Shown here: positions 1 to 64,000 of the stretch, one piece after another | Numbering within the stretch: the first letter of the stretch is position 1 | Layout of the letters: every line of letters starts with the position of its first letter | NCBI GenBank assembly: GCA_018661775.1 | Contig: JABJHO010000014.1 | Location: 42,305-106,304 of the forward strand | Direction of reading: 5' to 3' | From: Candidatus Magasanikiibacteriota bacterium | Lineage (GTDB): Bacteria > Patescibacteriota > Patescibacteriia > Magasanikbacterales > UBA922 | Length of the DNA: 64,000 nucleotides | Translations under genes and position numbers: made by a program | Notes under the pieces: model-generated | What the model saw: the letters and a program-made list of their open reading frames with translations, nothing else | Told to the model about the DNA's origin: nothing | The model's database searches: none

Positions 1-73
1 CGTTTATAGGGGCCCTGTTACTCACATTGGTGAGTGGATTTACTACGATGTTGCTAGAACGTAAAGGTCAGAT

Positions 74-763
74 ATGAGAAAAAATATGAAAATTTTGTCT
101 GTTGGTGGGTCAATTATTATTCCAAAAACTGGGTTTAACATTCCTTTTTTAAAGAAGTTTAAAACACTTATTTTGCGTCAGATAAAAAAAGGGGATCGAT
201 TTATTCTCGTTATTGGTGGAGGGGCAACCTGTAGAAAGTATCAAGATGCTGCAAGACAGGTCTCATCTCTTAATGATGAGGATTTGGACTGGATTGGTAT
301 TCACACGACAATATTCAATGCACAGTTTGTGCGGTATATGTTTAAAGATGTTGCCTATAAACATATTATTACTCATCCAAACAAAAAAGTGCAAACCACA
401 AAGCCGGTTATTATTGCGGCCGGTTGGAAGCCTGGATTTTCGACAGATAGGGATGCAGTATTGCTTGCAAAAACGTATGGGGCGAAAGAGTTGTATAATT
501 TGTCCAATATTTCGTATGTGTACGACAAAGATCCAAATATTTACCCAGAGGCAAAAAAACTGAGATATATAGACTGGCAAACACTACGAGATGACATTGT
601 GGGACATACCTGGGAACCAGGAAAAAGCGCACCTTTTGACCCAATTGCCAGTAAAGATGCACAAAAGTTTGGTATGAAAGTGGGTATTCTGGATGGCACA
701 AAGTTGGGGGAAGTTAAAAAAGCAATAGACGGAAAACCCTTTAATGGAACTATAGTAGAGTAA
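74..763 (+). CDS. pyrH: UMP kinase, archaeal type (amino-acid kinase fold)
   Basis: Co-linear with archaeal PyrH (~225 aa): GGS(I/V) N-terminus, VIGGG, GWKPGFSTD, NVDGVY-like and C-terminal GT(I/V)(V/I) motifs. Confidence 0.8.
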   Translation: MRKNMKILSVGGSIIIPKTGFNIPFLKKFKTLILRQIKKGDRFILVIGGGATCRKYQDAARQVSSLNDEDLDWIGIHTTIFNAQFVRYMFKDVAYKHIITHPNKKVQTTKPVIIAAGWKPGFSTDRDAVLLAKTYGAKELYNLSNISYVYDKDPNIYPEAKKLRYIDWQTLRDDIVGHTWEPGKSAPFDPIASKDAQKFGMKVGILDGTKLGEVKKAIDGKPFNGTIVE

Positions 764-800
764 CTATACAGTATAGAAAAAAGTAACATGTCGCTACTTT

Positions 801-1247
801 TTAGTTTTGGGTTATAGAAACTATTCTTTTGTTGTCTTTTGTGTGTTCTATAGAAATCTCTTTATAGGGTGTATCTTTTATGAGTGGATAGATTTTTTCT
901 GGCCATTCCACAAGAGAGAGTGTTTTTTTGTCAAAAAGAAATTCTTCGATCCCTATATTTCTCAAGGTCTGAACATCTTCTGCACGGTAGGTATCTATGT
1001 GGACTAACTGAGAAATACCTTTTTGTGTAGTATTCACAGGATATACCTGCATGTATGTGAATGTTGGGCTTGTGATAACATCTTGTACACCAAGCCCTTT
1101 TGCTATACCTTTTGCGAGGGTTGTTTTTCCTGCACCAAGATCACCTTTAAGAAGAATAATGTCGCCCCCCATGCATTGTGAAGCTAAAGATTCACCAAAA
1201 TGAAGCATGGCGATCTCTGTGGCTATACTATGTTTTTCAGATTTCAT
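801..1247 (-). CDS. tsaE: tRNA t6A37 biosynthesis P-loop ATPase TsaE
   Basis: 148 aa. Walker A GDLGAGKTT followed by GIAKGLG and SPTF(T/V) motifs typical of TsaE/YjeE. Confidence 0.8.
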   Translation of the reverse strand: MKSEKHSIATEIAMLHFGESLASQCMGGDIILLKGDLGAGKTTLAKGIAKGLGVQDVITSPTFTYMQVYPVNTTQKGISQLVHIDTYRAEDVQTLRNIGIEEFLFDKKTLSLVEWPEKIYPLIKDTPYKEISIEHTKDNKRIVSITQN

Positions 1248-1256
1248 GAGAATATA

Positions 1257-2513
1257 TTATACGTTTTTTGTTTGGTCAGTATACAGAGGGAAATTTTTTG
1301 TAAGAGCCATAACGTCTTCCTTTATTTCTTTGAGCGTAGCTTCTTCTGTGTGATGAGTAATGGCTCGGTCAATAAGATCTGCAATAATGCCCATTTCTTT
1401 TTCTTTCATACCACGTGTTGTAAGTGCAGGGGTGCCAAGTCGTATACCAGATGGGTTAAATGGAGACCTGGTATCGTCTGGAATCATATTTTTGTTTACG
1501 GTAATACTGGCTTTGTCGAGTGCTTCTTCTGCATCTTTTCCTGTGAGACTTTTTGATGTTACGTCAATAAGGAGTAGGTGATTGTCGGTTCCACCAAAAC
1601 ATAAGTCATACTTCTTGGCTTGAAATGCTTCTTCTAGTATTTTTGTGTTTGCCTTAATCTGTTTGGCATATTGCTTAAACTCTGGCTCAAGTGCTTCTTT
1701 AAATGCGACTGCTTTGGCTGCAATATTATTTTCGTGCGGACCACCTTGTAGTCCAGGAAACACGGCCCTATCTATCTGTTTTGCAAATTCTTTTTTACAC
1801 ATGATCATGCCACCACGTGGCCCACGTAGTGTTTTGTGTGTGGTGGTGGTTACAATATCAAAAATTGGCACAGGATTGTTCATTTCTCCACCAGCAATAA
1901 GCCCGGCAATGTGTGCAATATCGGCCATAGTCATTGCACCAACTTCATTGGCAATATCTTGTATTTTGCTATATGCAATTTCTCTTGAATAGGCTGAATA
2001 GCCAACTAAAATAAGTTTCGGCTTGTGTTCGTGGGCCATTTTTCTGAGATTTTCTAGGTCTATTTGTCCGTTGGCATCAGTTTTGTATCGTTCAAAGTGA
2101 AATACCTGTGTCATGTGCGTTACCGGGTGACCATGTGTGAGATGGCCCCCATGAGACAAGTCCATACCCAGAACCGTGTCACCTGGTTTGAGTACCGCAA
2201 AATACGCAGCAATATTGGCAGGTGCACCAGACAGTGGTTGAACATTGACATGCTCTGCACCAAAAAGTTGTTTTGCACGATCTATTGCAAGTTGCTCAAT
2301 GGTATCCACATGTTCACATCCACCGTAATATCGCTTGCCTGGATACCCTTCGGCATATTTGTTTGTTAATACTGAGCCCAGCGCTTCAAGAACGGCTGGT
2401 GAGACAAAATTTTCTGAAGGAATCATTTCCAACCCAGTTTCTTGTCGGTTGAGTTCTTTGTGTATCGCTGTGTGTGTATCAATATCAAACTGTGCTAGTG
2501 ATATGTTATTCAT
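1257..2513 (-). CDS. glyA: serine hydroxymethyltransferase
   Basis: 418 aa. ELIASENF-type N-terminus (MIPSENFVSPAV), YAEGYPGKRYYGGCE, HLTHG and PLP-lysine region. Confidence 0.95.
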   Translation of the reverse strand: MNNISLAQFDIDTHTAIHKELNRQETGLEMIPSENFVSPAVLEALGSVLTNKYAEGYPGKRYYGGCEHVDTIEQLAIDRAKQLFGAEHVNVQPLSGAPANIAAYFAVLKPGDTVLGMDLSHGGHLTHGHPVTHMTQVFHFERYKTDANGQIDLENLRKMAHEHKPKLILVGYSAYSREIAYSKIQDIANEVGAMTMADIAHIAGLIAGGEMNNPVPIFDIVTTTTHKTLRGPRGGMIMCKKEFAKQIDRAVFPGLQGGPHENNIAAKAVAFKEALEPEFKQYAKQIKANTKILEEAFQAKKYDLCFGGTDNHLLLIDVTSKSLTGKDAEEALDKASITVNKNMIPDDTRSPFNPSGIRLGTPALTTRGMKEKEMGIIADLIDRAITHHTEEATLKEIKEDVMALTKNFPLYTDQTKNV

Positions 2514-2548
2514 ATGCGTGTGGGTTAATACTGGGTAGATGTATGGTA

Positions 2549-4252
2549 TTATAACTTTTTTATCATATATGTGCCAACTTTTCTGTAACCAAGTTTTCTA
2601 TAATACCCACGAACACCAACACCCGAGATTACCGCACTTTTTTGTATTCCTGCGTTTTGTATTATTTCTTCGGCCACTTTCATGAGTTTTTTACCAAACC
2701 CTTTGTGTTGCGATGCCTGTTGTCTTTTTTCTCCAATTTTTACGAGCTGACCGTACACATGAAGTTCACGAATAAATGCACAGTGTGAAATTTCTGGGAT
2801 GATTTGTACAACATCTTTACAATGCGCTTTACTAAGCCATACATGTTGTTCTTTTTCCTTTTTGCCGATGTTGTGCGGGATACGGAGTCGTAGGAATCCA
2901 TACACAGCTATACGTTTTGGATCCTCAAGCGTAATAAAGTATTCTGTGCCACCTACTGTTGAGTATGTGTCTACAAAGAGCTGTGGTATCGTGTTTTTTG
3001 GTATATTGTCTTGCTGTCTTGAAATCTCTCTGCACCGCAAGCAGACACATCGCGCATTAGTGTTGTGTAGCTCTTTTGTGAGAGATTCTCGTAGGTTGGT
3101 TATACTGTTTCCGTCTCTAATTTCGTTAGATGGGATATCACGAATAAGTCGAGAAATTCTACAGTATCGTGGTGTAGCTTTTTTCATTGCAAGTAGTGCT
3201 GCAAACAATGCTTTTTCTCCGTATGATTTGTATCTTCCTTCCTTAAACCATGCATAGAGTTCAGCGCTTTCAATGACGGTGTTTGGATAAATCTTTACCA
3301 TGTCTGGGCAAAGTGCTGGATCAGAAAATAGTGATTTGTACATGGTTACATCGTGTTCTGGCGTGGTTCCTGGTAGGTCTGGCATAAAATGGAGATCAAC
3401 TTTGAACCCTGCACAGCGAAGCATATACATTGCTTTCCTGAATTCATCCACAGAGTGCCCACGCTTAATCAGTGATAAAATTGCATCATCTGGCGCCTGA
3501 AGACCAAGCTCTATTCTTGTGCATCCCTGTTTTCGCATGTGGTAGAGTGTTTTTGGTGTGATACAGTCTGGTCTTGTTTCAAGTGTAATTCCTATTATCC
3601 TATGTTTTGCATACTCATTGTACCGTTGTTCTTTTTCTATGCGTTGTGTCAACTCCTCAAGTGGCCGCTTTTCCCAGTACAACTCTTTTGTGGGGGGTAT
3701 TTCTTTTCTTCGTGTGAGGTTGTTGCATGCATTAAAAGACTCCATAATATACCAGTATTGGTATTTTAAGGTATAGGCATTCCATGTACCACCTTTTGTG
3801 ATGTATTCAATTTTATCTACCGGATGCCCATTCTTCTCAAGCATTTCAATCCTTTTTTGCATTAGAAGGTATGGGTTGAAATCGAGCTTGAGTGAGCGAG
3901 CTGCAGCAGGTTCTGAAGCAATATAGCTTTTTGGCATGCGTACTTCTGTTGGGCAGTAGACACACTTGCCTGGGCAAGCATATGGTTTTACTAGTGAAGT
4001 GATTACGGCAATCCCTGATGTACTTCGTATACCAGCTTTCATACATAATTGCTCTAATGCTCTATTTTGTACTACTTTCTTGTCTTTTACCAATTTCTTG
4101 TAGACACCAAGTATGGCCCTGTTTGAGGGTTGTGATATGTGAAGTGCACTACACTCCTTTCTTCGTATATCATCAAACTCACCTTTTGTTTTGGGCTTTT
4201 TTTGAATAATGGCATGTATGATCTGTGTAATGTGTTGTGTTGTTTCAGACAT
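2549..4252 (-). CDS. Elp3-family tRNA uridine34 carboxymethyl-modifying enzyme (radical SAM + C-terminal GNAT acetyltransferase)
   Basis: 567 aa. Radical SAM cysteine cluster CPGKCVYCP, TRPDC elongator region, C-terminal GNAT (HVYGQLV...GFGKKLM...QNAGI). Architecture identical to archaeal and Dehalococcoides Elp3. Confidence 0.85.
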   Translation of the reverse strand: MSETTQHITQIIHAIIQKKPKTKGEFDDIRRKECSALHISQPSNRAILGVYKKLVKDKKVVQNRALEQLCMKAGIRSTSGIAVITSLVKPYACPGKCVYCPTEVRMPKSYIASEPAAARSLKLDFNPYLLMQKRIEMLEKNGHPVDKIEYITKGGTWNAYTLKYQYWYIMESFNACNNLTRRKEIPPTKELYWEKRPLEELTQRIEKEQRYNEYAKHRIIGITLETRPDCITPKTLYHMRKQGCTRIELGLQAPDDAILSLIKRGHSVDEFRKAMYMLRCAGFKVDLHFMPDLPGTTPEHDVTMYKSLFSDPALCPDMVKIYPNTVIESAELYAWFKEGRYKSYGEKALFAALLAMKKATPRYCRISRLIRDIPSNEIRDGNSITNLRESLTKELHNTNARCVCLRCREISRQQDNIPKNTIPQLFVDTYSTVGGTEYFITLEDPKRIAVYGFLRLRIPHNIGKKEKEQHVWLSKAHCKDVVQIIPEISHCAFIRELHVYGQLVKIGEKRQQASQHKGFGKKLMKVAEEIIQNAGIQKSAVISGVGVRGYYRKLGYRKVGTYMIKKL

Positions 4253-4274
4253 AGTACTTGTAATATAATCATGA

Positions 4275-5006
4275 ATGTGCTATCTTAGTCAAGTCAAAAA
4301 GGATTATTTTATGAATGAATATAGGGCAAAACAAATATTAGAGCAAAACCATGCGGTATATAACACCATCGCAGCGGATTTTTCACGAACCCGTGGATTT
4401 TTGTGGGCCGACCTACATCCGCTCAAGGAGTATGCAAAAGATGTGCACACCGTTGTTGATATTGGGTGTGGCAATGGTCGACTATATCAGCTTTTTTCTC
4501 ACATGGATGTGAATTATATCGGTATTGATTTTAGTGAAGAGCTTGTGGCTATTGCAAGGAATCGTTTTCCGGGGGCGCGGTTTTTTGTCTCAAACATGAT
4601 TAAAACTTCCTTACAAGACAGTATGGCCGATGTTATATACTGTATTGCAGCATTTCAGCATCTTCCAAGCAGAGAAATGCGTATCCAAGCACTTCAAGAG
4701 ATGCGCAGAGTGTTAAAGCCTGGTGGATCCATAGTTATGATGAATTGGAATCTTTTTAGTGACTGGGCACGAGAAAAATATGAAAGCGACGGGAGTGGAG
4801 ATTTTTTTGTACCTTGGAAAAATGAGGAAAAAGAGGTTTTGGGGTTGCGATACTACCATGGTTTTTTACTCGAAGAGCTTCATGAATTAGTACAGTCTGT
4901 TGGGCTAAATATAGTTAAACAACATTACTGTAAAAAAGGTGAAGTAAGTAGTCTGGGGCCTGGTGAAAATATACTTACCGTTATGCGAGCTGCCGAAGAT
5001 GTGTAG
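4275..5006 (+). CDS. Trm9/ALKBH8-type tRNA (carboxymethyluridine34) methyltransferase, class I SAM MTase
   Basis: Co-linear with yeast Trm9: VYNxIAxxFSxTR, (V/I)D(I/V)GCGNG(R/K)(L)Y, IGxDxS..L(V/I)..AR, DFFVPW, RYYH. Likely start at ATG 4311 (MNEYRAKQ). Confidence 0.75.
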   Translation: MCYLSQVKKDYFMNEYRAKQILEQNHAVYNTIAADFSRTRGFLWADLHPLKEYAKDVHTVVDIGCGNGRLYQLFSHMDVNYIGIDFSEELVAIARNRFPGARFFVSNMIKTSLQDSMADVIYCIAAFQHLPSREMRIQALQEMRRVLKPGGSIVMMNWNLFSDWAREKYESDGSGDFFVPWKNEEKEVLGLRYYHGFLLEELHELVQSVGLNIVKQHYCKKGEVSSLGPGENILTVMRAAEDV

Positions 5007-5008
5007 CA

Positions 5009-5893
5009 TTATTTTCCTGAAATAATACAGGTGGTTGGAGTGGTAATACTCCAACCACTTTTTTTTGCTTTTATGAGCCCTGCAACACTTAATGCTTCAT
5101 TTGGTGTCACGGACTCTTGCAATTCATCTTCTAGTATTTTCTGTGCAGCCGCTATGTCTTCGTCGCTCACTATCCAGCCACTTCCCTTTGTTGTGTTCAC
5201 TATTTCTGTCACATTACTTTTTCTGTGTGCAATACGATCTCCGATGCACGTTGCAAGAGATTCTTTGGTTGGGGTAAAGTCATGGTCAAAATGTTTTGCG
5301 ATTGGGTAACATGCTGTGGTTTGTACAACATGTACTTGGGTCGGTAAGGAGTTGTGTGTAATGTATTCTCCGATACCTTGTGCGGTGGTACCAGAAGATG
5401 TGGCGATAAATATGGCACCCATATCGTTGTGTTGAGTAATCTCTCTTGCTAAGGGGTAGTATGATCGCGGCGCTAATCCATCGGTTGATTGTCGGAGATA
5501 TGCTACCCCAGCCTCTTTTCCGGCCATAAAAGCATTTTGTTTTGGCTGATCCACCTGTGTAATTGTAATATTTCTGTCGGTGGCAAGATGTGTGAGTGTG
5601 TCTTTTTTTTGCTGAGGTATTCTTTTACCAATATACACACCAAGCGAAAGCAGGTTATTTGGATGTTTGGTATTATGTTCTTTAATTGCTAAAATAGCTG
5701 CAATAGCAGCATTTCCGGTTGATGATATGGCAAACTTTTTCGTATCGTTTTGTGTATATTCCCGGTGTATCATTTCTGGAATGACCCGTCCTTTGTGTGA
5801 TTGGTATGGGCTAAGATCCTCTCTTTTAAGAAAAAGAGACGGGATGTTGAGTTGTTTTGCTAATTCTGGATGTGAAGATTGTGGAGTATTCAT
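5009..5893 (-). CDS. PLP-dependent enzyme, tryptophan-synthase-beta (fold type II) superfamily, specific reaction unknown
   Basis: 294 aa. LKREDLSPYQSHKGR resembles the PALP lysine motif (SFKDR), and SSGTT replaces the glycine-rich phosphate loop. Too diverged to assign a reaction. Confidence 0.45.
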   Translation of the reverse strand: MNTPQSSHPELAKQLNIPSLFLKREDLSPYQSHKGRVIPEMIHREYTQNDTKKFAISSTGNAAIAAILAIKEHNTKHPNNLLSLGVYIGKRIPQQKKDTLTHLATDRNITITQVDQPKQNAFMAGKEAGVAYLRQSTDGLAPRSYYPLAREITQHNDMGAIFIATSSGTTAQGIGEYITHNSLPTQVHVVQTTACYPIAKHFDHDFTPTKESLATCIGDRIAHRKSNVTEIVNTTKGSGWIVSDEDIAAAQKILEDELQESVTPNEALSVAGLIKAKKSGWSITTPTTCIISGK

Positions 5894-5976
5894 AAAAGTG
5901 GTAACTAGGGTTGGTGTTGAAGATAGGACGGCGTTGTGGTATAGTGTATTATGCTTACTTATTAGTGTATGTGTAT

Positions 5977-6141
5977 ATGAATCTTACCTGTATTGAGTGT
6001 AAAAATCAAGTTGATCTATCATCGTATTCTGACCTTGCTATGGACAGTGTGGTTGAGTGTCAGACGTGTGGCATAACATTGCTTGTGACGAGTATCGACG
6101 ATAACACCGTGTCTGTTGAAATAATGGACGAGGGAAAATAG
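5977..6141 (+). CDS. small Cys4 zinc-ribbon protein, LysW-like amino-group carrier candidate (Trm112-like alternative)
   Basis: CIEC-x18-CQTCGITLLV followed by acidic tail (DDNTVSVEIMDEG). Pattern matches LysW CPECG...CxDCGAELEV...acidic C-terminus. Tool ORF starts at 5911. Small ORF, may not be expressed. Confidence 0.3.
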   Translation: MNLTCIECKNQVDLSSYSDLAMDSVVECQTCGITLLVTSIDDNTVSVEIMDEGK

Positions 6142-6142
6142 A

Positions 6143-7537
6143 TTAGGTTATTGCTTTGCACACCATTTCTATCATACCCCGAAAACCGTGAGACCCAAGG
6201 AAGACTATTACGTCTTCTTTTTTGGTATGTTCAATAAGGTGTGTCACAAGTTCATTATCGTCTTCTATGTATTTTGTGTTTGGGTGTGTGGTCTCAATCA
6301 TGTCGGATAATGCTTTCCCATCCATGATTTCTGGTGTATTTGGCCCTTGTTTAACCGCGCTTAACCGAGGAATAATAACACTGTCTGCATGTGCAAATGC
6401 ATGAGCGTATTGCGGAACTGCTTCTTTATTTCGGTTTCCGGTGTTTGGTTCGTAAATGGCAATAATCTTGCCTGTATATATAGACCGCAATGTAGCAAGT
6501 GTTGCAGCTGCTTTTTCTGGAGAATGCGCAATATCATCAAACACGGTTATATTGTTTTCACACCGTTTTTCTAGTCGTCGTCTCATGCCCAAAAAAGTGC
6601 GTATGGATTGTGTGATGTTTTGTGGTTGTATACCAAGTTCACTAGCCATAGCAAATGCACCGCAAATATTTTCTACCATATATGTTCCAAGTAGTGGTGA
6701 GGTGATACTGTACGTAGAACTGTTATGGATTATGTCAAAATGAAGGCCATTTTTTGTACTAGTTATGTTGGTGTAGGAATACTCATTTTCTCCATCTTTT
6801 CCATAAAATACTACACGAGATTGAGATTGTTTTGCATATTCTTTTACATTTTTTCCATCTTTGCATGCAACAATAAGGCCATTTTTTGGCACAAGAGAAA
6901 CGAGGTGCTCAAATTGCTTCATGTATAATGCTTCTGTTGGGTACAGGTCTGCGTGGTCCCAAGAAATTGAAGTAAGCAGTAAATGAGTGGGGGAGTACAA
7001 CATAAACTTTGGTCGAGCATCCCATCGAGCTGTTTTATATTCATCTCCTTCAAGAACCGAATATGTACCATCAGTTATTGCTGCTGACGGGAAATTATGT
7101 GTAGCAAGTCCACCAAACATGTAGCTTGGCATATACTCATTTTCTTTGAGTATCCAAGACACTAAGGCAGATGTAGTTGTTTTTCCAAAGTTTCCGGCAC
7201 ACACAATAGAATGTTCTTTAACGAGAAATTCTGCGACAAATTCTGGATACGATTTGTATGCAATGTTGTTTTCTTGTACGTAGAGAAATTCCGGATTGGT
7301 GGAAGACGCGACATTTCCCACAATTACCAGATCAGGATTACCATGTTTGGTCATTTTTTCTACGTGCCAACCAGGGTAGTAGGTAATTCCGGCATTTTTG
7401 AGATGAGTAGAAACAGGCGGGTAAAACCCTTTGTCACTGCCAGTAACGGTATATCCTGTTTTGTGGAGCGCAATGGCTAGGGCGCTCATGGCTACGCCAC
7501 AAATACCTATAAAATGGATATGTTCGGTGTTGTTCAT
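6143..7537 (-). CDS. mpl: Mur ligase, Mpl-type (UDP-MurNAc:L-Ala-gamma-D-Glu-DAP murein peptide ligase) or MurC-like
   Basis: 464 aa, co-linear with E. coli Mpl: HFIGICG, GSDKGFYPPVST, PDLVIVGN, GNFGKTTT, EGDEY, DDIAHSP, YEPNTGNR. Confidence 0.8.
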   Translation of the reverse strand: MNNTEHIHFIGICGVAMSALAIALHKTGYTVTGSDKGFYPPVSTHLKNAGITYYPGWHVEKMTKHGNPDLVIVGNVASSTNPEFLYVQENNIAYKSYPEFVAEFLVKEHSIVCAGNFGKTTTSALVSWILKENEYMPSYMFGGLATHNFPSAAITDGTYSVLEGDEYKTARWDARPKFMLYSPTHLLLTSISWDHADLYPTEALYMKQFEHLVSLVPKNGLIVACKDGKNVKEYAKQSQSRVVFYGKDGENEYSYTNITSTKNGLHFDIIHNSSTYSITSPLLGTYMVENICGAFAMASELGIQPQNITQSIRTFLGMRRRLEKRCENNITVFDDIAHSPEKAAATLATLRSIYTGKIIAIYEPNTGNRNKEAVPQYAHAFAHADSVIIPRLSAVKQGPNTPEIMDGKALSDMIETTHPNTKYIEDDNELVTHLIEHTKKEDVIVFLGSHGFRGMIEMVCKAIT

Positions 7538-7540
7538 AAT

Positions 7541-8233
7541 CTATAGTGTATTATCCAGTATATGCTTAAGCTCTTGCAAATCACCACTCCAATTCTTTCC
7601 GTCAAACCACTCGAGCCCGCTAAACTGTAATTTATACGTGTCACTTGGTCTTTGTGCTGAACCTAAATATATATATTTTTTTCCTGTTTCTTTTGCATAT
7701 AGTATGGCTTTGAGCATCATGCCCATACCAATGCTTTTGTTGGGAAAATCTAATGGATAAAAAGGATAGGAATAGTGAAGTATGTCAGTATTTTCATAGC
7801 AGACTGCATACCCAACTACGTCATCACTTTTTGTATACAGAAGGAGCATGGTAAAGTTTGTTTCTTCTGCGTTTGTAAGACATGATTTTACCGCATTGGC
7901 AGAAAATGTCCCTTTGCCAAACTTTTTTTCATAAAAATCTTTTGCACATTTTCCAATAGTCCAGTGGTAATCAGTATACGGAATAGGGTGGCTGGAAAGA
8001 GTAATATCTTCTGTTTTCCGTAAAATTCTTCTGTTTTCGCTTGTTAATACAAACGTATTCAAATCTATTCGTATACTTCGTGTTTGGTCCATTGCGCCTT
8101 TTCCTCGGCGGGTAAACACAAAACCATCGCTATATTTTTGGGTAATATTGTTTGAAACAGTATGTGTAAGTGTTTCTTGTTTCCAGGAAAAATAATCATT
8201 CATAGAATTATTGTAGTGCAATCCATAGTCCAA
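7541..8233 (-). CDS. Bpt/ATE-family aminoacyl-tRNA--protein transferase-like protein (ATE_N without Cys + ATE_C GNAT-like domain)
   Basis: 230 aa. N-terminal FTRRGKG...IRIDL...S.NRRILRK resembles ATE_N. C-terminal VGYAVCY...SIGMGMMLKAILYAKETGKKYIYLGS...YKLQF..LE matches the ATE_C consensus (SavY..SLG...YlYLGY...YK..F.P.E). Confidence 0.55.
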   Translation of the reverse strand: MDYGLHYNNSMNDYFSWKQETLTHTVSNNITQKYSDGFVFTRRGKGAMDQTRSIRIDLNTFVLTSENRRILRKTEDITLSSHPIPYTDYHWTIGKCAKDFYEKKFGKGTFSANAVKSCLTNAEETNFTMLLLYTKSDDVVGYAVCYENTDILHYSYPFYPLDFPNKSIGMGMMLKAILYAKETGKKYIYLGSAQRPSDTYKLQFSGLEWFDGKNWSGDLQELKHILDNTL

Positions 8234-9356
8234 GTAATACGACCATTGCGTGGATAATCCAAAAACGCATCACTGTTTTTTCTTCACTCCAACCGCGCAT
8301 TTCAAAATGGTGATGTAGTGGTGCCATTGCAAAAATACGTCTTCCCAATATGTATCGCCCAAAAATTTGTATAATGACACTGGCAAGTTCTACATAAAAA
8401 ATAAAACCAAGCAGCGGAAGAAGTAGCATGTGATTAATGACAATGGTGTTTATGGCAAGAAGTGACCCAAGACCAAGAGAGCCAACATCACCCATTTGGA
8501 ACCGCGCAGGCTTAATATTGAAATACGTGTACGTAAGCAACGCACCGGTTGTGGTCGCATTGAGTATGGCAATTTCTCCATATCCTTCTATCCAGCTTAA
8601 TATTGTGAGAGCAGAAAATGTAATAATGAGTGCTCCTCCTGCCAATCCATCCATACCGTCTGCCATATTTACTGCATTGGCAGTTGCCACGACAAAGAAT
8701 ATAACAAAGGGAATAATAAGCCAGCTAATGTCTATTGTTCCATCAAACGGAATGGCTATGTTTTGCCAATGCTTTCCAAGTTTTGCATAAATCCACCAGG
8801 CAGCAATGCCACCCGCAATACATTCAGTGAGTAATCTTTCGTGAACATGGAGCCCTTTTCCTGGATGTGAACCCAGCCAAAGTGACGTACGTTTAAAAAT
8901 TGACCACGGAAGGGTAATAATAAGCCAGATTCTATACCATATATTTTTGTGTACCTTAATGAGTGTAAAAATCTGCTTCAATTTTCTGTTTCGTCGTTTT
9001 TTCTCATTAAAAATATTGAGCCAGTCATCTACGCCACCAAGGATTGCCGAAAGAATCATAACCCCAACAGGTACCCAGGTAAAACTTCTCTCCCAGTTAA
9101 AGAGTATGGTAATAACCGCAACAGTTATAATGACGAGCAGTCCACCCATAATTGGTACGCCAGCTTTACTTTTTCGTGCGCCCATGGCAAGTGATGCGTC
9201 ATAATCTGGGTTTCTTACAATATTATGTTTATACAAAAAAGCAATCAGGAGTGGAGCCCAAATAAAAGATGCTATTGTGGCAAGTGCGCCAAAACCTATG
9301 GCGGTCTGTAATATGTGTATTGTGTCTGTAGGTATTATCATAATACTGTTCATCAT
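8208..9356 (-). CDS. mraY: phospho-N-acetylmuramoyl-pentapeptide transferase
   Basis: 382 aa polytopic membrane protein with NAVNMADGMDGLAGG and APLHHHFE MraY signatures. Confidence 0.85.
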   Translation of the reverse strand: MMNSIMIIPTDTIHILQTAIGFGALATIASFIWAPLLIAFLYKHNIVRNPDYDASLAMGARKSKAGVPIMGGLLVIITVAVITILFNWERSFTWVPVGVMILSAILGGVDDWLNIFNEKKRRNRKLKQIFTLIKVHKNIWYRIWLIITLPWSIFKRTSLWLGSHPGKGLHVHERLLTECIAGGIAAWWIYAKLGKHWQNIAIPFDGTIDISWLIIPFVIFFVVATANAVNMADGMDGLAGGALIITFSALTILSWIEGYGEIAILNATTTGALLTYTYFNIKPARFQMGDVGSLGLGSLLAINTIVINHMLLLPLLGFIFYVELASVIIQIFGRYILGRRIFAMAPLHHHFEMRGWSEEKTVMRFWIIHAMVVLLGLWIALQ

Positions 9357-9399
9357 AGCATAGAATACATACTATTTCAAGCTATGGGCTAAATATTTT

Positions 9400-10176
9400 T
9401 TATGTTATTAATCTGCGAATTTCTAAGATTTTTGCGCTTTTTGCACGGCCAAATGTTTCATTTGCTTCACCTATTTTTTCATGCTCTTGCCAGGTCTGCT
9501 GTGATAGATCTTTTTTTGTGTCTGTAACGGTAATGTTTCCCTGTCTAATACCATGATTGTATTTTCCATCTGCAAGCCACGCAAGACTGTGTGTATAATG
9601 AATTATTTTCGGTGCACCACCTTCGTAGTCTACTTGGTGCACAATAAGTATATGGTCAAGATCATGTCGTTTTCCTGTATCAAGCATAATAATGCAATCT
9701 CCAGGTTCTATAGTGTTAAGAGAGATCGTTTGGCTGTTTTTGTTGTCTGCCAAAACACGTACATTTGTATTTTCAATGGTGCGGAATTTTCTCACAAGCC
9801 GTCTCAATAGATTGTTGGTTTTTGGAAATGACAAACGTGTGTGCAATGGTTTTGTTGTTTGTGCAATCGTTTGGGCGTTGAGAATGTAATACGCAAGCCC
9901 CGAGCAGTCAATACCAATAGCATGATCTACAAGAAATTTTTTTACCTCTGTCTGAGAAAGTGTCGTAAGGTCAATATGTTTTTTTCTTGCAATAATTTCT
10001 ATTTCTTGCACAATATCTTCTACGGAACCTTTTCCTAAGTGCACACGCAAACCTGCCCGAACCTTTGTCTTTTTATTGTTCATGTACGGGCAAGCAACTG
10101 TGTGTTTTCCAATGGGCATGTGCAGATATGCTTCAATAATATCCATTGCTGGTTTCACTATTTTTTTTGTTGTCAT
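9400..10176 (-). CDS. cytoplasmic NlpC/P60-like (papain-fold Cys/His) hydrolase candidate
   Basis: 258 aa, no signal peptide. GIDCSGLAYYIL matches the NlpC/P60 catalytic Cys motif, and a downstream DHILIVHQV region supplies a candidate catalytic His. Confidence 0.4.
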   Translation of the reverse strand: MTTKKIVKPAMDIIEAYLHMPIGKHTVACPYMNNKKTKVRAGLRVHLGKGSVEDIVQEIEIIARKKHIDLTTLSQTEVKKFLVDHAIGIDCSGLAYYILNAQTIAQTTKPLHTRLSFPKTNNLLRRLVRKFRTIENTNVRVLADNKNSQTISLNTIEPGDCIIMLDTGKRHDLDHILIVHQVDYEGGAPKIIHYTHSLAWLADGKYNHGIRQGNITVTDTKKDLSQQTWQEHEKIGEANETFGRAKSAKILEIRRLIT

Positions 10177-11435
10177 AAAGCGTTTTCTATAATGGTTACA
10201 ATCTTTTTTCCGAGTGCATTATATACACCATGTTTTGTCATAATGCTTTCTTTAGACTGAATGCGTAACAGGTCAGACCCTAGTGTGGTGGTTGTGTACG
10301 GGATAACAGAGAGCCCAGCTTGCTCAAGTGCTTTTTTTGTTTGCGTTACGTCTATGTCTTGTGCGTCTTTTGTGAGCCTGAGAACAAGTTGTGCCCCACG
10401 TGTTACAGGAACAAGTTTGTGATCTTTTGTTTCAAGGTTTGCCAGTGCTGCGACATGCGCTTCAAACGTTGTCATGAGATTTTTTACCTGTTTTGCTATG
10501 GATTGTTGCTGTAAGTGTGATTCAAAAATAACAGAAGCTGGTTGCCTTGCATTAATCTCCAAAAGATATACGTTTCCTGTTTCTTCTTCTACGATAATGT
10601 CTATCCCAAAAGCCCCGCGCCATCCATCGTGTTGCATTTTTTTTCCAACTGCATGGGCTATTTCTTTACACTTCGCCTGTTGATCATATGAGAGTATGTC
10701 TTTTGGAAGACCCCAGTCATTGCCGATGGTGGCAAAAGGTTGGTCGGTAAAAGGAGAGAGCCCAGTAATTTGGTAACTCAATGATCCTGTGTGGATCGCA
10801 TCTTTTGAGACAACGCCGTTGCAAGTAAACGTGGGGCCGTTAATATAGGCCGACACTTTTACCGGTCTTTCGGGAAATGTTTTTTGGAGTTCTTGTAGTT
10901 GTATTTCGCTGTCTATTAATACTGTTCCACTTCCGGTGTGTCCCTGGTTAAATTGCAATACAAATGGTTCATAATTCCATGCAATGTTTTTGCATACATC
11001 TATGTGGTGAGGGGGAAGATGTGTAGTCATTGTACCAAGCCACGCAACTTGTGAAATTTTCTCTTCTATGTTGCTTGCTAGGTTGGTAAGCGGGTTAAGT
11101 AGTGGGATATTATGTGTCTTGCAAATCCGCTCTATTTTTTTTGTAGGTTTGTATACCATAATACCACCAAATGCGTTTTCACCACATTCTTTGGTTTTTT
11201 TTGCAATGTACGCGAGTGATTTTGGATGCTCAAGGAGTTGCCAAGAATCCAAAAGTGTAGTAGTGTCAATGAGTACAATGTGTGACCTTTCTTGGGCATA
11301 TGATTTGGCAAACTCGGTCACATTTGAGATAATAGAAAAATCAGAGATAGACATGTCCATCCCCGATGCTCGCTCAAAAGAGCGATTTACATATATAATG
11401 TGGTGATTTTTAAGCCACGTGAGTAATTTTTCCAT
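10173..11435 (-). CDS. ATP-grasp carboxylate-amine/peptide ligase (Ddl-like or side-chain ligase candidate)
   Basis: Core ATP-grasp signature GAFGIDIIVEEETGNVYLLEINARQ with a pre-ATP-grasp N-domain. Start taken at ATG 11435 (MEKLLTW) because the longer ORF overlaps murB upstream. The 4-nt overlap with the downstream gene implies an operon. Confidence 0.6.
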   Translation of the reverse strand: MEKLLTWLKNHHIIYVNRSFERASGMDMSISDFSIISNVTEFAKSYAQERSHIVLIDTTTLLDSWQLLEHPKSLAYIAKKTKECGENAFGGIMVYKPTKKIERICKTHNIPLLNPLTNLASNIEEKISQVAWLGTMTTHLPPHHIDVCKNIAWNYEPFVLQFNQGHTGSGTVLIDSEIQLQELQKTFPERPVKVSAYINGPTFTCNGVVSKDAIHTGSLSYQITGLSPFTDQPFATIGNDWGLPKDILSYDQQAKCKEIAHAVGKKMQHDGWRGAFGIDIIVEEETGNVYLLEINARQPASVIFESHLQQQSIAKQVKNLMTTFEAHVAALANLETKDHKLVPVTRGAQLVLRLTKDAQDIDVTQTKKALEQAGLSVIPYTTTTLGSDLLRIQSKESIMTKHGVYNALGKKIVTIIENAL

Positions 11436-11468
11436 ATTTAGGCTTAGTATAGTAAAAAAAGCCGTTTT

Positions 11469-12449
11469 TTGCAACCTTTGATATATTTTATGGATCCATT
11501 TTATACACAACTCAAAACCTACGGAAAAGTGCGATGTAATGAATCTTTGGCAAAGCATATTACGTATAAGATTGGTGGCCCTGCCAAGTATTTTGTGATT
11601 GTAAAAGATATGTCCCATCTCCAAGCGCTTTTGCAGTTTATTGACGGAGAAGGGGTAAAACGTATTATCTTGGGTGGAGGAAGTAATATATTATTTCCAG
11701 ATGAAGGTTTTGATGGGGTGGTAATACAGATTATTGATAAGACGTTCTCGATTTCTGGTCCCAAGGTGGAGGCAGTTGCAAGTGCACTGATGAAAGATAT
11801 TTCTGAGGCAACTGTTGCCGCAGGTTTGGCGGGTTTTGTTTGGGCAATTGGTGTTCCTGGAACTATAGCAGGTGCGTTGCGAGGTAATGCTGCGTATAAT
11901 GGGGTTGCAATGGGGGATGCTGTGTCCAGTGTGGAGGTGTACAGAGATGGAGAGGTGGTGCTGTTATCAAACCATGATTGTGTGTTTGGTCCAAAAGATT
12001 CAGTGTTTAAGCATAACAATGATGTGATTTTGCGTATTTGGCTTGCATTAAAAAAAGGAGAGAAGCAAAAGATTGCTCAAGAGGCAATGGAGAATATTTC
12101 ATATAGACAACGCACTCAGCCAGAAGGTAAAGGTTCAGCGGGTTGTGTATTTAAGAACATAGTTGTTGAAGAAAAAGATGTGGATAATTTTTTGGCAAAA
12201 TTTAATGATAAAAAAATACAGGAATGTATTACAAAATATCATAAAATTCCTGTTGGCCGTTTAATTGAATTACTTGGACTAAAGGGGACTGTTTCTGGGA
12301 ATGCACAGATTTCTGAGGTGCATGGTAATTTTGTGATTAATTTGGGCGGTGCAAGTGCAAAAGATGTGTGCATCTTAATTGAACTTATACGGGAAAACGT
12401 GTACAATACCTATGGGTTTGAATTAGAGGAGGAAATTCAAATTGTTTAA
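11469..12449 (+). CDS. murB: UDP-N-acetylenolpyruvoylglucosamine reductase
   Basis: FAD-binding N-terminus (ITYKIGGPAKYF), GGGSNIL motif, ~320 aa. TTG start at 11469 or ATG at 11490. Confidence 0.85.
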   Translation: MQPLIYFMDPFYTQLKTYGKVRCNESLAKHITYKIGGPAKYFVIVKDMSHLQALLQFIDGEGVKRIILGGGSNILFPDEGFDGVVIQIIDKTFSISGPKVEAVASALMKDISEATVAAGLAGFVWAIGVPGTIAGALRGNAAYNGVAMGDAVSSVEVYRDGEVVLLSNHDCVFGPKDSVFKHNNDVILRIWLALKKGEKQKIAQEAMENISYRQRTQPEGKGSAGCVFKNIVVEEKDVDNFLAKFNDKKIQECITKYHKIPVGRLIELLGLKGTVSGNAQISEVHGNFVINLGGASAKDVCILIELIRENVYNTYGFELEEEIQIV

Positions 12450-12469
12450 TTCTTTTAACATAGACGCGT

Positions 12470-12823
12470 ATGATTATTACCATTCAATTTAGTAATATTG
12501 AGCCCACTGATGCTATAAGAGAATATACAGAAGAAAAATTGCAGACTTTGACAAAGTTTTTTGAGAATATTCAAAAAATGGATGTTGACCTTGGTGCACG
12601 AGAACAGCATCACAAAAAAGGAAAGCGGTATTATGCGGAAGTAAATGTTCATATTCCGGGTAAGGTGGTGCGTATAGCAAAAGATACAGAAGAATTATAC
12701 AAAGCCATAGATAAAGTAAAAGACCATCTTAAGGTTGAGTTACAGAAAATAAAAGAGAAGATGAGAAGGCAGGATAGAAAAGTTATTCGTAATCAAAAAG
12801 AGTATCGTGTTGAAGAATTCTAA
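12470..12823 (+). CDS. hpf: ribosome hibernation promoting factor (short HPF/RaiA)
   Basis: 117 aa. REYTEEKL...YAEVNVHIPGKVVRIAKDTEELYKAIDKVKDHL typical of HPF. Confidence 0.85.
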   Translation: MIITIQFSNIEPTDAIREYTEEKLQTLTKFFENIQKMDVDLGAREQHHKKGKRYYAEVNVHIPGKVVRIAKDTEELYKAIDKVKDHLKVELQKIKEKMRRQDRKVIRNQKEYRVEEF

Positions 12824-12835
12824 ATAGTGTGTGGG

Positions 12836-12866
12836 AAAAAAGGCATGAAACGTTTCATGCCTTTTT
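12836..12866 (+). terminator. rho-independent terminator after hpf
   Basis: Perfect 10-bp stem GGCATGAAAC/GTTTCATGCC followed by TTTTT. Confidence 0.6.
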
Positions 12867-12889
12867 AAGTTTATGATAAAAATATAGCA

Positions 12890-12918
12890 TGGACAAAAAG
12901 ATAGGAATATGCTAGAAT
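12890..12918 (+). promoter_or_regulatory. sigma70-like promoter upstream of secA
   Basis: TGGACA - 17 bp - TAGAAT (TGcTAGAAT extended -10). Confidence 0.4.
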
Positions 12919-12946
12919 ATCTTCACATTATATAAATACTTTTATT

Positions 12947-15727
12947 ATGATTTCTCTTAAAAAAATGTACGAAACTGTGTTTGGAAGTGCCAACGATGCA
13001 ACCATGAAAAATTTTCAACCATTAGTGAGCACTATTAACGCATTAGAGGTTGAGTACGAGGCGCTGACCGATGAGCAAATTCAAGAAAAAACTACAGTAT
13101 TTAAAAAACAACTAGCGGATGGTAAGAGTCTTAATGAGATATTACCAGAAGCTTTTGCCACGGTAAGAGAGGCAGGTAAGCGCGTTCTTGGAATGCGTCA
13201 TTATGATGTGCAACTTATTGGAGGTATCGCACTCCACAGAGGTATAATTGCAGAAATGAGAACAGGAGAAGGAAAAACGCTTGTGGCAACACTACCGACA
13301 TATTTGAACGCCCTTGAAGGTAAAGGGGTTCATGTGATTACGGTAAATGACTATCTTGCAAAAAGAGACGCGGTTTGGATGGGGCAGATATATGATTTCT
13401 TGGGATTGTCTGTTGGGATAGTACAAGGACAGCGTGTGTCTTTTTTGTATGACACGTCATTTGATGGAAGTGAAGAGGGGGGAGACATTGATGTTGCACG
13501 AGACCAGTTGGGGAGTTTTAAGATTGAAGACCAGTATCTGAGACCGTGTTCTCGAAAAGATGCGTATCGTGCGGATATCACATACGGAACAAACAATGAA
13601 TATGGTTTTGATTATTTGCGAGATAATATGGTGCAAGATGTAGAAGAGATGGTTATGCGTCCTGGGGAAGAAATGCATTACGCGGTGATTGATGAGATTG
13701 ATTCTATTTTAATTGATGAGGCGCGCACACCACTGATTATCTCTGCACCTGCTGAGGCGGCCACAGAGCAGTATTATACGTTTGCAAAAATTGTAAAAAC
13801 ATTAAAAGAGGAAGATCATTATAATGTTGATGAAAAAATGAATAGCGCCACACTTACAGCTGACGGTATTACTGTGTTTGAAAAAACATTGGGAGTGGAA
13901 AATATCTATGCAGAAGGTGGAATGCGTATTGTGCATCATGTTGAGCAAGCGCTTAAGGCCGAGATGTTGTTTAAGCGAGACAAAGAGTATGTGGTAGAAG
14001 AGAATGAAGTGGTAATTATTGATGAGTTTACTGGAAGAAAAATGCCAGGAAGGCGATATTCAGAAGGTTTGCATCAGGCAATAGAAGCAAAGGAAGGTTT
14101 GTCAATTCAACAAGAGAGTAAGACGCTTGCTACGATCACGTTTCAAAATCTTTTTCGTATGTACACCAAGCTTTCGGGTATGACAGGTACGGCAATTACC
14201 GAAGAAGAGGAATTCGGGAGTATTTATCAGTTAGACGTGCTGGTGATCCCTACAAACAAAGAAGACAAGAGAGTAGACAGGACAGATAGGATTTATAAAA
14301 ATGATACCGGCAAAAACAAAGCAATTTTAGAAAAAATAAAAGAATGCAAAGAAAAAGGGCAGCCTATTCTGGTTGGTACTATTTCGGTAGAAAAGAATGA
14401 GGTGCTGAGTCACTATCTTTCTCTTAATAATATTACACATGAGATACTTAATGCCAAGAACCATGAACGAGAAGGGGAGATTGTGGCTAATGCTGGAAAA
14501 ACAAGTGCGGTGACACTTGCCACAAACATGGCGGGCCGTGGTGTGGACATTAAGCTTGGTGGTGCAGATGCTACAAAAGAGGAGGAGCAGCGGGTTATTG
14601 AAGCTGGCGGTCTTTTTGTACTTGGAACAGAGCGGCACGAGTCACGGAGAATAGATAATCAGTTGCGCGGTAGAAGTGCGCGTCAGGGTGACCCCGGTGA
14701 GACGCAATTTTTTGTTTCAACACAAGATGATCTTATGCGTATTTTTGGCGGCGAAAGACTTCAGTCCGTTATGACGCGGTTGAAGGTGCCAGAAGATATG
14801 CCAATTGAGCAAAACATGATTACGAAGATGCTCGAAGGTGCACAAAAAAAAGTAGAGTCCCACCATTATGATACAAGAAAACACTTGTTAGAATATGATG
14901 ATATTCTCAATAAGCAGCGGCATATTATTTACCAAAAGAGGCGAGAAATTCTTGATCTTTCAAAAGAGTCTGAGGTTGATGAGAAAGAAACAGAAGGTGG
15001 TGCTACGTCGCTAAAAGAGGTTGTTATGAATATGATAGAGCAAGAGATTATGTTTGTGGTATCTTTTCATACGAATGTTCGAATGGAAGAAGGAAAGCAG
15101 GATGATGAGTGGAATATTCAGGAAATTTATGAAACAATGCACACGATTTGTACTTTTACAGAAGAAGAAAAGCGAGGGCTTCTTTCTATGGGTAACACCA
15201 AGGAGAGCAAGTTTGATGCAGTGCAAGAGCGGGATCGTATTGTGCAGTTTTTACTTACCAAAGCATCGACTGCATATACTGCTATTGAAGAACATATTGC
15301 TTCTCAGGGTCAGCATATGGATATTGGTGAGGCAGATAAAGTAATGCGTGCGGTAGAAAAACAAATATTATTACGTTCGGTTGATACGCTTTGGGTGGAT
15401 CATTTAGTTGAGATGACATATTTACGAACAGGCATTGGTTTGCGTGGGTATGGCCAGAGAGATCCACTTATTGAGTATAAAAAAGAGTCGTTTGGTATCT
15501 TTAATAGACTGCAAGAAAATATTCAAAAAGAGGTAGTATATTCATTTTTTAAAGTGGGAGTAGGTTTGCAGATTGCTCCGACTATTATGGCTGAAGATAG
15601 TATGATTCTGAAGGGTGCAAAAAAAACCACAGAAAGCGAAGCATTGCAAAATAAAGATGGTGGACCAGGCACAGCAAAAAAGAAAAAAATGAGTAAAAAA
15701 GAACGCAAGAGGAGTAAAAATAAGTAA
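12947..15727 (+). CDS. secA: preprotein translocase ATPase SecA
   Basis: 926 aa. Characteristic N-terminus, Walker A MRTGEGKT and DEAD-like region. C-terminal Lys-rich tail without the zinc-finger. Confidence 0.95.
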   Translation: MISLKKMYETVFGSANDATMKNFQPLVSTINALEVEYEALTDEQIQEKTTVFKKQLADGKSLNEILPEAFATVREAGKRVLGMRHYDVQLIGGIALHRGIIAEMRTGEGKTLVATLPTYLNALEGKGVHVITVNDYLAKRDAVWMGQIYDFLGLSVGIVQGQRVSFLYDTSFDGSEEGGDIDVARDQLGSFKIEDQYLRPCSRKDAYRADITYGTNNEYGFDYLRDNMVQDVEEMVMRPGEEMHYAVIDEIDSILIDEARTPLIISAPAEAATEQYYTFAKIVKTLKEEDHYNVDEKMNSATLTADGITVFEKTLGVENIYAEGGMRIVHHVEQALKAEMLFKRDKEYVVEENEVVIIDEFTGRKMPGRRYSEGLHQAIEAKEGLSIQQESKTLATITFQNLFRMYTKLSGMTGTAITEEEEFGSIYQLDVLVIPTNKEDKRVDRTDRIYKNDTGKNKAILEKIKECKEKGQPILVGTISVEKNEVLSHYLSLNNITHEILNAKNHEREGEIVANAGKTSAVTLATNMAGRGVDIKLGGADATKEEEQRVIEAGGLFVLGTERHESRRIDNQLRGRSARQGDPGETQFFVSTQDDLMRIFGGERLQSVMTRLKVPEDMPIEQNMITKMLEGAQKKVESHHYDTRKHLLEYDDILNKQRHIIYQKRREILDLSKESEVDEKETEGGATSLKEVVMNMIEQEIMFVVSFHTNVRMEEGKQDDEWNIQEIYETMHTICTFTEEEKRGLLSMGNTKESKFDAVQERDRIVQFLLTKASTAYTAIEEHIASQGQHMDIGEADKVMRAVEKQILLRSVDTLWVDHLVEMTYLRTGIGLRGYGQRDPLIEYKKESFGIFNRLQENIQKEVVYSFFKVGVGLQIAPTIMAEDSMILKGAKKTTESEALQNKDGGPGTAKKKKMSKKERKRSKNK

Positions 15728-15753
15728 TTATAACTGCTCTACGCAAAAAAGGG

Positions 15754-15782
15754 TTGACTTTTGCATTCCTGTGTCGTATTAT
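15754..15782 (+). promoter_or_regulatory. sigma70-like promoter upstream of secD
   Basis: TTGACT - 17 bp - TATTAT. Confidence 0.45.
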
Positions 15783-15817
15783 ACTTGCACTAATATATAA
15801 GGTACATTACTCTGTTT

Positions 15818-17854
15818 ATGAACAATCAAGAAGGGACAAAGCGCGTAAGAATGCGTTGGGGAATGGTAAGTATTACTATTTGTTTTTTGGCTATGCTCGG
15901 GTTTATATTCCCGAAGTATACAAATGTTGCTATTAACAATATTAATTCTTTGGCATATCTAGGATTACCAAACATATCGGAAGAGTCTTTTCGGTTGGGT
16001 CTAGATTTGCAAGGCGGTGCACATTTAATATATGAGGCAGACGTACAACACGTGGCAATCGAAGATCGTGCAACTGCAGTAGAAGGTGTGCGAGATGCGG
16101 TTGAGCGCCGAGTAAACGGGACGGGAGTTTCTGAACCAAATGTCCAAACAGCGCGTGTGGGTGAGGCATATAGGCTTATTGTTGATCTTCCAGGTATTGA
16201 AAATGTAAATGAAGCAATAAAACTTATAGGGGAGACACCGGTGCTAGAATTTAAGGAAGAAAATGATGTACCATCAAGGGAGCTTAATGAAGAAGAGAGA
16301 GAGTTAATAACACAAACAAATAGTACAGCAAAATCACGTTCAGAGGAGATAGCAGCCCGAGTGGCAGGTGGTGAGTCTTTTGAAGAGCTTGTTTCTGAGC
16401 TTTCTGAAGACACGATCACAAAAAATAATGGAGGGAGTTTGGGAAATGTTGAGGCAGGTCTGAGTATAACAGGCCCACTTTATGATTGGGCGAAGACTCA
16501 TGTGGATGGGGACATTTCTGAAACACCAATAGAAACAGAGCTGGGATATCACGTTGTAAAGCGCGGGAAAGATGGTGAGTCAAAAGAAAAAGTTTCAGCG
16601 AGCCATATACTAATCTGTTATTTTGGTGCACAGGGTTGTGAAGATGAAACATACACAAAAGAGTCGGCACTAGAAAAAGCACAAGAACTTTTTACTCAAG
16701 CAAATGCTGAAAATTTTGCTGATTTAGCAAAAGAATTTTCTACTGGACCAAGTAAGGGTGCGGGTGGGGACCTTGGTTCTTTTGGGCGCGGTATGATGAT
16801 ACCTGCGTTTGAAGAGGTAGTGTTTTCTGCAGAAGTGGGACAAATTGTAGGGCCAGTTGAAACTGATTTTGGGTATCATGTGATTTATAAGACCGATGTG
16901 GAGGAGGTTGCAACGTATGGCCTTGCTCATATTATGAGTAAAAAGCTAACAGAAAGAGAAGTTCTCCCACCGCAGGATTCATGGAAATCAACAGAGCTTT
17001 CCGGAAAACAACTTGAGCGGGCGGACGTTGCTATTGATCCGCAAACAGGTGCCGTACAAGTTTCTCTTGTTTTTGATAAGGAAGGAAAAAAACTATTTGA
17101 AGATATTACACGAAGAAACCTTAATAAACCTGTTGCAATCTTTTTAGATGGCTCTCCTATTAGTATACCAACAGTTCAGGCCGTCATCGGTGGAGGGGAG
17201 GCGGTGATTACTGGATCATTTACCATTCCAGAAGCAAAACTTTTATCTCAAAGACTTAATACGGGTGCATTACCTGTTCCTATTACTCTTGTATCCCAGC
17301 AGGCTATTGGTGCAAGTTTGGGGGCCGAATCACTGGTAAAGAGTTTGCATGCCGGAATAATTGCTATTATATTGGTAATGCTCTTTATGGTTCTGTATTA
17401 TAGATTACCAGGGGTACTGGCAGTTATTTCTTTAAGCATATATATTGTTGCTGCACTTGCTATTTTTAAATTAATAGGCGTGACATTGACACTAGCTGGA
17501 ATTGCTGGATTTATCCTCTCTATTGGTATGGCGGTTGATGCAAATGTACTGATTTTTGAAAGAATGAAGGAGGAGCTGCGCGAAGGGAAGAGTTTGAAAG
17601 TTGCGGTGGAAGAAGGGTTTGTGCGTGCGTGGACATCTATACGAGATGGAAATATTTCAACACTTATTACCTGTGTATTGTTGGTTGGGTTTGGTGCAAG
17701 TTTTGTTCAGGGGTTTGCTGCAACATTGTCAATTGGTATTTTATTGAGCATGTTTTCGGCGATTACCATTACACGATTGTTTTTGCGTGCAATAGTGCCA
17801 CTATTTTCTCGGTACGGCAATAGACTCTTTTTAGGATTTACTGAAAAAAAATAA
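15818..17854 (+). CDS. secD: protein-export membrane protein SecD with inserted tandem parvulin-type PPIase domains
   Basis: LGLDLQGG P1-domain start. Canonical P1 head (AIFLDG...ISIPTV...ITGSF) and six-TM C-terminus. Residues ~150-345 carry two parvulin signatures (GGSLG...ELGYHVV and SHILI...GGDLGSFGRGMMIPAFEEVVF...FGYHVIYK). Confidence 0.9.
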   Translation: MNNQEGTKRVRMRWGMVSITICFLAMLGFIFPKYTNVAINNINSLAYLGLPNISEESFRLGLDLQGGAHLIYEADVQHVAIEDRATAVEGVRDAVERRVNGTGVSEPNVQTARVGEAYRLIVDLPGIENVNEAIKLIGETPVLEFKEENDVPSRELNEEERELITQTNSTAKSRSEEIAARVAGGESFEELVSELSEDTITKNNGGSLGNVEAGLSITGPLYDWAKTHVDGDISETPIETELGYHVVKRGKDGESKEKVSASHILICYFGAQGCEDETYTKESALEKAQELFTQANAENFADLAKEFSTGPSKGAGGDLGSFGRGMMIPAFEEVVFSAEVGQIVGPVETDFGYHVIYKTDVEEVATYGLAHIMSKKLTEREVLPPQDSWKSTELSGKQLERADVAIDPQTGAVQVSLVFDKEGKKLFEDITRRNLNKPVAIFLDGSPISIPTVQAVIGGGEAVITGSFTIPEAKLLSQRLNTGALPVPITLVSQQAIGASLGAESLVKSLHAGIIAIILVMLFMVLYYRLPGVLAVISLSIYIVAALAIFKLIGVTLTLAGIAGFILSIGMAVDANVLIFERMKEELREGKSLKVAVEEGFVRAWTSIRDGNISTLITCVLLVGFGASFVQGFAATLSIGILLSMFSAITITRLFLRAIVPLFSRYGNRLFLGFTEKK

Positions 17855-17855
17855 T

Positions 17856-18749
17856 ATGATTCCAATAATACAAAAAAAGAACATTTCTTTTACAATTTCC
17901 ACGATTCTCTTTACTTTGAGTCTTATTCTACTTGTTGTTGTAGGTATTAAGCCAGGTATAGATTTTACTGGTGGTACGTTAATACAGTTGCGTTTTGAAG
18001 GAGAGCGCCCAGAACGCGCTGCATTGCAGACTGTGGTGGAGGGTCTTGAGTTAGGCAATGTACTCATACAGCCAGCAGATAACGATTCTCATATCGTGAA
18101 GATGGCATATTTAGAAGAAGAAGATCATCAGCGCCTTTTGTTATCAGTTCGGACAGCATATGAGTCTGAGGAATATAAAGTTGTTGAAGAAAGTGTTGAG
18201 ACTATTGGCCCTTCAATAAGTAGCGATCTTCGTTCAAGATCTATCAAGGCTGGATTTGGTGTGGTTATTGCTATTATTCTTTTTATCGCGTACTCTTTTA
18301 GAAAGGTGTCTAAACCAGTGTCTTCTTGGAAGTTTGGTGTTACGGCGATTATTGCCCTACTTCACGATGTTATTATAACAATGGGTGTTTTTGTACTACT
18401 TGGCCACTTTTTGGGGGTAGAGGTCGGTATTCCGTTTGTTGTGGCAATGCTTACCATTCTTGGGTATTCTGTCAACGATACTATTGTTGTATTTGATAGG
18501 ATTAGGGAAAAAATTATGAGAAAAGAATATAAGAATTTTGCAGAGACGGTTAATGTTGGAGTGAATGAAACTATTCCTCGTTCAATAAATACATCAGTAA
18601 CCACTTTGTTAGTGCTTCTTGGTCTATGTATTTTTGGTGGAGAAAGTGTACGATTCTTCTCACTTTCTTTGGTGATAGGTATTATACTAGGAACATATTC
18701 GTCACTGTTTTTGGCGAGCCCACTGTTAGTTTGGTGGGAGAAAAAATAG
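17856..18749 (+). CDS. secF: protein-export membrane protein SecF
   Basis: GIDFTGGT motif, 6 TM, 297 aa. Immediately follows secD. Confidence 0.9.
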   Translation: MIPIIQKKNISFTISTILFTLSLILLVVVGIKPGIDFTGGTLIQLRFEGERPERAALQTVVEGLELGNVLIQPADNDSHIVKMAYLEEEDHQRLLLSVRTAYESEEYKVVEESVETIGPSISSDLRSRSIKAGFGVVIAIILFIAYSFRKVSKPVSSWKFGVTAIIALLHDVIITMGVFVLLGHFLGVEVGIPFVVAMLTILGYSVNDTIVVFDRIREKIMRKEYKNFAETVNVGVNETIPRSINTSVTTLLVLLGLCIFGGESVRFFSLSLVIGIILGTYSSLFLASPLLVWWEKK

Positions 18750-18852
18750 TATTTTGCATCTTCTGTGGAAAAACAGCACGTTTGTGCTTTTTTTCTTTCT
18801 CTTTTTATTTTAGTGTAATTCTGTTATACTTACTCTATAAATAAATAATCAT

Positions 18853-19014
18853 ATGACAGACAATTTTATTCGTCATCTTATAGCATTTCTTGTGGTGCTT
18901 ATTTGTCTTATTATTTTTAGTGTTGGATATATGTCCGGAATACGAGGTTGGTGGTTTTCTGGCTTTACTCTTTTGTTTGTGTACATAATTATCTACAAAC
19001 TTGTTGATGTGTAA
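18853..19014 (+). CDS. possible small two-TM membrane protein (53 aa)
   Basis: ATG ORF MTDNFIRHLIAFLVVLICLIIFSVGYMSGIRGWWFSGFTLLFVYIIIYKLVDV in the secF-downstream gap. Below tool cutoff. Confidence 0.25.
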   Translation: MTDNFIRHLIAFLVVLICLIIFSVGYMSGIRGWWFSGFTLLFVYIIIYKLVDV

Positions 19015-19015
19015 T

Positions 19016-20434
19016 ATGGAAGTAGTCCCTTTATTAAACATATCATCTATTCTAGGAGCCATAGGCAGTAATCCTATGGAAGTTTTTGTGTCAATATTTA
19101 TTTTTTTTGGATACGCCATACTATTTTATACTTTGTGCAAGGCAGTGCTTGAACTATATGTAGATTATAGGCAAAAAAAAAATACACAATCTTGGAATTT
19201 TGTTGTTTTGGCAATAGATATTCCTCCAATGAATATTCAAACCCCAAAAGCGGTTGAACAATTGTTTGCGCATTTGGCGGGTATTTTTAGTAAGCCAAAT
19301 ATTGCTGCAAAATTCCGTGGTGGCCATGTACAGAGGTCTTTTAGTTTTGAAATAGTGAGTATTGACGGATATATACAATTTCTTGTGCATACAGAAGAAG
19401 AGTACAGGGAACTTGTTGAGGCTGCGCTCTATGCGCAATACCCTAACGCTGAAATTACACAAGTAGAAGATTATGTGCAGAAGATTCCAGATAGGTATCC
19501 TCATGAAGAATATGATATTTGGGCTACAGATATTGGATTGGCCGAACACAGTGCATATCCAATTCGGATGTATTCTGATTTTGAACACAAAAACTCGGAA
19601 GAAGAGGTGTTAAAAGATCCAATGAGTGCTTTGCTCGAGAGCTTTTCTCGCATAGGGTCTGGTGAACAGATCTGGTTGCAAATAATAGTAGAGCCAATAT
19701 CGAGTAAGTGGAAAGAAGATGTTATCGAAAAAATCAATGAAGTGTTGGGTAATGTTTCGGTTTCCGGGGCTGGGCCAGGTTCACGTTTTTTTTCCTCTAT
19801 TTCAACAATAATAGGGCAGTTGTTTTTTCATATTTTTGGAGGAGAAGAGACTGCCACTTCGGCTGATACCAGGTCAGAGATATCTTCAGGTTTGTCTCCA
19901 GGCGTCTCTAATGCTGTTCAAGGCATGGAAGAAAAAATGACAAAGGTTGGTTTAAAAACTAACATGCGTGCGGTGTATATAGGAAGAAAGGATAACTTTT
20001 CACCTCAGCGTGGTATCAATGCACTTTTAGGGTCTTTGAATCAGTTTAGTATACCCACAGCCAATGCTATTGTTCCTACGTATGGTGTTTCAACATCATA
20101 TTTTAAGGCAGAAAAGCGTAGTAACCAGAAAAAGAATGTATTAATGGAGCATTATAAAAAAAGAAAAATCAGTATTAAAAAAGGACCCAAACCATATATT
20201 TTAAATGTTGAGGAGCTTGCAAGTATTTGGCATTTCCCACTTTCACATGTAAAAACACCGCTATTACAGGTTGTGGCCTCAAAACCTTCTGAACCACCAG
20301 TTGGTTTGCCAATAGAAATGAGCAGTGGTATGGGTGGTTCTTCACAGGGAGTCGATCTTTCTGGTGTTTTTCTCCCTAAGGAGGGTGAACCAGATGCATA
20401 TAGTGGGCCACCGCCAAACCTACCTTTTGGGTAG
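19016..20434 (+). CDS. hypothetical protein, N-terminal TM helix, C-terminal Gly/Pro-rich tail
   Basis: 472 aa ORF with good coding periodicity. No recognisable motif. Start taken at ATG 19016 (MEVVPLL). Confidence 0.5.
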   Translation: MEVVPLLNISSILGAIGSNPMEVFVSIFIFFGYAILFYTLCKAVLELYVDYRQKKNTQSWNFVVLAIDIPPMNIQTPKAVEQLFAHLAGIFSKPNIAAKFRGGHVQRSFSFEIVSIDGYIQFLVHTEEEYRELVEAALYAQYPNAEITQVEDYVQKIPDRYPHEEYDIWATDIGLAEHSAYPIRMYSDFEHKNSEEEVLKDPMSALLESFSRIGSGEQIWLQIIVEPISSKWKEDVIEKINEVLGNVSVSGAGPGSRFFSSISTIIGQLFFHIFGGEETATSADTRSEISSGLSPGVSNAVQGMEEKMTKVGLKTNMRAVYIGRKDNFSPQRGINALLGSLNQFSIPTANAIVPTYGVSTSYFKAEKRSNQKKNVLMEHYKKRKISIKKGPKPYILNVEELASIWHFPLSHVKTPLLQVVASKPSEPPVGLPIEMSSGMGGSSQGVDLSGVFLPKEGEPDAYSGPPPNLPFG

Positions 20435-20502
20435 TGTTTTTCACAGAAGTGTATAGTGTGAAAAGAAAACCTTGATTTTTTCTTTGTTTTACGATATTGT
20501 AG

Positions 20503-21501
20503 GTGGATATGTGGATACATGACATAGTACATAAAAACAAGAAAATCTACGCGCTTTCGCCAATGGCAGACATGACTGATTCTGCTTTTTGTCAAATTGT
20601 TCGCCAAATTGGTGGGGCTGATGTTGTGTTTCGTGAAATGGTGAGTAGTGAGGCTATTGTACGAGATAACGAGAAAACACTCGGTATGACTGATTTTGTA
20701 GAGGTCGAGAGACCTATTGTTCAGCAAATATTTGGTGCTGACCCACTGACTATGGCGCGTGCTGCGGCAAAGGTTATGGAACATGCTAGCCCAGAAGGGA
20801 TAGATATAAATATGGGGTGTCCGGTATATAAAATCACATCAAATTTTAATGGGTGTGCATTAATGAAAGACCCTGGTTTGGCAAAAAAAATAGTAAAAGA
20901 AGTAAAATCAGCGATTGGGGATACGCCACTAAGTGTCAAAATTCGACTCGGTTGGAATGATCCAGATACATATAAAACCTTTATTCCAATAATCGAACAA
21001 GCTGGCGCGCAGCTTATTACTCTTCATGGGAGAACAAAAGCACAGGGATATAGTGGGGTAAGTGATTGGTCTCGTATCGCTGACGCAAAACAGATAGCAA
21101 CAGTACCACTTTTGGCAAATGGTGATATTCATGCACCGCATCAAGTAAAAGAAGTGTTAGGTCAAACTGATGCAGACGGTGTTCTAATCGCTCGTGGGGC
21201 CTTGGGCAATCCTTGGTTCTTTTATTTGGCAAAAGCATATCCAGATGATGTGACAGCGATACAGCGTATTACTACCGAAGAGCGCATAGACGTAATGAGG
21301 GCTCATGCGCAAAAACACGTAGAACAGTATGGAGAAAAAGGTATTATGACATTTAGAAAACATCTTTCTTGGTATGTGAAATCACAGAAAATTGGTGTAA
21401 TCATTCCAGGAATAAAAGAATGGCGTGGTAAGTTAGTTCGAGTTACCTCCCTCAAGGAGTTAGATGTATTATTAGAAGAGTTTAGAGGTTTACTCGCATA
21501 G
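20503..21501 (+). CDS. dus: tRNA-dihydrouridine synthase
   Basis: LSPMADMTD(S/L)(A/P)F N-terminus, TIM-barrel FMN-binding regions, conserved Cys (NMGCP). Confidence 0.85.
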   Translation: MDMWIHDIVHKNKKIYALSPMADMTDSAFCQIVRQIGGADVVFREMVSSEAIVRDNEKTLGMTDFVEVERPIVQQIFGADPLTMARAAAKVMEHASPEGIDINMGCPVYKITSNFNGCALMKDPGLAKKIVKEVKSAIGDTPLSVKIRLGWNDPDTYKTFIPIIEQAGAQLITLHGRTKAQGYSGVSDWSRIADAKQIATVPLLANGDIHAPHQVKEVLGQTDADGVLIARGALGNPWFFYLAKAYPDDVTAIQRITTEERIDVMRAHAQKHVEQYGEKGIMTFRKHLSWYVKSQKIGVIIPGIKEWRGKLVRVTSLKELDVLLEEFRGLLA

Positions 21502-21547
21502 CCCACATTTGCCTTTGTGCAAGATTTACGGTATTCTGACAATATAA

Positions 21548-23347
21548 TTGAGATCTATGAGTGATACACAAATGATAAAAGATAAACTGGATATTGTTGA
21601 TGTGATAGGGGAGTATGTTCAACTGAAGCCAGCTGGCACAAGCCGTAAAGGTTTGTGTCCATTTCATAATGAAAAATCACCATCTTTTACTGTAAGTCGT
21701 GACAGGCAAGCATGGTATTGTTTCGGATGTGCTACCGGTGGTGATATTTTTTCATTTATTCAGGAAATAGAGGGGATGGAGTTTTTAGAGGCGCTAAAGC
21801 ACTTGGCTAACCAGGCAGGTGTTACACTTTCTACTGGGTACAACAAAGAGGTCGGTGGTAAGCGGGCTCGGATAAAAGAGGTGCTACTTGAGGCAGCAAG
21901 ATTTTTTCACAATTTTCTTTTGGTTATGGATGGGGCACAAGAGGCACGAACCTATATCTCGCAAAGAGGTGTAGATGAAAAAACACTTATAGAGTGGCAT
22001 GTTGGGTATATTCCTGATCAGTGGGATCTTCTCACAAAGTATTTACTGAATAAGGGGTATGGAATAGATGATCTTGTGGATGCTGGGCTTACTGTAAAAA
22101 GAGAGGGTGGTGCGTATACGAGTGGTAAGGGTTTTTATGATCGTTTTCGTGGTCGGATTATGTTTCCTATTCATGGTACACATGGAGAGGTTGTTGGGTT
22201 TACTGGGAGGGTGATAAAAAGTCCGAAAGAGGGTGTTGGGAAGTATCTCAACACTCCACAAACGGCGGTATTTGATAAGTCAGCAGTTATTTTTGGGTTA
22301 CATAAAGCAAAGAAGGCTATTAAAGAGGCGGGTTTGGCTGTGCTGGTTGAGGGGCAGATGGATGTAATTACTGCTCATCAGCATGGCATGTATAATGTGG
22401 TTGCTTCAAGCGGTACGGCACTCACAGCTGAGCAGATTACTTTATTAAAACGGTATACATCAAAAATAGCCATGGCATTTGACTCTGATGAGGCGGGAAA
22501 AAAAGCAGCTAAACGTGGTATAGACTTAGCCATAACTCAAGGTCTTGATGTTCGTATTATTCAAATTCCAGAAGATATGGGTTCTGATCCAGACGACTGT
22601 ATTCGGCGGGATTCTGATGTCTGGAATCAAGTGGTTGTACAGGCAAAAGATGTAATGGATTGGTATTTTTCAGAGGCATTTTTGACAGGTGGCGTAGATA
22701 CTCCAAAAGAACGACAAGCTATAGCAAACTCACTTCTTTGTGAGATTCAGCGAATACCATTTGCCATGGAACGTGATCATTGGATTAATGTGTTGGCTGA
22801 TAAATTAGTCGTAGATCCGAAAATTCTTCGTGAGGATATGAAAAAATATACGAACACTACTGAGTCGGTGTCAAAAACAGTAGAGGTGGTTGAGAAAAAA
22901 GAAGCTATTTTACCAAAATCCTCTCGTATCGATACACTGGTTGAAACACTGCTTTTGCTTGGCATCTTGTATCCCAAGTTGTGGTATAGTCACGTACAAC
23001 CATTTTTTGGTAGTTTTTCTGCTCTTTCTACATACGGCCCCCTTTACGATTCTTTGAATGTTTGCTATAATATATCTAAAATTACAACCACAGATGCACT
23101 TCTGTTGTTAGTTCAAAAACCAGAGATACAAACACAGGTTGACATGCTCCTTATAAAAGGGGAGGTGGATTTTCCTGGGATTACCGAAGTAGATGCATTA
23201 AAGGAAGAAGAGGTCTTCTATAAACAGTTGGTTGTTGCATGTAAAAAGCTCGAGAGAGAGGTATTACAAAAGCAGATAGTTGCAGCAGAACAGAGAGGTG
23301 ATAGTGGGCAGGTAACCGCCCTTATAAAGGATTTTCAAAATATTTAG
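21548..23347 (+). CDS. dnaG: DNA primase
   Basis: Zinc-binding CPFHNEKSPSF...CFGCATGGD, TOPRIM region (EGQMDVI). Confidence 0.9.
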   Translation: MRSMSDTQMIKDKLDIVDVIGEYVQLKPAGTSRKGLCPFHNEKSPSFTVSRDRQAWYCFGCATGGDIFSFIQEIEGMEFLEALKHLANQAGVTLSTGYNKEVGGKRARIKEVLLEAARFFHNFLLVMDGAQEARTYISQRGVDEKTLIEWHVGYIPDQWDLLTKYLLNKGYGIDDLVDAGLTVKREGGAYTSGKGFYDRFRGRIMFPIHGTHGEVVGFTGRVIKSPKEGVGKYLNTPQTAVFDKSAVIFGLHKAKKAIKEAGLAVLVEGQMDVITAHQHGMYNVVASSGTALTAEQITLLKRYTSKIAMAFDSDEAGKKAAKRGIDLAITQGLDVRIIQIPEDMGSDPDDCIRRDSDVWNQVVVQAKDVMDWYFSEAFLTGGVDTPKERQAIANSLLCEIQRIPFAMERDHWINVLADKLVVDPKILREDMKKYTNTTESVSKTVEVVEKKEAILPKSSRIDTLVETLLLLGILYPKLWYSHVQPFFGSFSALSTYGPLYDSLNVCYNISKITTTDALLLLVQKPEIQTQVDMLLIKGEVDFPGITEVDALKEEEVFYKQLVVACKKLEREVLQKQIVAAEQRGDSGQVTALIKDFQNI

Positions 23348-23360
23348 TATAATTTGTTGA

Positions 23361-24668
23361 ATGGCAAAAACAACATCTACAATTAAGAAACGTGTCACAA
23401 AAAAACGTGTCACAAAAAAAAATACAGTAGTTAAAAAAACTACCAAAAAAAGTACCGGTGCTGCAAACAAAAAAATAACAGCACAAAAAACTTCAAAAAA
23501 AAATGTCACTAAGACACCAAAGGGGATAAAAAAAACAGATCAACCAAAATTTAAAGAAAAGATAATGCCACCGTCATTGGAGGATATTACTACACTTATA
23601 AATCGCGGAAGAGGGAGAAACTTTTTAACCGAAAGAGAGATTTTTGTGTGCTTTCCTAGATTAGAAAAATATATCGACATGTTCGAGCTGTTTTTGGATT
23701 TGGTTGACAAAAATAATGTTTCGATAGTAGAGCACCAACAGAGTAATTTATTAGGACATAAAGAAAAAAGAGCAGAGTTGCTTCAAACATTTCACGGACA
23801 GCAACCTGATGTAGAGGCGGGTACTTTTGATTTAGCAAATATTTTTCAAGACAACATACAAATGTATTTACGAGAAATCGGAAAGATTCCACTTCTTTCT
23901 GCTCAAGAAGAAGTATTGTTGGCAAAAAGAAAAGAGCGAGGTGATAAAGCGGCAGAACAAAAAATGATAGAAGCTAATTTGCGTCTTGTTGTATCTATTG
24001 CAAAAAAGTTTGTTGGTAAGCAACTTACACTACTTGATTTAATACAAGAGGGGAACATTGGATTGTTTCGTGCGGTGCGTAAATTTGATTTTAGAAGGGG
24101 GTATAAATTTTCTACCTATGCCACATGGTGGATTCGTCAAGCAATCACAAGAGCTCTTGCAGATCAATCACGGACGATTCGTATTCCGGTACACATGGTT
24201 GAAACAATTAACCGATTTAAACAAGTTCAGAGACGGTTGTTGCAAGATTTAGGGCGCGACCCAACCCCAGAAGAGATGGCAGCAGAAATGGGTGAACAAA
24301 TTCACAAAATACATCATATTATAAAGATTTCTCAAGATACAGTTTCTCTAGAAACATCTGTTGGAGACGAAGATGATGACTCACCCTTGTCTGATTTTAT
24401 TGAAGACGTAAAGAATATAAGCCCTTCACAGGCTGCTGGTATAGAATTGTTGCGTGAGTATATTTCACATGCAATATCACAACTTTTACCACGTGAGCAG
24501 AAGATTTTACAAATGCGCTTTGGTCTTGAGGATGGTATTACACACACCCTAGAGGAGGTGGGGAAGGAGTTTGATGTGACACGTGAAAGAATACGCCAAA
24601 TTGAAGCAAAAGCACTCGAAAAAATAAAACACTTTGATATCATAGAAAAATTACGAGATTTTTCTTAA
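23361..24668 (+). CDS. rpoD: RNA polymerase sigma-70 factor with Lys-rich N-terminal extension
   Basis: Regions 1.2-4 present ([35 protein letters not shown]). N-terminal KKRVTKK repeats. Confidence 0.9.
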
Positions 24669-24781
24669 CATTACTATGTCCACAGTGTGAAGGTTTGTTA
24701 TAGGTGGTTAGCAAGAAATGTGGTATACTGTGTAAAGAAGAGGTGTGTATTTTATTATTGAATACAGGGTAATAAAAAAAT

Positions 24782-25918
24782 ATGGGGGTTTTTCAAAAAC
24801 AGGAGGCATATCTAGGGGTAGATCTTGGTGCACATGGCATCAAGGTGGTTGAACTTAAAAAAGTAAAAAATAGGCCACACATCTGGACATATGGTTTGTT
24901 AAATAAAAAACTAGATGTGCATGCGCCGCAAAGAAAACACAAAAAAGCTGTGAAGTATTTTGATTATGAACAAAAAGATACCAATCAAGAGGATGAAAAG
25001 GGTGTGGATAAGGTGTTTCAGGATGAGCGTGTTGAAGTCTATGCATCTCTACTAAAGAAGGTGCTAAAAGATGCACGAGTAACAGCCAATCGTGCAACTG
25101 CAAGTCTTCCTGTTTCTGAGATATTTCATACGCTTATTACACTGCCAAAAGTAGACAAGAAGGATTTAAAACACCATGTACACGCAAAAGTAAAAAAACT
25201 CCTTCCACTTCCTATAGATGAGATGCAAATTGTGTTCCAAATATTTCCTGACCCAGAAGAAAAACGAGATTATTTACAAATACTTGTCACGGCGGCACCA
25301 AAATCTCTTGTCATACTGTATAGTAAAATTTTTCAAAAAGCTGGAATTATTCTTGATGAGCTTGAGACGGAAGCATTTGCATTGGAGCGGGCCTTGGTTG
25401 GGCGAGATAGCGCGACTTCTTTGGTTATAGACATGGGGAGTGAAAGATCAAATTTCTTTGTCATAAAAAATAGCCTTCCCATTACACATAGAAGTATTAA
25501 AATAGGAGGAAATAACTTTGATGCGCATCTTGCGCAAGTGTTGGGAGTGTCACAGGATCACGCAGAACAGATAAAAATTGATTTAGCGAGTGGTACTGTG
25601 GATAGGCGTATTGAAAGTTCCTTGTTTAGTGCGCTGCTTGAACCAGTGGTGAAAGAGATACAATATAGTATTGATGTATACAAAAGTCAGGTCCGAGATA
25701 ATTCGACAGATCGTGGGATAGAAAAGATTATATTAACCGGTGGGGTAGCGTTTTTTCCACCATTTATGGATTACTTAAAACAAAAATTTCCATTAACAGT
25801 GTTTATTGGTGACCCATGGGCTCGCGTGGTGTATCAACAGGGTCTAAAGAATGTATTAGATAATTTGGGCCCAAGAATGGCAGTAAGTGTGGGGTTGGCA
25901 ATGCGTAACCTTGTGTAA
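24782..25918 (+). CDS. pilM: type IV pilus assembly ATPase-fold protein PilM
   Basis: Actin-like fold motifs: LGVDLGAHGIKVVEL, IKIGGNNF, AEQIK, ILTGGVA. 378 aa. Confidence 0.7.
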   Translation: MGVFQKQEAYLGVDLGAHGIKVVELKKVKNRPHIWTYGLLNKKLDVHAPQRKHKKAVKYFDYEQKDTNQEDEKGVDKVFQDERVEVYASLLKKVLKDARVTANRATASLPVSEIFHTLITLPKVDKKDLKHHVHAKVKKLLPLPIDEMQIVFQIFPDPEEKRDYLQILVTAAPKSLVILYSKIFQKAGIILDELETEAFALERALVGRDSATSLVIDMGSERSNFFVIKNSLPITHRSIKIGGNNFDAHLAQVLGVSQDHAEQIKIDLASGTVDRRIESSLFSALLEPVVKEIQYSIDVYKSQVRDNSTDRGIEKIILTGGVAFFPPFMDYLKQKFPLTVFIGDPWARVVYQQGLKNVLDNLGPRMAVSVGLAMRNLV

Positions 25919-25964
25919 TTTTTGTAATAGTATATACTATATATATAAATGCTAACTTTGTTTT

Positions 25965-26345
25965 ATGGTAGAAAAAAGTATACATATATTGCTTATAGAA
26001 GATGATACGTTTTTAGCAAACATTTACAAAACAAAATTTGAAATGGAAGGTTTTGTGGTAGATGTGGCAGAAAATGGTGAACTAGGACTAAAGGAGGTTC
26101 AAAAAAGGCAGCCAGACCTTGTGTTGCTTGATATTTTACTACCAAAGATGGATGGGTTTACGGTTTTACAACACATGAAAGAAGATGCTGAGTTAAAAAA
26201 CATTCCTGTTATTCTCTTAACCAATCTTGGTCAAAAAGATGATGTAGAAAAAGGTTTGAAGCTTGGTGCTGCAGATTATCTGATTAAAGCACATTTCAAA
26301 CCATCAGAAACAGTTGATAAGGTAAAAAGTGTTTTAGGTATATAG
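25965..26345 (+). CDS. single-domain response regulator (CheY-like receiver)
   Basis: ILLIEDD, LVLLDILLPKMDG (phospho-acceptor Asp), ILLT, K at ~105. 126 aa. Confidence 0.75.
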   Translation: MVEKSIHILLIEDDTFLANIYKTKFEMEGFVVDVAENGELGLKEVQKRQPDLVLLDILLPKMDGFTVLQHMKEDAELKNIPVILLTNLGQKDDVEKGLKLGAADYLIKAHFKPSETVDKVKSVLGI

Positions 26346-26396
26346 TTACTGTTCTTTTTTGCATATGAATTACACAAGGAGGGGGGTGAGTATGAC

Positions 26397-26825
26397 ATGA
26401 ATAAAAAAGGTTTTACACTTATTGAATTGCTCGTTGTCGTTGCAATTATTGGACTACTTTCAACACTTGCGGTTGTAGCTCTTTCTACAGCAAGAGAGAA
26501 GACGAGAGATTCAAAGCGTTTATCTGATTTGAAAAATATCCAAACAGCCCTAGAATTACATTATACAGGAAGCAACCAGTATCCAGTTGCACAAGTTGCC
26601 GTTGATCTAGGGGCAGGAGATTTTGCCTGTTTAAATGGTGATGGTTTTGGTGCAGTAGGGTGTGCTACTCCGTTCTTAGAAGTAGTTCCATCTGGCCCAA
26701 ATGCGGCTGAGGTATACACATATACATCAGATGACGGTACCGCTTTTGCTGTTGTTGCAACACTAGAAGGAGAGCTTGGTGGTTTGAGTGGAGATGTTAC
26801 AGCATCACAGTCGGGTATCAATTAA
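26397..26825 (+). CDS. type IV pilin (prepilin, N-methylation motif)
   Basis: MNKKGFTLIELLVVVAIIGLLS class-III signal peptide. Strong AAGGAGG RBS upstream. Confidence 0.8.
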   Translation: MNKKGFTLIELLVVVAIIGLLSTLAVVALSTAREKTRDSKRLSDLKNIQTALELHYTGSNQYPVAQVAVDLGAGDFACLNGDGFGAVGCATPFLEVVPSGPNAAEVYTYTSDDGTAFAVVATLEGELGGLSGDVTASQSGIN

Positions 26826-26840
26826 TTTTTTTGAAAAAAT

Positions 26841-26877
26841 AAAAAACAAACACGAGATATTTGTGTTTGTTTTTTTA
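26841..26877. terminator. bidirectional rho-independent terminator between convergent pilin and repeat-protein genes
   Basis: 9-bp stem AACAAACAC/GTGTTTGTT flanked by A-run and T-run. Confidence 0.5.
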
Positions 26878-26915
26878 ATTCATGCTGAAGTGTGGATATT
26901 TGTGTATAGCTTATT

Positions 26916-28082
26916 TTATTCTTTATACACTATATTTAGGTGTGAATATTTTTGCTCCATAATGACCAAATCTTCTTCTGAAAATTTATTTCTATCAATC
27001 AGTACTTTGCCCGTAACAATATCAGGTAGAACTAGCCCATCTGTTGTCGTGAGACCCAAGAGTATGAGATCGCCATCGATTGTTTTTGGAAAAGTAACAC
27101 CTTCTGCTGATTTAAGTTCCCATGTTACTATACTTCCTATGATGGTTTCAGGTAATAGTATGTTGGTGGCTTTCTCTAGGTTGAAAAGATGTATACTTCC
27201 TATTAAGGTTTTTGGAAATTGCACAGTATGTGCTGTCTTGAGTCGATCCATAGAAATGAGCCCATTAACACCGTCTTGTGGAAATACTACATTATGAACT
27301 GACTCAAGACCAATTAAGTTTAACTTACCATGTACTGTTTTGGGAAATTCTAGTCCATCTATTTCAGTGAGTGAAGACATACAAAGACTACCATTAACAG
27401 TTTCGGGTAGTACTAACTTTTCTGTGGAAAGGAGGTAGAATAGCAGAAGATCGCCATGTATTATTTTTGGGAGCGTAAGTGTTTTTGCAGATGTTACTTG
27501 TAGTTGAAGGTCACCATTTACTATTTCTGGACATGTTATCCTTTTGTCTTCATCAATGCGTTCGGGACTAAGGTTGCCATAGTGGTATTTTATTTTACCT
27601 TTCAAAATGGTATTTTCTAAAAAGTTTTTATTTTTGGTTTCTGTGTAAGAGCTTATCTGATCCTCTGTGAAACCAGTAAGTCGAGATATATCCTCTTTAA
27701 AATTATGGATGTCTATAGGAAAATTACGATATGTAGTATCAAGACTAAACGGACCTTTGCCTTCTTTAAAACCCGTCACACCCCCGCTGTTGTTGTATAT
27801 TATGTGTAAATCATTTATTGGTGTGTCTTTAGTAATTCTATCACCATTAATTTTTTTCTTTATTTCTTGAATACGTTGTGTTTTTTTTGCCACTTTCTCC
27901 CATCTTTTTAGTTTAAGTCGTAAGAATGAAGATGTATTAAATACCTGCTCTATGTTTCTTTTTCGTTCTCGTATATTTTCGATATCACCACCTGATTCAA
28001 TAAGAGTCTTAAATTCTTCTAATTTTAGGTTTTGCATTGCTTTTAGCATTTTTTTTATGTCTCTACACTCTTCTTGAGCCAT
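26916..28082 (-). CDS. cytoplasmic repeat protein with nine ~21-residue leucine-rich-type repeats (LPxT(V/I)xGxLxLxxLxxxxxLx)
   Basis: 388 aa. Charged coiled-coil-like N-terminus, then nine tandem degenerate repeats (LPETVNGSL..., FPKTVHGKL..., FPKTLIGSI..., LPETIIGSI..., FPKTIDGDL...). Confidence 0.6.
   Translation of the reverse strand: MAQEECRDIKKMLKAMQNLKLEEFKTLIESGGDIENIRERKRNIEQVFNTSSFLRLKLKRWEKVAKKTQRIQEIKKKINGDRITKDTPINDLHIIYNNSGGVTGFKEGKGPFSLDTTYRNFPIDIHNFKEDISRLTGFTEDQISSYTETKNKNFLENTILKGKIKYHYGNLSPERIDEDKRITCPEIVNGDLQLQVTSAKTLTLPKIIHGDLLLFYLLSTEKLVLPETVNGSLCMSSLTEIDGLEFPKTVHGKLNLIGLESVHNVVFPQDGVNGLISMDRLKTAHTVQFPKTLIGSIHLFNLEKATNILLPETIIGSIVTWELKSAEGVTFPKTIDGDLILLGLTTTDGLVLPDIVTGKVLIDRNKFSEEDLVIMEQKYSHLNIVYKE
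26958..27506 (-). repeat. coding tandem repeat array (~63 nt period, 9 copies) inside repeat protein
   Basis: Periodicity seen in translated sequence. DNA copies are degenerate. Confidence 0.5.
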
Positions 28083-28209
28083 ATATTTTTTGTTATATTA
28101 CAATAGTATATCATTTTTTTTGATCTATTCACACTCTGTTTCTTTGTGGCCATGTTTATTTCTTTTTCTCTATTTTCCTGCTATACTCGATATATACTAC
28201 TCATAATTA

Positions 28210-31013
<2,804 letters not shown>

Positions 31014-31073
31014 TTGTATTTGCTAAATACCCCAAAATACCATACAATATACTTATTCTATATACAAAACAGT

Positions 31074-31373
31074 ATGAGCATTTCAAGGTCCGACGTTGAA
31101 CATGTGGCAAAACTTGCACGAATACACTTGTCAGAAAGTGAAAAAGAATACTATGCAGAACAGCTATCTGCAATTTTTGGATATATTGATCAATTGAATG
31201 AAGTGGATACGACGCAGGTTGAAGGAACAGTACAAGTCACAGGTTTGTCTAATATCGCGCGAGAAGACACGGTGGTGGAGTGTTCGCAAGATGTGGTACA
31301 GGATATACAGAATCAGTTTCCACAAAAATCCTGTGATTTATTACAAGTAAAACAGATACTTTCTGACACATAA
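31074..31373 (+). CDS. gatC: Asp/Glu-tRNA amidotransferase subunit C
   Basis: MSISRSDVEHVAKLARIHLSESE...QLNEVDT typical GatC. Tool ORF begins at 31014. Confidence 0.8.
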   Translation: MSISRSDVEHVAKLARIHLSESEKEYYAEQLSAIFGYIDQLNEVDTTQVEGTVQVTGLSNIAREDTVVECSQDVVQDIQNQFPQKSCDLLQVKQILSDT

Positions 31374-31377
31374 GTTT

Positions 31378-32808
31378 ATGGAATTACACACATTATCAAT
31401 TGCCGAAGCAAGAAAAGGTTTGGATGACAAACAGTTTTCTTCTGTTGAGCTGACACAGGCGTGTTTGGAAAGAATTGCACAAAGAAATGATGAGATTAAT
31501 GCATTTATTACGGTTACCGAAGAGTTGGCACTTACAGAAGCACAAAAGGCTGACACAAGAATTGCACAAGGGGAGGTAGAAATGCTTACCGGTATTCCGT
31601 TTGGTGTAAAGGATGCTATTTGTGTGCAGGGGGTTCGTACTACTGGTGCAGCCAAGATTTTGGATAATTATACCGCGCCATATGAGGCAACCGTTATCAC
31701 GAGGATAAGAAAACAAGGTGCGGTACTTTTGGGAAAACAAAATTGTGATGGTTTTAGTCATGGGGCAAGCAATGAAAACTCCATGTATGGTCCGGTAAAA
31801 AATCCAATAGACACCACAAAAGTACCTGGTGGTTCTTCTGGTGGTTCAGCAGCTGCTGTTGCAGACAATCAATGCATATTTTCTATCGGAGGAGACACTG
31901 GCGGGTCCATTCGTCAGCCAGCAAGTTTGTGTGGTGTGGTTGGGATGAGACCAAGTTATGGGAGAAATTCTCGATATGGCATTATGGCTTTGGCAAGTTC
32001 TTTGGATGTAATAGGTCCTCTCACAAAAACGGTAGAAGATGCTGCGTTGCTTATGGAAATTATGGCTGGACATGACCCAAAAGATGCCACAACGGTGGTA
32101 GACCATATTCCTGACTATAGTAAAAAAAGTCAAACAGATGTTGCTGGCTTGAAGATAGGAGTGCCAAAAGAGTATTTTTCACAAGATGGTGTAGACCAAG
32201 AAGTGCAAGAACGTATATACCAAAATATAAAGTCATTAGAAAAGCAGGGGTGTACTGTAGTAGAAGTTTCTCTTCCACACACACGATACGCAATTGCAGC
32301 GTATTATGTTCTTATGTCTTCTGAGGACAGCTCAAATTTAGCACGGCTCGATGGTGTTCGGTATGGTGTGCGAGAGGCGCAAGATACGCTGTATAATACG
32401 TATAGCAACTCAAGAGCCGAAGGGTTTCCAGAAGAGGTAAAGCGTAGGATTATGATGGGAACGTATGTGCTGTCTGCTGGATACTATGAAGCGTATTACA
32501 AAAAAGCACAAAAAGTACGGACACTTATTGCACAGGATTTTGAGACTGTGTTCTCGCAAGTTGATGTACTTATTTCCGCAACCTCGCCATTTACTGCATT
32601 TGGGATTGGGGAAAAGTCACAAGATCCCCTTAGCATGTATCTTGCTGATGTTTTAGTGAGTCCAGCCTCTCTTGCTGGTGTGCCAGCACTATCTGTTCCA
32701 GTGGGTACTGCGAGTAATGGCTTACCGATTGGCTTGCAGGTGATCGGACCACGCCTTGGTGAGAGTTGTGTGTTGCAGGTTGGAAATAGTATTTTTAATA
32801 ACCAATAA
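31378..32808 (+). CDS. gatA: Asp/Glu-tRNA amidotransferase subunit A (amidase)
   Basis: Amidase signature GGSSGGSAAAVA, Ser-cisSer-Lys triad regions. 476 aa. Confidence 0.9.
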   Translation: MELHTLSIAEARKGLDDKQFSSVELTQACLERIAQRNDEINAFITVTEELALTEAQKADTRIAQGEVEMLTGIPFGVKDAICVQGVRTTGAAKILDNYTAPYEATVITRIRKQGAVLLGKQNCDGFSHGASNENSMYGPVKNPIDTTKVPGGSSGGSAAAVADNQCIFSIGGDTGGSIRQPASLCGVVGMRPSYGRNSRYGIMALASSLDVIGPLTKTVEDAALLMEIMAGHDPKDATTVVDHIPDYSKKSQTDVAGLKIGVPKEYFSQDGVDQEVQERIYQNIKSLEKQGCTVVEVSLPHTRYAIAAYYVLMSSEDSSNLARLDGVRYGVREAQDTLYNTYSNSRAEGFPEEVKRRIMMGTYVLSAGYYEAYYKKAQKVRTLIAQDFETVFSQVDVLISATSPFTAFGIGEKSQDPLSMYLADVLVSPASLAGVPALSVPVGTASNGLPIGLQVIGPRLGESCVLQVGNSIFNNQ

Positions 32809-32818
32809 TAATTATCGT

Positions 32819-34228
32819 ATGAAAAAAGCTGATATACAAAAAATGGAATCACAATCAAGGCAGTCTTTTACGTATGCAACGCATGATATTCAAGATTATC
32901 GACAGTCTTGGCGGATATTTCGTATTATGGCTGAATTTGTCGAAGGCTATTCCTTTCTTTCGACGCTAAAAAATGAAATTACTATTTTTGGATCAGCACG
33001 TTTTTCTCCAGATGATCCGTATTATATTATTGCCAGAGAATTAGGAAAGATGTTGGGAGAAAAAGGGCATACCATTATTACAGGCGGTGGTCCTGGTATT
33101 ATGGAAGCAGCAAATCGTGGGGCGCATGACGCTGGTGCAGAGTCTGTGGGGCTAAACATACAATTACCTTTTGAGCAGATACTCAATGCACATACAACCA
33201 AATCTGCATCATTTAATTATTTTTTTACACGCAAAGTAATGTTAACTTCACCTGCGACAGCATTTGTGTGTTTTCCTGGTGGTTTTGGTACAATGGATGA
33301 ATTTTTTGAGGTGGTAGATTTGTGTGAGCTTGGCATGATGCAGTCCGTGCCAATTGTCTTAGTTGGAAGTTCATACTGGAACCCACTTTTGGAATTTCTT
33401 CGAAAGAGTTGTTGCGCTACAGGTTCTATTACAGAAGAACAAATAGATAAAATACATGTTGTTGACACGGCAGAAGAAGCATATATATTGTTACAGGATG
33501 TTGAAGATCGGCCACATGACCCAAACATGGTATTGCATCAGTTTAGCCAAGATGGCAATATAGAGTGGAAGGTATTTAGGATAATGGCAGAACTGGTAGA
33601 AGGGTTTGAGTTTTTGGTAAACATGAAAGAAGATATTACGGTACTTGGAACAAAACACATACCAAAAGATTCGCATTATTATTCTGATGCAGAAAAACTT
33701 GGTAAACAGCTTGTTGATCACGGTTTTTCTGTGGTTACCGGTGGAAAATACGGTATTGCAGAGGCAGTAAACAAAGGTGCATATGAAGCGGGTGGTGCGT
33801 CATACGGACTTGGTATGGATGTTGGTGGGCATAGGGAGCTTAACCCATATCTTACGCAGTCAATGTTATTTCGTTTTGCGTTTACAAGAAAGCTTATTGT
33901 TACGGCACCATCGAAAGGGTTTGTATTTTTCCCAGGTGGGTTTAGTACGCTTCATCAGTTATTTGAAGTGCTTACACTTATTCAAACAAAGAAAATGGCA
34001 AAACGACCTATTATATTATACGACAGAGAATTTTGGCAACCATTGCATGAGTTTATTAAAACAACTATGGTGCATGACGTTGGGACAGTGTCGGATGAAG
34101 ACGATGAGTTGTATCAAATCGTAGACAGTGTGGAGGCTATACATAAAATACTTGGCGAGGCACCCGAAGAGTCAAAACAGTTTACGATGCATTGGGATGA
34201 CGAAACTGCAGCGCACTATAAGCAGTAA
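32819..34228 (+). CDS. tandem LOG-family (TIGR00730, cytokinin riboside 5'-monophosphate phosphoribohydrolase-like) protein
   Basis: Two Rossmann LOG modules: GGGPGIMEA...PGGFGTMDEFFEV and a degenerate second GGKYGIAEA...PGGFSTLHQLFEV. Start at ATG 32819. Confidence 0.7.
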   Translation: MKKADIQKMESQSRQSFTYATHDIQDYRQSWRIFRIMAEFVEGYSFLSTLKNEITIFGSARFSPDDPYYIIARELGKMLGEKGHTIITGGGPGIMEAANRGAHDAGAESVGLNIQLPFEQILNAHTTKSASFNYFFTRKVMLTSPATAFVCFPGGFGTMDEFFEVVDLCELGMMQSVPIVLVGSSYWNPLLEFLRKSCCATGSITEEQIDKIHVVDTAEEAYILLQDVEDRPHDPNMVLHQFSQDGNIEWKVFRIMAELVEGFEFLVNMKEDITVLGTKHIPKDSHYYSDAEKLGKQLVDHGFSVVTGGKYGIAEAVNKGAYEAGGASYGLGMDVGGHRELNPYLTQSMLFRFAFTRKLIVTAPSKGFVFFPGGFSTLHQLFEVLTLIQTKKMAKRPIILYDREFWQPLHEFIKTTMVHDVGTVSDEDDELYQIVDSVEAIHKILGEAPEESKQFTMHWDDETAAHYKQ

Positions 34229-34280
34229 TGAGTATTATTTTGACAGTTACATGATATTTTGTTATTGTGTGACTACTTAT

Positions 34281-34370
34281 GGAGAGATGGCAGAGTGGTC
34301 GAATGCGCAGCCTTGGAAAGGCTGTGTACGAGCAATCGTACCGCGGGTTCGAATCCCGCTCTCTCCGCCA
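34281..34370 (+). tRNA. tRNA-Ser (anticodon GGA), class II with long variable arm, CCA encoded
   Basis: Acceptor GGAGAGA/TCTCTCC, anticodon loop TTGGAAA, T-arm GCGGGTTCGAATCCCGC, ends GCCA. Confidence 0.8.
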
Positions 34371-34378
34371 ATATAAAA

Positions 34379-34466
34379 GGAGAGGTGCCGGAGTGGTTGA
34401 ACGGGGCGCTCTCGAAAAGCGTTGTCCGGTTTTCTCGGACCGCGGGTTCGAATCCCGCCCTCTCCG
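34379..34466 (+). tRNA. tRNA-Ser (anticodon CGA), class II with long variable arm, no encoded CCA
   Basis: Acceptor GGAGAGG/CCTCTCC, anticodon loop CTCGAAA, identical T-arm to upstream tRNA. Confidence 0.75.
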
Positions 34467-34627
34467 CGAATATACAAGAGGTTATGCGGTTTCGCTTCGT
34501 TTCACCCAAATTTTCACACACAGTGGTAAGTCCTTTTTAATTTTTTTTGGGAAATAAAAAACCGCCTCAACCTTTTTTGGTATGTTGGCGGTAAGTAGTT
34601 GGTTTGCTTAGTTCTAGCCTAGCAAAC

Positions 34628-34825
34628 TTATATGGCGGTAATAGTAATGTCGGCTGACCCTCCAAAATTCTTGGCGGTTTCTGCCGCTACACCTGAAAGA
34701 ACGATGGCAGTGTACCAGAAATCTGGGTAGCCACCGCAGGCCTTTTTGACCTTGTTGCGGTTGGTGTTCCACTCGATTTCGGACTTACTGCTTTTCATCA
34801 GCGCCACAACTTCACGTTGGGTCAC
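34628..34825 (-). CDS. hypothetical small protein (65 aa) in GC-rich islet
   Basis: Overlaps upstream lipoprotein gene by 4 nt (operon). GC-rich composition. No motif recognised. Confidence 0.35.
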   Translation of the reverse strand: MTQREVVALMKSSKSEIEWNTNRNKVKKACGGYPDFWYTAIVLSGVAAETAKNFGGSADITITAI

Positions 34826-35385
34826 GGTATGCTCCTTTTGACCGCTAAGAAGTGAATGTCTTTTCTGTCAAACGCATCGCTTTCCCAGGTCTCACTCAGG
34901 CTTAGTACCTGCTTACCTTCAGACTTTTGGAGAATCGGGACATTTATGTGTCCGCAATGAGCCTTCCAGTCAGATCCAAGGGCTACCACGTAACTCTCTT
35001 CTAGGTTTGGATACATAACACTTAGTGCCAGTAACTCTTCGAGAGTTGCGGGTCTGAAACCTTGGTCTTCGAGCTGCGCTTTTGGTGGTTTAGAAAAAGG
35101 GGTCATTCTCAGACGAACCATTTCGACCTTAACCTGTTCCGCGTTACAGTCGTTTTCACGGACACCGCGCACCTCATAGGCGTTGTCATCGCTCAAGATT
35201 CCACTGTAGGCAAAACTTACCCAGTCATATTTTCCTGCTTCAATCATGGTCTTGTGTTTGCAGTTGACCATCACTGAGTAATTTGGGTTTGGTTGCTGGT
35301 TATAATTAGAGGTTGGTTCCTCTGGTGCCGAACAACAAGACAGTGTCAAAATGACACAAATAAAGATAAAAGCTTTCTTTTCCAT
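34822..35385 (-). CDS. hypothetical lipoprotein (187 aa) in GC-rich islet
   Basis: Signal peptide with lipobox LTLSC. GC content visibly higher than genome background. Confidence 0.5.
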   Translation of the reverse strand: MEKKAFIFICVILTLSCCSAPEEPTSNYNQQPNPNYSVMVNCKHKTMIEAGKYDWVSFAYSGILSDDNAYEVRGVRENDCNAEQVKVEMVRLRMTPFSKPPKAQLEDQGFRPATLEELLALSVMYPNLEESYVVALGSDWKAHCGHINVPILQKSEGKQVLSLSETWESDAFDRKDIHFLAVKRSIP

Positions 35386-35775
35386 GGTTGGTATTTCTCC
35401 TTTGTACCAATGGGTTATCAGTCATAGCAGTTTTAGCCAGGACTCTTTAAATCGCTAGTACTAAACGAGCTAAAAGTCATGGCTAAAAGTATTTAAAAGC
35501 GGTTTTAAAGGAACAGTGCAACTCAGCACTCTCTTAGAGAAGAGGTTGGTGGTTGACGGTATTTGAATACTAGCATATAATTATGGTTCTGTCAAGTTTA
35601 AGCACAAGATATAGTAAAGAAAATGCTAAAATTCCTATTTAGGTATGAGTTCCAACAATAATACGACAAACAATAGGCGGTTCGTGATTTGTTCACAAAC
35701 TTACGGTTCATTGGCGTTCTAGTCCCTATTATTACATTATCTTTCGTCGTAGTACTTATAATTAATACAGAATAA

Positions 35776-36489
35776 ATGAAAATCATATTTTTAGCATTTA
35801 TCTTTTGCTTTTTGGTTGAGAAAATTATTCCTGGTTGGGAATTGCCCAAAGTGAAGACCTGGCCATTAAGAGTTTTGGTAATCAATGGAATTCAATTGAT
35901 TGTTGTTGTAATTGGCGGCTTAACTTGGGAAAAATGGTTATCATCCTATTCAATATTTCATTTTGATGTTTTGGAAAACAATTGGATTGGGGCAGGTGTT
36001 GCATATGTTATTGCCACATTCATTTTTTACTGGTGGCATCGCTGGAGACATGAATTTGATGCTTTGTGGTTAGGGTTTCACCAGATTCATCATAGTCCGC
36101 AACGATTGGAGGTTATAACAAGTTTTTATAAGCATCCAGGAGAAATGATAGCTAATTCCATATTAGGGAGTGTTATTGTGTATGTAATTTTAGGGCTTAG
36201 TATAGAAGCAGGAGTAATGTATACGGTGTTTACCGCGCTTGGTGAGTTTTTTTACCACACAAATATTAAGACACCAAGATGGGTAGGGTTTTTCTTTCAG
36301 CGACCAGAAATGCATAGAATTCATCATCAATATAATCGACATAAGAATAATTATGGAGACATTACTTGGTGGGATATGCTTTTTGGAACCTATGAAAATC
36401 CAAAGGAATGGGCACATACCTGTGGATTTGATGATGCAAAAGAGCAAAAATTAATACCTATGTTACAATACAAAGACGTACATAAATGA
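35776..36489 (+). CDS. fatty acid hydroxylase / sterol desaturase superfamily membrane protein
   Basis: Three histidine boxes HRWRHE, HQIHHS, HRIHHQ, 4 TM. Confidence 0.75.
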   Translation: MKIIFLAFIFCFLVEKIIPGWELPKVKTWPLRVLVINGIQLIVVVIGGLTWEKWLSSYSIFHFDVLENNWIGAGVAYVIATFIFYWWHRWRHEFDALWLGFHQIHHSPQRLEVITSFYKHPGEMIANSILGSVIVYVILGLSIEAGVMYTVFTALGEFFYHTNIKTPRWVGFFFQRPEMHRIHHQYNRHKNNYGDITWWDMLFGTYENPKEWAHTCGFDDAKEQKLIPMLQYKDVHK

Positions 36490-36575
36490 GACTAAATTTT
36501 TAGAAATATATCACCTAACATTGATTTTTTCTAGGAATTTTAGTATACTCTTGGTACTTAAATAAGAAAATCTAT

Positions 36576-37052
36576 ATGAATTACAACCTCATACTTACAA
36601 CCATAATATGTATTACGTTGTTTGCCGGTTGTGGAAATAGTGAAAAAGACAAAAATAACATGCATGTAGAAAAACAAACAGACACCAAAAGCATTGAAGT
36701 GTCTGGAGGGTTTTCGTATGTACAGCATACTTCTGGGAGTGTTGGACCATATACACAGACAACGCTTCGAAAAGTGTGTTTTGAGCCAGCACAATTAGAG
36801 ACTATAAATAATGGTAATGTGTTTTGTTTTACCAATACACAAGAAGCCTTGCGTGTTTTAGGTGTGACAGATTTAGATGACTCTTGTCAGAGATATTGGG
36901 GGATTGCAACAATACAAATAAAAAACCTTACTGATACGGTTGGTTCCATATCTAAAGGAGATGACTGTGTAAAGCAGGGGAGTTGTTCCACAAACCAGGC
37001 AGAACTTGTTGGTGTAACAGAATATTTTCAAACTGCTACATGTAAAAAATAA
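36576..37052 (+). CDS. Cys-rich lipoprotein (possible periplasmic partner of FTR1 permease)
   Basis: Lipobox LFAGC, 8 Cys. Directly upstream of the FTR1 gene. Confidence 0.45.
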   Translation: MNYNLILTTIICITLFAGCGNSEKDKNNMHVEKQTDTKSIEVSGGFSYVQHTSGSVGPYTQTTLRKVCFEPAQLETINNGNVFCFTNTQEALRVLGVTDLDDSCQRYWGIATIQIKNLTDTVGSISKGDDCVKQGSCSTNQAELVGVTEYFQTATCKK

Positions 37053-37114
37053 GAGATTTAGTCCATTATCTTTTTCGGTGAAAACAACATTAATTTACGT
37101 AGGTTATTTTATTT

Positions 37115-37945
37115 ATGGAGCAAACAATACAAGCAATGATTATTTCTTTTCGAGAAGGGTTGGAAGCTTTTTTAATTATTACCATCCTTTTAGAATTTCT
37201 AAATAAAACAAATAATACTCGCCTTAAGCCGGTGGTCTGGCATGGAGCAATTACAGGCATTGCTGTTTCTTTTGTTTTTGGTATTGGGTTATTTTGGATT
37301 GCGTCATATATCGGTGCGGTAGACGCAACGGCTAAATTGTGGGAAAGTGTTATGAGTCTTGCGGCGGTTGGCCTTATTGGTACATTTATTGTTGGTATAA
37401 TTAAGCATGGTCGGCATATTGCCACACATATTAAAAATAAGGCAGCGTTGAATATTTCTAAAAAAGGTATGTTTCTTCTTGCATTATTTTTGGTAGCCAG
37501 AGAAGGGGTCGAAATAGCTATTTTTTCTTTTGCAGGAAAATACACGCTTTTCCCCATTCTTGTTGGGGTTGCTTTATCTCTGTTTGTGGTAATACTGATT
37601 CATTTTGCAATTATTAATATTAGATTACAAACTATTTTTATAATAACGTTGGTGTATCTTATACTCCAATCTGGTTTTTTGTTTGGATACAGTATACACG
37701 AAGGACTTTCTGCTTTAAAAAGTTTACAACTACTGGCAGAGAATAATATATTTTTAACAAAAGCATTTAATCTGTCAGATACCATATTCTCACATAAAGA
37801 TGGTATTATTGGGATGCCATTATATATATTGTTTGGATGGTATTCCAAGCCCGAATGGATACAATTGTTTGCGCAGTATGGATTTACTGCCGCATTTTTT
37901 GCATTTTGGTATAAACAATCGATACCTAAAAAATCACGCTCTTAG
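37115..37945 (+). CDS. FTR1/EfeU-family high-affinity iron permease
   Basis: Two REGLE motifs (REGLEAF, REGVEIA) in TM1 and TM4, 7 TM. Confidence 0.75.
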   Translation: MEQTIQAMIISFREGLEAFLIITILLEFLNKTNNTRLKPVVWHGAITGIAVSFVFGIGLFWIASYIGAVDATAKLWESVMSLAAVGLIGTFIVGIIKHGRHIATHIKNKAALNISKKGMFLLALFLVAREGVEIAIFSFAGKYTLFPILVGVALSLFVVILIHFAIINIRLQTIFIITLVYLILQSGFLFGYSIHEGLSALKSLQLLAENNIFLTKAFNLSDTIFSHKDGIIGMPLYILFGWYSKPEWIQLFAQYGFTAAFFAFWYKQSIPKKSRS

Positions 37946-38026
37946 TAGTGTTAAAGATATATATCCTAAAAACAAAAAAAGACCCTTATTTATACTCGCT
38001 GGGTCTTGGGTGCGAGGGTGAGAGGC

Positions 38027-38521
38027 TTAGGTGTGTGGGTTGTACTTGCCCAAAGGCGCGCGCATTTCTGCTGCTCTATAGAGCGTCACACTGACTTCAA
38101 GCATCTCTTGAAGCGAATCGACCACATAGAGGTTGGAGAGTCGAAGCTTCTTGAGATGCTCTTTGACTAGTGCTCGTGCGCGCAAGCTCTCCTTTCTGGC
38201 AACCGCGTCTTCGAGGTTATCATCAAGTTCTTGTTCGATCATGATGACAAAATCTCGACGATCTTCTAGCCTAATAGCGTTTAGCACGCTAAAGCCAGTT
38301 TCAGCGAGAGAGCCTGTGCCATAGGTTTCTCCTGTTATCGGGAAGAGAACGACTTGGTCGTTCGCTAGGTGCTCCGCTTCGATCACGGCGTCTTCAGGTT
38401 TCCAGTCCTCAACCTGTGGGTTAAAGAACTGAATACCTTCTTGGTTGTAGTGACTCATGAATGGAGTGCGCCATTGAGAGTTTCCACAGGTTCCAAAAAG
38501 ACCAATATATAACGTACCCAT
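38027..38521 (-). CDS. hypothetical protein, possibly nucleoside 2-deoxyribosyltransferase-like Rossmann fold, GC-rich
   Basis: 164 aa. YIGLFG N-terminus reminiscent of NDT/LOG-like folds. GC-rich relative to surroundings. Confidence 0.3.
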   Translation of the reverse strand: MGTLYIGLFGTCGNSQWRTPFMSHYNQEGIQFFNPQVEDWKPEDAVIEAEHLANDQVVLFPITGETYGTGSLAETGFSVLNAIRLEDRRDFVIMIEQELDDNLEDAVARKESLRARALVKEHLKKLRLSNLYVVDSLQEMLEVSVTLYRAAEMRAPLGKYNPHT

Positions 38522-38864
38522 AATTACCTCCTTATTGGTAGTGGGTGGTTACGTTTGAGTGTGCACTTTAACACAGTTGTCATTATTTGTCAAGTGTTTT
38601 TCGGGATTTGGGCTAAAATTAGAGGAAAACGTATTGTAAACACTCTTTGGTATTTTTTTTGTTTCTTGGTGCGCTTTTAGGTTGTTTATCTGTGGTTTTG
38701 GTTATAAACTTGTATGTTGGTCTAAAAAGTGCACACACGCTCACTCCTTCTTCGGGTCCACATCCACCACAACAAAATAAGTAATTTTTTCTTTTTGTAT
38801 AATTTGTATAGTATTGATATTTTTGATATACTCAGTATAGCTTTTATTTAATATATATACACAT

Positions 38865-39263
38865 ATGCAACATTTTGTTAATGCACTAAAGAAGTACGCT
38901 GTATTCAGTGGTCGTGCTACACGTTCGGAGTATTGGTACTTTGTCCTTTTTTATAGTATATTTGCTTTTGTGATATCTGTTGTAGAGGGTTTTATACCAG
39001 TATCTTCGGGCTCTGGTAAGTTTATGTGGTTGAGTGTTTTGTATATGTTGGTTATGGTTTTACCTAGTTTTGGGTTGGTCTTTCGACGATTACATGATAC
39101 AGGTCGTTCAGGTTGGTGGTGGCTTATAAATCTTGTTCCGTTTGTGGGTGTGGTTGTTTTTCTTGTCTTTATGTGTTTAGACAGCGCTCCTGGTGAGAAC
39201 CAGTACGGTTCAAGCCCAAAAGGGGTTTCAGCCACCAACCCACCGCAACCAAACATGTCATAG
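38865..39263 (+). CDS. DUF805 family inner-membrane protein
   Basis: RRLHDTGRSGWW signature, 3-4 TM. Confidence 0.7.
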   Translation: MQHFVNALKKYAVFSGRATRSEYWYFVLFYSIFAFVISVVEGFIPVSSGSGKFMWLSVLYMLVMVLPSFGLVFRRLHDTGRSGWWWLINLVPFVGVVVFLVFMCLDSAPGENQYGSSPKGVSATNPPQPNMS

Positions 39264-39336
39264 TGTCTTATATCTTTTTACACAAAAGAAAAACCACCAT
39301 CATTGGTGGTTTTTTATAATACACACCAGCAATTAT

Positions 39337-40143
39337 TTACTTAAACAGGTGATACTTTTTTTGCGTAAATACTATACCAATCAAAAACATGCCGATGCTG
39401 AGTATTTGACCCATGGTAAGTGGTCCTAGAATAAAACCAAGATGTGCATCTGGTTCTCTGGTGTATTCAAGAAGAAAGCGGGCCGTGGCGTATCCGAGCA
39501 TGTATATACCAAGGAGTCGTCCTTTTGCCCATATTTTGGATTTTATTGTCCACAGTAGTGCAAATAGAACCAGCCCTTCAAAACAGGCTTCGTAGAGTTG
39601 CGATGGGTGTCGGAGTAATCCGTCACCAAAATTCATGGCAAGTGGGTGAGTGGTAACCCTACCATATAGTTCGCCATTGATAAAGTTACCAATTCTGCCA
39701 AAAAAATACCCCAAAGGAATAGCCGGAATAAACAGATCAATGAGTTTTTGTATGGAGAGTGTTCTTTTTTTGGCAAACCAGAGTCCTGCAACTATTGCGC
39801 CAATGAGTCCACCATGATACGACATGCCAGCAATACCCACAAGTTTTCCGTCTGCAAATGGCCATAGTATTTGGAGTGGGTGAGAGATATAGTACGAGAA
39901 GTTGTAGAACAAGACATATCCCAGTCTTCCGCCAACAAGGAGTCCGGTAATTGCCCAAATTGTTGCGTCATAGACTGTTTCTTTAGAAAATTCCCAGGAT
40001 TCTTTTTTGAGCCTATACAATACAAGGAGTATGGTTGTGGCAAAAGCCAAAATGTACATGGCTCCGTACCAATGAAGCCGAAAAAAACCCGCATCAAAAA
40101 TATATGGTGATATGTGTAGAGGTAATTCTTGGTAGAAGGTCAT
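39337..40143 (-). CDS. lgt: prolipoprotein diacylglyceryl transferase
   Basis: Lgt signature RHPSQLYE, Y..G.., 7 TM, 268 aa. Confidence 0.85.
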   Translation of the reverse strand: MTFYQELPLHISPYIFDAGFFRLHWYGAMYILAFATTILLVLYRLKKESWEFSKETVYDATIWAITGLLVGGRLGYVLFYNFSYYISHPLQILWPFADGKLVGIAGMSYHGGLIGAIVAGLWFAKKRTLSIQKLIDLFIPAIPLGYFFGRIGNFINGELYGRVTTHPLAMNFGDGLLRHPSQLYEACFEGLVLFALLWTIKSKIWAKGRLLGIYMLGYATARFLLEYTREPDAHLGFILGPLTMGQILSIGMFLIGIVFTQKKYHLFK

Positions 40144-40155
40144 AAATATATGTTG

Positions 40156-40818
40156 TTACCAGGCTATTTCTTGTAACCCGTGTTTTTTGAGGTATGTATT
40201 TGTTTTACTAAAGTGTTTGCACCCAAAAAATCCACGATGAACCGAAAGAGGTGACGGGTGTACCGCTTCTAGCACAAGGTGTTTTTCACGGTTAATGTGC
40301 ATACCCTTTTTTTGTGCATACGATCCCCAGAGTAAAAACACGATATGTTCTTTTTTTTCTGCAATTGTTTTAATAACGGCATTGGTAAATTCTTCCCATC
40401 CTTTTTTTTGATGTGATGCCGCCTGTCTGGCGCGAACCGACAATGTGGCATTGAGCAACAGCACACCTTGTGTTGCCCAGTGAGTAAGATTGCCAGAGGG
40501 TGGTGGTGTTTTTCCTGTATCGCTCTGAATTTCTTTGTAGACATTTTGTAGTGATGGCGGTGTTTTGACACCGTCTTGTACAGAAAAGCATAAACCATGG
40601 GCCTGGTTTGGTCCGTGGTATGGGTCTTGACCCAGAAGCACTACACGAACCGCATTAAATGGCGTAAGCGCAAAGGCATCAAAAATCTTTTTTGGTGGTG
40701 GATATATGGTTGTGCTAAGATGTTCATTGCGCACAAAATCAGCCAAATCAGTAAAATATGGTTTTGTACATTCTTCTTTTAATTCATCTCTCCAGCTTGG
40801 TTCAAGGTGTGCGTTCAT
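40156..40818 (-). CDS. ung: uracil-DNA glycosylase (family 1)
   Basis: GQDPYH water-activating motif, HPSPLS C-terminal motif. Confidence 0.9.
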   Translation of the reverse strand: MNAHLEPSWRDELKEECTKPYFTDLADFVRNEHLSTTIYPPPKKIFDAFALTPFNAVRVVLLGQDPYHGPNQAHGLCFSVQDGVKTPPSLQNVYKEIQSDTGKTPPPSGNLTHWATQGVLLLNATLSVRARQAASHQKKGWEEFTNAVIKTIAEKKEHIVFLLWGSYAQKKGMHINREKHLVLEAVHPSPLSVHRGFFGCKHFSKTNTYLKKHGLQEIAW

Positions 40819-40902
40819 GTATACTTATTGTATTAATCTTATACCATACCTACACTCATTTTATCACGGTGGGGTGGGGGAATACAATAACTCATTATAC
40901 AT

Positions 40903-41289
40903 ATGAAAACAATACTTGTTGATGCGGTACACACGTTTGTAATTAAAGGTGAGGGTGTCTTTGAAGAAATGCATGCATTGCTGGAAGAATATAAGAATAG
41001 AAAAATTATTATTACTGGTGCAAACGATGAGCAAGTGAAGCAGTTTGGTTTGGACAAGGCGCCGTATGAAGTATTTACACTAAAACATGACCCAGAAAAA
41101 TCAGATCCAGCGTATTACACCACCATGCTTAAGCATTTTGATTTAGCACCAGAAGACGTGGTGTATGTTGAACATAATGAGGTTGCCGTAGAAAGCGCTC
41201 GGTCGGTAGGAATTACCACATTTCACTATGATGCGTTGAAAAGAGACGTGGGAGACGTGGGTGTTTTTTTAGAAAAGCACATCTTATGA
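40903..41289 (+). CDS. HAD-like hydrolase fold protein with degenerate catalytic motifs
   Basis: HAD motif I is VDAVHT (first Asp lost), motif IV is EHNE instead of DD. Possibly non-catalytic. Confidence 0.4.
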   Translation: MKTILVDAVHTFVIKGEGVFEEMHALLEEYKNRKIIITGANDEQVKQFGLDKAPYEVFTLKHDPEKSDPAYYTTMLKHFDLAPEDVVYVEHNEVAVESARSVGITTFHYDALKRDVGDVGVFLEKHIL

Positions 41290-41403
41290 ATGAGTGTATG
41301 TGTAATTTTTTTTGCACACTAAAGAACCCCTACCATTAAAGTGAGGTAAGGGTTTTGTTACAGAAGTACGGTTGCGCTTATCGTCTATTTTCTTAATATC
41401 CTT

Positions 41404-41433
41404 ACAAAAAACCCCATCACATTGTGACGGGGG
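41404..41433 (-). terminator. rho-independent terminator for minus-strand small-membrane-protein operon
   Basis: GC-rich hairpin CCCCATCAC/GTGACGGGG followed on the minus strand by a U-run. Confidence 0.4.
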
Positions 41434-41458
41434 ATAGGAAAAAAAGAGCGATAATTAA

Positions 41459-41722
41459 TTATTCGCCAGCGGCGGCGACTCCAAAGAGTGTCACTGAGGC
41501 CATTGCTCCTGCGAATAGTATGGGTAGTAGTGTGATAGTTGGTGCACCTGCCGCCCCAGCTAGTGTTACCAAGACGGTCGCTATGCCTGTGGCGCCGCCT
41601 GTAGTGGTTGCCAGCGAAAGTGCTTTTTGGCGCCTATGGTGAAGCGGCCCAAAGGCTGTGCGTAGAAGAGATCCAAGGAGAATGGGAGCAAATAAAGCGC
41701 CCAAGATAATAAGGAATTGCAT
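41459..41722 (-). CDS. small Gly/Ala-rich membrane protein (87 aa)
   Basis: 3 predicted TM. GC-rich (~50%). Paired with upstream paralogous-looking small membrane protein. Confidence 0.35.
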   Translation of the reverse strand: MQFLIILGALFAPILLGSLLRTAFGPLHHRRQKALSLATTTGGATGIATVLVTLAGAAGAPTITLLPILFAGAMASVTLFGVAAAGE

Positions 41723-41725
41723 GTG

Positions 41726-42010
41726 TCACACCCTCTTCCTTTCTAGAAACTTCAGTGTTAAGGCTCCGCCGGCAAACATGCCTAGTCCGGCAGCAAACAG
41801 ATAGGGTATTTCTGGGCCTTGGTACTCTGGGAGTGCCCCAGCTGCCTCTAATGCTCCGCAAAAGATGAGCATGGCACCACCAAGAGTTATCCATGCGCTC
41901 ATAAGAGCACCAAGAATCTTGGAAGTTCCAGTTATGGTAGCTGCTACCATCATTGAAAAAAGTGCTGACACCAAAAAGATGCCAACTAAACTGAATATCG
42001 TTGTTACCAT
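41726..42010 (-). CDS. small Gly/Ala-rich membrane protein (94 aa)
   Basis: 3 predicted TM. 3-nt spacing to downstream gene. GC-rich. Confidence 0.35.
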   Translation of the reverse strand: MVTTIFSLVGIFLVSALFSMMVAATITGTSKILGALMSAWITLGGAMLIFCGALEAAGALPEYQGPEIPYLFAAGLGMFAGGALTLKFLERKRV

Positions 42011-42152
42011 GTTTTACCTCCATGGGTTTTTAAGGTGTACTCAAAACATATCATAAAATAAGTATTTTGTCAAGTAAGTATGTGTATATTTTATCTTTAA
42101 ATTACGTATATGTAAATGCATACGAATCATATTTTCTATACATAATCCTTGC

Positions 42153-43007
42153 ATGTTTTGTCTATTTTTGCTAAAGTATTCTGTTATGAAACAAAAAAAT
42201 TTCTCAAAAGCACCGATACAACGCTCTCTCCTACGACGTATTCTTGGGCGAGTGTATTTTTGGTGTCGTCGTATATGGTATTGGCACATGAGTGGTCGTG
42301 CATTTGCAACCTCTCGTTCTACAAAGCTTCTTCCGCATAGAGTATTTTCACATAAGACTGTATTGTTGCGAAAATTAAAGGATGTGGATATGTGGATGCA
42401 ACATAATAAGGTTGTTAATCTTAATATTGCTACACAAAAAATAGACGGTCTTGTAATTCGCCCCGGAGAAACCTTTTCGTTTTGGCGGCAGGTTGGTAAC
42501 ACAACCACAAGAAAAGGGTATGTGTCTGGTATGGAACTGTTTAATGGTACTGTACGAAGTGGTGTTGGTGGTGGTTTGTGTCAGTTAAGTAATTTAGTAT
42601 ACTGGATGACCCTTCATACGCCACTTGATGTGGTGGAGCGGTGGCGACACGGGTATGACGTGTTTCCTGATGTGCACCGTACCCAACCTTTTGGGAGTGG
42701 TGCAACCTGCTCGTATCCGAATATTGATTTACAAATACAAAATAACACACCCCATACATTTCAATTATCTACTTGTCTTTCTGACACTCATCTTGTTGGA
42801 AGCTGGCACTGTTCTCGTCACATAAAAGAGCAGTATGAGATTTATGAAAAAGAACATAGTATTGCTCACGAGGTTTGGGGAGGGTATACACGGAGTAATA
42901 CACTGTATCGTAAGGTGGTTGACGTCGACACAAAGCAATTACTCAATGATTATTTTGTCGTAGAAAATAACGCAATTATGATGTATACGCCGTTTCTCAA
43001 AGAGTAA
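42153..43007 (+). CDS. VanW-family protein
   Basis: VIRPGETFSFW...G...GY....G..GGGLCQ(L/V)S..LY VanW signature. Probable start at ATG 42186. Confidence 0.7.
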   Translation: MFCLFLLKYSVMKQKNFSKAPIQRSLLRRILGRVYFWCRRIWYWHMSGRAFATSRSTKLLPHRVFSHKTVLLRKLKDVDMWMQHNKVVNLNIATQKIDGLVIRPGETFSFWRQVGNTTTRKGYVSGMELFNGTVRSGVGGGLCQLSNLVYWMTLHTPLDVVERWRHGYDVFPDVHRTQPFGSGATCSYPNIDLQIQNNTPHTFQLSTCLSDTHLVGSWHCSRHIKEQYEIYEKEHSIAHEVWGGYTRSNTLYRKVVDVDTKQLLNDYFVVENNAIMMYTPFLKE

Positions 43008-43063
43008 CAAAAAACACCTTTCTAGGCTTTTGGAAAGGTGTTGTGTAAAAAAAGAGCACGAAA

Positions 43064-43636
43064 TTATACTTGCCGCACTTGGTGCGTTAAGCTGAATATA
43101 GCAAATAATAGACTTATTCCCAAAATACTGTTTGCAGTTACCACGCTTACTTCCAGGCTTATGCCACAAAAACTCTTTAGCAGAGGAATGAGCATGAGCA
43201 CACTTATGCCGATTTTTTCGATATTCGTTTTTAGTTTTCCAGATATTGACGCCATTATATTAGGTGTTTCACCCATTTTTTTTCCGTATACTATTTTATA
43301 TACACGAAGCATGGTGAGTGCCAGGCCAATTGATATAATAGGTACACTGATTATCGCGTAGACTTCTGACCAAAAATATAGTAAAAAACTGATGGTAAAT
43401 ACTTTGTCTGCAAGAGGGTCGAGGAATGCTCCGGTGTGCGAACTTTGCCCAAACACTCTTGCAGCCTTGCCGTCAAAATAATCCATTGACCATGCAAAAC
43501 CAAAAAGTATGGAGGAGTGTAGATGCATTTCTTTTTCTTGAAAATGCAAAATGAATGGAATGCATAGCATGCCAAAAAGGGTAAGGGTATTAGGGAGCCA
43601 GCCTTTTATGGCGTCCTTGTATATAAAAGTAAACAA
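43064..43636 (-). CDS. pgsA: CDP-alcohol phosphatidyltransferase (PgsA-like)
   Basis: DGKAAR...G...D(P/A)LADK signature, 190 aa. Confidence 0.8.
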   Translation of the reverse strand: MFTFIYKDAIKGWLPNTLTLFGMLCIPFILHFQEKEMHLHSSILFGFAWSMDYFDGKAARVFGQSSHTGAFLDPLADKVFTISFLLYFWSEVYAIISVPIISIGLALTMLRVYKIVYGKKMGETPNIMASISGKLKTNIEKIGISVLMLIPLLKSFCGISLEVSVVTANSILGISLLFAIFSLTHQVRQV

Positions 43637-43721
43637 TACAAATCCTTTCTGGTAAAAGTTGTACGTTATTTAGACGAACTTTTTATTTTAAGACTATTAC
43701 AGTATAATAAAACCACACTGT

Positions 43722-43749
43722 TTGTCAATATTAAAAAATTTTGTATAAT
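43722..43749 (+). promoter_or_regulatory. sigma70-like promoter upstream of pentose-phosphate gene block
   Basis: TTGTCA - 16 bp - TATAAT. Confidence 0.4.
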
Positions 43750-43776
43750 GTGGGTATATTTACTGGTTCATCTTTT

Positions 43777-44202
43777 ATGAATAAAGCCTCAGACACTTTT
43801 TCTATTGGTGGTAGTAAGGTTTTGAAGAAAAGTTCAGAAGACTTAGTTACAGTTATTGGTGCGGGGGTTACTTTGTACGAAGCGCTTAAAGCTTATGATG
43901 CGCTACAAGAGAATAAAATTAATATTAGAGTAATTGATTTATATAGTATTAAACCTCTTGATCAAAGCACTTTAAATAAAGCGGCCAAAGAAACTAAGGC
44001 TGTAATTGTGGCTGAAGATCATTTTGAGGCTGGTGGAATAGGGGAGGCGGTAAAGTCAGCTTTATCTACTTCATCTACTCCTATTTATTCACTCGCCGTT
44101 AAGAAAATGACTAAGAGTGGTAGTCCAGAGCAATTATTAAAATATGAAAATATTGATAGCACAGCTATTGTTAGAAAAGTTAAGCAAATATTAAAAAAAT
44201 AA
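43777..44202 (+). pseudogene. transketolase C-terminal-domain-only fragment (141 aa)
   Basis: Matches only the TK_C domain (VIGAGVTLYEALKA...IRVIDLYSIKPLD...VIVAEDH...GGIGEAV). No TPP or Pyr domains upstream on either strand. Confidence 0.5.
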
Positions 44203-44206
44203 ACTT

Positions 44207-44881
44207 ATGAAAATTTTTATTGATTCTGGATCAATTGACGAAATTAAAAAAGCAGCTGCCTCTGGAGTGATTGATGGCGTGACAACTAATCCTAGTTTAA
44301 TCGCCAAGGAGGGTAAAGATTTTAAAACTGTTATTAAAACTATTGGTGAGTTGTTCGATACCGAGCATAGTGCTCATTGTGAATGTCCGGTTAGTGCTGA
44401 AGTGGTTAGTATTGCTGCCAAAGAAATGATCGTTGAAGCCAAAAAGATTGCCAAGATTCATAAAAAGGTTGTGGTTAAGATTCCGTTAATCCCGGAAGGA
44501 ATCAAGGCAGTAAAAGAATTGTCTGGTTTAGGGATTAAAACTAACGTTACTTTGTGTTTTACGGCCGCCCAGGCATTGCTTGCGGCTAAGGCTGGTGCGA
44601 CCTATGTCAGTCCTTTTATTGGACGGTTAAATGATATTGATCAACGTGGTTTAGATTTAATTAGAGAGATAAAACAAATTTTTACTAATTATGATATCAA
44701 AACGCAAATTTTAGCAGCTAGTATTAGATCACCTCGGCAAGTTGTTGAAATAGCACTGATTGGAGCAGACGTTGTTACAATACCTTATAAAGTTTTTGAA
44801 AAATTATTTAACCATCCGCTTACAGACAAGGGACTAAAACAGTTTTTGGCAGATTGGGATCAATATAAAAAAACACAATAA
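44207..44881 (+). CDS. tal: transaldolase (short Fsa/TalC-like subfamily)
   Basis: [15 protein letters not shown]...GVTTNPSLI, Schiff-base Lys region (KIP), 224 aa. Confidence 0.85.
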
Positions 44882-44884
44882 ATT

Positions 44885-47254
44885 ATGAATACATTAAAAA
44901 AAGCTAACATCCCAACAGTTATTGTCGTCTTTGGTGCGACAGGAGATTTGATGGAGAAAAAAATTGCTCCATCTCTTTTGCATTTGTACAAAAATGGTAA
45001 GTTGCCAACTCAGTTTAAGATTGTCGGCGTTGCCAGGAAAAGTAATAGCGATGGTCAGTTTCAGAAATTAGTTGGGGATCATTTAAAAAAACATTCTAAG
45101 CAACATCCATCAAAAGAAAAGTTTAAAAAGTTTTTGGATTATTTTACTTATCAATCAGGCCAGTTTCAAGAACCCAAGACTTATAGCGAGCTTAGTAAAA
45201 AACTTAAGCAGATAGATGATGAGTGGGGAGTATGTACTAATAAGCTTTTTTATCTAGCAGTCCCGCCAAAGTTTTATCAAACTATATTTAATAATTTATC
45301 AGCTTCTGGACTGACTAAGCCTTGTAGTGAGGAAGAGGGTTGGACTAGAGTATTAGTTGAAAAGCCATTTGGCAGTGATTTAAAAACAGCCAAAGAATTA
45401 GAAGAGGTGTTGGGTAAGCTCTTTAGAGAGGAACAGATTTTTAGAATTGATCATTACTTGGCTAAAGAAATGCTGCAAAATATTTTGGCTGTTAGGTTTT
45501 CTAATAATTTATTTGAACAAACTTTTAATAATCGGTTTATTGATAGCATTGAATTATACTTACATGAAAAGAAAGGGGCCGAAGGTCGCGGTAGTTTTTA
45601 TGATAGCGTTGGAACCCTAAAAGATGTTGGCCAAAATCATTTGTTGCAGATGTTGGCTCTTGTCACTATGGATATGCCACAAAGTTATAATGCTAAACAT
45701 ATTCGTGACAAGAGGTATGAATTAATGAAACATTTAATTCCATTGAAAAAATCCGAGATGAGCACCAATACTTTTAGAGCTCAATACGAAGGATATACTC
45801 AGGTAGAGGGCGTTAATGCAAAATCAAAAACAGAAACATTTTTTAAACTGCAGTGCTTCTTAAATCATCCAAGGTGGCGAGATGTACCTATTACTATTGA
45901 AAGTGGTAAGGGTATGGCTGCACCTAAAAAAGGTATTGCTTTGAATTTAAAACACACTATGCCATGTTTGTGCCCTAAAGGCTCAGAGCATTATCGTAAT
46001 AAGATAATTCTTACTATGGAACCAGAAGAGGGTATTACAATTGAATTCTGGGCCAAGAAACCGGGATTTCAGTGGCAGATAGAAAAGAAAGAGTTGAAGT
46101 CTTTTTATCGTAAGAATGCCAAGCAGGCTCAGTATACAGAAGAGTATGAAAAACTTTTATTCGATTGTATTGTCGGGGATCAAACTTTATTTGTTAGCAC
46201 TAAAGAGGTCCTTGCAATGTGGAAGTTTATTGATCCAATTGTTAAAGCCTGGGAAAGTAAAATAGTGTCACTAGAAAAATATAAAAAAGGATCGAAGACT
46301 ATTTCTACTTCTGTAAAGTTTAGTTCAACTAAAGTTAAAGATGCAGGACAAATGCCTTTAGAAATTGGAATTGTTGGTCTTGGTAAAATGGGTGGTGGTC
46401 TTGCTAGGCAGTTATTAGAAAAAGGCTGGAAGATTCATGGTTATAACAGGAGCCCAGAGGAGACACGTAAATTAAAAAAAGATGGATTAATTCCAGAATT
46501 TAGCTTAGAGGATATGGTAAAGAATCTACCATCACCAAAGATTGTTTGGCTAATGGTTCCTTCTGGTAAGCCAGTTGATGAAAATATTAATAAGCTAGCA
46601 AAGCTTTTGGGTAAAGGGGATTATATTATTGATGGGGGTAATTCTTTTTTCCAAAATACTGTCAAACGATCTCGTAAAGTTACGGCTAAGAAAATTAATT
46701 TTATGGATTGTGGTGTGTCTGGAGGTCCCGAGGGAGCGCGCCACGGGGCTTGTTTGATGATTGGTGGTAAAAAAGTTGATTATGATTTCTTAAAGCCTTT
46801 GTATTCTGATTTGGCTATTCATCAAGGCGAAGAATTTTTCCCTGGTTATGGAGCTGGCCATTTTGTAAAGATGGTTCATAATGGTATTGAATATGGCATG
46901 ATGCAGTCTATTGCTGAAGGATTTGCGATTATGAGAAAATCAAAATATAAATTACACTTGCGTAAAATTGCAGAGGTTTATAACCATGGTAGTGTAATTG
47001 AATCTAGTTTGATCAATTGGATGGGAAATGCTTTTGCCTTATTTGGCGATGATTTAAAAGGTGTGTCTGGTAGAGCCTCACATAGTGGCGAAGGGCTTTG
47101 GACAACACAGGTAGCGCATTCTTTGGGAATATCCGATAAGGTTATTCACGAGTCACTAAAAGCTAGAGAGAGAAGCCAGAAAAAACCAAGTTACCAAGGT
47201 AAGATTATTCAGGCTTTAAGAAATCAGTTTGGCGGACATAATTTAAAAAAATAA
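44885..47254 (+). CDS. fused glucose-6-phosphate dehydrogenase (Zwf, N-terminal) and 6-phosphogluconate dehydrogenase-like (Gnd/YqeC-type, C-terminal)
   Basis: N-terminal GATGDL..KK dinucleotide motif, RIDHYLAKE active site. C-terminal IGIVGLGKMGGGLA Rossmann, DGGNS, GVSGGPEGA, GAGHFVKMVHNGIEYGMMQ 6PGDH motifs. Single 789-aa ORF. Confidence 0.8.
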   Translation: MNTLKKANIPTVIVVFGATGDLMEKKIAPSLLHLYKNGKLPTQFKIVGVARKSNSDGQFQKLVGDHLKKHSKQHPSKEKFKKFLDYFTYQSGQFQEPKTYSELSKKLKQIDDEWGVCTNKLFYLAVPPKFYQTIFNNLSASGLTKPCSEEEGWTRVLVEKPFGSDLKTAKELEEVLGKLFREEQIFRIDHYLAKEMLQNILAVRFSNNLFEQTFNNRFIDSIELYLHEKKGAEGRGSFYDSVGTLKDVGQNHLLQMLALVTMDMPQSYNAKHIRDKRYELMKHLIPLKKSEMSTNTFRAQYEGYTQVEGVNAKSKTETFFKLQCFLNHPRWRDVPITIESGKGMAAPKKGIALNLKHTMPCLCPKGSEHYRNKIILTMEPEEGITIEFWAKKPGFQWQIEKKELKSFYRKNAKQAQYTEEYEKLLFDCIVGDQTLFVSTKEVLAMWKFIDPIVKAWESKIVSLEKYKKGSKTISTSVKFSSTKVKDAGQMPLEIGIVGLGKMGGGLARQLLEKGWKIHGYNRSPEETRKLKKDGLIPEFSLEDMVKNLPSPKIVWLMVPSGKPVDENINKLAKLLGKGDYIIDGGNSFFQNTVKRSRKVTAKKINFMDCGVSGGPEGARHGACLMIGGKKVDYDFLKPLYSDLAIHQGEEFFPGYGAGHFVKMVHNGIEYGMMQSIAEGFAIMRKSKYKLHLRKIAEVYNHGSVIESSLINWMGNAFALFGDDLKGVSGRASHSGEGLWTTQVAHSLGISDKVIHESLKARERSQKKPSYQGKIIQALRNQFGGHNLKK

Positions 47255-47256
47255 CT

Positions 47257-48096
47257 ATGTATTTTTCAACAGCTGATGAAATGGAAAAACTTGATGAGCT
47301 TGCCGTAGAACATGGTCTTGAGATTAGACAGATGATGGAACTGGCTGGTTGGCATATGGTAGAAGTTTTTAATAAACTTAGTATTGGTTTATCCGACCAA
47401 ATTGTTATTGTTGTTGGTAAGGGTAATAAAGGTGGCGATGGGTTAAGCGCTGCTAGGCATTTAGTTAACCATGGCTATAAAAACATATCGATCATTTTAG
47501 TTTCTAAAGATATTAAGCCAGACTCACAGCATCACTTAGACTTGTTAGTCAAGATGGATATGCCAATTATGGTTTATTCAGAAAATCAAGACTTGGCAAA
47601 AGAAAAAATAGATTCAGCCGATATTATTATGGATTCATTGATTGGCTATCATTTACAAGGAGAACCTCGTGGAGACTTTGCTGAGTTAATTGAAATAATA
47701 AATAATGCATCAGGAAAAGTAATCTCTTATGATCTGCCCTCTGGGGTAGATGCAACCACAGGGGAGTGTCAGAAGGTTTGTATTAAGGCAGATGCAACTT
47801 TAACTTTAGCTATGCCAAAGAAAATTTTTAATACAAATTCGGGCAAGGAATCCTCTGGACAAGTGTTTGCTCTAGACATTGGTGTTCCAGAATTTTTATA
47901 CAACAAAATAGCATCAGGATCTAGGCCAGAATCAAACCATAGTGTGCGAAAAAATAGCGCCAATGCATCCGCTTCATTTAGGTTAATGTCTGTGTATTTT
48001 TCCACAGTCTCTAGTTGTGTGTCTTGGAACCAGTTTCCGCACATTGTTTCTTTCAGGTCTGACTTCATCCATGCAAATTTTTTATCTTTCACATAA
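47257..48096 (+). CDS. NAD(P)H-hydrate epimerase (YjeF N-terminal domain); domain ends ~47910, ORF reads through into a divergent tail
   Basis: VVGKGNKGGDGL and ...DIGVPEF YjeF_N motifs. Last ~60 codons non-conserved and antisense to a minus-strand ORF. Confidence 0.6.
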   Translation: MYFSTADEMEKLDELAVEHGLEIRQMMELAGWHMVEVFNKLSIGLSDQIVIVVGKGNKGGDGLSAARHLVNHGYKNISIILVSKDIKPDSQHHLDLLVKMDMPIMVYSENQDLAKEKIDSADIIMDSLIGYHLQGEPRGDFAELIEIINNASGKVISYDLPSGVDATTGECQKVCIKADATLTLAMPKKIFNTNSGKESSGQVFALDIGVPEFLYNKIASGSRPESNHSVRKNSANASASFRLMSVYFSTVSSCVSWNQFPHIVSFRSDFIHANFLSFT

Positions 48097-48435
48097 TAGA
48101 TGCCAATTGGCACACAGGCTACCAATGCAACAGAATCATCAATGAGTGTTGGGCAGACAAAATCAATTAATACGTCTTCTTTATCAAGCAGTGCAATAGG
48201 ATTTGGGGCGGGTGTGTCTTGTAGTGCTATGACCTCGTTTTCCCAAAACAGGGGCGTAAACGTGTCCCAAGTAGCATTTAGTATGTCTTTACTCTGCTTG
48301 TCTAAAGTGTTTTTTTTGGTATATCATCTAAAAGAAACAGAAGATCTGTAGGGTCATAAAAATTAAGATCCCCAAACTCTTCTTCAAATTTTTTTGTGAG
48401 TATAGATAATGCTTCTTCCCGGTTTATTTTTGCCA
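47769..48435 (-). pseudogene. fragmented minus-strand gene (44-aa N-terminal piece from ATG 48435, stop, then 118-aa ORF 47769..48125)
   Basis: Two same-direction ORF pieces separated by an in-frame stop or frame change. Overlaps the 3' end of the YjeF_N ORF. Unknown product. Confidence 0.3.
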
Positions 48436-48667
48436 TATTTTTGTACGCTATGTTTTAGTAAGTGAATATGAGTAATATATTGCTTGTAGGCAGTATATCA
48501 TAAAAATAGTATTTTTGTGTACATGGGTTGGATATAATACCTCAAGACATGGGTAAATATGTAATCAACAAAAAAGGGTATTATGTAAAAATACAAAGAA
48601 TTGCATGTTTTGGTTGAATTGTTTCTCGAATTACCCTATACTTGTGGTATATATCATATATTTCTTT

Positions 48668-49636
48668 ATGCCTATATATATTATTATCATCTCTCTTATC
48701 CTTCTTTCGGGTCTTTTTTCTGGCCTTACTTTAGGCTTACTTGGATTGGACGTGGCAGAACTAAAACGAAAAATGTCTTTAGGAAACAAGGACGCGGAAA
48801 AAGTGTATCATATCAGAAAGAGGGGAAATTTATTGCTTTGCACGTTATTGCTCGGCAATGTGTGGGTAAATTCCACATTAGCTATTTTTTTGGGATCTAT
48901 GGCTAGTGGTGCCATGGCTGGTATTATAGCCACTGGCCTTATTGTCATTTTTGGTGAAATTATTCCACAAGCTGCGTTTTCTCGGTATGCATTGCAGGTT
49001 GGTGCAAAAACAGCTGGTTTGGTGCGTTTTTTTATCATCATACTTTTTCCTGTGTGTTGGCCAATAGCATGGGTTCTCGACAAAGTGTTGGGTAGGGAAA
49101 TGCCTCAGGTGTATTCAAAAAAAGAATTAATAAAAATTATTGAAGAGCATGAAGATGCCCAAGAAAGTGGTATTGATGCCGACGAAGAACGTATCGTTAC
49201 TGGCGCATTGACGTATTCAGAAAAAATAGTTGAAGATGTCATGACTCCAAGAAAAGGTGTGTATGCACTTGATAGTGCAACTTCTATCACAGAAGAGATA
49301 ATTGAAGAGATTAAGATAAAAGGGTTTACACGTATTCCGGTGTACACGGGTTCTGTAGATCAGACACTTGGTGTGTTGTATGTAAAAGATTTGTTGAATA
49401 TTCCTCTTGGTACGGCAATACAAGATGTGTTTAAAAAAGAGCGCATGTTGCAGGTGAGTAGAGAAATGAAACTCGACACTTTGCTTGCACAGTTTATTCA
49501 GACACAAATTCATTTGGCAGTAGTAAAGGATATCAGAAACCGACTCGAAGGGGTTATTTCTTTGGAAGATATTATAGAAGTGATTTTGAATCAAGATATT
49601 AACGATGAAACAGATGTTTCAGAGGTGATCTCTTAG
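48668..49636 (+). CDS. CNNM/HlyC-CorC family transporter (DUF21 TM domain + CBS pair), lacking C-terminal CorC domain
   Basis: DUF21 4-TM region then CBS pair (VEDVMTPR...IPVY...GV(L/I)YVKDLL). Start at ATG ~48668 (MPIYIII). Confidence 0.7.
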   Translation: MPIYIIIISLILLSGLFSGLTLGLLGLDVAELKRKMSLGNKDAEKVYHIRKRGNLLLCTLLLGNVWVNSTLAIFLGSMASGAMAGIIATGLIVIFGEIIPQAAFSRYALQVGAKTAGLVRFFIIILFPVCWPIAWVLDKVLGREMPQVYSKKELIKIIEEHEDAQESGIDADEERIVTGALTYSEKIVEDVMTPRKGVYALDSATSITEEIIEEIKIKGFTRIPVYTGSVDQTLGVLYVKDLLNIPLGTAIQDVFKKERMLQVSREMKLDTLLAQFIQTQIHLAVVKDIRNRLEGVISLEDIIEVILNQDINDETDVSEVIS

Positions 49637-49673
49637 TGTATTACGCTATTATTTATGTTAACTTAGTACGTGT

Positions 49674-50066
49674 ATGACTTTTGTATATCCGTATGTGCTG
49701 ACCATAATATGCATGGGACTCCTTGATTTTTTATGGTTTTCTTTCTCGTACCCTTTGTTGTATAAAAAGGGGATAGGTCATCTTATGGCCGATAAAGTTG
49801 CCATGTTTCCGGCGGCGTTATTTTATATTGTATTTGCTTTTGGACTGTATGTGTTTGTCCTAAAACCTGGATTTGCACAGCAGTTTTCAGTTACGCGCGT
49901 TTTGCTCCTTGGTATGCTTTTGGGTTTTTTGGCCTATGCAACGTATAATTTTACTAATCAAGCAACACTCAAAGATTGGCCTGTGCTGGTCACGATTGTA
50001 GATAGTGTCTGGGGGGCGGCGGTGTCTGGTGTGACCGCAACTCTTGTATATGTGTTGACACGATAG
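49674..50066 (+). CDS. small 4-TM membrane protein (DUF2177-like)
   Basis: 130 aa hydrophobic ORF. Assignment by overall resemblance only. Confidence 0.4.
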   Translation: MTFVYPYVLTIICMGLLDFLWFSFSYPLLYKKGIGHLMADKVAMFPAALFYIVFAFGLYVFVLKPGFAQQFSVTRVLLLGMLLGFLAYATYNFTNQATLKDWPVLVTIVDSVWGAAVSGVTATLVYVLTR

Positions 50067-50153
50067 GTTTTTGTGATGACATACTGTGTGTGCTAAAAAA
50101 CCTCAAAAAAGGGTCTATTTTAGCTATTTTCTCAACTCAATAGGGTGCTACTA

Positions 50154-50182
50154 TTGACAAGAAGGGGTTTTTAGTGTATAAT
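50154..50182 (+). promoter_or_regulatory. consensus sigma70 promoter with ~110 nt leader before RRM-protein gene
   Basis: TTGACA - 17 bp - TATAAT, exact consensus. Confidence 0.55.
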
Positions 50183-50296
50183 AGTCGTATAATTTTTTGT
50201 TTATCTCATGTGTGTAATAGTGCGAATGTGCACAGTTTCATCTATACTACATGATTAGCAAAAGGTTTGGATATTAATCATAAGTATAGATAAATT

Positions 50297-50557
50297 ATGT
50301 CAAAAAAATTATTTGTCGGAAACATCTCTTGGGGAGTTTCAGACGAACAACTTCAAGAATCATTTGCTGCATTTGGTGCAGTAGAAGAAGCAGTTATCAT
50401 CAAAGATAAGTTTTCTGGTCGATCAAAAGGATTTGGTTTTGTAACATATACCAATGACGAAGAAGCAGATAAAGCTATCGCAGAAATGGAAGGAAAAGAA
50501 TTGGACGGAAGAGAATTGGTAGTAAACGAAGCTCGACCACCAAGACCAAGAGAATAA
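50297..50557 (+). CDS. RRM-domain RNA-binding protein
   Basis: RNP-2 LFVGNI and RNP-1 KGFGFVTY motifs, 86 aa. Confidence 0.8.
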   Translation: MSKKLFVGNISWGVSDEQLQESFAAFGAVEEAVIIKDKFSGRSKGFGFVTYTNDEEADKAIAEMEGKELDGRELVVNEARPPRPRE

Positions 50558-50571
50558 GAATCATAAAATAA

Positions 50572-50606
50572 AAAAATAGGATGTGTGCAGTCCTATTTTT
50601 TTTTAT
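50572..50606 (+). terminator. rho-independent terminator after RRM gene
   Basis: Stem TAGGA/TCCTA with 9-nt loop, then T10. Confidence 0.5.
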
Positions 50607-50667
50607 ACACTTTTTTGTTATTATAGAAGGGGTGTGTTTGTGTTAATATAAATTATATACGTATATT

Positions 50668-51591
50668 ATGAAACTAATGTATAGTATGGGCGTGCTTATG
50701 CTTTTTCTTTTGTCAGGTTTTACTGTCACTTGGTTTATGTTTGATGCACGTTCTGTGGCTAGTTACGGATCACAGTCGTCTACTGGCTTGCTGCCTGTTT
50801 TGGGTGATGATGCGGATGGTGAAAAAAAACGCACACAACAGGCACCTTCACTATTTAGACAGGTCGCCCCAGAACACAACCACATGTTTATTGCTCACGC
50901 ACTTGGGTCGGTAGATGGTGTTGCAGAAACAAACAGTAAAGAGGCATTTGTAGAAACATATCGCAATGGTTTTCGATTATTTGAGGCAGACATGTCTCAA
51001 ACAAAAGATGGAAAGGTTGCTATTTTTCATCACAGGGCTCGGCATCATATTGGTATGAGCGCTGGTATTGACGAGGTAAATCTTGGTGATTTCTTGTCGC
51101 ACAAATCTTTTGAAAAATTTACCTTACTTAGCTTAGAAGATTTACTTGATCTGATGCGTGTGTATCCAGATATGTATCTTGTGACTGATGTAAAGTCAGA
51201 TACCATGTATGCGTTGTCCCAGATTTTGGAAAGTGACGTGGTAAAAGCACAGCCAGAAATAGTACAAAGAATTATTCCACAAATATATCATCCTGAAGAA
51301 TTGGCGACCGTTCTTAGTTTATATCCTTTTTCTGATATTATTTTTACATTATACAAAACACCATTAACAAACGATGAGGTTGTACTATTTGTATCAGAGC
51401 ATCCAGAAATAACAGCAGTGACCATGTCTGCGCAAATGCGTTTTACAGAAAACATCTATAATACATTAAAAAAACTGGGTGTACAAATGTTTGTGCATAC
51501 AATAAATGATGAAAAAAAAATACAAGAATTTATAACAAAGGGAGTTGGTGTGTATACGGACAATACCACGGAAAAAGTACTGCAACGATAA
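50668..51591 (+). CDS. glycerophosphodiester phosphodiesterase / PI-PLC-X-like protein, N-terminal signal anchor
   Basis: IAHALGS...NS.EAF.......FEADM..TKDG core motifs of the GDPD-like fold. N-terminal TM. Confidence 0.55.
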   Translation: MKLMYSMGVLMLFLLSGFTVTWFMFDARSVASYGSQSSTGLLPVLGDDADGEKKRTQQAPSLFRQVAPEHNHMFIAHALGSVDGVAETNSKEAFVETYRNGFRLFEADMSQTKDGKVAIFHHRARHHIGMSAGIDEVNLGDFLSHKSFEKFTLLSLEDLLDLMRVYPDMYLVTDVKSDTMYALSQILESDVVKAQPEIVQRIIPQIYHPEELATVLSLYPFSDIIFTLYKTPLTNDEVVLFVSEHPEITAVTMSAQMRFTENIYNTLKKLGVQMFVHTINDEKKIQEFITKGVGVYTDNTTEKVLQR

Positions 51592-51734
51592 GCAAAAGAG
51601 AGTTTTTTTGATTTTGCTTGTGGATAACATGAGTAAAAATATTGTACAGCACGAAAAATTGCGGTACAATGGGAAGAGGTGGGGAAAAGTGGGGATTGAG
51701 TACAATGCTTGTCTACTCATATTTCACTTTTGTT

Positions 51735-52166
51735 ATGTTTGTTGGCGAATATTCTCACAGTTTGGATACAAAAGGCCGTTTAGCCATACCTAAATTATTT
51801 AGGAGTGATCTTTTGGATGGTTTAGTGATAACACGAGGCATAGATGATTGTTTGTTTTTATACACAAAAACAGCATGGTCATCTGTGTCTGATTATATAT
51901 CACAACTTCCATTTTCAAAAGCACACGTTCGGGGTTTTGCCCGACTTATGTTGGCTGGCGCAACAAACCTTACTCTAGATAAACAGGGTAGGGTTTTGTT
52001 GCCCGAATATTTACGCATATATGCTCAGTTAGAAAAAGAGGTGGTGGTCGCAGGTTTGTGCAATCGCATTGAGATATGGAATAAAAAAGATTGGGAAGTT
52101 GCCTTGGACAGTGTGTTAACTGATAAACACAAAATAGCCGAGCAACTTGATACGTTGGGTTTATAA
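51735..52166 (+). CDS. mraZ: transcriptional regulator MraZ
   Basis: Duplicated DxKGRhxhP motifs (LDTKGRLAIP, LDKQGRVLLP). Start at ATG 51735 (MFVGEY). Confidence 0.85.
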   Translation: MFVGEYSHSLDTKGRLAIPKLFRSDLLDGLVITRGIDDCLFLYTKTAWSSVSDYISQLPFSKAHVRGFARLMLAGATNLTLDKQGRVLLPEYLRIYAQLEKEVVVAGLCNRIEIWNKKDWEVALDSVLTDKHKIAEQLDTLGL

Positions 52167-52178
52167 TTTTTTTACATT

Positions 52179-53105
52179 ATGAAACATGTTCCAGTTTTGT
52201 TAGATGAAGTGTTGGAAGTATTTGATTTGGACGCCGGACTGTCTGTATTGGATTGCACTCTTGGAGACGCTGGCCATGCCGAGGCAATGCTAGAAAGAAT
52301 TTCTCCTGGCGGTACGCTTGTTGGTATTGATGCTGATCCTGAGGCTGTTGTTCGTGCAAAGCATTTTCTTGAATCGTTTGGTGAGCAGGCTGTTGTTGTT
52401 CGAGATAATTTTTTACACATTGACACCATTATTTCTGGGCTCGGTTTTACGTGTGTTGATCGCATTCTCTTTGACCTTGGGTGGTCCAGTCCACAGTTTG
52501 CAGAAAGGGGGCGCGGGTTTAGTTTTTTACAATCAGATGAACCACTAGACATGCGTTTTTCTTCTGACGTGGGGAACCTTGAGAAACGACCAAACAAAAC
52601 AGCAGGGGAACTTGTAAACAGTGCATCACCTGATGTTCTGGTGCGTATATTTCGTGAATATGGGGAAGAAAAATTGGCCCATGAAATAGCAGGAGCTATT
52701 GTTGTACAAAGGACAAAAGAAGCTATAACTACCGTAAAACAGCTTGTGGAAATTATTTTAGAGGTGTATAGAAAAAAAACACATACCACAAAAGAGGTTC
52801 CATGGATAGGTGGGCTTCATCCGGCAACACGTGTATTTCAGGCATTGCGTATTGCGGTAAACAAAGAGTTAGAAGTGCTTGAGGGGGTGTTACCAAAAGC
52901 ATTGTCGCTACTTTGTCCTGGAGGAAGACTTGCGGTGATTTCTTTTCACTCTTTGGAGGATCGTTTGGTGAAACATTTTTTTAAATCACAAATTGGAAAA
53001 GGGTATCGGGTGCTCACAAAAAAACCCATCGTACCTTCGTCAGAAGAGTGTAAAGTAAATGTGCGCGCTCGATCAGCAAAACTTCGTGTAATTGAAAAAA
53101 TATGA
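52179..53105 (+). CDS. rsmH: 16S rRNA m4C1402 methyltransferase
   Basis: MKHVPVLLDEVL, DCTLGDAGH, GVSSPQ-like and C-terminal S-E-D motifs. 308 aa. Confidence 0.9.
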   Translation: MKHVPVLLDEVLEVFDLDAGLSVLDCTLGDAGHAEAMLERISPGGTLVGIDADPEAVVRAKHFLESFGEQAVVVRDNFLHIDTIISGLGFTCVDRILFDLGWSSPQFAERGRGFSFLQSDEPLDMRFSSDVGNLEKRPNKTAGELVNSASPDVLVRIFREYGEEKLAHEIAGAIVVQRTKEAITTVKQLVEIILEVYRKKTHTTKEVPWIGGLHPATRVFQALRIAVNKELEVLEGVLPKALSLLCPGGRLAVISFHSLEDRLVKHFFKSQIGKGYRVLTKKPIVPSSEECKVNVRARSAKLRVIEKI

Positions 53106-53413
53106 CACATGGCGCAACCATAAGAGAAAAAAAAGAGCAGATCAAAAAAATGGTTTTTGGTGCACAGTTTAGGGTTGTCGTGCTCTGTTTAATTGCTTTT
53201 TTTGTTGTTCTTGATGTGGTGCAAACTAGTGCTGTTTCTACAAAAGGGTTTGAAATGCATACACACCAAACAGACATACGTAGACTAGAACAAGAAAACA
53301 GGTACCTTACGTATAAAATAGCAACATATCGCTCTATGGATAGTATACAGAAACGCCTTTCAGTATTAGGTATGGTGCCCGTAGAAAAAAAAGAGTTCCT
53401 TTTTGCAGAATAA
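53102..53413 (+). CDS. ftsL: FtsL-like cell division protein
   Basis: Position after rsmH. Single TM followed by coiled-coil (RRLEQENRYLTYKIAT). 103 aa. Confidence 0.5.
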   Translation: MTHGATIREKKEQIKKMVFGAQFRVVVLCLIAFFVVLDVVQTSAVSTKGFEMHTHQTDIRRLEQENRYLTYKIATYRSMDSIQKRLSVLGMVPVEKKEFLFAE

Positions 53414-53516
53414 CTTCATGGTACAAAGTGCCTGCTTAGCCTCTTCTTATATATTCCCGTAATTGGGTTTTTTTGTTTTTTATGTTATCATACACCATAT
53501 ATATTTACGCACATAT

Positions 53517-53873
53517 ATGTGGATATTAGCCATACAACGCTTGTGTTTTGAGTTTATTTTTGACATACTCTTTTTTCCGTTTTGGTGGTATAGTGCAGGA
53601 CTTCTTCGTGTTGTTATTTGGGCACAGCAAATGATTGCGAGAGTGAATCAACAATTTGCTCCAGGATTGTGGATCAAAAATTTGTTTGTGCCAATGTTTG
53701 GGCAAACAGATAGGCAAGGAAGGTTGATGAGTGTATTTATGCGATTCGCGAATTTTGTTGGTCGATCAATTGCATTATTTATTTGGACTGTGCTTGTGAT
53801 TGGTTTGGTTCTACTATGGGTGATATTGCCAATCCTTTTTGTTTTGGGAGCAATAGACGCGTTGACCATCTAA
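53517..53873 (+). CDS. hypothetical 3-TM membrane protein
   Basis: Hydrophobic ORF in mraZ-rsmH-ftsL operon. No motif recognised. Confidence 0.4.
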   Translation: MWILAIQRLCFEFIFDILFFPFWWYSAGLLRVVIWAQQMIARVNQQFAPGLWIKNLFVPMFGQTDRQGRLMSVFMRFANFVGRSIALFIWTVLVIGLVLLWVILPILFVLGAIDALTI

Positions 53874-53875
53874 CT

Positions 53876-56650
53876 ATGGATTTTCAGAAGAACCCAAACA
53901 TTCCAGTACTTCCGTGTCAGACCTGTCAGATGACTGGTGCGGTTGGTATGAAGGGGTGTCATACGTGCAAGGGGTATATGGTTGCGCGAGCAGCTCGTGA
54001 CAATGTGTATTTTTTTGGTATGGCGCTTACGCGGCACCATCTTGCCTTACAGCGCGCGCGAAGAGGGCTCTACGTGTTCGAAATGATTGGAGCGCTGATT
54101 TTTACCGGGCTTGCGTTTCTTTTTTTCTGGTGGACTACGAGACCCACATTGTCAATGGCTACTGCTATTGATGGCCTACAGTATAGTTCAGGACATGGTT
54201 TTTTTAGTTCATATTTCTGGATTGAGGTGGATCATCCTGGTAAAGCGTTTTTCTTTCTTGGTTTGTTGGGGATTTGTGGCTTGATTTATCGTTACATGCG
54301 CTCCCATACAGCACCAGCAGAAGTAGAAATGAGGCCATATCGTCAAGATGCTGTGAAGGAGAAGGAAAAGGTGCTAGGAGACTGGAAACAAGTGAAAAAT
54401 TTTCCGCACAATAGTCAAATAGATATTGTGAAGGCTTACACGAGTGGGGCGAAACTCTCGATTGAGCGTGCATATGCGTTAGCGGATGCGCAGAATAGTT
54501 CTCAACTGCAGGCAGAGCACGTGTTTGTTGCACTCCTTGAACATATGGATGTAAAGGGTATTTTCATTCGATTGGGTATTCCCGTGAAATTGCTTTCTGC
54601 AAAAATTTCCGAGGGGTTTGTTGCACAAAAAGGGAATCGTGCTCCATTGCCAAATGATGATGTGATTCAGATTCTTTTTCATGCGTATGAACAGGCATAT
54701 GATGCCAGAGAACCCCAAGTCCACGTTACGGAGTTGCTGCTTGCTACGGTGGGGCAATCTTCTCATATTCAGGGCATTCTTTATGATATAGAAGTCGATA
54801 ATGAGAAGCTTTATGGCGTTGTGGAGTGGGTAAGAATTAGAAATAAATTACGCAGACAATATCACGCAACGCTCCGCGCAGGTTCTCACGTTTCTAAACA
54901 TGGCATAGACAAGGCCATGACAGCTGTTGCAACACCATTTTTAAATCATTTTAGTACCGACCTTACGCTTGCATCGATGTACGGCCATCATGAGCCATGT
55001 GTAGCAAGAGACAAAGAGATTGATGAAATATTTCGTATTGTGGAGGCTGGCAGACAAAGTATTGTGCTAGTAGGTGAACATGGTGTAGGGAAGCGGAGTA
55101 TTATAGAAGGTATTGTTGAACGCATGATTCAAGATGTGGTACCAAAGCGCATGCAAGATAAGCGGTTGGTGCAAATATCTACCTCGGCTTTGCTGGCAGG
55201 AACCACCGTTTCTGGGGCGCAAGAACGATTGTTGCATATGGCACAAGAGATTGCAAAAGCAAAAAATATTATTTTGTGTATTCATAATATTAGCGACCTT
55301 ATGGGTGGTTCAGCAGATGCCCCGGGATTAGACGTGGCTGGTACACTTTCTGATTTAATGCGCTCTGGCAACATTCTTGTTTTGGCAACTTCTACGGTAG
55401 ATGGGTTTAATAAACATATCTCCAGGTCTCGACTTGCAAGCGCAATGACACGGGTAAACATAAAAGAAATGGAAACTGACCAAGCCATTCAAGTGCTGCA
55501 GGCAAAGGCTGGGTATATTGAATATACGCATAATGTCTTTTTTTCTTACAATTCTCTTGCCGCGGCAGTAGAATATGCAAAGCGGTTTTTTCATGACCAG
55601 TGTTTGCCACAAAGTGCTATTGAAATTATAAGTGAGGTGGCAAGTTATACAAAAAATACACGCGGCGAACATGTACTGGTAAGTCAGGATGATGTGGCGC
55701 GTGTCACAGGAGAAAAAACAGGTATTCCAACCACGTCTCTTACAGAAAATGAGGCAGACAAGTTGTTGCACCTAGAAGATGAAATGCATAAGCGCGTTGT
55801 TGGGCAGTTTGAGGCGGTTAATAGTGTGGCAAATGCGTTGCGACGAGCAAGAATGCAAGTGCGATCATTAGATCGCCCGATGGCAAACTTTTTATTTTTG
55901 GGGTCAACCGGTGTAGGAAAAACAGAGCTGGCAAAAACAATAGCCGAAGTCTATTTTGGAGGAGAAGAGCAAATGATTCGGGTTGATATGAGTGAATATC
56001 AGAATACAGATAGTATATATAGACTTATTGGTCAGCCAGGGAAACAAGGTACAGGGTTGTTAACAGAAGCGGTAAGACAAAAACCGTTTTCTTTGGTTTT
56101 GCTTGATGAGTTAGAAAAGGCGCATCCCAGAATACTCGATATTTTTTTACAAGTATTTGATGATGGTAGACTTACCGACAGTGTTGGCCGTGTGATTGAT
56201 TTTACCAATACCATTATTATTGCAACGTCAAATGCAGGCACCGCATTTATCCAATCAGCAATTAGAGAACATAAAAACATGGAGGATATTCGCAAAACAT
56301 TGTTTTCACAAGAGCTCAAACAGCATTTTCGACCAGAATTTATTAACAGGTTTGACGGGGTAGTCGTCTTTAAGCCACTGCTTTTGGATGATATTAAACA
56401 TATTGCAGGAATCATGCTTGCTCGGGTAGAAGCAGAATTAGACGAAAAAGGTATGAAGTTTCGTGTCACCGAAGAAGGGTTGTCTACTTTGGCGCAACAT
56501 GGGTATGATCCAGAATATGGCGCAAGACCAATGAGAAGGGCGATTCAAGATCATGTTGAAAATGCTATTGCAGAAATTCTCTTGCGTGGTGAAGCTTCAA
56601 GAGGAGAGACTATTGTGTATGATGGCGAACATGGTGTGTATGTGGAATAG
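53876..56650 (+). CDS. ClpA/ClpC-family double-ring AAA+ ATPase with N-terminal Cys4 zinc ribbon and two TM helices
   Basis: N-terminal CQTC...CHTC then TM segments FEMIGALIFTGLAFLFFWW and FFFLGLLGICGLIY. Clp_N-like repeats. Walker A GEHGVGKRS (D1) and GSTGVGKTELAK (D2). Sensor and arginine finger (GARPMRR). Confidence 0.85.
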   Translation: MDFQKNPNIPVLPCQTCQMTGAVGMKGCHTCKGYMVARAARDNVYFFGMALTRHHLALQRARRGLYVFEMIGALIFTGLAFLFFWWTTRPTLSMATAIDGLQYSSGHGFFSSYFWIEVDHPGKAFFFLGLLGICGLIYRYMRSHTAPAEVEMRPYRQDAVKEKEKVLGDWKQVKNFPHNSQIDIVKAYTSGAKLSIERAYALADAQNSSQLQAEHVFVALLEHMDVKGIFIRLGIPVKLLSAKISEGFVAQKGNRAPLPNDDVIQILFHAYEQAYDAREPQVHVTELLLATVGQSSHIQGILYDIEVDNEKLYGVVEWVRIRNKLRRQYHATLRAGSHVSKHGIDKAMTAVATPFLNHFSTDLTLASMYGHHEPCVARDKEIDEIFRIVEAGRQSIVLVGEHGVGKRSIIEGIVERMIQDVVPKRMQDKRLVQISTSALLAGTTVSGAQERLLHMAQEIAKAKNIILCIHNISDLMGGSADAPGLDVAGTLSDLMRSGNILVLATSTVDGFNKHISRSRLASAMTRVNIKEMETDQAIQVLQAKAGYIEYTHNVFFSYNSLAAAVEYAKRFFHDQCLPQSAIEIISEVASYTKNTRGEHVLVSQDDVARVTGEKTGIPTTSLTENEADKLLHLEDEMHKRVVGQFEAVNSVANALRRARMQVRSLDRPMANFLFLGSTGVGKTELAKTIAEVYFGGEEQMIRVDMSEYQNTDSIYRLIGQPGKQGTGLLTEAVRQKPFSLVLLDELEKAHPRILDIFLQVFDDGRLTDSVGRVIDFTNTIIIATSNAGTAFIQSAIREHKNMEDIRKTLFSQELKQHFRPEFINRFDGVVVFKPLLLDDIKHIAGIMLARVEAELDEKGMKFRVTEEGLSTLAQHGYDPEYGARPMRRAIQDHVENAIAEILLRGEASRGETIVYDGEHGVYVE

Positions 56651-56671
56651 GTTGTTAAGTGCTACGCTTTT

Positions 56672-57742
56672 ATGATAACACTCTATTTTTTTTCTAGTAT
56701 TGTCGTGTGTGCAGTGCTAACGTTTGTTGTGCGGCGTATCATGGTACGGCAGCATATTTTAGATATTCCACACAAGCAAAAAAGAAAACAGCACAAACGA
56801 GCGACACCACTTGGTGGTGGACTTGCCATATATGTGACGTGTTTGGTGGTATTGTGTGTTGAGCAGGTTGTTGGTGCAATACCAGGTGCGCATATTAGTC
56901 AGCACGTATTGTTTGGGGTTTTTGCCGGTGGTGCAATTCTCATGTTTGGCGGGTTTTTGGATGATAAATACAATCTATCGCCAAAGTATCAGATGATATT
57001 TCCGGTTTTGGCAAGTTGCGTAGCCATGTTTTTTGGACTTGGTGTAGAGAGTGCTGGTATCTCTCCGGAAAGATTTGCATTTTTGCGTTTTGTTGGTACA
57101 GACGTAGGAGACATGTCGCAGTGGGCTGTGGCCGGAAACATTATTGTATTTTTTTGGCTCATGGGTATGATGTATACCACAAAATTTTTGGATGGTTTGG
57201 ATGGGTTGGTGACTGGTATTGTGGCAATTGGTGGTATTATGGTAGCAGTTGTGAGCATGCAACCCCAATGGTTTCAGCCAGAAGTAACGTTTGTGGCCAT
57301 GGTGTTTGTGGGTTCATGTATTGGGTTTTTGTTTTGGAATTTTCATCGTGCAAAAATTTTTCTTGGTGAGGGCGGTAGTTTGTTTACTGGATTTTTTATT
57401 GCAGCACTTGCTATTATTTCTGGAAGTAAAATTGCCACAACGCTCTTGGTGATGGCGGTTCCTATTTTTGACCTTATTCGAGTTATTTTTGTACGTCTAA
57501 AAAAAGGAAAATCTATTTTTTCGGGAGATCGTGAACATTTACATTTTAAAATAGTGCAGGCTGGTTTTAGCCACACCCAAACAGTTATATTTTTTTATGG
57601 CATTGCCGCTCTGTTTGGTGTGAGTGTATTGTTTTTGCAAAGCCACCAAAAACTTCTTGCACTTTGTGTATTGTTTATCCTTATGCTCTTGTTTGGTATG
57701 GTGTATGCAAAAAGACGTAGTAATAATACTAATAAAAAATAA
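56672..57742 (+). CDS. MraY/WecA-family polyprenyl-phosphate N-acetylhexosamine-1-phosphate transferase (second paralog)
   Basis: DDKYNLSPKYQ, DGLDGL, 10-11 TM. Lacks the MraY-specific HHHFE motif. Confidence 0.7.
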   Translation: MITLYFFSSIVVCAVLTFVVRRIMVRQHILDIPHKQKRKQHKRATPLGGGLAIYVTCLVVLCVEQVVGAIPGAHISQHVLFGVFAGGAILMFGGFLDDKYNLSPKYQMIFPVLASCVAMFFGLGVESAGISPERFAFLRFVGTDVGDMSQWAVAGNIIVFFWLMGMMYTTKFLDGLDGLVTGIVAIGGIMVAVVSMQPQWFQPEVTFVAMVFVGSCIGFLFWNFHRAKIFLGEGGSLFTGFFIAALAIISGSKIATTLLVMAVPIFDLIRVIFVRLKKGKSIFSGDREHLHFKIVQAGFSHTQTVIFFYGIAALFGVSVLFLQSHQKLLALCVLFILMLLFGMVYAKRRSNNTNKK

Positions 57743-57747
57743 TATAT

Positions 57748-58239
57748 ATGCCAAAGAACAACAAACCAAAAAAACGCATAGGCGCAATATTTAACAGTAT
57801 ATTGCTGGTCGCTTTTGTCGCATGCTTTTTCTTTTTACAGGTATGGGAAAAAAAGGCACCAACCGTACCACTCTCAATTCATGACCAGGTGTTGTATGTA
57901 GAGGTGGCTGATTCGGCAATAAAACAATACACAGGCTTGGGTCAGCGAGAAGTACTAGGAGATAGTGATGGTATGTTGTTTGTTTTTGGAGATGTAGATC
58001 GTCATGGTATTGTTATGAGAGACATGCAGTTTTCTCTAGATATTATTTGGTTACTTAATGGGGAAGTGGTAGATATTGCCGCACATATTGCACCAGAACC
58101 AGGAGTGGCAGAAGCACAACTGATACGATATCTTCCGCGCAAACCAGCAAATATGGTACTAGAGCTTCCTGCGGGAGGGGCCGAGCATTATGCGGTTTCT
58201 CTTGGAGATGTTTTGGGTGGGGTTGGCAACAAACGCTAA
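57748..58239 (+). CDS. DUF192 (COG1430) family protein with N-terminal signal anchor
   Basis: GMLFVF...MRDMQFSLDIIWL core of DUF192. Confidence 0.65.
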   Translation: MPKNNKPKKRIGAIFNSILLVAFVACFFFLQVWEKKAPTVPLSIHDQVLYVEVADSAIKQYTGLGQREVLGDSDGMLFVFGDVDRHGIVMRDMQFSLDIIWLLNGEVVDIAAHIAPEPGVAEAQLIRYLPRKPANMVLELPAGGAEHYAVSLGDVLGGVGNKR

Positions 58240-58338
58240 ACACTTGACTTATTTATGGGTTTTGGGTATACTATTTTCGTCTGATATGGCATGTTTCCCT
58301 TATACAACCATATTTACCTTATTTTAATAATAAAGATT

Positions 58339-58653
58339 ATGTTTGCTGTTATAGAGACTGGATCTAAACAATATCTGGTACAATCTGATCAAAAACTAGA
58401 GATAGAAAAACTTCCTGCAGAGGCTGGTGCTGAAGTCGTATTTGACAAAGTACTTCTTTTGGCAGACGATGAAGGAAAAAATGTACAAATTGGCACACCA
58501 TATTTGGAAGGTGTGAGTATTGCTGCTACAGTTGAAGAGCAAAAACGAGACAAAAAAATACGTGTGGTCAAGTTCAAGAGAAAAGTACGCTACAAGCGGG
58601 TAAAAGGACACAGACAACACAAAACAAAGGTGACGCTCAAAGAAGTAGTATAA
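58339..58653 (+). CDS. rplU: 50S ribosomal protein L21
   Basis: MFAVIETGSKQY N-terminus and basic C-terminus typical of L21. No rpmA downstream. Confidence 0.85.
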   Translation: MFAVIETGSKQYLVQSDQKLEIEKLPAEAGAEVVFDKVLLLADDEGKNVQIGTPYLEGVSIAATVEEQKRDKKIRVVKFKRKVRYKRVKGHRQHKTKVTLKEVV

Positions 58654-58673
58654 TTACCGACACAAAAACAAAG

Positions 58674-58699
58674 AAAAACACCCAAGTGGTGTTTTTTTG
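58674..58699 (+). terminator. rho-independent terminator after rplU
   Basis: Stem AACACC/GGTGTT, 5-nt loop, T7. Confidence 0.5.
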
Positions 58700-58803
58700 T
58701 GCCCACATGCGTTTTTGGGTGTATGCTGTTGACTTTTTGGTGTTTTTTTAGTATAGTACCGGCTCACGAGTTCTTTTTACATATATAACCAAGGAGGATT
58801 GCT

Positions 58804-60174
58804 ATGAGTGAGCATGACCATGGCCCAGAAAATCAGAGCCCTCAAGGGTATGTTGACGAATTATTATCTGGCAAAAAAGAAACAGGCGACCCAACACAAT
58901 TAGCATTATTGGCTCAATTGTCTCAAACAGCACAGCAGATAAAGTTAGTTACTTCCACATGTGCGGAATCACAGCATAAAATTGCCATGATCAAGGATCT
59001 ACAATCTCTTGTTGCTGAGGCATCTAAGCAATTCCCAAACCTTTCTTTTCGTGTAGAAGCATTATCTGAAGAAAAAGTTGCGGAACTACAGTTTAAAATT
59101 GCAGTGATAAGCGATCTGCGATCACGTGTTTTTGATGCGTCTAAGCAGTTTTACGATCTTTCCTTTTCTTCGGTAGAAATTTTGTCTGAGGAGTTGGGTA
59201 TTCTAAACAAGTTTGCGATCGAGGGTGGTGCGTTACCAAGCAATGAGCAGGTAATTAAGTTACCAGATAAAGATGATTTTGAGGATTTGCCAGAAATGGA
59301 AGTGTTTTTTGCAGAAGAAATGGAAGTGTTTTCTGGGGATATGCCAAAAAAAGCACTTGAACTTGTCAATATACAAGAGGATGCGGACGAGTATGTTTTT
59401 GATAGCACAGAAGACACGTTTTCTTTGTACAAAAAAGACACGCCCCATCGTATTCATGGATTTATTGATGCGGTTGCTGGTTTACCCAAGTATGATGGAC
59501 ACGGGGCACCTTCTTTGGAAGAGTGTGGATATTTTACACAAGAGGTGGTGATGGTGTATCTAACACCAGACAAAGAGATTGAGCCGGATGTGCACTTTTT
59601 GACCATCGCACGTATTATTGGGCTTATTGGAGATGGGTTTGTATTTGGTATGACCCAAAAAACACAGTTGTTTCATCTTTTGTCAGCCCTTGCTGCACAG
59701 TTAAAGATATTTGACGCTATAGGTAGTGTGGGTATAAATAAAGATGATTTTGAAAAAATTAAGACGCTGTGTTTTGGTATTGTAGGTGGGGCACAAAGTG
59801 AAACTGCGTGTGGTTATGTGTTTGGATTATGTCGTTCCCATGTGCCAGGAGGTGAAGGTATTATTGGGGATACATGGGAAGAGATTCTCTCATACCATGG
59901 TTCTTATTTGCAAGTGAAAGAACCGGTAGTGGTTGTGCATTTTTCTGATGCTGACCGTGCGTTTCAAGACGCACTTCTTGATGCAGATGATTCGAGCAAC
60001 GCTATTAGAGAATTGTTTAGGGCAGAGCTCAATAGTTCACGGTTTTATACCAAAGCTGGTATTCCACCAACGGTTGGTTTTTTGGCAAAGTCGTATATAC
60101 AACATCTTAGTGGTACAAGTTTTAAGGATTTACGACACGCTGCCAAGACACAAGAGTATATCTTTGAAACATAA
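58804..60174 (+). CDS. hypothetical acidic protein with internal duplicated segments
   Basis: 456 aa. Two diverged ~35-aa tandem repeats (KIAMIKDLQSLVAEASKQFPNLSF.../KIAVISDLRSRVFDASKQFYDLSF...) and a short EMEVF duplication. No motif recognised. Confidence 0.5.
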   Translation: MSEHDHGPENQSPQGYVDELLSGKKETGDPTQLALLAQLSQTAQQIKLVTSTCAESQHKIAMIKDLQSLVAEASKQFPNLSFRVEALSEEKVAELQFKIAVISDLRSRVFDASKQFYDLSFSSVEILSEELGILNKFAIEGGALPSNEQVIKLPDKDDFEDLPEMEVFFAEEMEVFSGDMPKKALELVNIQEDADEYVFDSTEDTFSLYKKDTPHRIHGFIDAVAGLPKYDGHGAPSLEECGYFTQEVVMVYLTPDKEIEPDVHFLTIARIIGLIGDGFVFGMTQKTQLFHLLSALAAQLKIFDAIGSVGINKDDFEKIKTLCFGIVGGAQSETACGYVFGLCRSHVPGGEGIIGDTWEEILSYHGSYLQVKEPVVVVHFSDADRAFQDALLDADDSSNAIRELFRAELNSSRFYTKAGIPPTVGFLAKSYIQHLSGTSFKDLRHAAKTQEYIFET

Positions 60175-60221
60175 GAGCGTACTAAGTTTTTGCACAAGTT
60201 ACAGGGTTTTTTAACCCTGTT

Positions 60222-60845
60222 TTATATTCTATGCATAAATGCATTTTGTAACGTTATGTCGTCGGCATATTGCACATCACTTCCCATGGGTAACCCTCTT
60301 GCAAGGCGTGTTACTTTTACGTGTGGATACTCCTTTTTGCACACACGAGCAATATACATCATGGTTGTTTCACCAGATATATCGGGATTGAGCGCAAGAA
60401 TCAGCTCAAGAGGTTCTGTGGTGATTCGCTGAAATAATTCTGTTAATTTAATATGTTGAGATTCAATCGGCGCATCTGTTTGTAAGGTGTCGCGCAAGAC
60501 ATGGTAAGTACCTTTATGTGCCCCAACACGTTCCATAACAACAACGTCTTGTGGGTGTGTGACAACACAAATATGCTGTTGTGATCTTTTGGTGTCTGTA
60601 CACAGTGCACAAGGAGAGGTGTCGGAAAAATTGCAGCATTGCGCACATGTTTTTATAGACTCAATCACATGTTTTAGGGCAAGTGTAAGTTCTGCCACGT
60701 CTTTTTTTCCGGACTTGAGTAAAAAAAATACATAGCGCTCTGCGGTTCTTTTTCCAACACCAGGAAGTTTGGTAAACGCTCGAATAAGTTGTTGAATAGG
60801 TTGGGTATACATACTACAAGGACCAAGAAACTGTGTACATGACAC
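60222..60845 (-). CDS. recR: recombination protein RecR
   Basis: HhH (LPGVGKRTAERY), C4 zinc finger (CAQCCN...CALC), Toprim. Confidence 0.85.
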   Translation of the reverse strand: MSCTQFLGPCSMYTQPIQQLIRAFTKLPGVGKRTAERYVFFLLKSGKKDVAELTLALKHVIESIKTCAQCCNFSDTSPCALCTDTKRSQQHICVVTHPQDVVVMERVGAHKGTYHVLRDTLQTDAPIESQHIKLTELFQRITTEPLELILALNPDISGETTMMYIARVCKKEYPHVKVTRLARGLPMGSDVQYADDITLQNAFMHRI

Positions 60846-60866
60846 AGTTTTTTTAGTTTATGTGGT

Positions 60867-61169
60867 TTAGCTGAGTCCAGGAATATCCGGGAGGCCGCCC
60901 ATTTCTTTCATTTTCATTGCCATAATGCGTTGCATTTTTTTTGTTGCATCTTCGTGAGCTTTTTTGATTCCTTCTTGCAACTTTTCTTTTTTGTTTGGGC
61001 TGAGTAATTCGTCATCAATAGCTAGTCCTACCATTTTAAGGTTTCCGTCAAGTGTCATAACAACTTTGTCTCCCGCTGCTTTTACGGTAATTGTTTCTTG
61101 TGAAAGTTTGGATTGCAATTCTTTTGCTTGTGAGCGAAGGTCTTTGAACTGTTTAATTTTTGACAGCAT
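60867..61169 (-). CDS. ybaB: nucleoid-associated protein YbaB/EbfC
   Basis: 100 aa, KELQSKL...GGLPDIPGL typical of YbaB. Confidence 0.85.
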   Translation of the reverse strand: MLSKIKQFKDLRSQAKELQSKLSQETITVKAAGDKVVMTLDGNLKMVGLAIDDELLSPNKKEKLQEGIKKAHEDATKKMQRIMAMKMKEMGGLPDIPGLS

Positions 61170-61237
61170 AGAGTAGGATTTTTATTATATAATTCTCTTG
61201 TGAGATAGTACCATAATTACCCTGCGTTTGCAACTGG

Positions 61238-62716
61238 TTAAAACGTTGGTACTTGTGGTGAGTGGGATGGACTTTGTGTTATTTGTGGTCCGGGTTGTGG
61301 TGTTAGAGGGGCGCTTCCTGGGGCAACAAAATGTTTATCAAGGTTTTGGAAACTTGCTCGAGTTGCGTCAAAAAATAGCTTTACCACACCTGTTGGACCA
61401 TTTCTGTGTTTTGCAATATGTATCTCGGCAATGTTGCGTTCATCTGGGGGAATATCTTCGAGACGGTAGTTTCTGTCGGCGGATTTTCTATAAATAAATA
61501 GTACGACATCGGCATCTTGCTCAATACTTCCCGAATCACGAAGATGAGAGAGTTTTGGAATAGATGGTTTGGTTTGTTCTACTGCACGAGAAAGCTGCGA
61601 GAGCGCAAGGACTGGTACATTGAGTTCACGTGCAATACCTTTGAGATTTCGACTCATTTCTGCTACCTCTTGAACCCGGTTATCCGAATTTCTTTTTGAA
61701 TGAGAATGCATGAGCTGCAAATAGTCAATAACAATTAGTCCTAAATTATGCTCTGCCTTGAGTTTTCTGGCTTTTGCACGGATATGCATAACATTGTTTC
61801 CTGGTGAATCATCAATAAATATTGGTGCATCAGACAAGATACCCATGGCGCGGCCAATTTTTGGAAAATCATCACTATCTGGCCTGTCAGACAAGTTTCC
61901 TGTTCTCATTTTCCATAAATCAACCTGTGCTTCGGCACAGAGCATCCTGTCAACAAGCTGTTCTTTACTCATCTCAAGAGAAAATATTCCCACCGGGAGA
62001 TTAGATTGTATGGCAGCGTTGCGTGCAATATCTAAACAAAAAGATGTTTTTCCAACTGACGGACGTGCGGCAAGAATAACCAAATCAGATTTTTGGAGAC
62101 CAGCCAGAAGACTGTCTAAATCCGAAAAGCCAGTAGGGACCCCACGAAGCTTACCTTTGTCCCTATGGAGTTCGTCAATACGCTCAAATGCATCACTGAG
62201 CACGTGTTGAATCGTGGTAAAGTTAGAGGTAAGGTGTTTTTGTGTTACCTGAGCCAATTCTTTTTGTGCCTCATCAAGAATCTCATCAATATTTTCTGCC
62301 TCCTCACCATACCCAAGCGCAGTGATTTTATCTGCAGCAATCAGGAGTTTTCTGTGCACTGATTTTTTTTGTATAATTTTTGCATACTCCATAACATGAG
62401 ATGCTGTAGGTACGACGGTTGAGAGTTTGGCAATATAGCCATGCCCGCCAACCGCATCGATTTTTTGCAATTCCGAAAGCCGATTACTTACAGTAAGCAC
62501 GTCAATTGATTCATTTTTGCTGTACAATTCTGTGATAATGGTAAATATATCTTTGTGGGCATTTTTGTAGAAATCTTCAGGAGACATAATGTCTATAATC
62601 TTTGCAATTGCCTCTTTGTCTAGCAAAAGAGATCCAAGAAGAGACATTTCGGCTTCAATGTTTTGCGGTGGGATTTTGTGGAGAGATGAGGTAGTCATAG
62701 TAAACATATGATACAC
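61238..62716 (-). CDS. dnaB: replicative DNA helicase
   Basis: IPPQNIEAEMSLLGSLL N-domain, Walker A (ARPSVGKTSF), H2-H4 RecA motifs. Pro/Gln-rich C-terminal tail. Alternate start ATG 62698. Confidence 0.9.
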   Translation of the reverse strand: MYHMFTMTTSSLHKIPPQNIEAEMSLLGSLLLDKEAIAKIIDIMSPEDFYKNAHKDIFTIITELYSKNESIDVLTVSNRLSELQKIDAVGGHGYIAKLSTVVPTASHVMEYAKIIQKKSVHRKLLIAADKITALGYGEEAENIDEILDEAQKELAQVTQKHLTSNFTTIQHVLSDAFERIDELHRDKGKLRGVPTGFSDLDSLLAGLQKSDLVILAARPSVGKTSFCLDIARNAAIQSNLPVGIFSLEMSKEQLVDRMLCAEAQVDLWKMRTGNLSDRPDSDDFPKIGRAMGILSDAPIFIDDSPGNNVMHIRAKARKLKAEHNLGLIVIDYLQLMHSHSKRNSDNRVQEVAEMSRNLKGIARELNVPVLALSQLSRAVEQTKPSIPKLSHLRDSGSIEQDADVVLFIYRKSADRNYRLEDIPPDERNIAEIHIAKHRNGPTGVVKLFFDATRASFQNLDKHFVAPGSAPLTPQPGPQITQSPSHSPQVPTF

Positions 62717-62751
62717 AAAATAATATGTATTTTCAAGATTCTATATTATAT

Positions 62752-62798
62752 TGTTGTGTATATGTTGTGTATATGTTGTGTATATGTTGTGTTCTGCC
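62752..62798. repeat. tandem repeat (tatatgttgtg) ~4 copies in dnaB upstream region
   Basis: Direct visual repeat ttgtgtatatgttgtgtatatgttgtgtatatgttgtg. Confidence 0.6.
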
Positions 62799-62886
62799 TA
62801 GTGTGGGTGTGTGTGTGATTTCTTGTATTTTTTCTTTACCGTGCTATCATACAGTATGTTAAGGTATGTAAATTACGTAAAAAACA

Positions 62887-64000
62887 TGAAAGTTTGTGTT
62901 ATTAGTAATATTTACCCACCATTTCATAGGGGTGGTGCCGAGCAGGTGGTAGTAAAGACCGTTGAAGGGCTTGTTCGTGCAGGACACAATGTAATAGTCA
63001 TGACGTCAACACCAGAAAAAAATGGTATCGAAAAAGTGGGTGGAATAACAATATATAGAAAAAAACCATGGAATGTCTTTTTTTATACAGATGCACACAG
63101 GTATCCTGTTTTTTTGCGTGCCGTATGGCATATTCTTAATATGTGGAATATACAAATGGTATTTTGGGTGTGGCGTACGATTAAAAAAGAGCAGATTGAC
63201 ATTGTTCATACACACAATCTTATGGGGGTAAGTTTTTTGTTGCCGGTACTGCTGCGGTTACTTAATGTGGTGCACGTGCATACCGTCCACGATGTGCAAC
63301 TGGTTGAACCAAGTGGTATGGTGTTAAAACAATATGAACAGTCGTGGCGTTATACTGGATTCCCAACAAAGATATATACAAGTATTATGCGGATGCTATT
63401 TGGGTCGCCCGATGCGGTTATTTCTCCTTCAGAATTTTTGTTACGGTTTTATACCTCAAGAGGGTTTTTTCCACAATCAAAAAAGGTGGTTATACGAAAT
63501 CCCATGACGTTTCCGCTGCGTGCCATACAAAAAGAGCATGTTCATTCGCCAATGCGTTTTGTCTATGCCGGACAAATAGAATATCACAAAGGGGTAGAAA
63601 TGCTTATTGACGCCTTTATTGGCCTTGATGCATCTATTGCACAACAGAGTGAATTGCATATTGTTGGAGGAGGTACGCTTCATACTGTGTGTAAGAAAAA
63701 AACAGAAGGACATCCTCATATACACATACACAAAAGAATGGAGCGAGGCGCGCTGTCGTCTTTTCTTGACACTATGGATATGGCGGTAGTACCATCGCTT
63801 TGTTATGAAAATTCGCCTACCATTATTTTTGAAAGTTTTTCTTCGGGTTTACCAGTGCTTGCAAGTAATATTGAAGGTGTGGTTGAGCTGATTAAAGAAG
63901 AGGAAAATGGATTGATGTTTGAGGCAGGAAACATACCGTCATTACAAGAAAAAATAACATGGTGTGTACAACATCCAGATAGTATTCTTCTTATGAGCCA
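62887..64000 (+). CDS. GT-B glycosyltransferase (GT4/GT1-like), 3' end truncated by window
   Basis: ATG 62887, open to end of window. N-terminal GGAE motif and C-terminal E..P.......E(S/A)...G.P motif region of retaining GT4 enzymes. Confidence 0.7.

Follow-up and report, generated by a model that had tools for sequence, protein, structure and literature searches.

What is a gene for a free-standing leucine-rich repeat (LRR) protein doing between the pilin gene and pilD of a CPR bacterium? The question is raised by a 64,000-nucleotide stretch of DNA from Candidatus Magasanikiibacteriota (hereafter, the window), for which a preliminary description, made from the letters alone, had proposed a cytoplasmic protein with nine 21-residue repeats that could serve either as a scaffold or adaptor for pilus regulation or as a host-interaction effector. 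The immediate neighbours of the LRR gene are the following.

24782-25918, plus strand: PilM
25965-26345, plus strand: REC-only response regulator
26397-26825, plus strand: prepilin (the pilin gene)
26841..26875, no strand: hairpin with a perfect 13-bp stem, flanked by A/T runs on either side, in the spacer where the pilin and LRR genes converge
28210-28989, plus strand: PilD

This context agrees with the one first described: the LRR and pilin genes converge on the shared hairpin, a probable bidirectional terminator, the LRR gene and pilD diverge, and both pilM and the gene for the CheY-like REC protein lie within 2 kb. Since it lies on the other strand and beyond the hairpin that terminates the pilin gene, the LRR gene is not transcribed together with the pil genes. 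Scans for promoter and terminator consensus sequences gave no useful signal. The four-gene pilus mini-cluster is set among housekeeping genes, with SecA, SecDF, Dus, DnaG and RpoD upstream and LigA, GatCA and LOG downstream. There is no pilB, pilC or pilT among the ORFs scanned in the window and, general pilus genes aside, no secretion-system gene next to the LRR gene.

Several other genes of the window are of interest in their own right. The SecD homolog (15818-17854, plus strand) combines SecD P1 domains with a peptidyl-prolyl isomerase (rotamase) domain of the PpiC type (residues 253-360), a predicted translocon-chaperone fusion of an unusual kind. A DUF8128 protein of 468-477 aa with an N-terminal membrane segment (19001-20434, plus strand), located between SecF and Dus, is kept in the lineage. 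Two LOG/SLOG ('lysine decarboxylase-like') domains are arranged in tandem in one protein of 470-490 aa (32756-34228, plus strand), followed by a pair of tRNA-Ser genes with GGA and CGA anticodons at 34281-34467, and a single ORF of 789 aa (44885-47254, plus strand) encodes a glucose-6-phosphate dehydrogenase (N- and C-domains) fused with 6-phosphogluconate dehydrogenase domains.

The LRR gene was confirmed as a 388-aa ORF on the minus strand, and its product can be divided into four parts.

26916..28082, minus strand: whole ORF, 388 aa, GenBank 'hypothetical protein HOL80_00975' (MBT4941681.1), from a Candidatus Magasanikbacteria MAG (GCA_018658985.1)
27915..28082, minus strand: residues 1-56, lineage-specific N-terminus, 38% D, E, K and R, helix predicted with low confidence
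27537..27914, minus strand: residues 57-182, homolog of the family helical linker/cap, ending in 'GKIKYHYGNL'
26967..27536, minus strand: residues 183-372, nine LRR-like units of 20-22 residues
26916..26966, minus strand: residues 373-388 and the stop codon, short C-terminal tail, modelled as helix and strand

An N-terminal extension is ruled out by an in-frame stop five codons 5' of the ATG. The charged N-terminus of the preliminary description is real; the coiled coil assigned to it is not established, given that residues 1-78 are predicted to be helical but with pLDDT below 50 in the single-sequence model, and that residues 57-182 are the conserved helical linker of the family discussed below, not a coiled coil. 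Charge and hydropathy bear out the reported lack of a signal peptide: in a Kyte-Doolittle scan, no signal peptide or transmembrane (TM) segment was found, the best 19-residue mean being 1.47 and the N-terminal 10-mers reaching at most 0.32, and the protein contains no lipobox, sortase motif or prepilin leader. Searches of Pfam, NCBIfam, PHROGs, PADLOC and PDB sequences with this protein gave no match; a weak match to MHC_I_3 (E = 0.18) was disregarded.

The repeats are strongly supported by self-comparison. Nine tandem units span residues 184-372, seven of them 21 aa long, the first 20 aa and the fifth 22 aa, following the pattern [LF]-P-x-[TI]-[VI]-x-G-x-[LI]-x-[LM]-x-x-L-x5-[LV]-x, with Pro2 and Gly7 (numbered within the unit) in 9/9 units. 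The BLOSUM62 autocorrelation over residues 181-375, with 500 shuffles as the reference, peaks at lag 21 (z = 9.6), with further signals at lags 42 (z = 6.4) and 64 (z = 4.9), so that the proposed nine repeats stand. At the DNA level, a single 28-nt pair with 82% identity is left: the repeat units are old and diverged.

The assignment of these repeats to a fold is less direct. Tandem units of 20-30 residues with a regular hydrophobic pattern, as in the LRR superfamily, are present; the canonical LxxLxLxxN/CxL motif with its Asn/Cys ladder is not, and the comparison with LRR families drew a blank, with no match of the protein to curated Pfam LRR profiles even at E <= 10 and none of 50 family members to these models at E <= 0.01. 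The profiles miss these repeats because of an atypical consensus, in which Leu14, found in 85% of the family units, takes the place of the ladder Asn and the Pro2 and Gly7 turns are kept. Structure prediction, also suggested in the preliminary description, was favourable in part: the single-sequence AlphaFold model reaches pLDDT of 70-90 in the repeats and stays under 50 in the remainder, but Foldseek against the PDB returned nothing below E = 0.87 for this model. Left-handed beta-helix matches of the model were rejected as weak (TM-scores < 0.2). A solenoid superimposable on solved LRR structures was obtained, chiefly through the model of a homolog; because the protein's own model matches right-handed beta-helices as well and yields no significant Foldseek match, the LRR assignment rests mainly on that homolog. 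We conclude that the repeats are of the leucine-rich type, as the first reading had it, and that they fold into a solenoid which belongs to the short bacterial LRR class and has an atypical consensus. The half-repeat 'GKIKYHYGNL' opens the solenoid, and the C-terminal tail may cap it.

The provenance of the protein became clear from its relatives. A word-indexed homology search returned only four, one of them a 93%-identical ortholog with the same synteny and the other three proteins of 598-658 aa with 28-36% identity. An exhaustive HMMER search with the profile of these five sequences retrieved 2,960 representatives of clusters at 50% identity with E <= 1e-3, including 1,390 with E <= 1e-30, and a second profile search 3,441 proteins at E <= 1e-10. 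In the GTDB species-representative set, which does not include the source species, the protein detected only a single full-length relative, a distant one from a MAG labelled Gammaproteobacteria. All named members are 'hypothetical protein' entries, for example, MDD2548243.1 (Candidatus Paceibacterota) and NLZ24659.1 (Candidatus Dojkabacteria); those labelled in our analysis carry the numbers P0002-P0299.

The members of this family are usually 550-1,100 aa long and consist of three parts. The N-domain, the most conserved region, comprises about 330 aa with an invariant Trp-Cys (TGWCTA) and the motifs GDFYVYY, PRIAIRM and EIRG. The helical linker has the signature ELRFLYEID..GFGY..DPRI. The LRR array consists of 3-24 units, near-identical to one another in some members, with the consensus L-P-[EK]-x-[IV]-G-G-[DSN]-L-x-L-x-[SG]-L-T-S-A-E-G-L-x derived from 889 units. 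With hmmsearch, residues 57-361 of the window protein align with positions 332-625 of the 635-position A2 profile (E = 1e-54); positions 1-331, that is, the N-domain, find no match in it, residues 1-56 have no significant match to the family profile, and there is no second family ORF anywhere in the 64-kb window. By these alignments, the protein is evidently a shortened member of a large uncharacterised family, of which it has only the linker and LRR half.

A 679-aa family member on a viral contig (L095, 5782-7821) joins the Trp-Cys N-domain and the linker to an unrelated, non-LRR C-terminus, and therefore, the LRR array is an exchangeable module. Just downstream of this member (8582-9613) there is a reverse-transcriptase-like ORF with a (DRQT)n repeat. 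An N-domain core of about 88 aa (P/S-W-C-T-G ... GDFYIYYS ... EIRG ... NQ) is also embedded in giant phage proteins on IMG/VR contigs, one of 2,796 aa (L096, 1606-9996) and one of 1,692 aa (L098, 21-5099), both of which are 'large polyvalent proteins' because they carry Pfam LPD38. This distribution hints that the N-domain could be part of a phage/host conflict toolkit. A possible likeness of the N-domain to the C-terminus of PcfJ (of pCF10) is no more than a lead; hhalign gave it no support and a targeted hmmsearch was only faintly suggestive. Literature searches on PcfJ with repeats and on LRRs in Patescibacteria yielded nothing relevant. PADLOC had no matches (0) for the window protein and five family members.

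The names that databases attach to family members call for caution. Matches to Glutaredoxin2_C (PF04399) were rejected as repeat-driven artefacts, with no single stretch passing the threshold. The Glutaredoxin2_C, MoeA_C and HNH_5 matches, precomputed as well as fresh, and the JGI name 'phage protein U' (P0002, P0182-P0299) all come from near-identical 'SLTSAEGLKLPE' repeats; these Pfam and JGI names are likely annotation artefacts that will propagate. A tblastn search of plasmid and phage collections with a full-length member gave a collagen-like Priestia protein, a compositional match, and one short repeat match, and was uninformative.

Why, then, does this gene lie in a pilus locus? We compared 80 metagenomic loci (500 kb) encoding PilD relatives. 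The order PilM-REC-pilin-PilD-LigA is kept in three of them, L015, L016 and L021 (PilD 41-51% and REC 68-70% identical), and a short contig, L014, keeps the REC-pilin-PilD core (REC 93%, pilin 88% and PilD 68% identical). In each of these four loci, only 113-200 bp separate the pilin match from the PilD match, with nothing between them. Accordingly, L014 aligns by blastn to positions 25857-26875 and 28159-28928 of the window and to nothing in between, which defines the inserted segment.

26876..28158, no strand: inserted segment of 1,283 bp, absent from L014, the closest relative without the gene

The segment begins directly after the pilin terminator hairpin and contains the LRR ORF alone, with about 40 bp of non-coding DNA on its 3' side and about 76 bp on its 5' side; no target-site duplications or direct or inverted repeats were found at its borders. 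Because pilin and pilD are adjacent in related CPR contigs, the LRR gene is a lineage-specific insertion of 1.28 kb, and the simplest reading is that one Candidatus Magasanikbacteria lineage recently gained this single gene.

These comparisons bear directly on the possibility that the protein is a pilus scaffold or regulator which binds PilM, the CheY-like regulator, the prepilin or PilD and modulates the assembly of type IV pili. The gene does lie physically between pilin and pilD, with pilM and REC within 2 kb, and strains that are 93-100% identical keep it there. However, the synteny check proposed at the outset goes against such a role: the gene is missing from all the more distant relatives with conserved order (L014, L015, L016 and L021), and a family member occurs in only 1/80 PilD loci (L013, from the same species). 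The seven loci of other family members represent seven unrelated neighbourhoods, none with pilus genes (MurD/GAPDH; SpoU/RNase J; a 540-aa membrane protein and a 375-aa P-loop-like ORF; AspRS/peptidase C39; aminotransferase/sortase; unknown/RmuC; and the viral-contig locus L095). In these loci, a conserved association of the family with pili is absent. Furthermore, the protein has no homology to known Pil/Tfp components (no Pfam or NCBIfam matches), and its gene evolves in a manner quite different from that of the pilus genes, as described below. With an insertion in one lineage and no conserved co-occurrence with pil genes, the proposed scaffold or adaptor role is not supported, and we consider it very improbable. 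That the gene lies in the pilus mini-cluster is most plausibly an accident of where it inserted, even if the insertion on its own may be compatible with a newly acquired role alongside the flanking pilus genes.

The fate of the gene after its arrival can be gauged from closely related strains. In a pairwise comparison with the 94.8%-identical strain L001, the dN/dS of the LRR gene is 0.52-0.57, about 5-10 times that of PilM, REC and pilin; eleven of the twelve neighbours have values of 0.02-0.12, and PilD, with very few changes, 0.31. The LRR gene differs from its counterpart in L001 by 12 synonymous and 28 non-synonymous codon differences. Since neutrality is not rejected (p = 0.15), any ongoing functional constraint in the lineage is putative. 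The dS values against L001 form a mosaic across 18904-34494 of the window, with 0.17-0.38 from the DUF8128 gene to the pilin gene, 0.02-0.10 over the stretch that comprises the LRR gene, PilD, LigA and GatC, 0.25 in GatA and 0.04 in LOG, which suggests recent recombination or a local sweep that would have included the inserted LRR gene.

The dN/dS of the LRR gene would fit a decaying remnant, namely, a 5'-truncated fragment that was brought in by recombination and stays open by chance, having no function. Along with a dN/dS of about 0.5 that is not significantly below 1, this explanation draws on the loss of the most conserved family domain, the restriction to a single lineage and a GC content slightly below that of the adjoining genes (0.342 vs about 0.39). 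Decay would, however, hardly have left Pro2, Gly7 and the hydrophobic core in 9/9 units when identity to the nearest full-length relatives has dropped to about 35%; because the nine units keep their fold-determining residues despite this divergence, long-term selection has probably acted on the fold. Eleven population variants, with 48 variable sites, are all 388 aa long without stops or frameshifts, although truncated predictions would not have clustered with them. Among these variants, the linker is the most conserved part, with 0.06 variable sites per residue vs 0.14 for the N-terminus and 0.15 for the LRR, and the changes at core positions are conservative. We therefore regard a remnant as unlikely.

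Within the LRR, 21 of the 29 variable sites are non-core, especially at repeat phases 10, 12, 13 and 18, which flank the L-x-L-x-x-L strand, and 8 are core. This recent pattern would fit a relaxation of constraint as well as diversifying selection that acts on the exposed face. Positions 10 and 12 are unusually hydrophobic or aromatic in the window copy (L/F, H/F, V/W, I/L) vs D, N, S or Y in the family, which is compatible with a protein-protein interface.

Rapid change at exposed repeat positions, together with the raised dN/dS, would also be expected of an exported LRR adhesin or effector with which an episymbiotic CPR cell engages its host or phages in an arms race, leaving the cell by a non-classical route. 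The best-known short-type bacterial LRR proteins (IpaH, SspH1, YopM, internalins and FlrP) are indeed host-directed or extracytoplasmic, and the range of 3-24 repeats across the family, with some near-identical arrays, is as expected of fast-evolving recognition surfaces. Signal peptides of the Sec type are found in about 18% of the top 150 family members (27/150, among them P0008, P0009, P0014, P0016 and P0035), directly before the conserved 'FLH..N..LH.S' start of the N-domain and often followed by Cys. The family is thus not uniformly cytoplasmic, and appears to act on either side of the membrane depending on the lineage. But most CPR and Firmicute members, like the window protein, carry no signal peptide, lipobox, TM segment, sortase motif or prepilin leader, and no secretion-system gene adjoins the LRR gene besides the general pilus genes. 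Hence the early suggestion of a host-interaction effector gains something from fast evolution, from analogy and from the family-wide signal peptides, and is weakened by the absence of one in the window copy; we rate an exported factor as rather unlikely.

The probable explanation, in our judgement, is that the protein is a soluble, cytoplasmic, free-standing LRR module, a derivative of the family without its N-domain that was placed at the pilus cluster by chance insertion. Under this scenario, a single gene of 1.28 kb would have entered, on the opposite strand, the small gap that separates pilD from the pilin terminator; the N-domain would have been lost, and the target-recognition half of the two-domain family kept. 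Like other stand-alone LRR proteins, the module would bind a partner protein via the solvent-exposed x positions around L-x-L-x-x-L. Because it contains no enzymatic domain, it would serve as an adaptor or a regulator, or else compete for, or act as a decoy of, the ligand that full-length family members bind. A more specific version, which we deem quite improbable, is that of a domesticated LRR-only offshoot of a conflict-type family that serves as a decoy or sensor of a fast-evolving phage or host-cell protein at the pole or pilus of an episymbiotic CPR cell; if true, it would account both for the faster change at exposed positions and for fixation beside the pilin gene.

Given that its position reflects a lineage-specific insertion, annotation of the gene as a pilus component is unwarranted. 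The window copy is a minor, lineage-restricted protein, and the family behind it is more interesting: some 3,000 clusters at 50% identity from CPR bacteria, Firmicutes and diderm MAGs, without a Pfam, NCBIfam, PHROG or PADLOC model, in which an atypical 21-residue LRR that escapes current LRR profiles is joined to a conserved Trp-Cys domain. Defining this family would clear thousands of 'hypothetical protein' labels as well as spurious 'Glutaredoxin2_C' and 'phage protein U' calls, and could point to a new recognition or effector system.

Among the known systems, the TpLRR/BspA-like (Pfam LRR_5) and FNIP repeats have units of 23 and 22 residues, respectively, with second halves that differ from those of the window repeats, and neither LRR_5 nor FNIP matches the window protein even at E <= 10. 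The effectors IpaH, SspH1 and SlrP, which carry an NEL E3-ligase domain, and YopM share the short 'bacterial' class of LRR; the family consensus differs from that of the IpaH/YopM class in the Leu that replaces the ladder Asn, the G-G turn and the T-S-A-E-G-L segment. Unlike the NEL effectors, the window protein has no C-terminal NEL domain with a catalytic Cys, stopping 16 residues past the LRR without a Pfam or PDB match, and the family has the reversed domain order, with neither a T3SS nor a eukaryotic host involved. FlrP (PDB 8z5u chain 0; bioRxiv 10.64898/2025.12.04.692373) is a stand-alone LRR protein that attaches, in Vibrio, to the rod of the polar flagellar motor. It is periplasmic and has a Sec signal peptide, whereas the window protein has none; there is no detectable sequence homology between the two, and FlrP lacks the family linker and belongs to an unrelated context and organism. 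Compared with the Trp-Cys/linker/LRR family itself, the window protein has an unrelated charged N-terminus of 56 residues instead of the N-domain of about 330 aa, and shares with it the homologous linker and LRR, the 21-residue unit and the 'HYGNL' entry motif.

Follow-up and report, generated by a model that had tools for sequence, protein, structure and literature searches.

A pair of overlapping genes beside two tandem tRNA-Ser genes is best explained, with a probability that we put at roughly 60%, as a small, integrase-less, horizontally acquired patch that has long been fixed at a tRNA-Ser hot spot and that combines a fixed lipoprotein resembling the target proteins of diversity-generating retroelements (DGRs) with a phage-type small gene. 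The pair lies in a window (the whole stretch of DNA that was analysed, 64,000 nt) that shares 99.9% identity with a contig of MAG GCA_018658985.1, a Candidatus Magasanikbacteria bacterium. According to this explanation, the patch (hereafter the islet) would be foreign DNA acquired by a marine Candidatus Magasanikbacteria (CPR) population, in which it would have been fixed for some time.

Both tRNA genes are located on the plus strand: tRNA-Ser(GGA) at positions 34281-34370 (ARAGORN; Rfam RF00005, 61.6 bits) and, 8 nt further on, tRNA-Ser(CGA) at 34379-34467 (ARAGORN and Rfam). They are 91% identical over their 3' 44 nt and share the T-arm GCGGGTTCGAATCCCGC, so the tandem with identical T-arms described in the first-pass annotation was borne out by ARAGORN, Rfam and sequence comparison. 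The overlapping gene pair reported there is equally real. It is encoded on the minus strand and consists of a 187-aa ORF for a predicted lipoprotein (34822-35385) and a 65-aa ORF (34628-34825), the GTG start codon of which overlaps the lipoprotein stop codon by 4 nt (GTGA). The spacers flanking the pair (160 nt on the tRNA side and 390 nt on the other) are, as had been claimed, unusually long, being the ninth and the second longest of 63, with a window median of 46 nt; Rfam searches of the spacers (at the gathering threshold and also with E up to 1) matched only the tRNAs. Folding of positions 34530-34630 revealed a terminator-like hairpin on the minus strand (34551-34592; ACCGCC...GGCGGU followed by UUUUUUAUUU), 36 nt past the stop codon of the 65-aa gene. 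Its sequence is conserved in lineages L009 and L176. The hairpin was not among the matches of a simple terminator scan, and its putative terminator role is therefore deduced from the fold.

In 300-nt windows, the GC content reaches 0.47-0.49 over 34.6-35.2 kb, compared with 0.39 for the whole window. The GC jump previously noticed beside the tRNA genes thus stands, although the background given with it (37-38%) was slightly low. Relative to 68 ORFs of the window (mean GC3 0.341, sd 0.077), the 65-aa gene has a GC3 of 0.576 (z = +3.1) and the lipoprotein gene of 0.473 (z = +1.7); the latter excess, of only 1.7 sd, counts against a foreign origin. Nearly all long ORFs of the window have GC3 values of 0.20-0.43; exceptions are this pair and a few further ORFs that are short and GC-rich. 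Other GC-rich places in the window are a gene at 38027-38521 (GC3 0.50) and a stretch at 41.4-42.0 kb. The k-mer composition is not uniform either: a 760-nt window placed on the islet ranks 8th-11th of 633 by tri-/tetranucleotide distance (z about +3). After GC normalisation, its dinucleotide bias is unremarkable (rank 95 of 633), which makes the anomaly mainly a GC shift. The rise is limited to the coding sequence, and the spacers on both sides have a native-like GC content (0.38 and 0.35). Within the lipoprotein gene, the signal-peptide part has a GC3 of 0.35 (20 codons); a chimeric gene, composed of a native signal peptide and a foreign remainder, was considered, and 20 codons were too few to decide.

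If the two genes were native, their raised GC3 might result from codon-usage selection (e.g. high expression) or, close to the GC-rich tRNA genes, from a local mutational bias. The ordinary dinucleotide bias would fit such an origin, as would the fact that purifying selection maintains the pair in three or more sister lineages, and the fairly high GC of the small-gene family in several low-GC contigs. Contigs carrying relatives of the 65-aa gene range from 32 to 66% GC, low-GC ones included; in the low-GC contigs the relatives lie 0.06-0.145 above the contig, whereas in phage and high-GC contigs gene GC equals contig GC. The family is not intrinsically GC-rich, because its GC3 in phages follows the contig (range 0.22-0.77). 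This tracking, the narrow GC3 range of nearly all long ORFs of the window, the lack of both genes in 12 related species, and the native GC of both spacers, which argues against a regional GC bias, make a native origin improbable.

The distribution of the pair is consistent with its having been acquired. In 12 other Magasanikbacteria species representatives, the order GatA-LOG-(Lgt-like)-tRNA-Ser(GGA) is kept, with LOG-tRNA-Ser(GGA) found in 10 of the 12 loci, and no homologue of either gene occurs in the flanks. The pair is thus not conserved downstream of GatA-LOG-tRNA-Ser(GGA), as genes of the core set would be, a possibility that the first-pass annotation had raised against its own proposal. 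No empty site was found in related species, synteny past the tRNA being wholly lost; as everything downstream of the tRNA differs, the absence of the genes may reflect general synteny loss rather than a discrete insertion. The presence of the pair in at least three sister lineages, with differing neighbours, together with a dN/dS of 0.17 for the 65-aa gene, indicates that the acquisition is not recent. The same ratio indicates that the 65-aa gene is functional and under purifying selection.

The site next to tRNA-Ser(CGA) is itself variable. In blastn comparisons with the sister lineage L009-L014, the aligned blocks stop at 34494 and restart at 34529, and in place of the 34-nt junction between them (34495-34528) this lineage carries a 2.95-kb insert with DKNYY (656 aa) and DUF4440 genes (Pfam). 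In lineage L176, tRNA-Ser(CGA) still adjoins the gene pair and the tRNA-Ser(GGA)/LOG side has been swapped for other genes. With three different arrangements around tRNA-Ser(CGA) (window, L009 and L176), the junction nearest the tRNA is a hot spot for indels between sister lineages. No att-like repeat was found at the junction or around the L009 insert.

A classical integrative island, i.e. a single cassette of high-GC partner or host DNA that a site-specific integrase spliced into a tRNA-Ser gene at its 3' end, would account for a GC-rich pair 160 nt from the tRNA-Ser(CGA) 3' end and for a different 2.95-kb insert at the same junction in the sister lineage. However, the 25-nt tRNA 3' end, searched for with up to 3 mismatches, matched only the two tRNA genes themselves in the window, no flanking direct repeats were found in 34200-38700, and no integrase or recombinase was present among the called genes and Pfam matches within +/-10 kb (99.9%-identical contig L001). 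The earlier proposal that the tRNA 3' end had served as the integration site is therefore not supported. A single cassette from one donor also seems unlikely: the GC3 values of the two genes differ, their sets of relatives are unrelated, and they stand side by side only in this lineage. Nor can a high-GC partner be named as donor, since the nearest relatives of the 65-aa gene (68-75% identity; solitary genes whose neighbours differ per contig) come from contigs of 35-52% GC, within a family spread over contigs of 32-66% GC, and the lipoprotein relatives from contigs of 34-61%, mostly 34-56%. Taken as a whole, a classical island is very unlikely.

The more general claim of horizontal acquisition survives in part. 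It is supported by the foreign composition, the absence from 12 species, the phage/plasmid-like relatives of the small gene and the hot spot; the classical signs of an island are missing, and nothing that would date or prove the insertion (an integrase, an att repeat or another scar of transfer) was found. Like tRNA-linked islands and islets, the patch is located on the 3' side of a tRNA gene, has an atypical composition, is patchily distributed and lineage-restricted, and lies at a place of strain-variable content. Unlike them, it has neither an integrase nor a duplicated tRNA 3' end, comprises only ~0.8 kb of coding DNA, and appears to be old and stably inherited.

The 65-aa protein represents a large family of its own. 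Homology searches yielded 35 and then 724 clusters, none of them (0) with a name or a Pfam domain, and the protein had no match in Pfam, PHROG, NCBIfam, PADLOC or PDB; tblastn against INPHARED phages and PLSDB plasmids was likewise without a match. The family is present in 15 IMG/VR viral contigs, and its members occur in phage early/recombination modules together with Lar, DUF1064, ParB-DUF5131, HNH, Gp157 and RecT; in one contig a member adjoins a TrwC relaxase. The protein has no signal peptide and looks cytoplasmic. Most probably its gene is a phage-derived accessory gene, which would be translationally coupled to, and co-expressed with, the lipoprotein gene. In this it resembles phage morons and early-region ORFs, as the family stands alone among phage early/recombination genes and, in cellular genomes, is isolated and has a host-unlike composition. 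It differs from morons in that no prophage surrounds it, it is coupled to a cellular-type lipoprotein gene, and its family is without a PHROG or Pfam model and has 0 matches in cultured phages or plasmids.

Phage and plasmid exclusion proteins are often small lipoproteins. The pair might therefore be a leftover phage or plasmid "moron" for superinfection or surface exclusion, in which the lipoprotein, with the help of the small protein, would prevent adsorption of phages, entry of DNA or uptake via pili. The placement of small-gene family members within early phage regions and close to a relaxase would agree with such a function, and the signal-peptide region of the lipoprotein is very weakly similar to EexN lipoproteins (E = 0.083). 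That similarity, however, is below a meaningful threshold and limited to the signal peptide. The vicinity has no further prophage remnants, and the lipoprotein family was neither detected in a scan of IMG/VR viral contigs nor seen as a neighbour of the small gene at a phage or plasmid locus. An exclusion module of this kind is doubtful.

The lipoprotein begins with MEKKAFIFICVILTLSC, in which a basic N-region is followed by a hydrophobic core (maximum Kyte-Doolittle value 2.87) and the lipobox L-T-L-S-C, ending at Cys17 (signal peptide and lipobox, 35335-35385, minus strand). By eye, this N-terminus fits the PROSITE PS51257-type lipobox pattern, and the lipidation enzyme Lgt is encoded in the window at 39337-40143 (PF01790 LGT; L001 4683-5489). 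Behind a low-complexity linker, the C-terminal ~140 residues (residues ~47-187; 34825-35247, minus strand) have a putative C-type-lectin-like fold; they were modelled from 80 sequences, an earlier 10-sequence model having been too poor (pLDDT 56). Foldseek searches with the model against PDB and BFVD gave no significant match. Pfam, PHROGs, NCBIfam and PADLOC returned nothing meaningful for the lipoprotein, and the profiles of both families, searched against PDB, matched at chance level only (OspC3, E = 0.037; Crb2, E = 0.074). A profile search nevertheless retrieved 6,773 representatives of the C-terminal domain family, for which there is no Pfam model. About 87% of the sampled members have no signal-like N-terminus.

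The protein is most likely a surface binding protein: it would be exported, lipid-anchored, most likely on the cell surface, and would bind a specific ligand. Among the closest known systems are the C-type-lectin-like, FGE-sulfatase-like and DUF1566 (Lcl C-terminal) domains found in surface proteins of bacteria, for example in the fibre tip Bd2740 of Bdellovibrio (8oks), in invasin/intimin (CTLDs) and in Legionella Lcl (8q4e). DGR target proteins, with Treponema denticola TvpA (PDB 2y3c) and Bordetella phage Mtd as structural examples, are another such system.

C-type-lectin folds have been reported for the variable-repeat (VR) regions of DGRs, as has a DGR clade restricted to Patescibacteria, and DGR loci of the Avd-RT type (Avd, accessory protein; RT, reverse transcriptase) have been described for CPR bacteria; the cell-encoded DGRs of Patescibacteria/CPR make up clade 2 in Roux et al. 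2021 (PMC8144416). The relatives of the lipoprotein (<= 39% identical) come from Avd-RT-type DGR loci. In a metagenome scan for its family, run with a 10-sequence alignment, 20 of the 33 informative loci contained Avd/RT and/or a repeat resembling a template repeat (TR). At 13 of them, at least 78% of the TR/VR mismatches fall on TR adenines, and at six loci every mismatch does (26/26 twice, 22/22, 21/21, 20/20 and 14/14); the same adenine-specific pattern was seen in detail for the relative P0006. The C-terminal domain of the window lipoprotein is homologous to these VR-bearing, C-type-lectin-fold DGR targets, and its last ~53 residues (34825-34983, minus strand) are the equivalent of the DGR variable region.

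The window itself holds no part of a DGR. No repeat of at least 35 nt involving 34822-35385 was found in the 64 kb, whereas searches of this kind do detect TR/VR pairs in L019 and the 13 metagenome loci. The RT and Avd of L019, used as tblastn queries, gave 0 matches in the window, compared with 40-61% identical copies in 16 loci of the family, and no RVT_1 or Avd gene was called within +/-10 kb. The VR-equivalent end is, moreover, the most conserved part of the lipoprotein: among variants P0001-P0005, which are 81-95% identical overall, the C-terminal ~50 residues differ at 0-3 positions. As TR, RT and Avd are missing from the window and the VR-equivalent end is the best conserved, the lipoprotein would be a fixed, exported relative of DGR targets. 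It also differs from these targets in its lipoprotein signal peptide, in the conservation of a region that is hypervariable in them, and in the coupling of its gene to a phage-type small gene rather than to Avd. About a dozen members of the family with enough flanking DNA likewise have no nearby DGR, and "DGR-derived" therefore describes a family association, not a demonstrated ancestry.

A DGR elsewhere in the genome could, in principle, diversify the C-terminal region in trans. The homology of the domain to confirmed VR-bearing proteins would permit this, and the inspection covered 64 kb of the genome. Against it stand the absence from the window of RT, Avd and any TR-like repeat and the strong conservation of the VR-equivalent ~50 residues, an identical lipoprotein being encoded on eight contigs from different samples. 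DGR targets also need a downstream target-recognition hairpin, for which the 65-aa gene, overlapping the 3' end of the lipoprotein gene, leaves no room. An active remote DGR is thus extremely improbable.

Upstream of the lipoprotein gene, a divergent control region of 390 nt (35386-35775) separates this gene (minus strand) from a fatty-acid hydroxylase gene (plus strand). A promoter scan detected back-to-back promoter-like sites at 35553-35581 (plus) and 35595-35567 (minus), from which the lipoprotein mRNA would have a leader of ~175 nt containing a small hairpin (35515-35530) and a long one (35431-35488). Across four lineages the region shows 93-98% identity, its first 100 nt being invariant, and the pairing of the small hairpin is kept via G-C, A-U and G-U variants. 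No Rfam match was found in the 390 nt. In a bolder version of the preferred reading, a frozen DGR-type domain that lost its retroelement, gained a signal peptide and became coupled to the phage-derived 65-aa protein would form an undescribed two-component module for surface recognition or exclusion in marine episymbiotic Magasanikbacteria, run via this structured leader RNA. We consider this rather unlikely, and any functional link between the two proteins stays conjectural.

As a case of gene acquisition beside a tRNA, the islet is ordinary. It draws attention to two large families without Pfam or other annotation, i.e. one of ~6,800 lectin-like representatives and one of at least 724 clusters of a 65-aa phage-type protein. 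It also suggests that a lectin-like domain which in CPR bacteria is usually diversified by a retroelement exists in a fixed, lipid-anchored and horizontally passed form as well. The tiny, uncultured CPR bacteria are believed to live attached to other cells, and the leading candidates for recognising a partner are their surface binding proteins. In such an episymbiotic cell, the ligand of the lipoprotein would plausibly be a surface structure of the partner cell or of the environment, which makes this protein a concrete candidate adhesin for a marine lineage.

Two tRNA-Ser genes, GGA (34281-34370, plus strand) and CGA (34379-34467, plus strand), lie in tandem; ARAGORN and Rfam agree on both, and the two share 91% identity over their final 44 nt and have the same T-arm. 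Beyond them, on the minus strand, are two overlapping genes, a 65-aa ORF (34628-34825) and a 187-aa lipoprotein ORF (34822-35385), the GTG start of the former overlapping the TGA stop of the latter. The first-pass annotation had recognized this arrangement and described a GC-rich islet between unusually long spacers, and both features were confirmed. The GC content is 0.47-0.49 across 34.6-35.2 kb (300-nt windows) versus 0.39 for the window, and GC3 is raised in both genes (0.576 in the 65-aa gene and 0.473 in the lipoprotein gene versus 0.341 +/- 0.077 for 68 ORFs). The 390-nt and 160-nt spacers are the second and ninth longest among 63 (median 46 nt); their GC content is on the native side (0.35 and 0.38, respectively), and the GC rise ends at the gene ends. 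Among 633 windows, one of 760 nt placed over the pair comes 8th-11th in tri-/tetranucleotide distance but only 95th in GC-normalised dinucleotide bias; the anomaly is therefore essentially a GC shift.

Two further short GC-rich patches were found nearby, at 38027-38521 and 41.4-42.0 kb. The first is a 164-aa gene (minus strand; GC 0.485, GC3 0.50, z +2.1) with a weak nucleoside 2-deoxyribosyltransferase-like match (PF15891, E = 1.4e-6, just under the cut-off) and a dN/dS of 0.28 against the sister lineage, the top value of all genes in this comparison; it may represent a further acquisition within the same variable region. The other (GC 0.47-0.54) comprises two adjacent small genes (41459-41722 and 41726-42010, both minus strand) encoding hydrophobic proteins rich in Gly and Ala (87 and 94 aa), without a Pfam match, whose GC excess is partly due to amino-acid composition.

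Integration at the tRNA 3' end, which had been proposed together with a predicted direct repeat, found no support: no further copy of the tRNA 3' end was present in the window with up to 3 mismatches allowed, no direct repeats were found flanking the pair or flanking the insert of a sister lineage described below, and no integrase was called within +/-10 kb of the pair. Over 20.2 kb, the window matches a contig of MAG GCA_018658985.1 (Candidatus Magasanikbacteria bacterium) at 99.9% identity. A search for the neighbouring tandem-LOG protein among species-representative genomes yielded 12 other Magasanikbacteria-like genomes (GatA 61-65% identical), in all but one of which GatA adjoins LOG, with tRNA-Ser(GGA) nearby in 10. 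In the flanks of these 12 loci, homologues of both proteins of the pair are absent, as are those of the fatty-acid hydroxylase and FTR1. This comparison indicates that the tRNA locus is ancestral and the content beyond it lineage-specific; no clean empty site could be defined among the 12 genomes, because synteny is wholly lost. The LOG gene directly upstream of the tRNAs (32819-34228, plus strand) encodes two fused LOG/'lysine decarboxylase'-type domains (PF03641 twice), and the order GatA-LOG-tRNA-Ser is kept across Magasanikbacteria. In most other species only tRNA-Ser(GGA) follows LOG, and tRNA-Ser(CGA) may not be ancestral at this site.

Closer relatives do carry the pair. In the closely related lineage of contigs L009-L014, whose LOG protein is 99.8% identical to that of the window, the two proteins share 94.6% and 84.6% amino-acid identity with those of the window. 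Here, a 2.95-kb insert (L009 7590-10541) encoding a DKNYY-repeat protein (656 aa) and a DUF4440 protein takes the place of window 34495-34528, precisely between the flank of tRNA-Ser(CGA) and the terminator of the pair. On either side of the DKNYY gene lie the arms of a 31-nt inverted repeat (L009 7807-7837/9849-9879, 94% complementary) and the copies of a 34-nt direct repeat (7671-7704/9909-9942, 85% identical), which may be traces of the insertion route. At a second indel, window 36521-37076 corresponds to about 4 kb with five other genes in L009-L014 (in L009, a 115-aa unknown, a sigma-70 region 4 protein, EamA, HIT and a pyrophosphatase). The gene of the window at this position (36576-37052, plus strand) encodes a second predicted lipoprotein (158 aa, lipobox LFAGC), specific to this lineage and without a family match. 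The 99.8% identity of LOG between the sister lineages stands against just 93.7% for the neighbouring GatA, which suggests that LOG either lies in a tract of recent recombination or is under very strong constraint.

A third marine lineage (L176 1816-3230) retains the order hydroxylase-spacer-lipoprotein-small gene-tRNA-Ser(CGA), beyond which a 154-aa unknown gene and a GrpB gene replace tRNA-Ser(GGA)-LOG; rearrangements have therefore affected tRNA-Ser(CGA) on either side. The nucleotide sequences diverge more from the window toward the tRNA, identity being 97% in the hydroxylase gene, 93-98% in the 390-nt spacer, 92-95% in the lipoprotein gene, 88-94% in the small gene and 88-89% in its 3' flank (full-length matches in L009 and L176 only). 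The dN/dS of the small gene is 0.17, compared with 0.05 for the neighbouring hydroxylase and 0.12 for GatA. Presence in sister lineages, these identities and dN/dS together argue that the pair is functional, predates the lineage split and is located within an indel hot spot.

A hairpin followed by a U-run (34551-34592, minus strand), 3' of the small gene and kept in sister lineages, is a plausible terminator facing the tRNA. In the 390-nt spacer (35386-35775), overlapping divergent promoter-like sites were located (35553-35581, plus strand; 35595-35567, minus strand). This spacer is 93-98% identical over four lineages, with the first 100 nt invariant, and is conserved about as well as the hydroxylase gene and better than the lipoprotein gene. 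Within the inferred leader of the lipoprotein mRNA (about 175 nt), a 5-bp hairpin (35515-35530, minus strand) keeps its pairing via G-C, A-U and G-U variants, compensatory and wobble changes that pair only in minus-strand RNA, and a long hairpin (35431-35488) is nearly invariant. The leader has no Rfam match, and the pairing pattern, seen across three distinct sequences, is no more than a hint at a regulatory role.

The 65-aa protein lacks a signal peptide, has no match in Pfam, PHROGs, NCBIfam, PADLOC or PDB, nor in cultured phages and plasmids, and occurs in identical copies in 24 marine metagenome contigs. Its family, comprising at least 724 clusters, every one unnamed, is well conserved (motif EVVALMKSSKSE.EWN.N.DKVK.A.GGYP.FWY.AIVLSG). 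Relatives were found on viral contigs (15 from IMG/VR), on a phage-like contig of 139 kb, beside a TrwC relaxase and in runs of small phage genes (Lar, DUF1064, ParB-DUF5131, HNH, Gp157 and RecT). The nearest relatives (68-75% identity) are solitary genes whose neighbours differ in each contig, and the family seems to insert on its own. In L035-L040 (e.g. L035 9001-9201) such solitary relatives lie between long spacers in otherwise unrelated neighbourhoods. The GC content of the gene is 0.06-0.145 above that of its contig in low-GC contigs and equal to it in phage and high-GC contigs, a pattern consistent with recurrent transfer out of moderate-GC mobile elements, although no donor lineage can be named; among the solitary relatives, those of the low-GC L037-L040 are GC-richer than their contigs and those of L035 and L036 match.

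The lipoprotein begins with a signal peptide and lipobox (MEKKAFIFICVILTLSC), and an Lgt gene is present within the window. A first search returned just five close variants, together with six more distant homologues at 34-39% identity. One of the latter, P0006, is encoded next to genes for Avd and a reverse transcriptase; a copy of the final 142 nt of its gene lies 540 nt downstream (86% identity), and 17 of the 20 mismatches between the two fall on adenines of the downstream copy. This is a canonical diversity-generating retroelement (DGR), whose variable protein is P0006. A profile search retrieved 6,773 representatives (4,240 at E <= 1e-10), mostly of about 200 aa with the domain C-terminal; no Pfam domain covers it in any of them. 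Some members carry two or three tandem copies, and P0166 is fused to a protein kinase domain. In a metagenome scan, Avd/reverse transcriptase genes and/or a repeat resembling a template repeat (TR) occurred in 20 of 33 informative loci, 13 of which had pairs of template and variable repeats (VR) in which TR adenines account for at least 78% of the mismatches; in six loci they account for all of them (26/26 twice, 22/22, 21/21, 20/20 and 14/14). In about a dozen loci, the flanks were long enough but contained no DGR. The locus L019 (8001-10741) and loci L124-L166 are compact DGRs of one architecture: a target gene of about 200 aa, TR, Avd (opposite strand) and reverse transcriptase.

Foldseek with the lipoprotein model returned nothing significant; SUMF2, PvdO and invasin were named in the fold comparison. 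VR regions are known to take C-type-lectin folds, and one DGR clade is confined to Patescibacteria (PMC8144416); the predicted lectin-like fold of the domain agrees with this work. Most probably no DGR acts on the copy in the window: no repeat of its 3' end, no reverse transcriptase or Avd (tblastn) and no second family member were found there, and the roughly 50 VR-equivalent residues are the best conserved part among natural variants, identical in eight contigs from different samples. A signal-like N-terminus is present in only about 13% of the family members sampled, so that export with lipid anchoring is the minority form. Viral contigs yielded no member of the family, and none lies beside the small gene at any other locus; the coupling of the two genes is specific to this lineage.

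The compositional islet first described is real and, as originally envisaged, is probably foreign and located in a tRNA-linked variable spot, but it is not a recent, integrase-borne cassette from a high-GC partner. The best description of the islet is of two genes of separate derivation that have long been inherited together and stably. One encodes a fixed, lipid-anchored member of the lectin-like family whose members are diversified by DGRs at many related loci, and the other a small protein of a phage family. Surface ligand binding is the most likely mechanism of the lipoprotein, at roughly even odds, with an exclusion function as the main alternative.

Follow-up and report, generated by a model that had tools for sequence, protein, structure and literature searches.

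Fused proteins combining glucose-6-phosphate dehydrogenase and 6-phosphogluconate dehydrogenase (G6pd-Pgd) have been reported in candidate-phyla bacteria and in one DPANN archaeon (mSystems 2024, PMC11237513). The protein studied here has the same architecture, comes from the same lineage and belongs to this family, from which it differs in nothing essential. That report gives the family one sentence; the anatomy, phylogeny and junction analysis are added here. In the diatom Phaeodactylum tricornutum, a cytosolic G6PDH/6PGDH (54663 / XP_002183714.1) likewise places G6PDH at the N-terminal and 6PGDH at the C-terminal end, joined by a short 39-nt spacer and with neither a stop codon nor a lactonase domain (PMC2173943, PMC3148214). 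Its gene model was disputed, and possible post-translational cleavage has been suggested (PMC2173943, PMC3148214). The diatom fusion differs in being eukaryotic and lineage-restricted and presumably arose in an independent event; no diatom protein is found among the best 120 homologues of our protein. [quoted passage not shown] In the G6PD-6PGL type, the partner is the lactonase (step 2) and the joined steps are consecutive, whereas our protein joins steps 1 and 3 without step 2. The first-pass annotation had named G6PD-6PGL as the known fusion of this kind, which overlooks the G6PDH/6PGDH fusion described in Phaeodactylum (PMC2173943, PMC3148214).

We found the gene in a 64-kb window, the whole stretch of Candidatus Magasanikbacteria DNA that was analysed (Table 1). 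The ORF listing, Pfam and NCBIfam bear out what had been proposed from the letters alone: Zwf and a short-chain 6PGDH are fused in frame in a single ORF, and the translation contains all six motifs quoted for it (GATGDL, RIDHYLAKE, GLGKMGG, DGGNS, GVSGGPEGA and KMVHNGIEYG). The suggested domain search matched G6PD_N, G6PD_C, NAD_binding_2 and 6PGD. Between the halves lie only ~18 linker residues with no lactonase domain (Pfam), in agreement with the same annotation. The best explanation, with a probability of about 0.85, is a bifunctional Zwf::Gnd protein, its enzymatic activities predicted from sequence, that originated in CPR by loss of the zwf stop codon. The fusion is real, its mechanism is ordinary and its architecture is already known. 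The protein is in NCBI under four accessions, including MBT4941659.1, and all four records name it only 'glucose-6-phosphate dehydrogenase [Candidatus Magasanikbacteria bacterium]'. The public records thus miss the 6PGDH half, and CPR pathway reconstructions based on product names could wrongly score 6PGDH as absent.

Table 1. Features of the fused zwf::gnd locus (positions in the window).
Feature	Position	Strand	Basis or remark
Promoter-like site TTGTCA-16-TATAAT	43722..43749	+	Consensus match 11/12, best in region; upstream of the four-gene unit
Transketolase remnant, upstream operon member	43777..44202	+	Last ~141 aa, Transketolase_C alone (Pfam)
Short transaldolase / fructose-6-phosphate aldolase, 224 aa	44207..44881	+	3 nt before the fused gene
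Fused zwf::gnd ORF	44885..47254	+	789 aa + stop, ATG start, single uninterrupted ORF (ORF listing)
Zwf (G6PD) module	44924..46306	+	Pfam and TIGR00871 above cut-off
Clade-specific H357-x3-C361-L-C363-P...H369 loop in Zwf module	45953..45991	+	Conservation
Linker, aa 475-492	46307..46360	+	Putative former Zwf C-terminal tail and zwf-gnd junction
Met490 codon, putative position of ancestral gnd start	46352..46354	+	Alignment with unfused CPR gnd
Short-chain 6PGDH (Gnd) module with C-terminal helix	46361..47251	+	TIGR00872 and PRK09599 above cut-off
R779-x2-F782-G783-x-H785 (RX2FGXH), C-terminal substrate-binding motif	47219..47239	+	
YjeF_N NAD(P)H-hydrate epimerase	47257..48096	+	2 nt after the fused gene

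The Zwf module is a glucose-6-phosphate dehydrogenase by curated model, motifs and fold, and the corresponding activity is predicted. Both G6PD domains are complete in Pfam (G6PD_N, aa 14-199, E 1.7e-61; G6PD_C, aa 201-474, E 4.7e-79). In NCBIfam, the zwf model TIGR00871 scores 471.7 bits against a cut-off of 400.6, with aa 11-473 covering profile positions 3-469 of 486. The top PDB sequence match is 9emm (281.9 bits). In a Foldseek search of the AlphaFold model against PDB, the module superposes on solved G6PDs with TM 0.85-0.9; normalised to the target, TM is 0.87-0.89 for 1h93, 1dpg and 1e77 (E ~1e-44) and 0.88 for the Leuconostoc mesenteroides G6PD. All signature motifs are present, namely G17-A-T-G-D-L22, E159-K-P-F-G163, R187-I-D189-H190-Y-L-A-K194 and Q250-N-H252. 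In 119 homologues, G17-L22 and R51 are at least 90% conserved, and E159, K160, P161 and G163 (EKPFG), H190, Y191 and K194 (RIDHYLAKE), N251 and the catalytic H252 are invariant. We take the catalytic His and its Asp partner to be the equivalents of H240/D177 of L. mesenteroides, on the basis of established knowledge and PDB alignments. R51, in the sequence GVAR, is an NADP-type residue. Compared with stand-alone Zwf (TIGR00871; L. mesenteroides 1DPG), the module is by sequence a full-length, catalytically complete family member.

The second half is complete and of the short form, as first annotated, since TIGR00872 and PRK09599 match end to end above their cut-offs. Curated models and motifs identify the Gnd module as a short-chain decarboxylating 6-phosphogluconate dehydrogenase, again with predicted activity. 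The gnd_rel model TIGR00872 scores 318.7 bits against a cut-off of 297.2 (aa 493-789, profile positions 2-297 of 299), and PRK09599 / NF007161 scores 340.7 bits against 271; the long-chain models TIGR00873 and NF006765 remained well under their cut-offs in the NCBIfam scan of the protein. The module has the length of a short-chain enzyme (~300 aa) and not that of the long-chain form (~470 aa). In Pfam, NAD_binding_2 covers aa 493-644 (E 2.6e-40) and 6PGD aa 658-768 (E 4.8e-19). The top PDB matches are the short-chain enzymes 6xeq, 6vpb, 4e21 and 8ihe, and the module is a full-length member of the short-chain tetrameric 6PGDH family (TIGR00872 / PRK09599; Gluconobacter oxydans 6XEQ). It differs from 6XEQ and 6VPB at the cofactor-specificity position, where these structures have D-R and our protein has N521-R522, a pair that we read as NADP-type. 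TIGR00872 is by name NAD+-dependent, which makes the cofactor assignment of the Gnd half uncertain. The signature motifs G498-L-G-K-M-G503 and G585-N586-S587 are present, as is the catalytic Lys/Glu pair K662/E669 in KMVHNGIEYG. G498, G500, G503, N586, S612, G613, G614, K662, H665, N666, E669, Y670 and R761 are invariant in 119 homologues, and so are R779, F782, G783 and H785 of the RX2FGXH motif. Short-chain 6PGDH tetramers use this motif to complete the active site of the adjacent subunit (bioRxiv 10.64898/2026.01.21.700892). The invariance of the trans-acting motif and the free C-terminus are consistent with oligomerisation of the fused protein, the structural model being that of a monomer.

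Unlike the stand-alone Zwf and 6PGDH enzymes, the two modules are covalently joined, and the Zwf module adds a HxxxCxC...H loop. C361 and C363 of this loop are invariant in 119 fused homologues and H357 is at least 90% conserved. Several unfused CPR Zwf proteins also have the motif; it is missing from all 12 outgroup Zwf proteins compared, and 9emm has 'vPllif' at this place. The AlphaFold model predicts the loop as coil with lower pLDDT. We rejected a role of the loop as a built-in lactonase substitute, because unfused Zwf proteins encoded next to pgl (L021, L027, L029 and L030) share the motif.

We then investigated the distribution of the fusion. The best 120 homologue clusters are all full-length fusions, with 52-73% identity over 97-100% of the length, and those with a named source are almost all Patescibacteria/CPR. 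At the 50% identity level, ~25 representatives span the junction. The fusion is therefore the norm in a large CPR clade and not the rarity for which it had been taken. Native fused copies are also found in high-GC Coriobacteriia/Actinomycetes. Among the 28 loci checked as DNA, all have both modules in one frame without a stop, in the order G6PD then 6PGD. Full-length matches from Chloroflexota, Ignavibacteria, Acidobacteria, Bacteroidota, Nitrospirota and others in the GTDB scan were discarded, since inspection of the ORFs revealed separate gnd→zwf genes joined by tblastn. Two metagenome loci with zwf→gnd in the same frame (L091 and L092) were also rejected as fusions, as a real stop codon lies between the genes. 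A metagenome scan with very generic peptide patterns returned mostly distant, unfused loci, and L088 and L089 alone were useful.

The fusion most probably arose within CPR when zwf lost its stop codon in a zwf→gnd pair that was already coupled tightly or translationally. In the 16 unfused CPR loci, zwf is directly followed by gnd, with ATGA stop/start overlaps in three of them, and in one (L005) the two genes share a reading frame that is interrupted by a single TAG. In the other phyla, the order at the inspected loci is gnd→zwf(→pgl), and the genes are never fused. In a neighbour-joining distance tree, 100 of 100 bootstraps support the CPR zwf→gnd clade, which has unfused lineages at its base, and the window protein lies inside the fused clade. 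The unfused L005, L027, L033 and L052 also fall within the fused clade (100 of 100 bootstraps). With fused and unfused forms interleaved in this way, the tree is compatible with more than one history of fusion and fission, differing in how often and in which direction they took place. Met490 probably marks the old gnd start: in the alignment it falls on the first Met of the gnd product of unfused CPR loci, 'MKKEIGIVGLGKMG' facing 'MPLEIGIVGLGKMG' in the window, so that MKKEIG... of the unfused proteins corresponds to M490-PLEIG. The zwf→gnd order would be fusible because it leaves the C-terminal RX2FGXH helix of 6PGDH free to reach the active site of the partner subunit, which it must enter. 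Both modules presumably still oligomerise, joined by a short flexible tether.

From sequence and model, we infer the enzymatic activities, NADP preference, oligomeric state, fate of the lactone and selective advantage of the fusion, and likewise both activities and the cofactor preference of the other bacterial members. The N-terminal Zwf would convert glucose-6-phosphate to 6-phosphoglucono-delta-lactone with reduction of NADP+. Hydrolysis of the lactone would then take place away from the enzyme, spontaneously or with the help of a hydrolase whose gene lies elsewhere, and the C-terminal 6PGDH would oxidatively decarboxylate 6-phosphogluconate to ribulose-5-phosphate and CO2, yielding a second NAD(P)H. 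Because a chemical step has to intervene, substrate channelling in the strict sense is unlikely. The fusion is probably of advantage in a very small genome because both enzymes are then obligatorily co-expressed 1:1 and kept together. In the papers returned by a literature search on the biochemistry of natural bacterial G6PD-6PGDH fusions, the term stood only for engineered proteins or for something unrelated. Thus, a compact enzyme yielding two NAD(P)H per glucose-6-phosphate could interest builders of cofactor-regeneration systems.

The remaining biological interest lies in whether carriers of the fusion run the oxidative branch without a lactonase, and whether the fusion compensates. No canonical lactonase gene (PF01182-type pgl) was found within ±10 kb of any of the 28 fused loci. 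In contrast, pgl adjoins zwf-gnd in 7 of the 16 unfused CPR loci (Fisher p = 3e-4, not corrected for phylogeny). Most gnd→zwf operons outside CPR also carry pgl next to zwf. Pfam gave no Glucosamine_iso match in the fused protein, and a CPR Pgl profile had no match in the six-frame translation of the window. In the closest relatives, the PPP operons contain every PPP enzyme except a lactonase. Alternatively to simple co-expression and co-localisation, these observations could be read as signs that the fused enzyme evolved to suit an oxidative branch with no lactonase, in which pgl was lost and the tethered 6PGDH captures spontaneously formed 6-phosphogluconate. Tethering would then leave the reactive lactone less chance to escape or to isomerise to the dead-end gamma-lactone. 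We regard this reading as rather unlikely. A 20-kb neighbourhood without pgl is not a genome without pgl, some Patescibacteria are reported to encode 6PGL (PMC13059738), and the pgl association may reflect only the shared ancestry of the fused clade. Furthermore, two fused loci have a cyclase-family hydrolase instead, adjoining the gene or ~2 kb away, and the model positions the modules relative to each other with too little confidence to support facing active sites. It is doubtful, and can be proposed only tentatively, that the fused CPR (and Coriobacteriia) clade lacks a dedicated 6-phosphogluconolactonase, that tethering co-evolved with pgl loss and that the PF04199 cyclase-family metal hydrolase beside gnd in sister lineages is a non-orthologous lactonase.

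We also considered whether the fused ORF yields two proteins, by an internal start at Met490 or by cleavage of the tether, the fusion then being a device of gene expression. The AlphaFold monomer (mean pLDDT 87.6, pTM 0.66) consists of two confident folded modules on a short disordered tether, and pLDDT falls below 50 only in residues 482-488, which are exposed in the model, and in the N-terminal residues 1-5. In the window, the Met490 ATG has AGGA 3 nt upstream, and for some diatom fusion proteins a cleavage has been proposed (PMC2173943). On the other hand, the Met490 column in the 119 fused homologues is L40/I29/M14/F11, and in 20 fused loci the codon at this column is mostly not start-capable and no conserved SD was found at this position. 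These residue and codon frequencies led us to reject a conserved internal start at Met490, indicating that the conserved product is the full-length protein. The linker sequence is variable (19-40 aa from Y466 to G495, median 28, among the fused homologues), and neither a protease site nor a conserved linker sequence was found. A two-protein output is thus quite improbable, although some separate Gnd product is possible in the window organism, in which an ATG follows AGGA at the presumed old gnd start. Translation as one bifunctional polypeptide, to which the non-conserved internal start lends indirect support, is therefore preferred.

One half of such a polypeptide could also be a degenerate pseudo-enzyme kept for a structural or regulatory role, leaving the protein effectively monofunctional. 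The public annotation of G6PD alone and the 6PGD Pfam C-terminal domain, which covers only 117 of 290 profile positions, might suggest this. However, a partial 6PGD match is expected from a short-chain enzyme whose own models match end to end, and the catalytic and substrate-binding residues of both halves are all invariant in 119 sequences. This invariance indicates purifying selection on both activities and makes a pseudo-enzyme very improbable. An artefact, in which separate zwf and gnd genes were joined by a missed stop or an indel in sequencing or assembly, might be suspected from related CPR genomes whose unfused zwf→gnd pairs are one stop codon (the in-frame TAG of L005) or one base from fusion, but it is ruled out for practical purposes by the identical 789-aa protein on nine contigs from four or more assemblies made independently of one another (two MAGs at NCBI, a metagenome at JGI and an assembly at ENA) and by a junction that is open in more than 120 diverged clusters and in the 28 loci inspected as DNA, with no stop or frame change in the window sequence at 46200-46440.

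We then investigated the gene neighbourhood. In close relatives, the fused gene ends an rpiB-rpe-tkt-(tal)-zwf::gnd operon. In the window, the transketolase remnant is 72% identical to residues 470-610 of the 610-aa operon Tkt of the closest relative (tblastn), and tblastn found no other tkt, rpiB or rpe sequence in the window. The short transaldolase matches TAL_FSA (E 7.7e-62) and TIGR00875 (288.9 bits, above cut-off), and the YjeF_N epimerase matches PF03853 (E 3.7e-40) and TIGR00197 (134.8 bits). In total, the region has no more promoter-like sites than expected from shuffling. ORF clustering over 46 loci and tblastn led us to reject generally conserved operon partners: the rpiB-rpe-tkt-tal context is confined to the close relatives of the window organism, and the yjeF_N adjacency is confined to the window species.

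The zwf::gnd gene is one uninterrupted ORF with an ATG start, and Pfam and curated NCBIfam matches indicate that its 789-aa product is a complete glucose-6-phosphate dehydrogenase (Zwf) followed by a complete short-chain 6-phosphogluconate dehydrogenase (Gnd). The single in-frame ORF proposed in the first-pass annotation was confirmed: all the motifs quoted there are found in the translation, the DNA around the junction (46200-46440) is open and in frame, and the G6PD_N, G6PD_C, NAD_binding_2 and 6PGD domains are all matched. The protein scores 471.7 bits with the zwf model TIGR00871 (cut-off 400.6) and is matched end to end by the short-chain 6PGDH models TIGR00872 (318.7 bits, cut-off 297.2) and NF007161 (340.7 bits, cut-off 271); the NCBIfam long-chain gnd models score far under their cut-offs. 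Only about 18 residues separate the two halves, with no lactonase domain between them, as had been noted. Nine contigs encode exactly this 789-aa protein. They represent no fewer than four independent assemblies, namely a pair of NCBI MAGs, a JGI metagenome and an ENA assembly, and this recurrence rules out an assembly or frameshift artefact for practical purposes. Four deposits of it are named 'glucose-6-phosphate dehydrogenase [Candidatus Magasanikbacteria bacterium]'.

Features of the window and of homologous loci (L-numbers, in their own coordinates)
Feature	Position	Strand	Remark
SecD homologue	15818-17854	+	Rotamase domain, aa 253-360
Two adjoining tRNA-Ser genes	34281-34467	+	anticodons GGA, CGA
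VanW gene	42153-43007	+	upstream of tkt remnant
CDP-alcohol phosphatidyltransferase	43064-43636	-	upstream of tkt remnant
Best promoter-like site in region	43722-43749	+	just 5' of four-gene unit
Transketolase C-terminal remnant	43777-44202	+	Transketolase_C only, last ~141 residues, intact ORF; heads unit
Short transaldolase/FSA	44207-44881	+	second gene in unit
zwf::gnd	44885-47254	+	third gene in unit
G6PD_N	aa 14-199		Pfam
G6PD_C	aa 201-474		Pfam
Cys/His loop	45953-45991 (aa 357-369)		in Zwf
NAD_binding_2	aa 493-644		Pfam
6PGD	aa 658-768		Pfam; profile's first 117 positions only
YjeF_N NAD(P)HX epimerase	47257-48096	+	fourth gene, begins 2 nt past zwf::gnd
L005 zwf and gnd	3460-5868		Parcubacteria
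L010, L011, L012, L013 fusions	~10001-12370 each		high-GC MAGs
L023 PF04199 gene	5430-6065		directly 3' of gnd
L028 PF04199 gene	12376-12996		directly 3' of gnd
L034 PF04199 gene	12555-13205		directly 3' of gnd
L035 PF04199 gene	1360-1974		directly 3' of gnd
L037 PF04199 gene	12563-13189		directly 3' of gnd
L043 PF04199 gene	12196-12822		directly 3' of gnd
L008 PF04199 gene	14169-14795		~2 kb downstream of gnd

The first pass identified the protein correctly but was mistaken in calling the fusion rare and in taking the G6PD-6PGL protein of Plasmodium as the known one. A G6PDH/6PGDH fusion in Phaeodactylum tricornutum was reported in 2008 (PMC2173943) and 2011 (PMC3148214), the architecture is thus already in the literature, and within the CPR family of G6pd-Pgd fusions (PMC11237513) the window protein is typical. 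No biochemical study of a natural bacterial G6PD-6PGDH fusion was found in the literature. As far as we found, five details are new: the junction is homologous to coupled gene pairs, fused and unfused forms interleave, the actinobacterial copies are native, there is a clade-specific Cys/His loop, and the fusion is negatively associated with an adjacent pgl.

A search across 5.8 billion clustered proteins gives at least 120 clusters with the fusion, which occurs in CPR and actinobacterial genomes. All 120 clusters among the matches listed are 768-826 aa long, with 97-100% query cover, 52-73% identity and both domain sets; their named sources are Roizman-, Levy-, Harrison-, Portnoy- and Taylorbacteria and 'Patescibacteria group', with one Woesearchaeota label. 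With the junction (aa 400-580) as query, an exhaustive HMMER search gave 15 representatives at E ≤ 1e-30. At the 50% identity level, the matches of about 25 representatives run across the junction, and about a dozen of these proteins are full length (738-808 aa). Scanning of GTDB species genomes, with inspection of the reading frames of the matches, revealed true single-ORF fusions in Wolfe-, Magasanik-, Doudna-, Kaiser- and Saccharibacteria, Minisyncoccia and others, and adjacent yet separate zwf and gnd genes in the same order in sixteen other CPR genomes. The more distant phyla all have separate genes in the gnd→zwf order; full-length tblastn matches there were rejected as fusions, being joined pieces of these separate genes.

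Two alignments, one of 25 and one of 119 fused homologues, show no variation at the functional residues of either module. These residues include EKPFG (E159, K160, P161, G163), H190/Y191/K194 of RIDHYLAKE, N251 and catalytic H252 in Zwf, and G498/G500/G503, N586, S612-G613-G614, K662, H665, N666, E669, Y670 and R761 in Gnd. The C-terminal R779-x2-F782-G783-x-H785 is also invariant; in tetrameric short-chain 6PGDH this RX2FGXH motif reaches the next subunit's active site and binds the substrate there (bioRxiv 10.64898/2026.01.21.700892). An AlphaFold2 model from the 119-sequence alignment has two well-folded modules (mean pLDDT 87.6), with pLDDT below 50 confined to residues 1-5 and 482-488. 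Its pTM of 0.66 would fit a flexible tether between the modules. Superposition of the Zwf module on solved G6PD structures gives TM 0.85-0.9, and sequence and structure searches of the PDB found no chain spanning both modules. R51 of the Zwf 'GVAR' is at least 90% conserved, and N521-R522 of Gnd stands at the position of D-R in the short-chain structures 6XEQ and 6VPB. Judging from these residues, the enzyme would be of an NADP-compatible type; the TIGR00872 label says NAD+. A CPR-specific Zwf loop, H357-x3-C361-L-C363-P-x(3-8)-H369, has both cysteines invariant in the 119 homologues. It is also found in several unfused CPR Zwf proteins and in 0/12 outgroup Zwf, is not linked to the fusion itself, and reads 'vPllif' in the best PDB match (9emm). 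Possible roles for this loop, on an enzyme that makes NADPH, are a small Zn site or a CxC redox switch.

In unfused CPR loci, gnd immediately follows zwf, in arrangements that include an ATGA stop/start overlap (L027, L041 and L043) and gaps of a few bases. The N-terminus of unfused CPR Gnd (M-K-K-E-I-G-I-V-G-L-G-K-M-G) aligns with Q-M490-P-L-E-I-G-I-V-G-L-G-K-M-G of the window protein, and Met490 (nt 46352-46354) thus marks the ancestral gnd start position. This column is L40/I29/M14/F11 across the 119 fused homologues. In 20 fused loci, its codon is mostly not start-capable and no conserved Shine-Dalgarno sequence was found there, indicating that the full-length polypeptide is the conserved product. 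The ATG and AGGA of the window are most simply a remnant. Zwf and Gnd sequences were concatenated for a distance tree (neighbour-joining, 100 bootstraps). All 100 replicates recover the CPR zwf→gnd clade, with unfused lineages basal, and only 64/100 recover a clade of all fused forms that excludes ten basal unfused lineages. Unfused pairs also fall inside the fused clade, in 100/100 (L005, L027, L033, L052) or 98/100 replicates (L034, L037). Together with the junction homology, this tree makes fusion through stop-codon loss well supported. The mechanism is an ordinary one for reduced genomes: a coupled zwf→gnd pair would lose its zwf stop codon and yield a bifunctional enzyme. With zwf first, the C-terminal helix of 6PGDH, which acts in trans, would stay free; with gnd first, as in other phyla, it would be buried. 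This may be why only the CPR-type order yielded fusions. In L005, zwf and gnd share a frame with one TAG between them; the pair could have split recently, the TAG could be a sequencing error, or this stop could be read through or recoded.

High-GC fusions (45-48% identity) exist in four Coriobacteriia/Actinomycetes/Slackia MAGs. Their GC (0.65-0.69) and GC3 (0.83-0.90) equal those of the flanks, indicating native genes rather than contamination. They form one group (100/100) nested among the CPR fusions, and in 99/100 replicates they group with the window protein apart from the ten unfused lineages at the base. Such nesting would imply that a gene was transferred horizontally long ago between CPR bacteria and Actinobacteria, a phylum to which the hosts of the cultivated CPR epibionts (Saccharibacteria) belong. 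Five loci of 'uncultured Gammaproteobacteria bacterium' MAGs (L004, L017, L019, L034, L037; binchicken series) have zwf/gnd within the CPR clade, and their record taxonomy is probably wrong. The same probably applies to L008, labelled 'Actinomycetes' (GC 0.46) yet grouping with Doudnabacteria, and to P0076, labelled Woesearchaeota yet placed among CPR fusions.

For the lactonase of step 2, ±10 kb per locus was surveyed by neighbour-ORF clustering, Pfam and six-frame profile searches. A PF01182-type 6-phosphogluconolactonase directly adjoins zwf-gnd in 7/16 unfused CPR loci and, in other phyla, lies 3' of zwf in the majority of gnd→zwf operons. This lactonase was found in none of 28 fused loci, nor in the 64-kb window by six-frame profile search (Fisher p = 3e-4 for fused state against adjacent pgl, ignoring kinship of loci), and Pfam detected neither known lactonase type in 30 further window ORFs. 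As the survey covered ±10 kb per locus, the tie between fusion and lactonase absence is suggestive rather than proven. Spontaneous hydrolysis removes the delta-lactone within minutes and E. coli pgl mutants keep oxidative-branch flux, so that the branch can run without a lactonase, if less cleanly. A 6PGL has been reported in at least one patescibacterium (PMC13059738). We regard a lactonase-free branch with the fusion compensating as unlikely. A PF04199 'putative cyclase' (about 208 aa, kynurenine-formamidase-like metal hydrolase, HxGTHxDxPxH) accompanies gnd in seven loci, and excludes the PF01182 lactonase mutually: seven loci have only the former and seven only the latter. This cyclase may be a non-orthologous 6-phosphogluconolactonase.

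The fused gene belongs to a tight four-gene unit with gaps of 2-4 nt. The closest relatives (69% and 60% identity) have complete pentose-phosphate operons, rpiB-rpe-tkt(610 aa)-zwf::gnd and rpiB-rpe-tkt-tal-zwf::gnd. The transketolase remnant corresponds to residues 470-610 of their tkt (72% identity), and may be the scar of a rearrangement or else a domain kept on its own. No rpiB, rpe or N-terminal part of tkt was found within the 64-kb window, where the CDP-alcohol phosphatidyltransferase and VanW genes occupy their place. In the rest of CPR, the fused gene occurs on its own. The YjeF_N gene puts an NAD(P)H repair enzyme beside an NAD(P)H producer, an adjacency seen in the window species only. 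Its domain stops near aa 212 of 279, and its true stop may be misjudged because the C-terminal ~65 aa are of low complexity and overlap an antisense ORF.

No RNA genes other than the two for tRNA-Ser were detected in the 64-kb window. The SecD homologue has a PPIC-type peptidyl-prolyl isomerase (Rotamase) domain between its SecD_1st and P1-head subdomains, which looks like a chaperone domain inserted into the periplasmic part of a translocon subunit.
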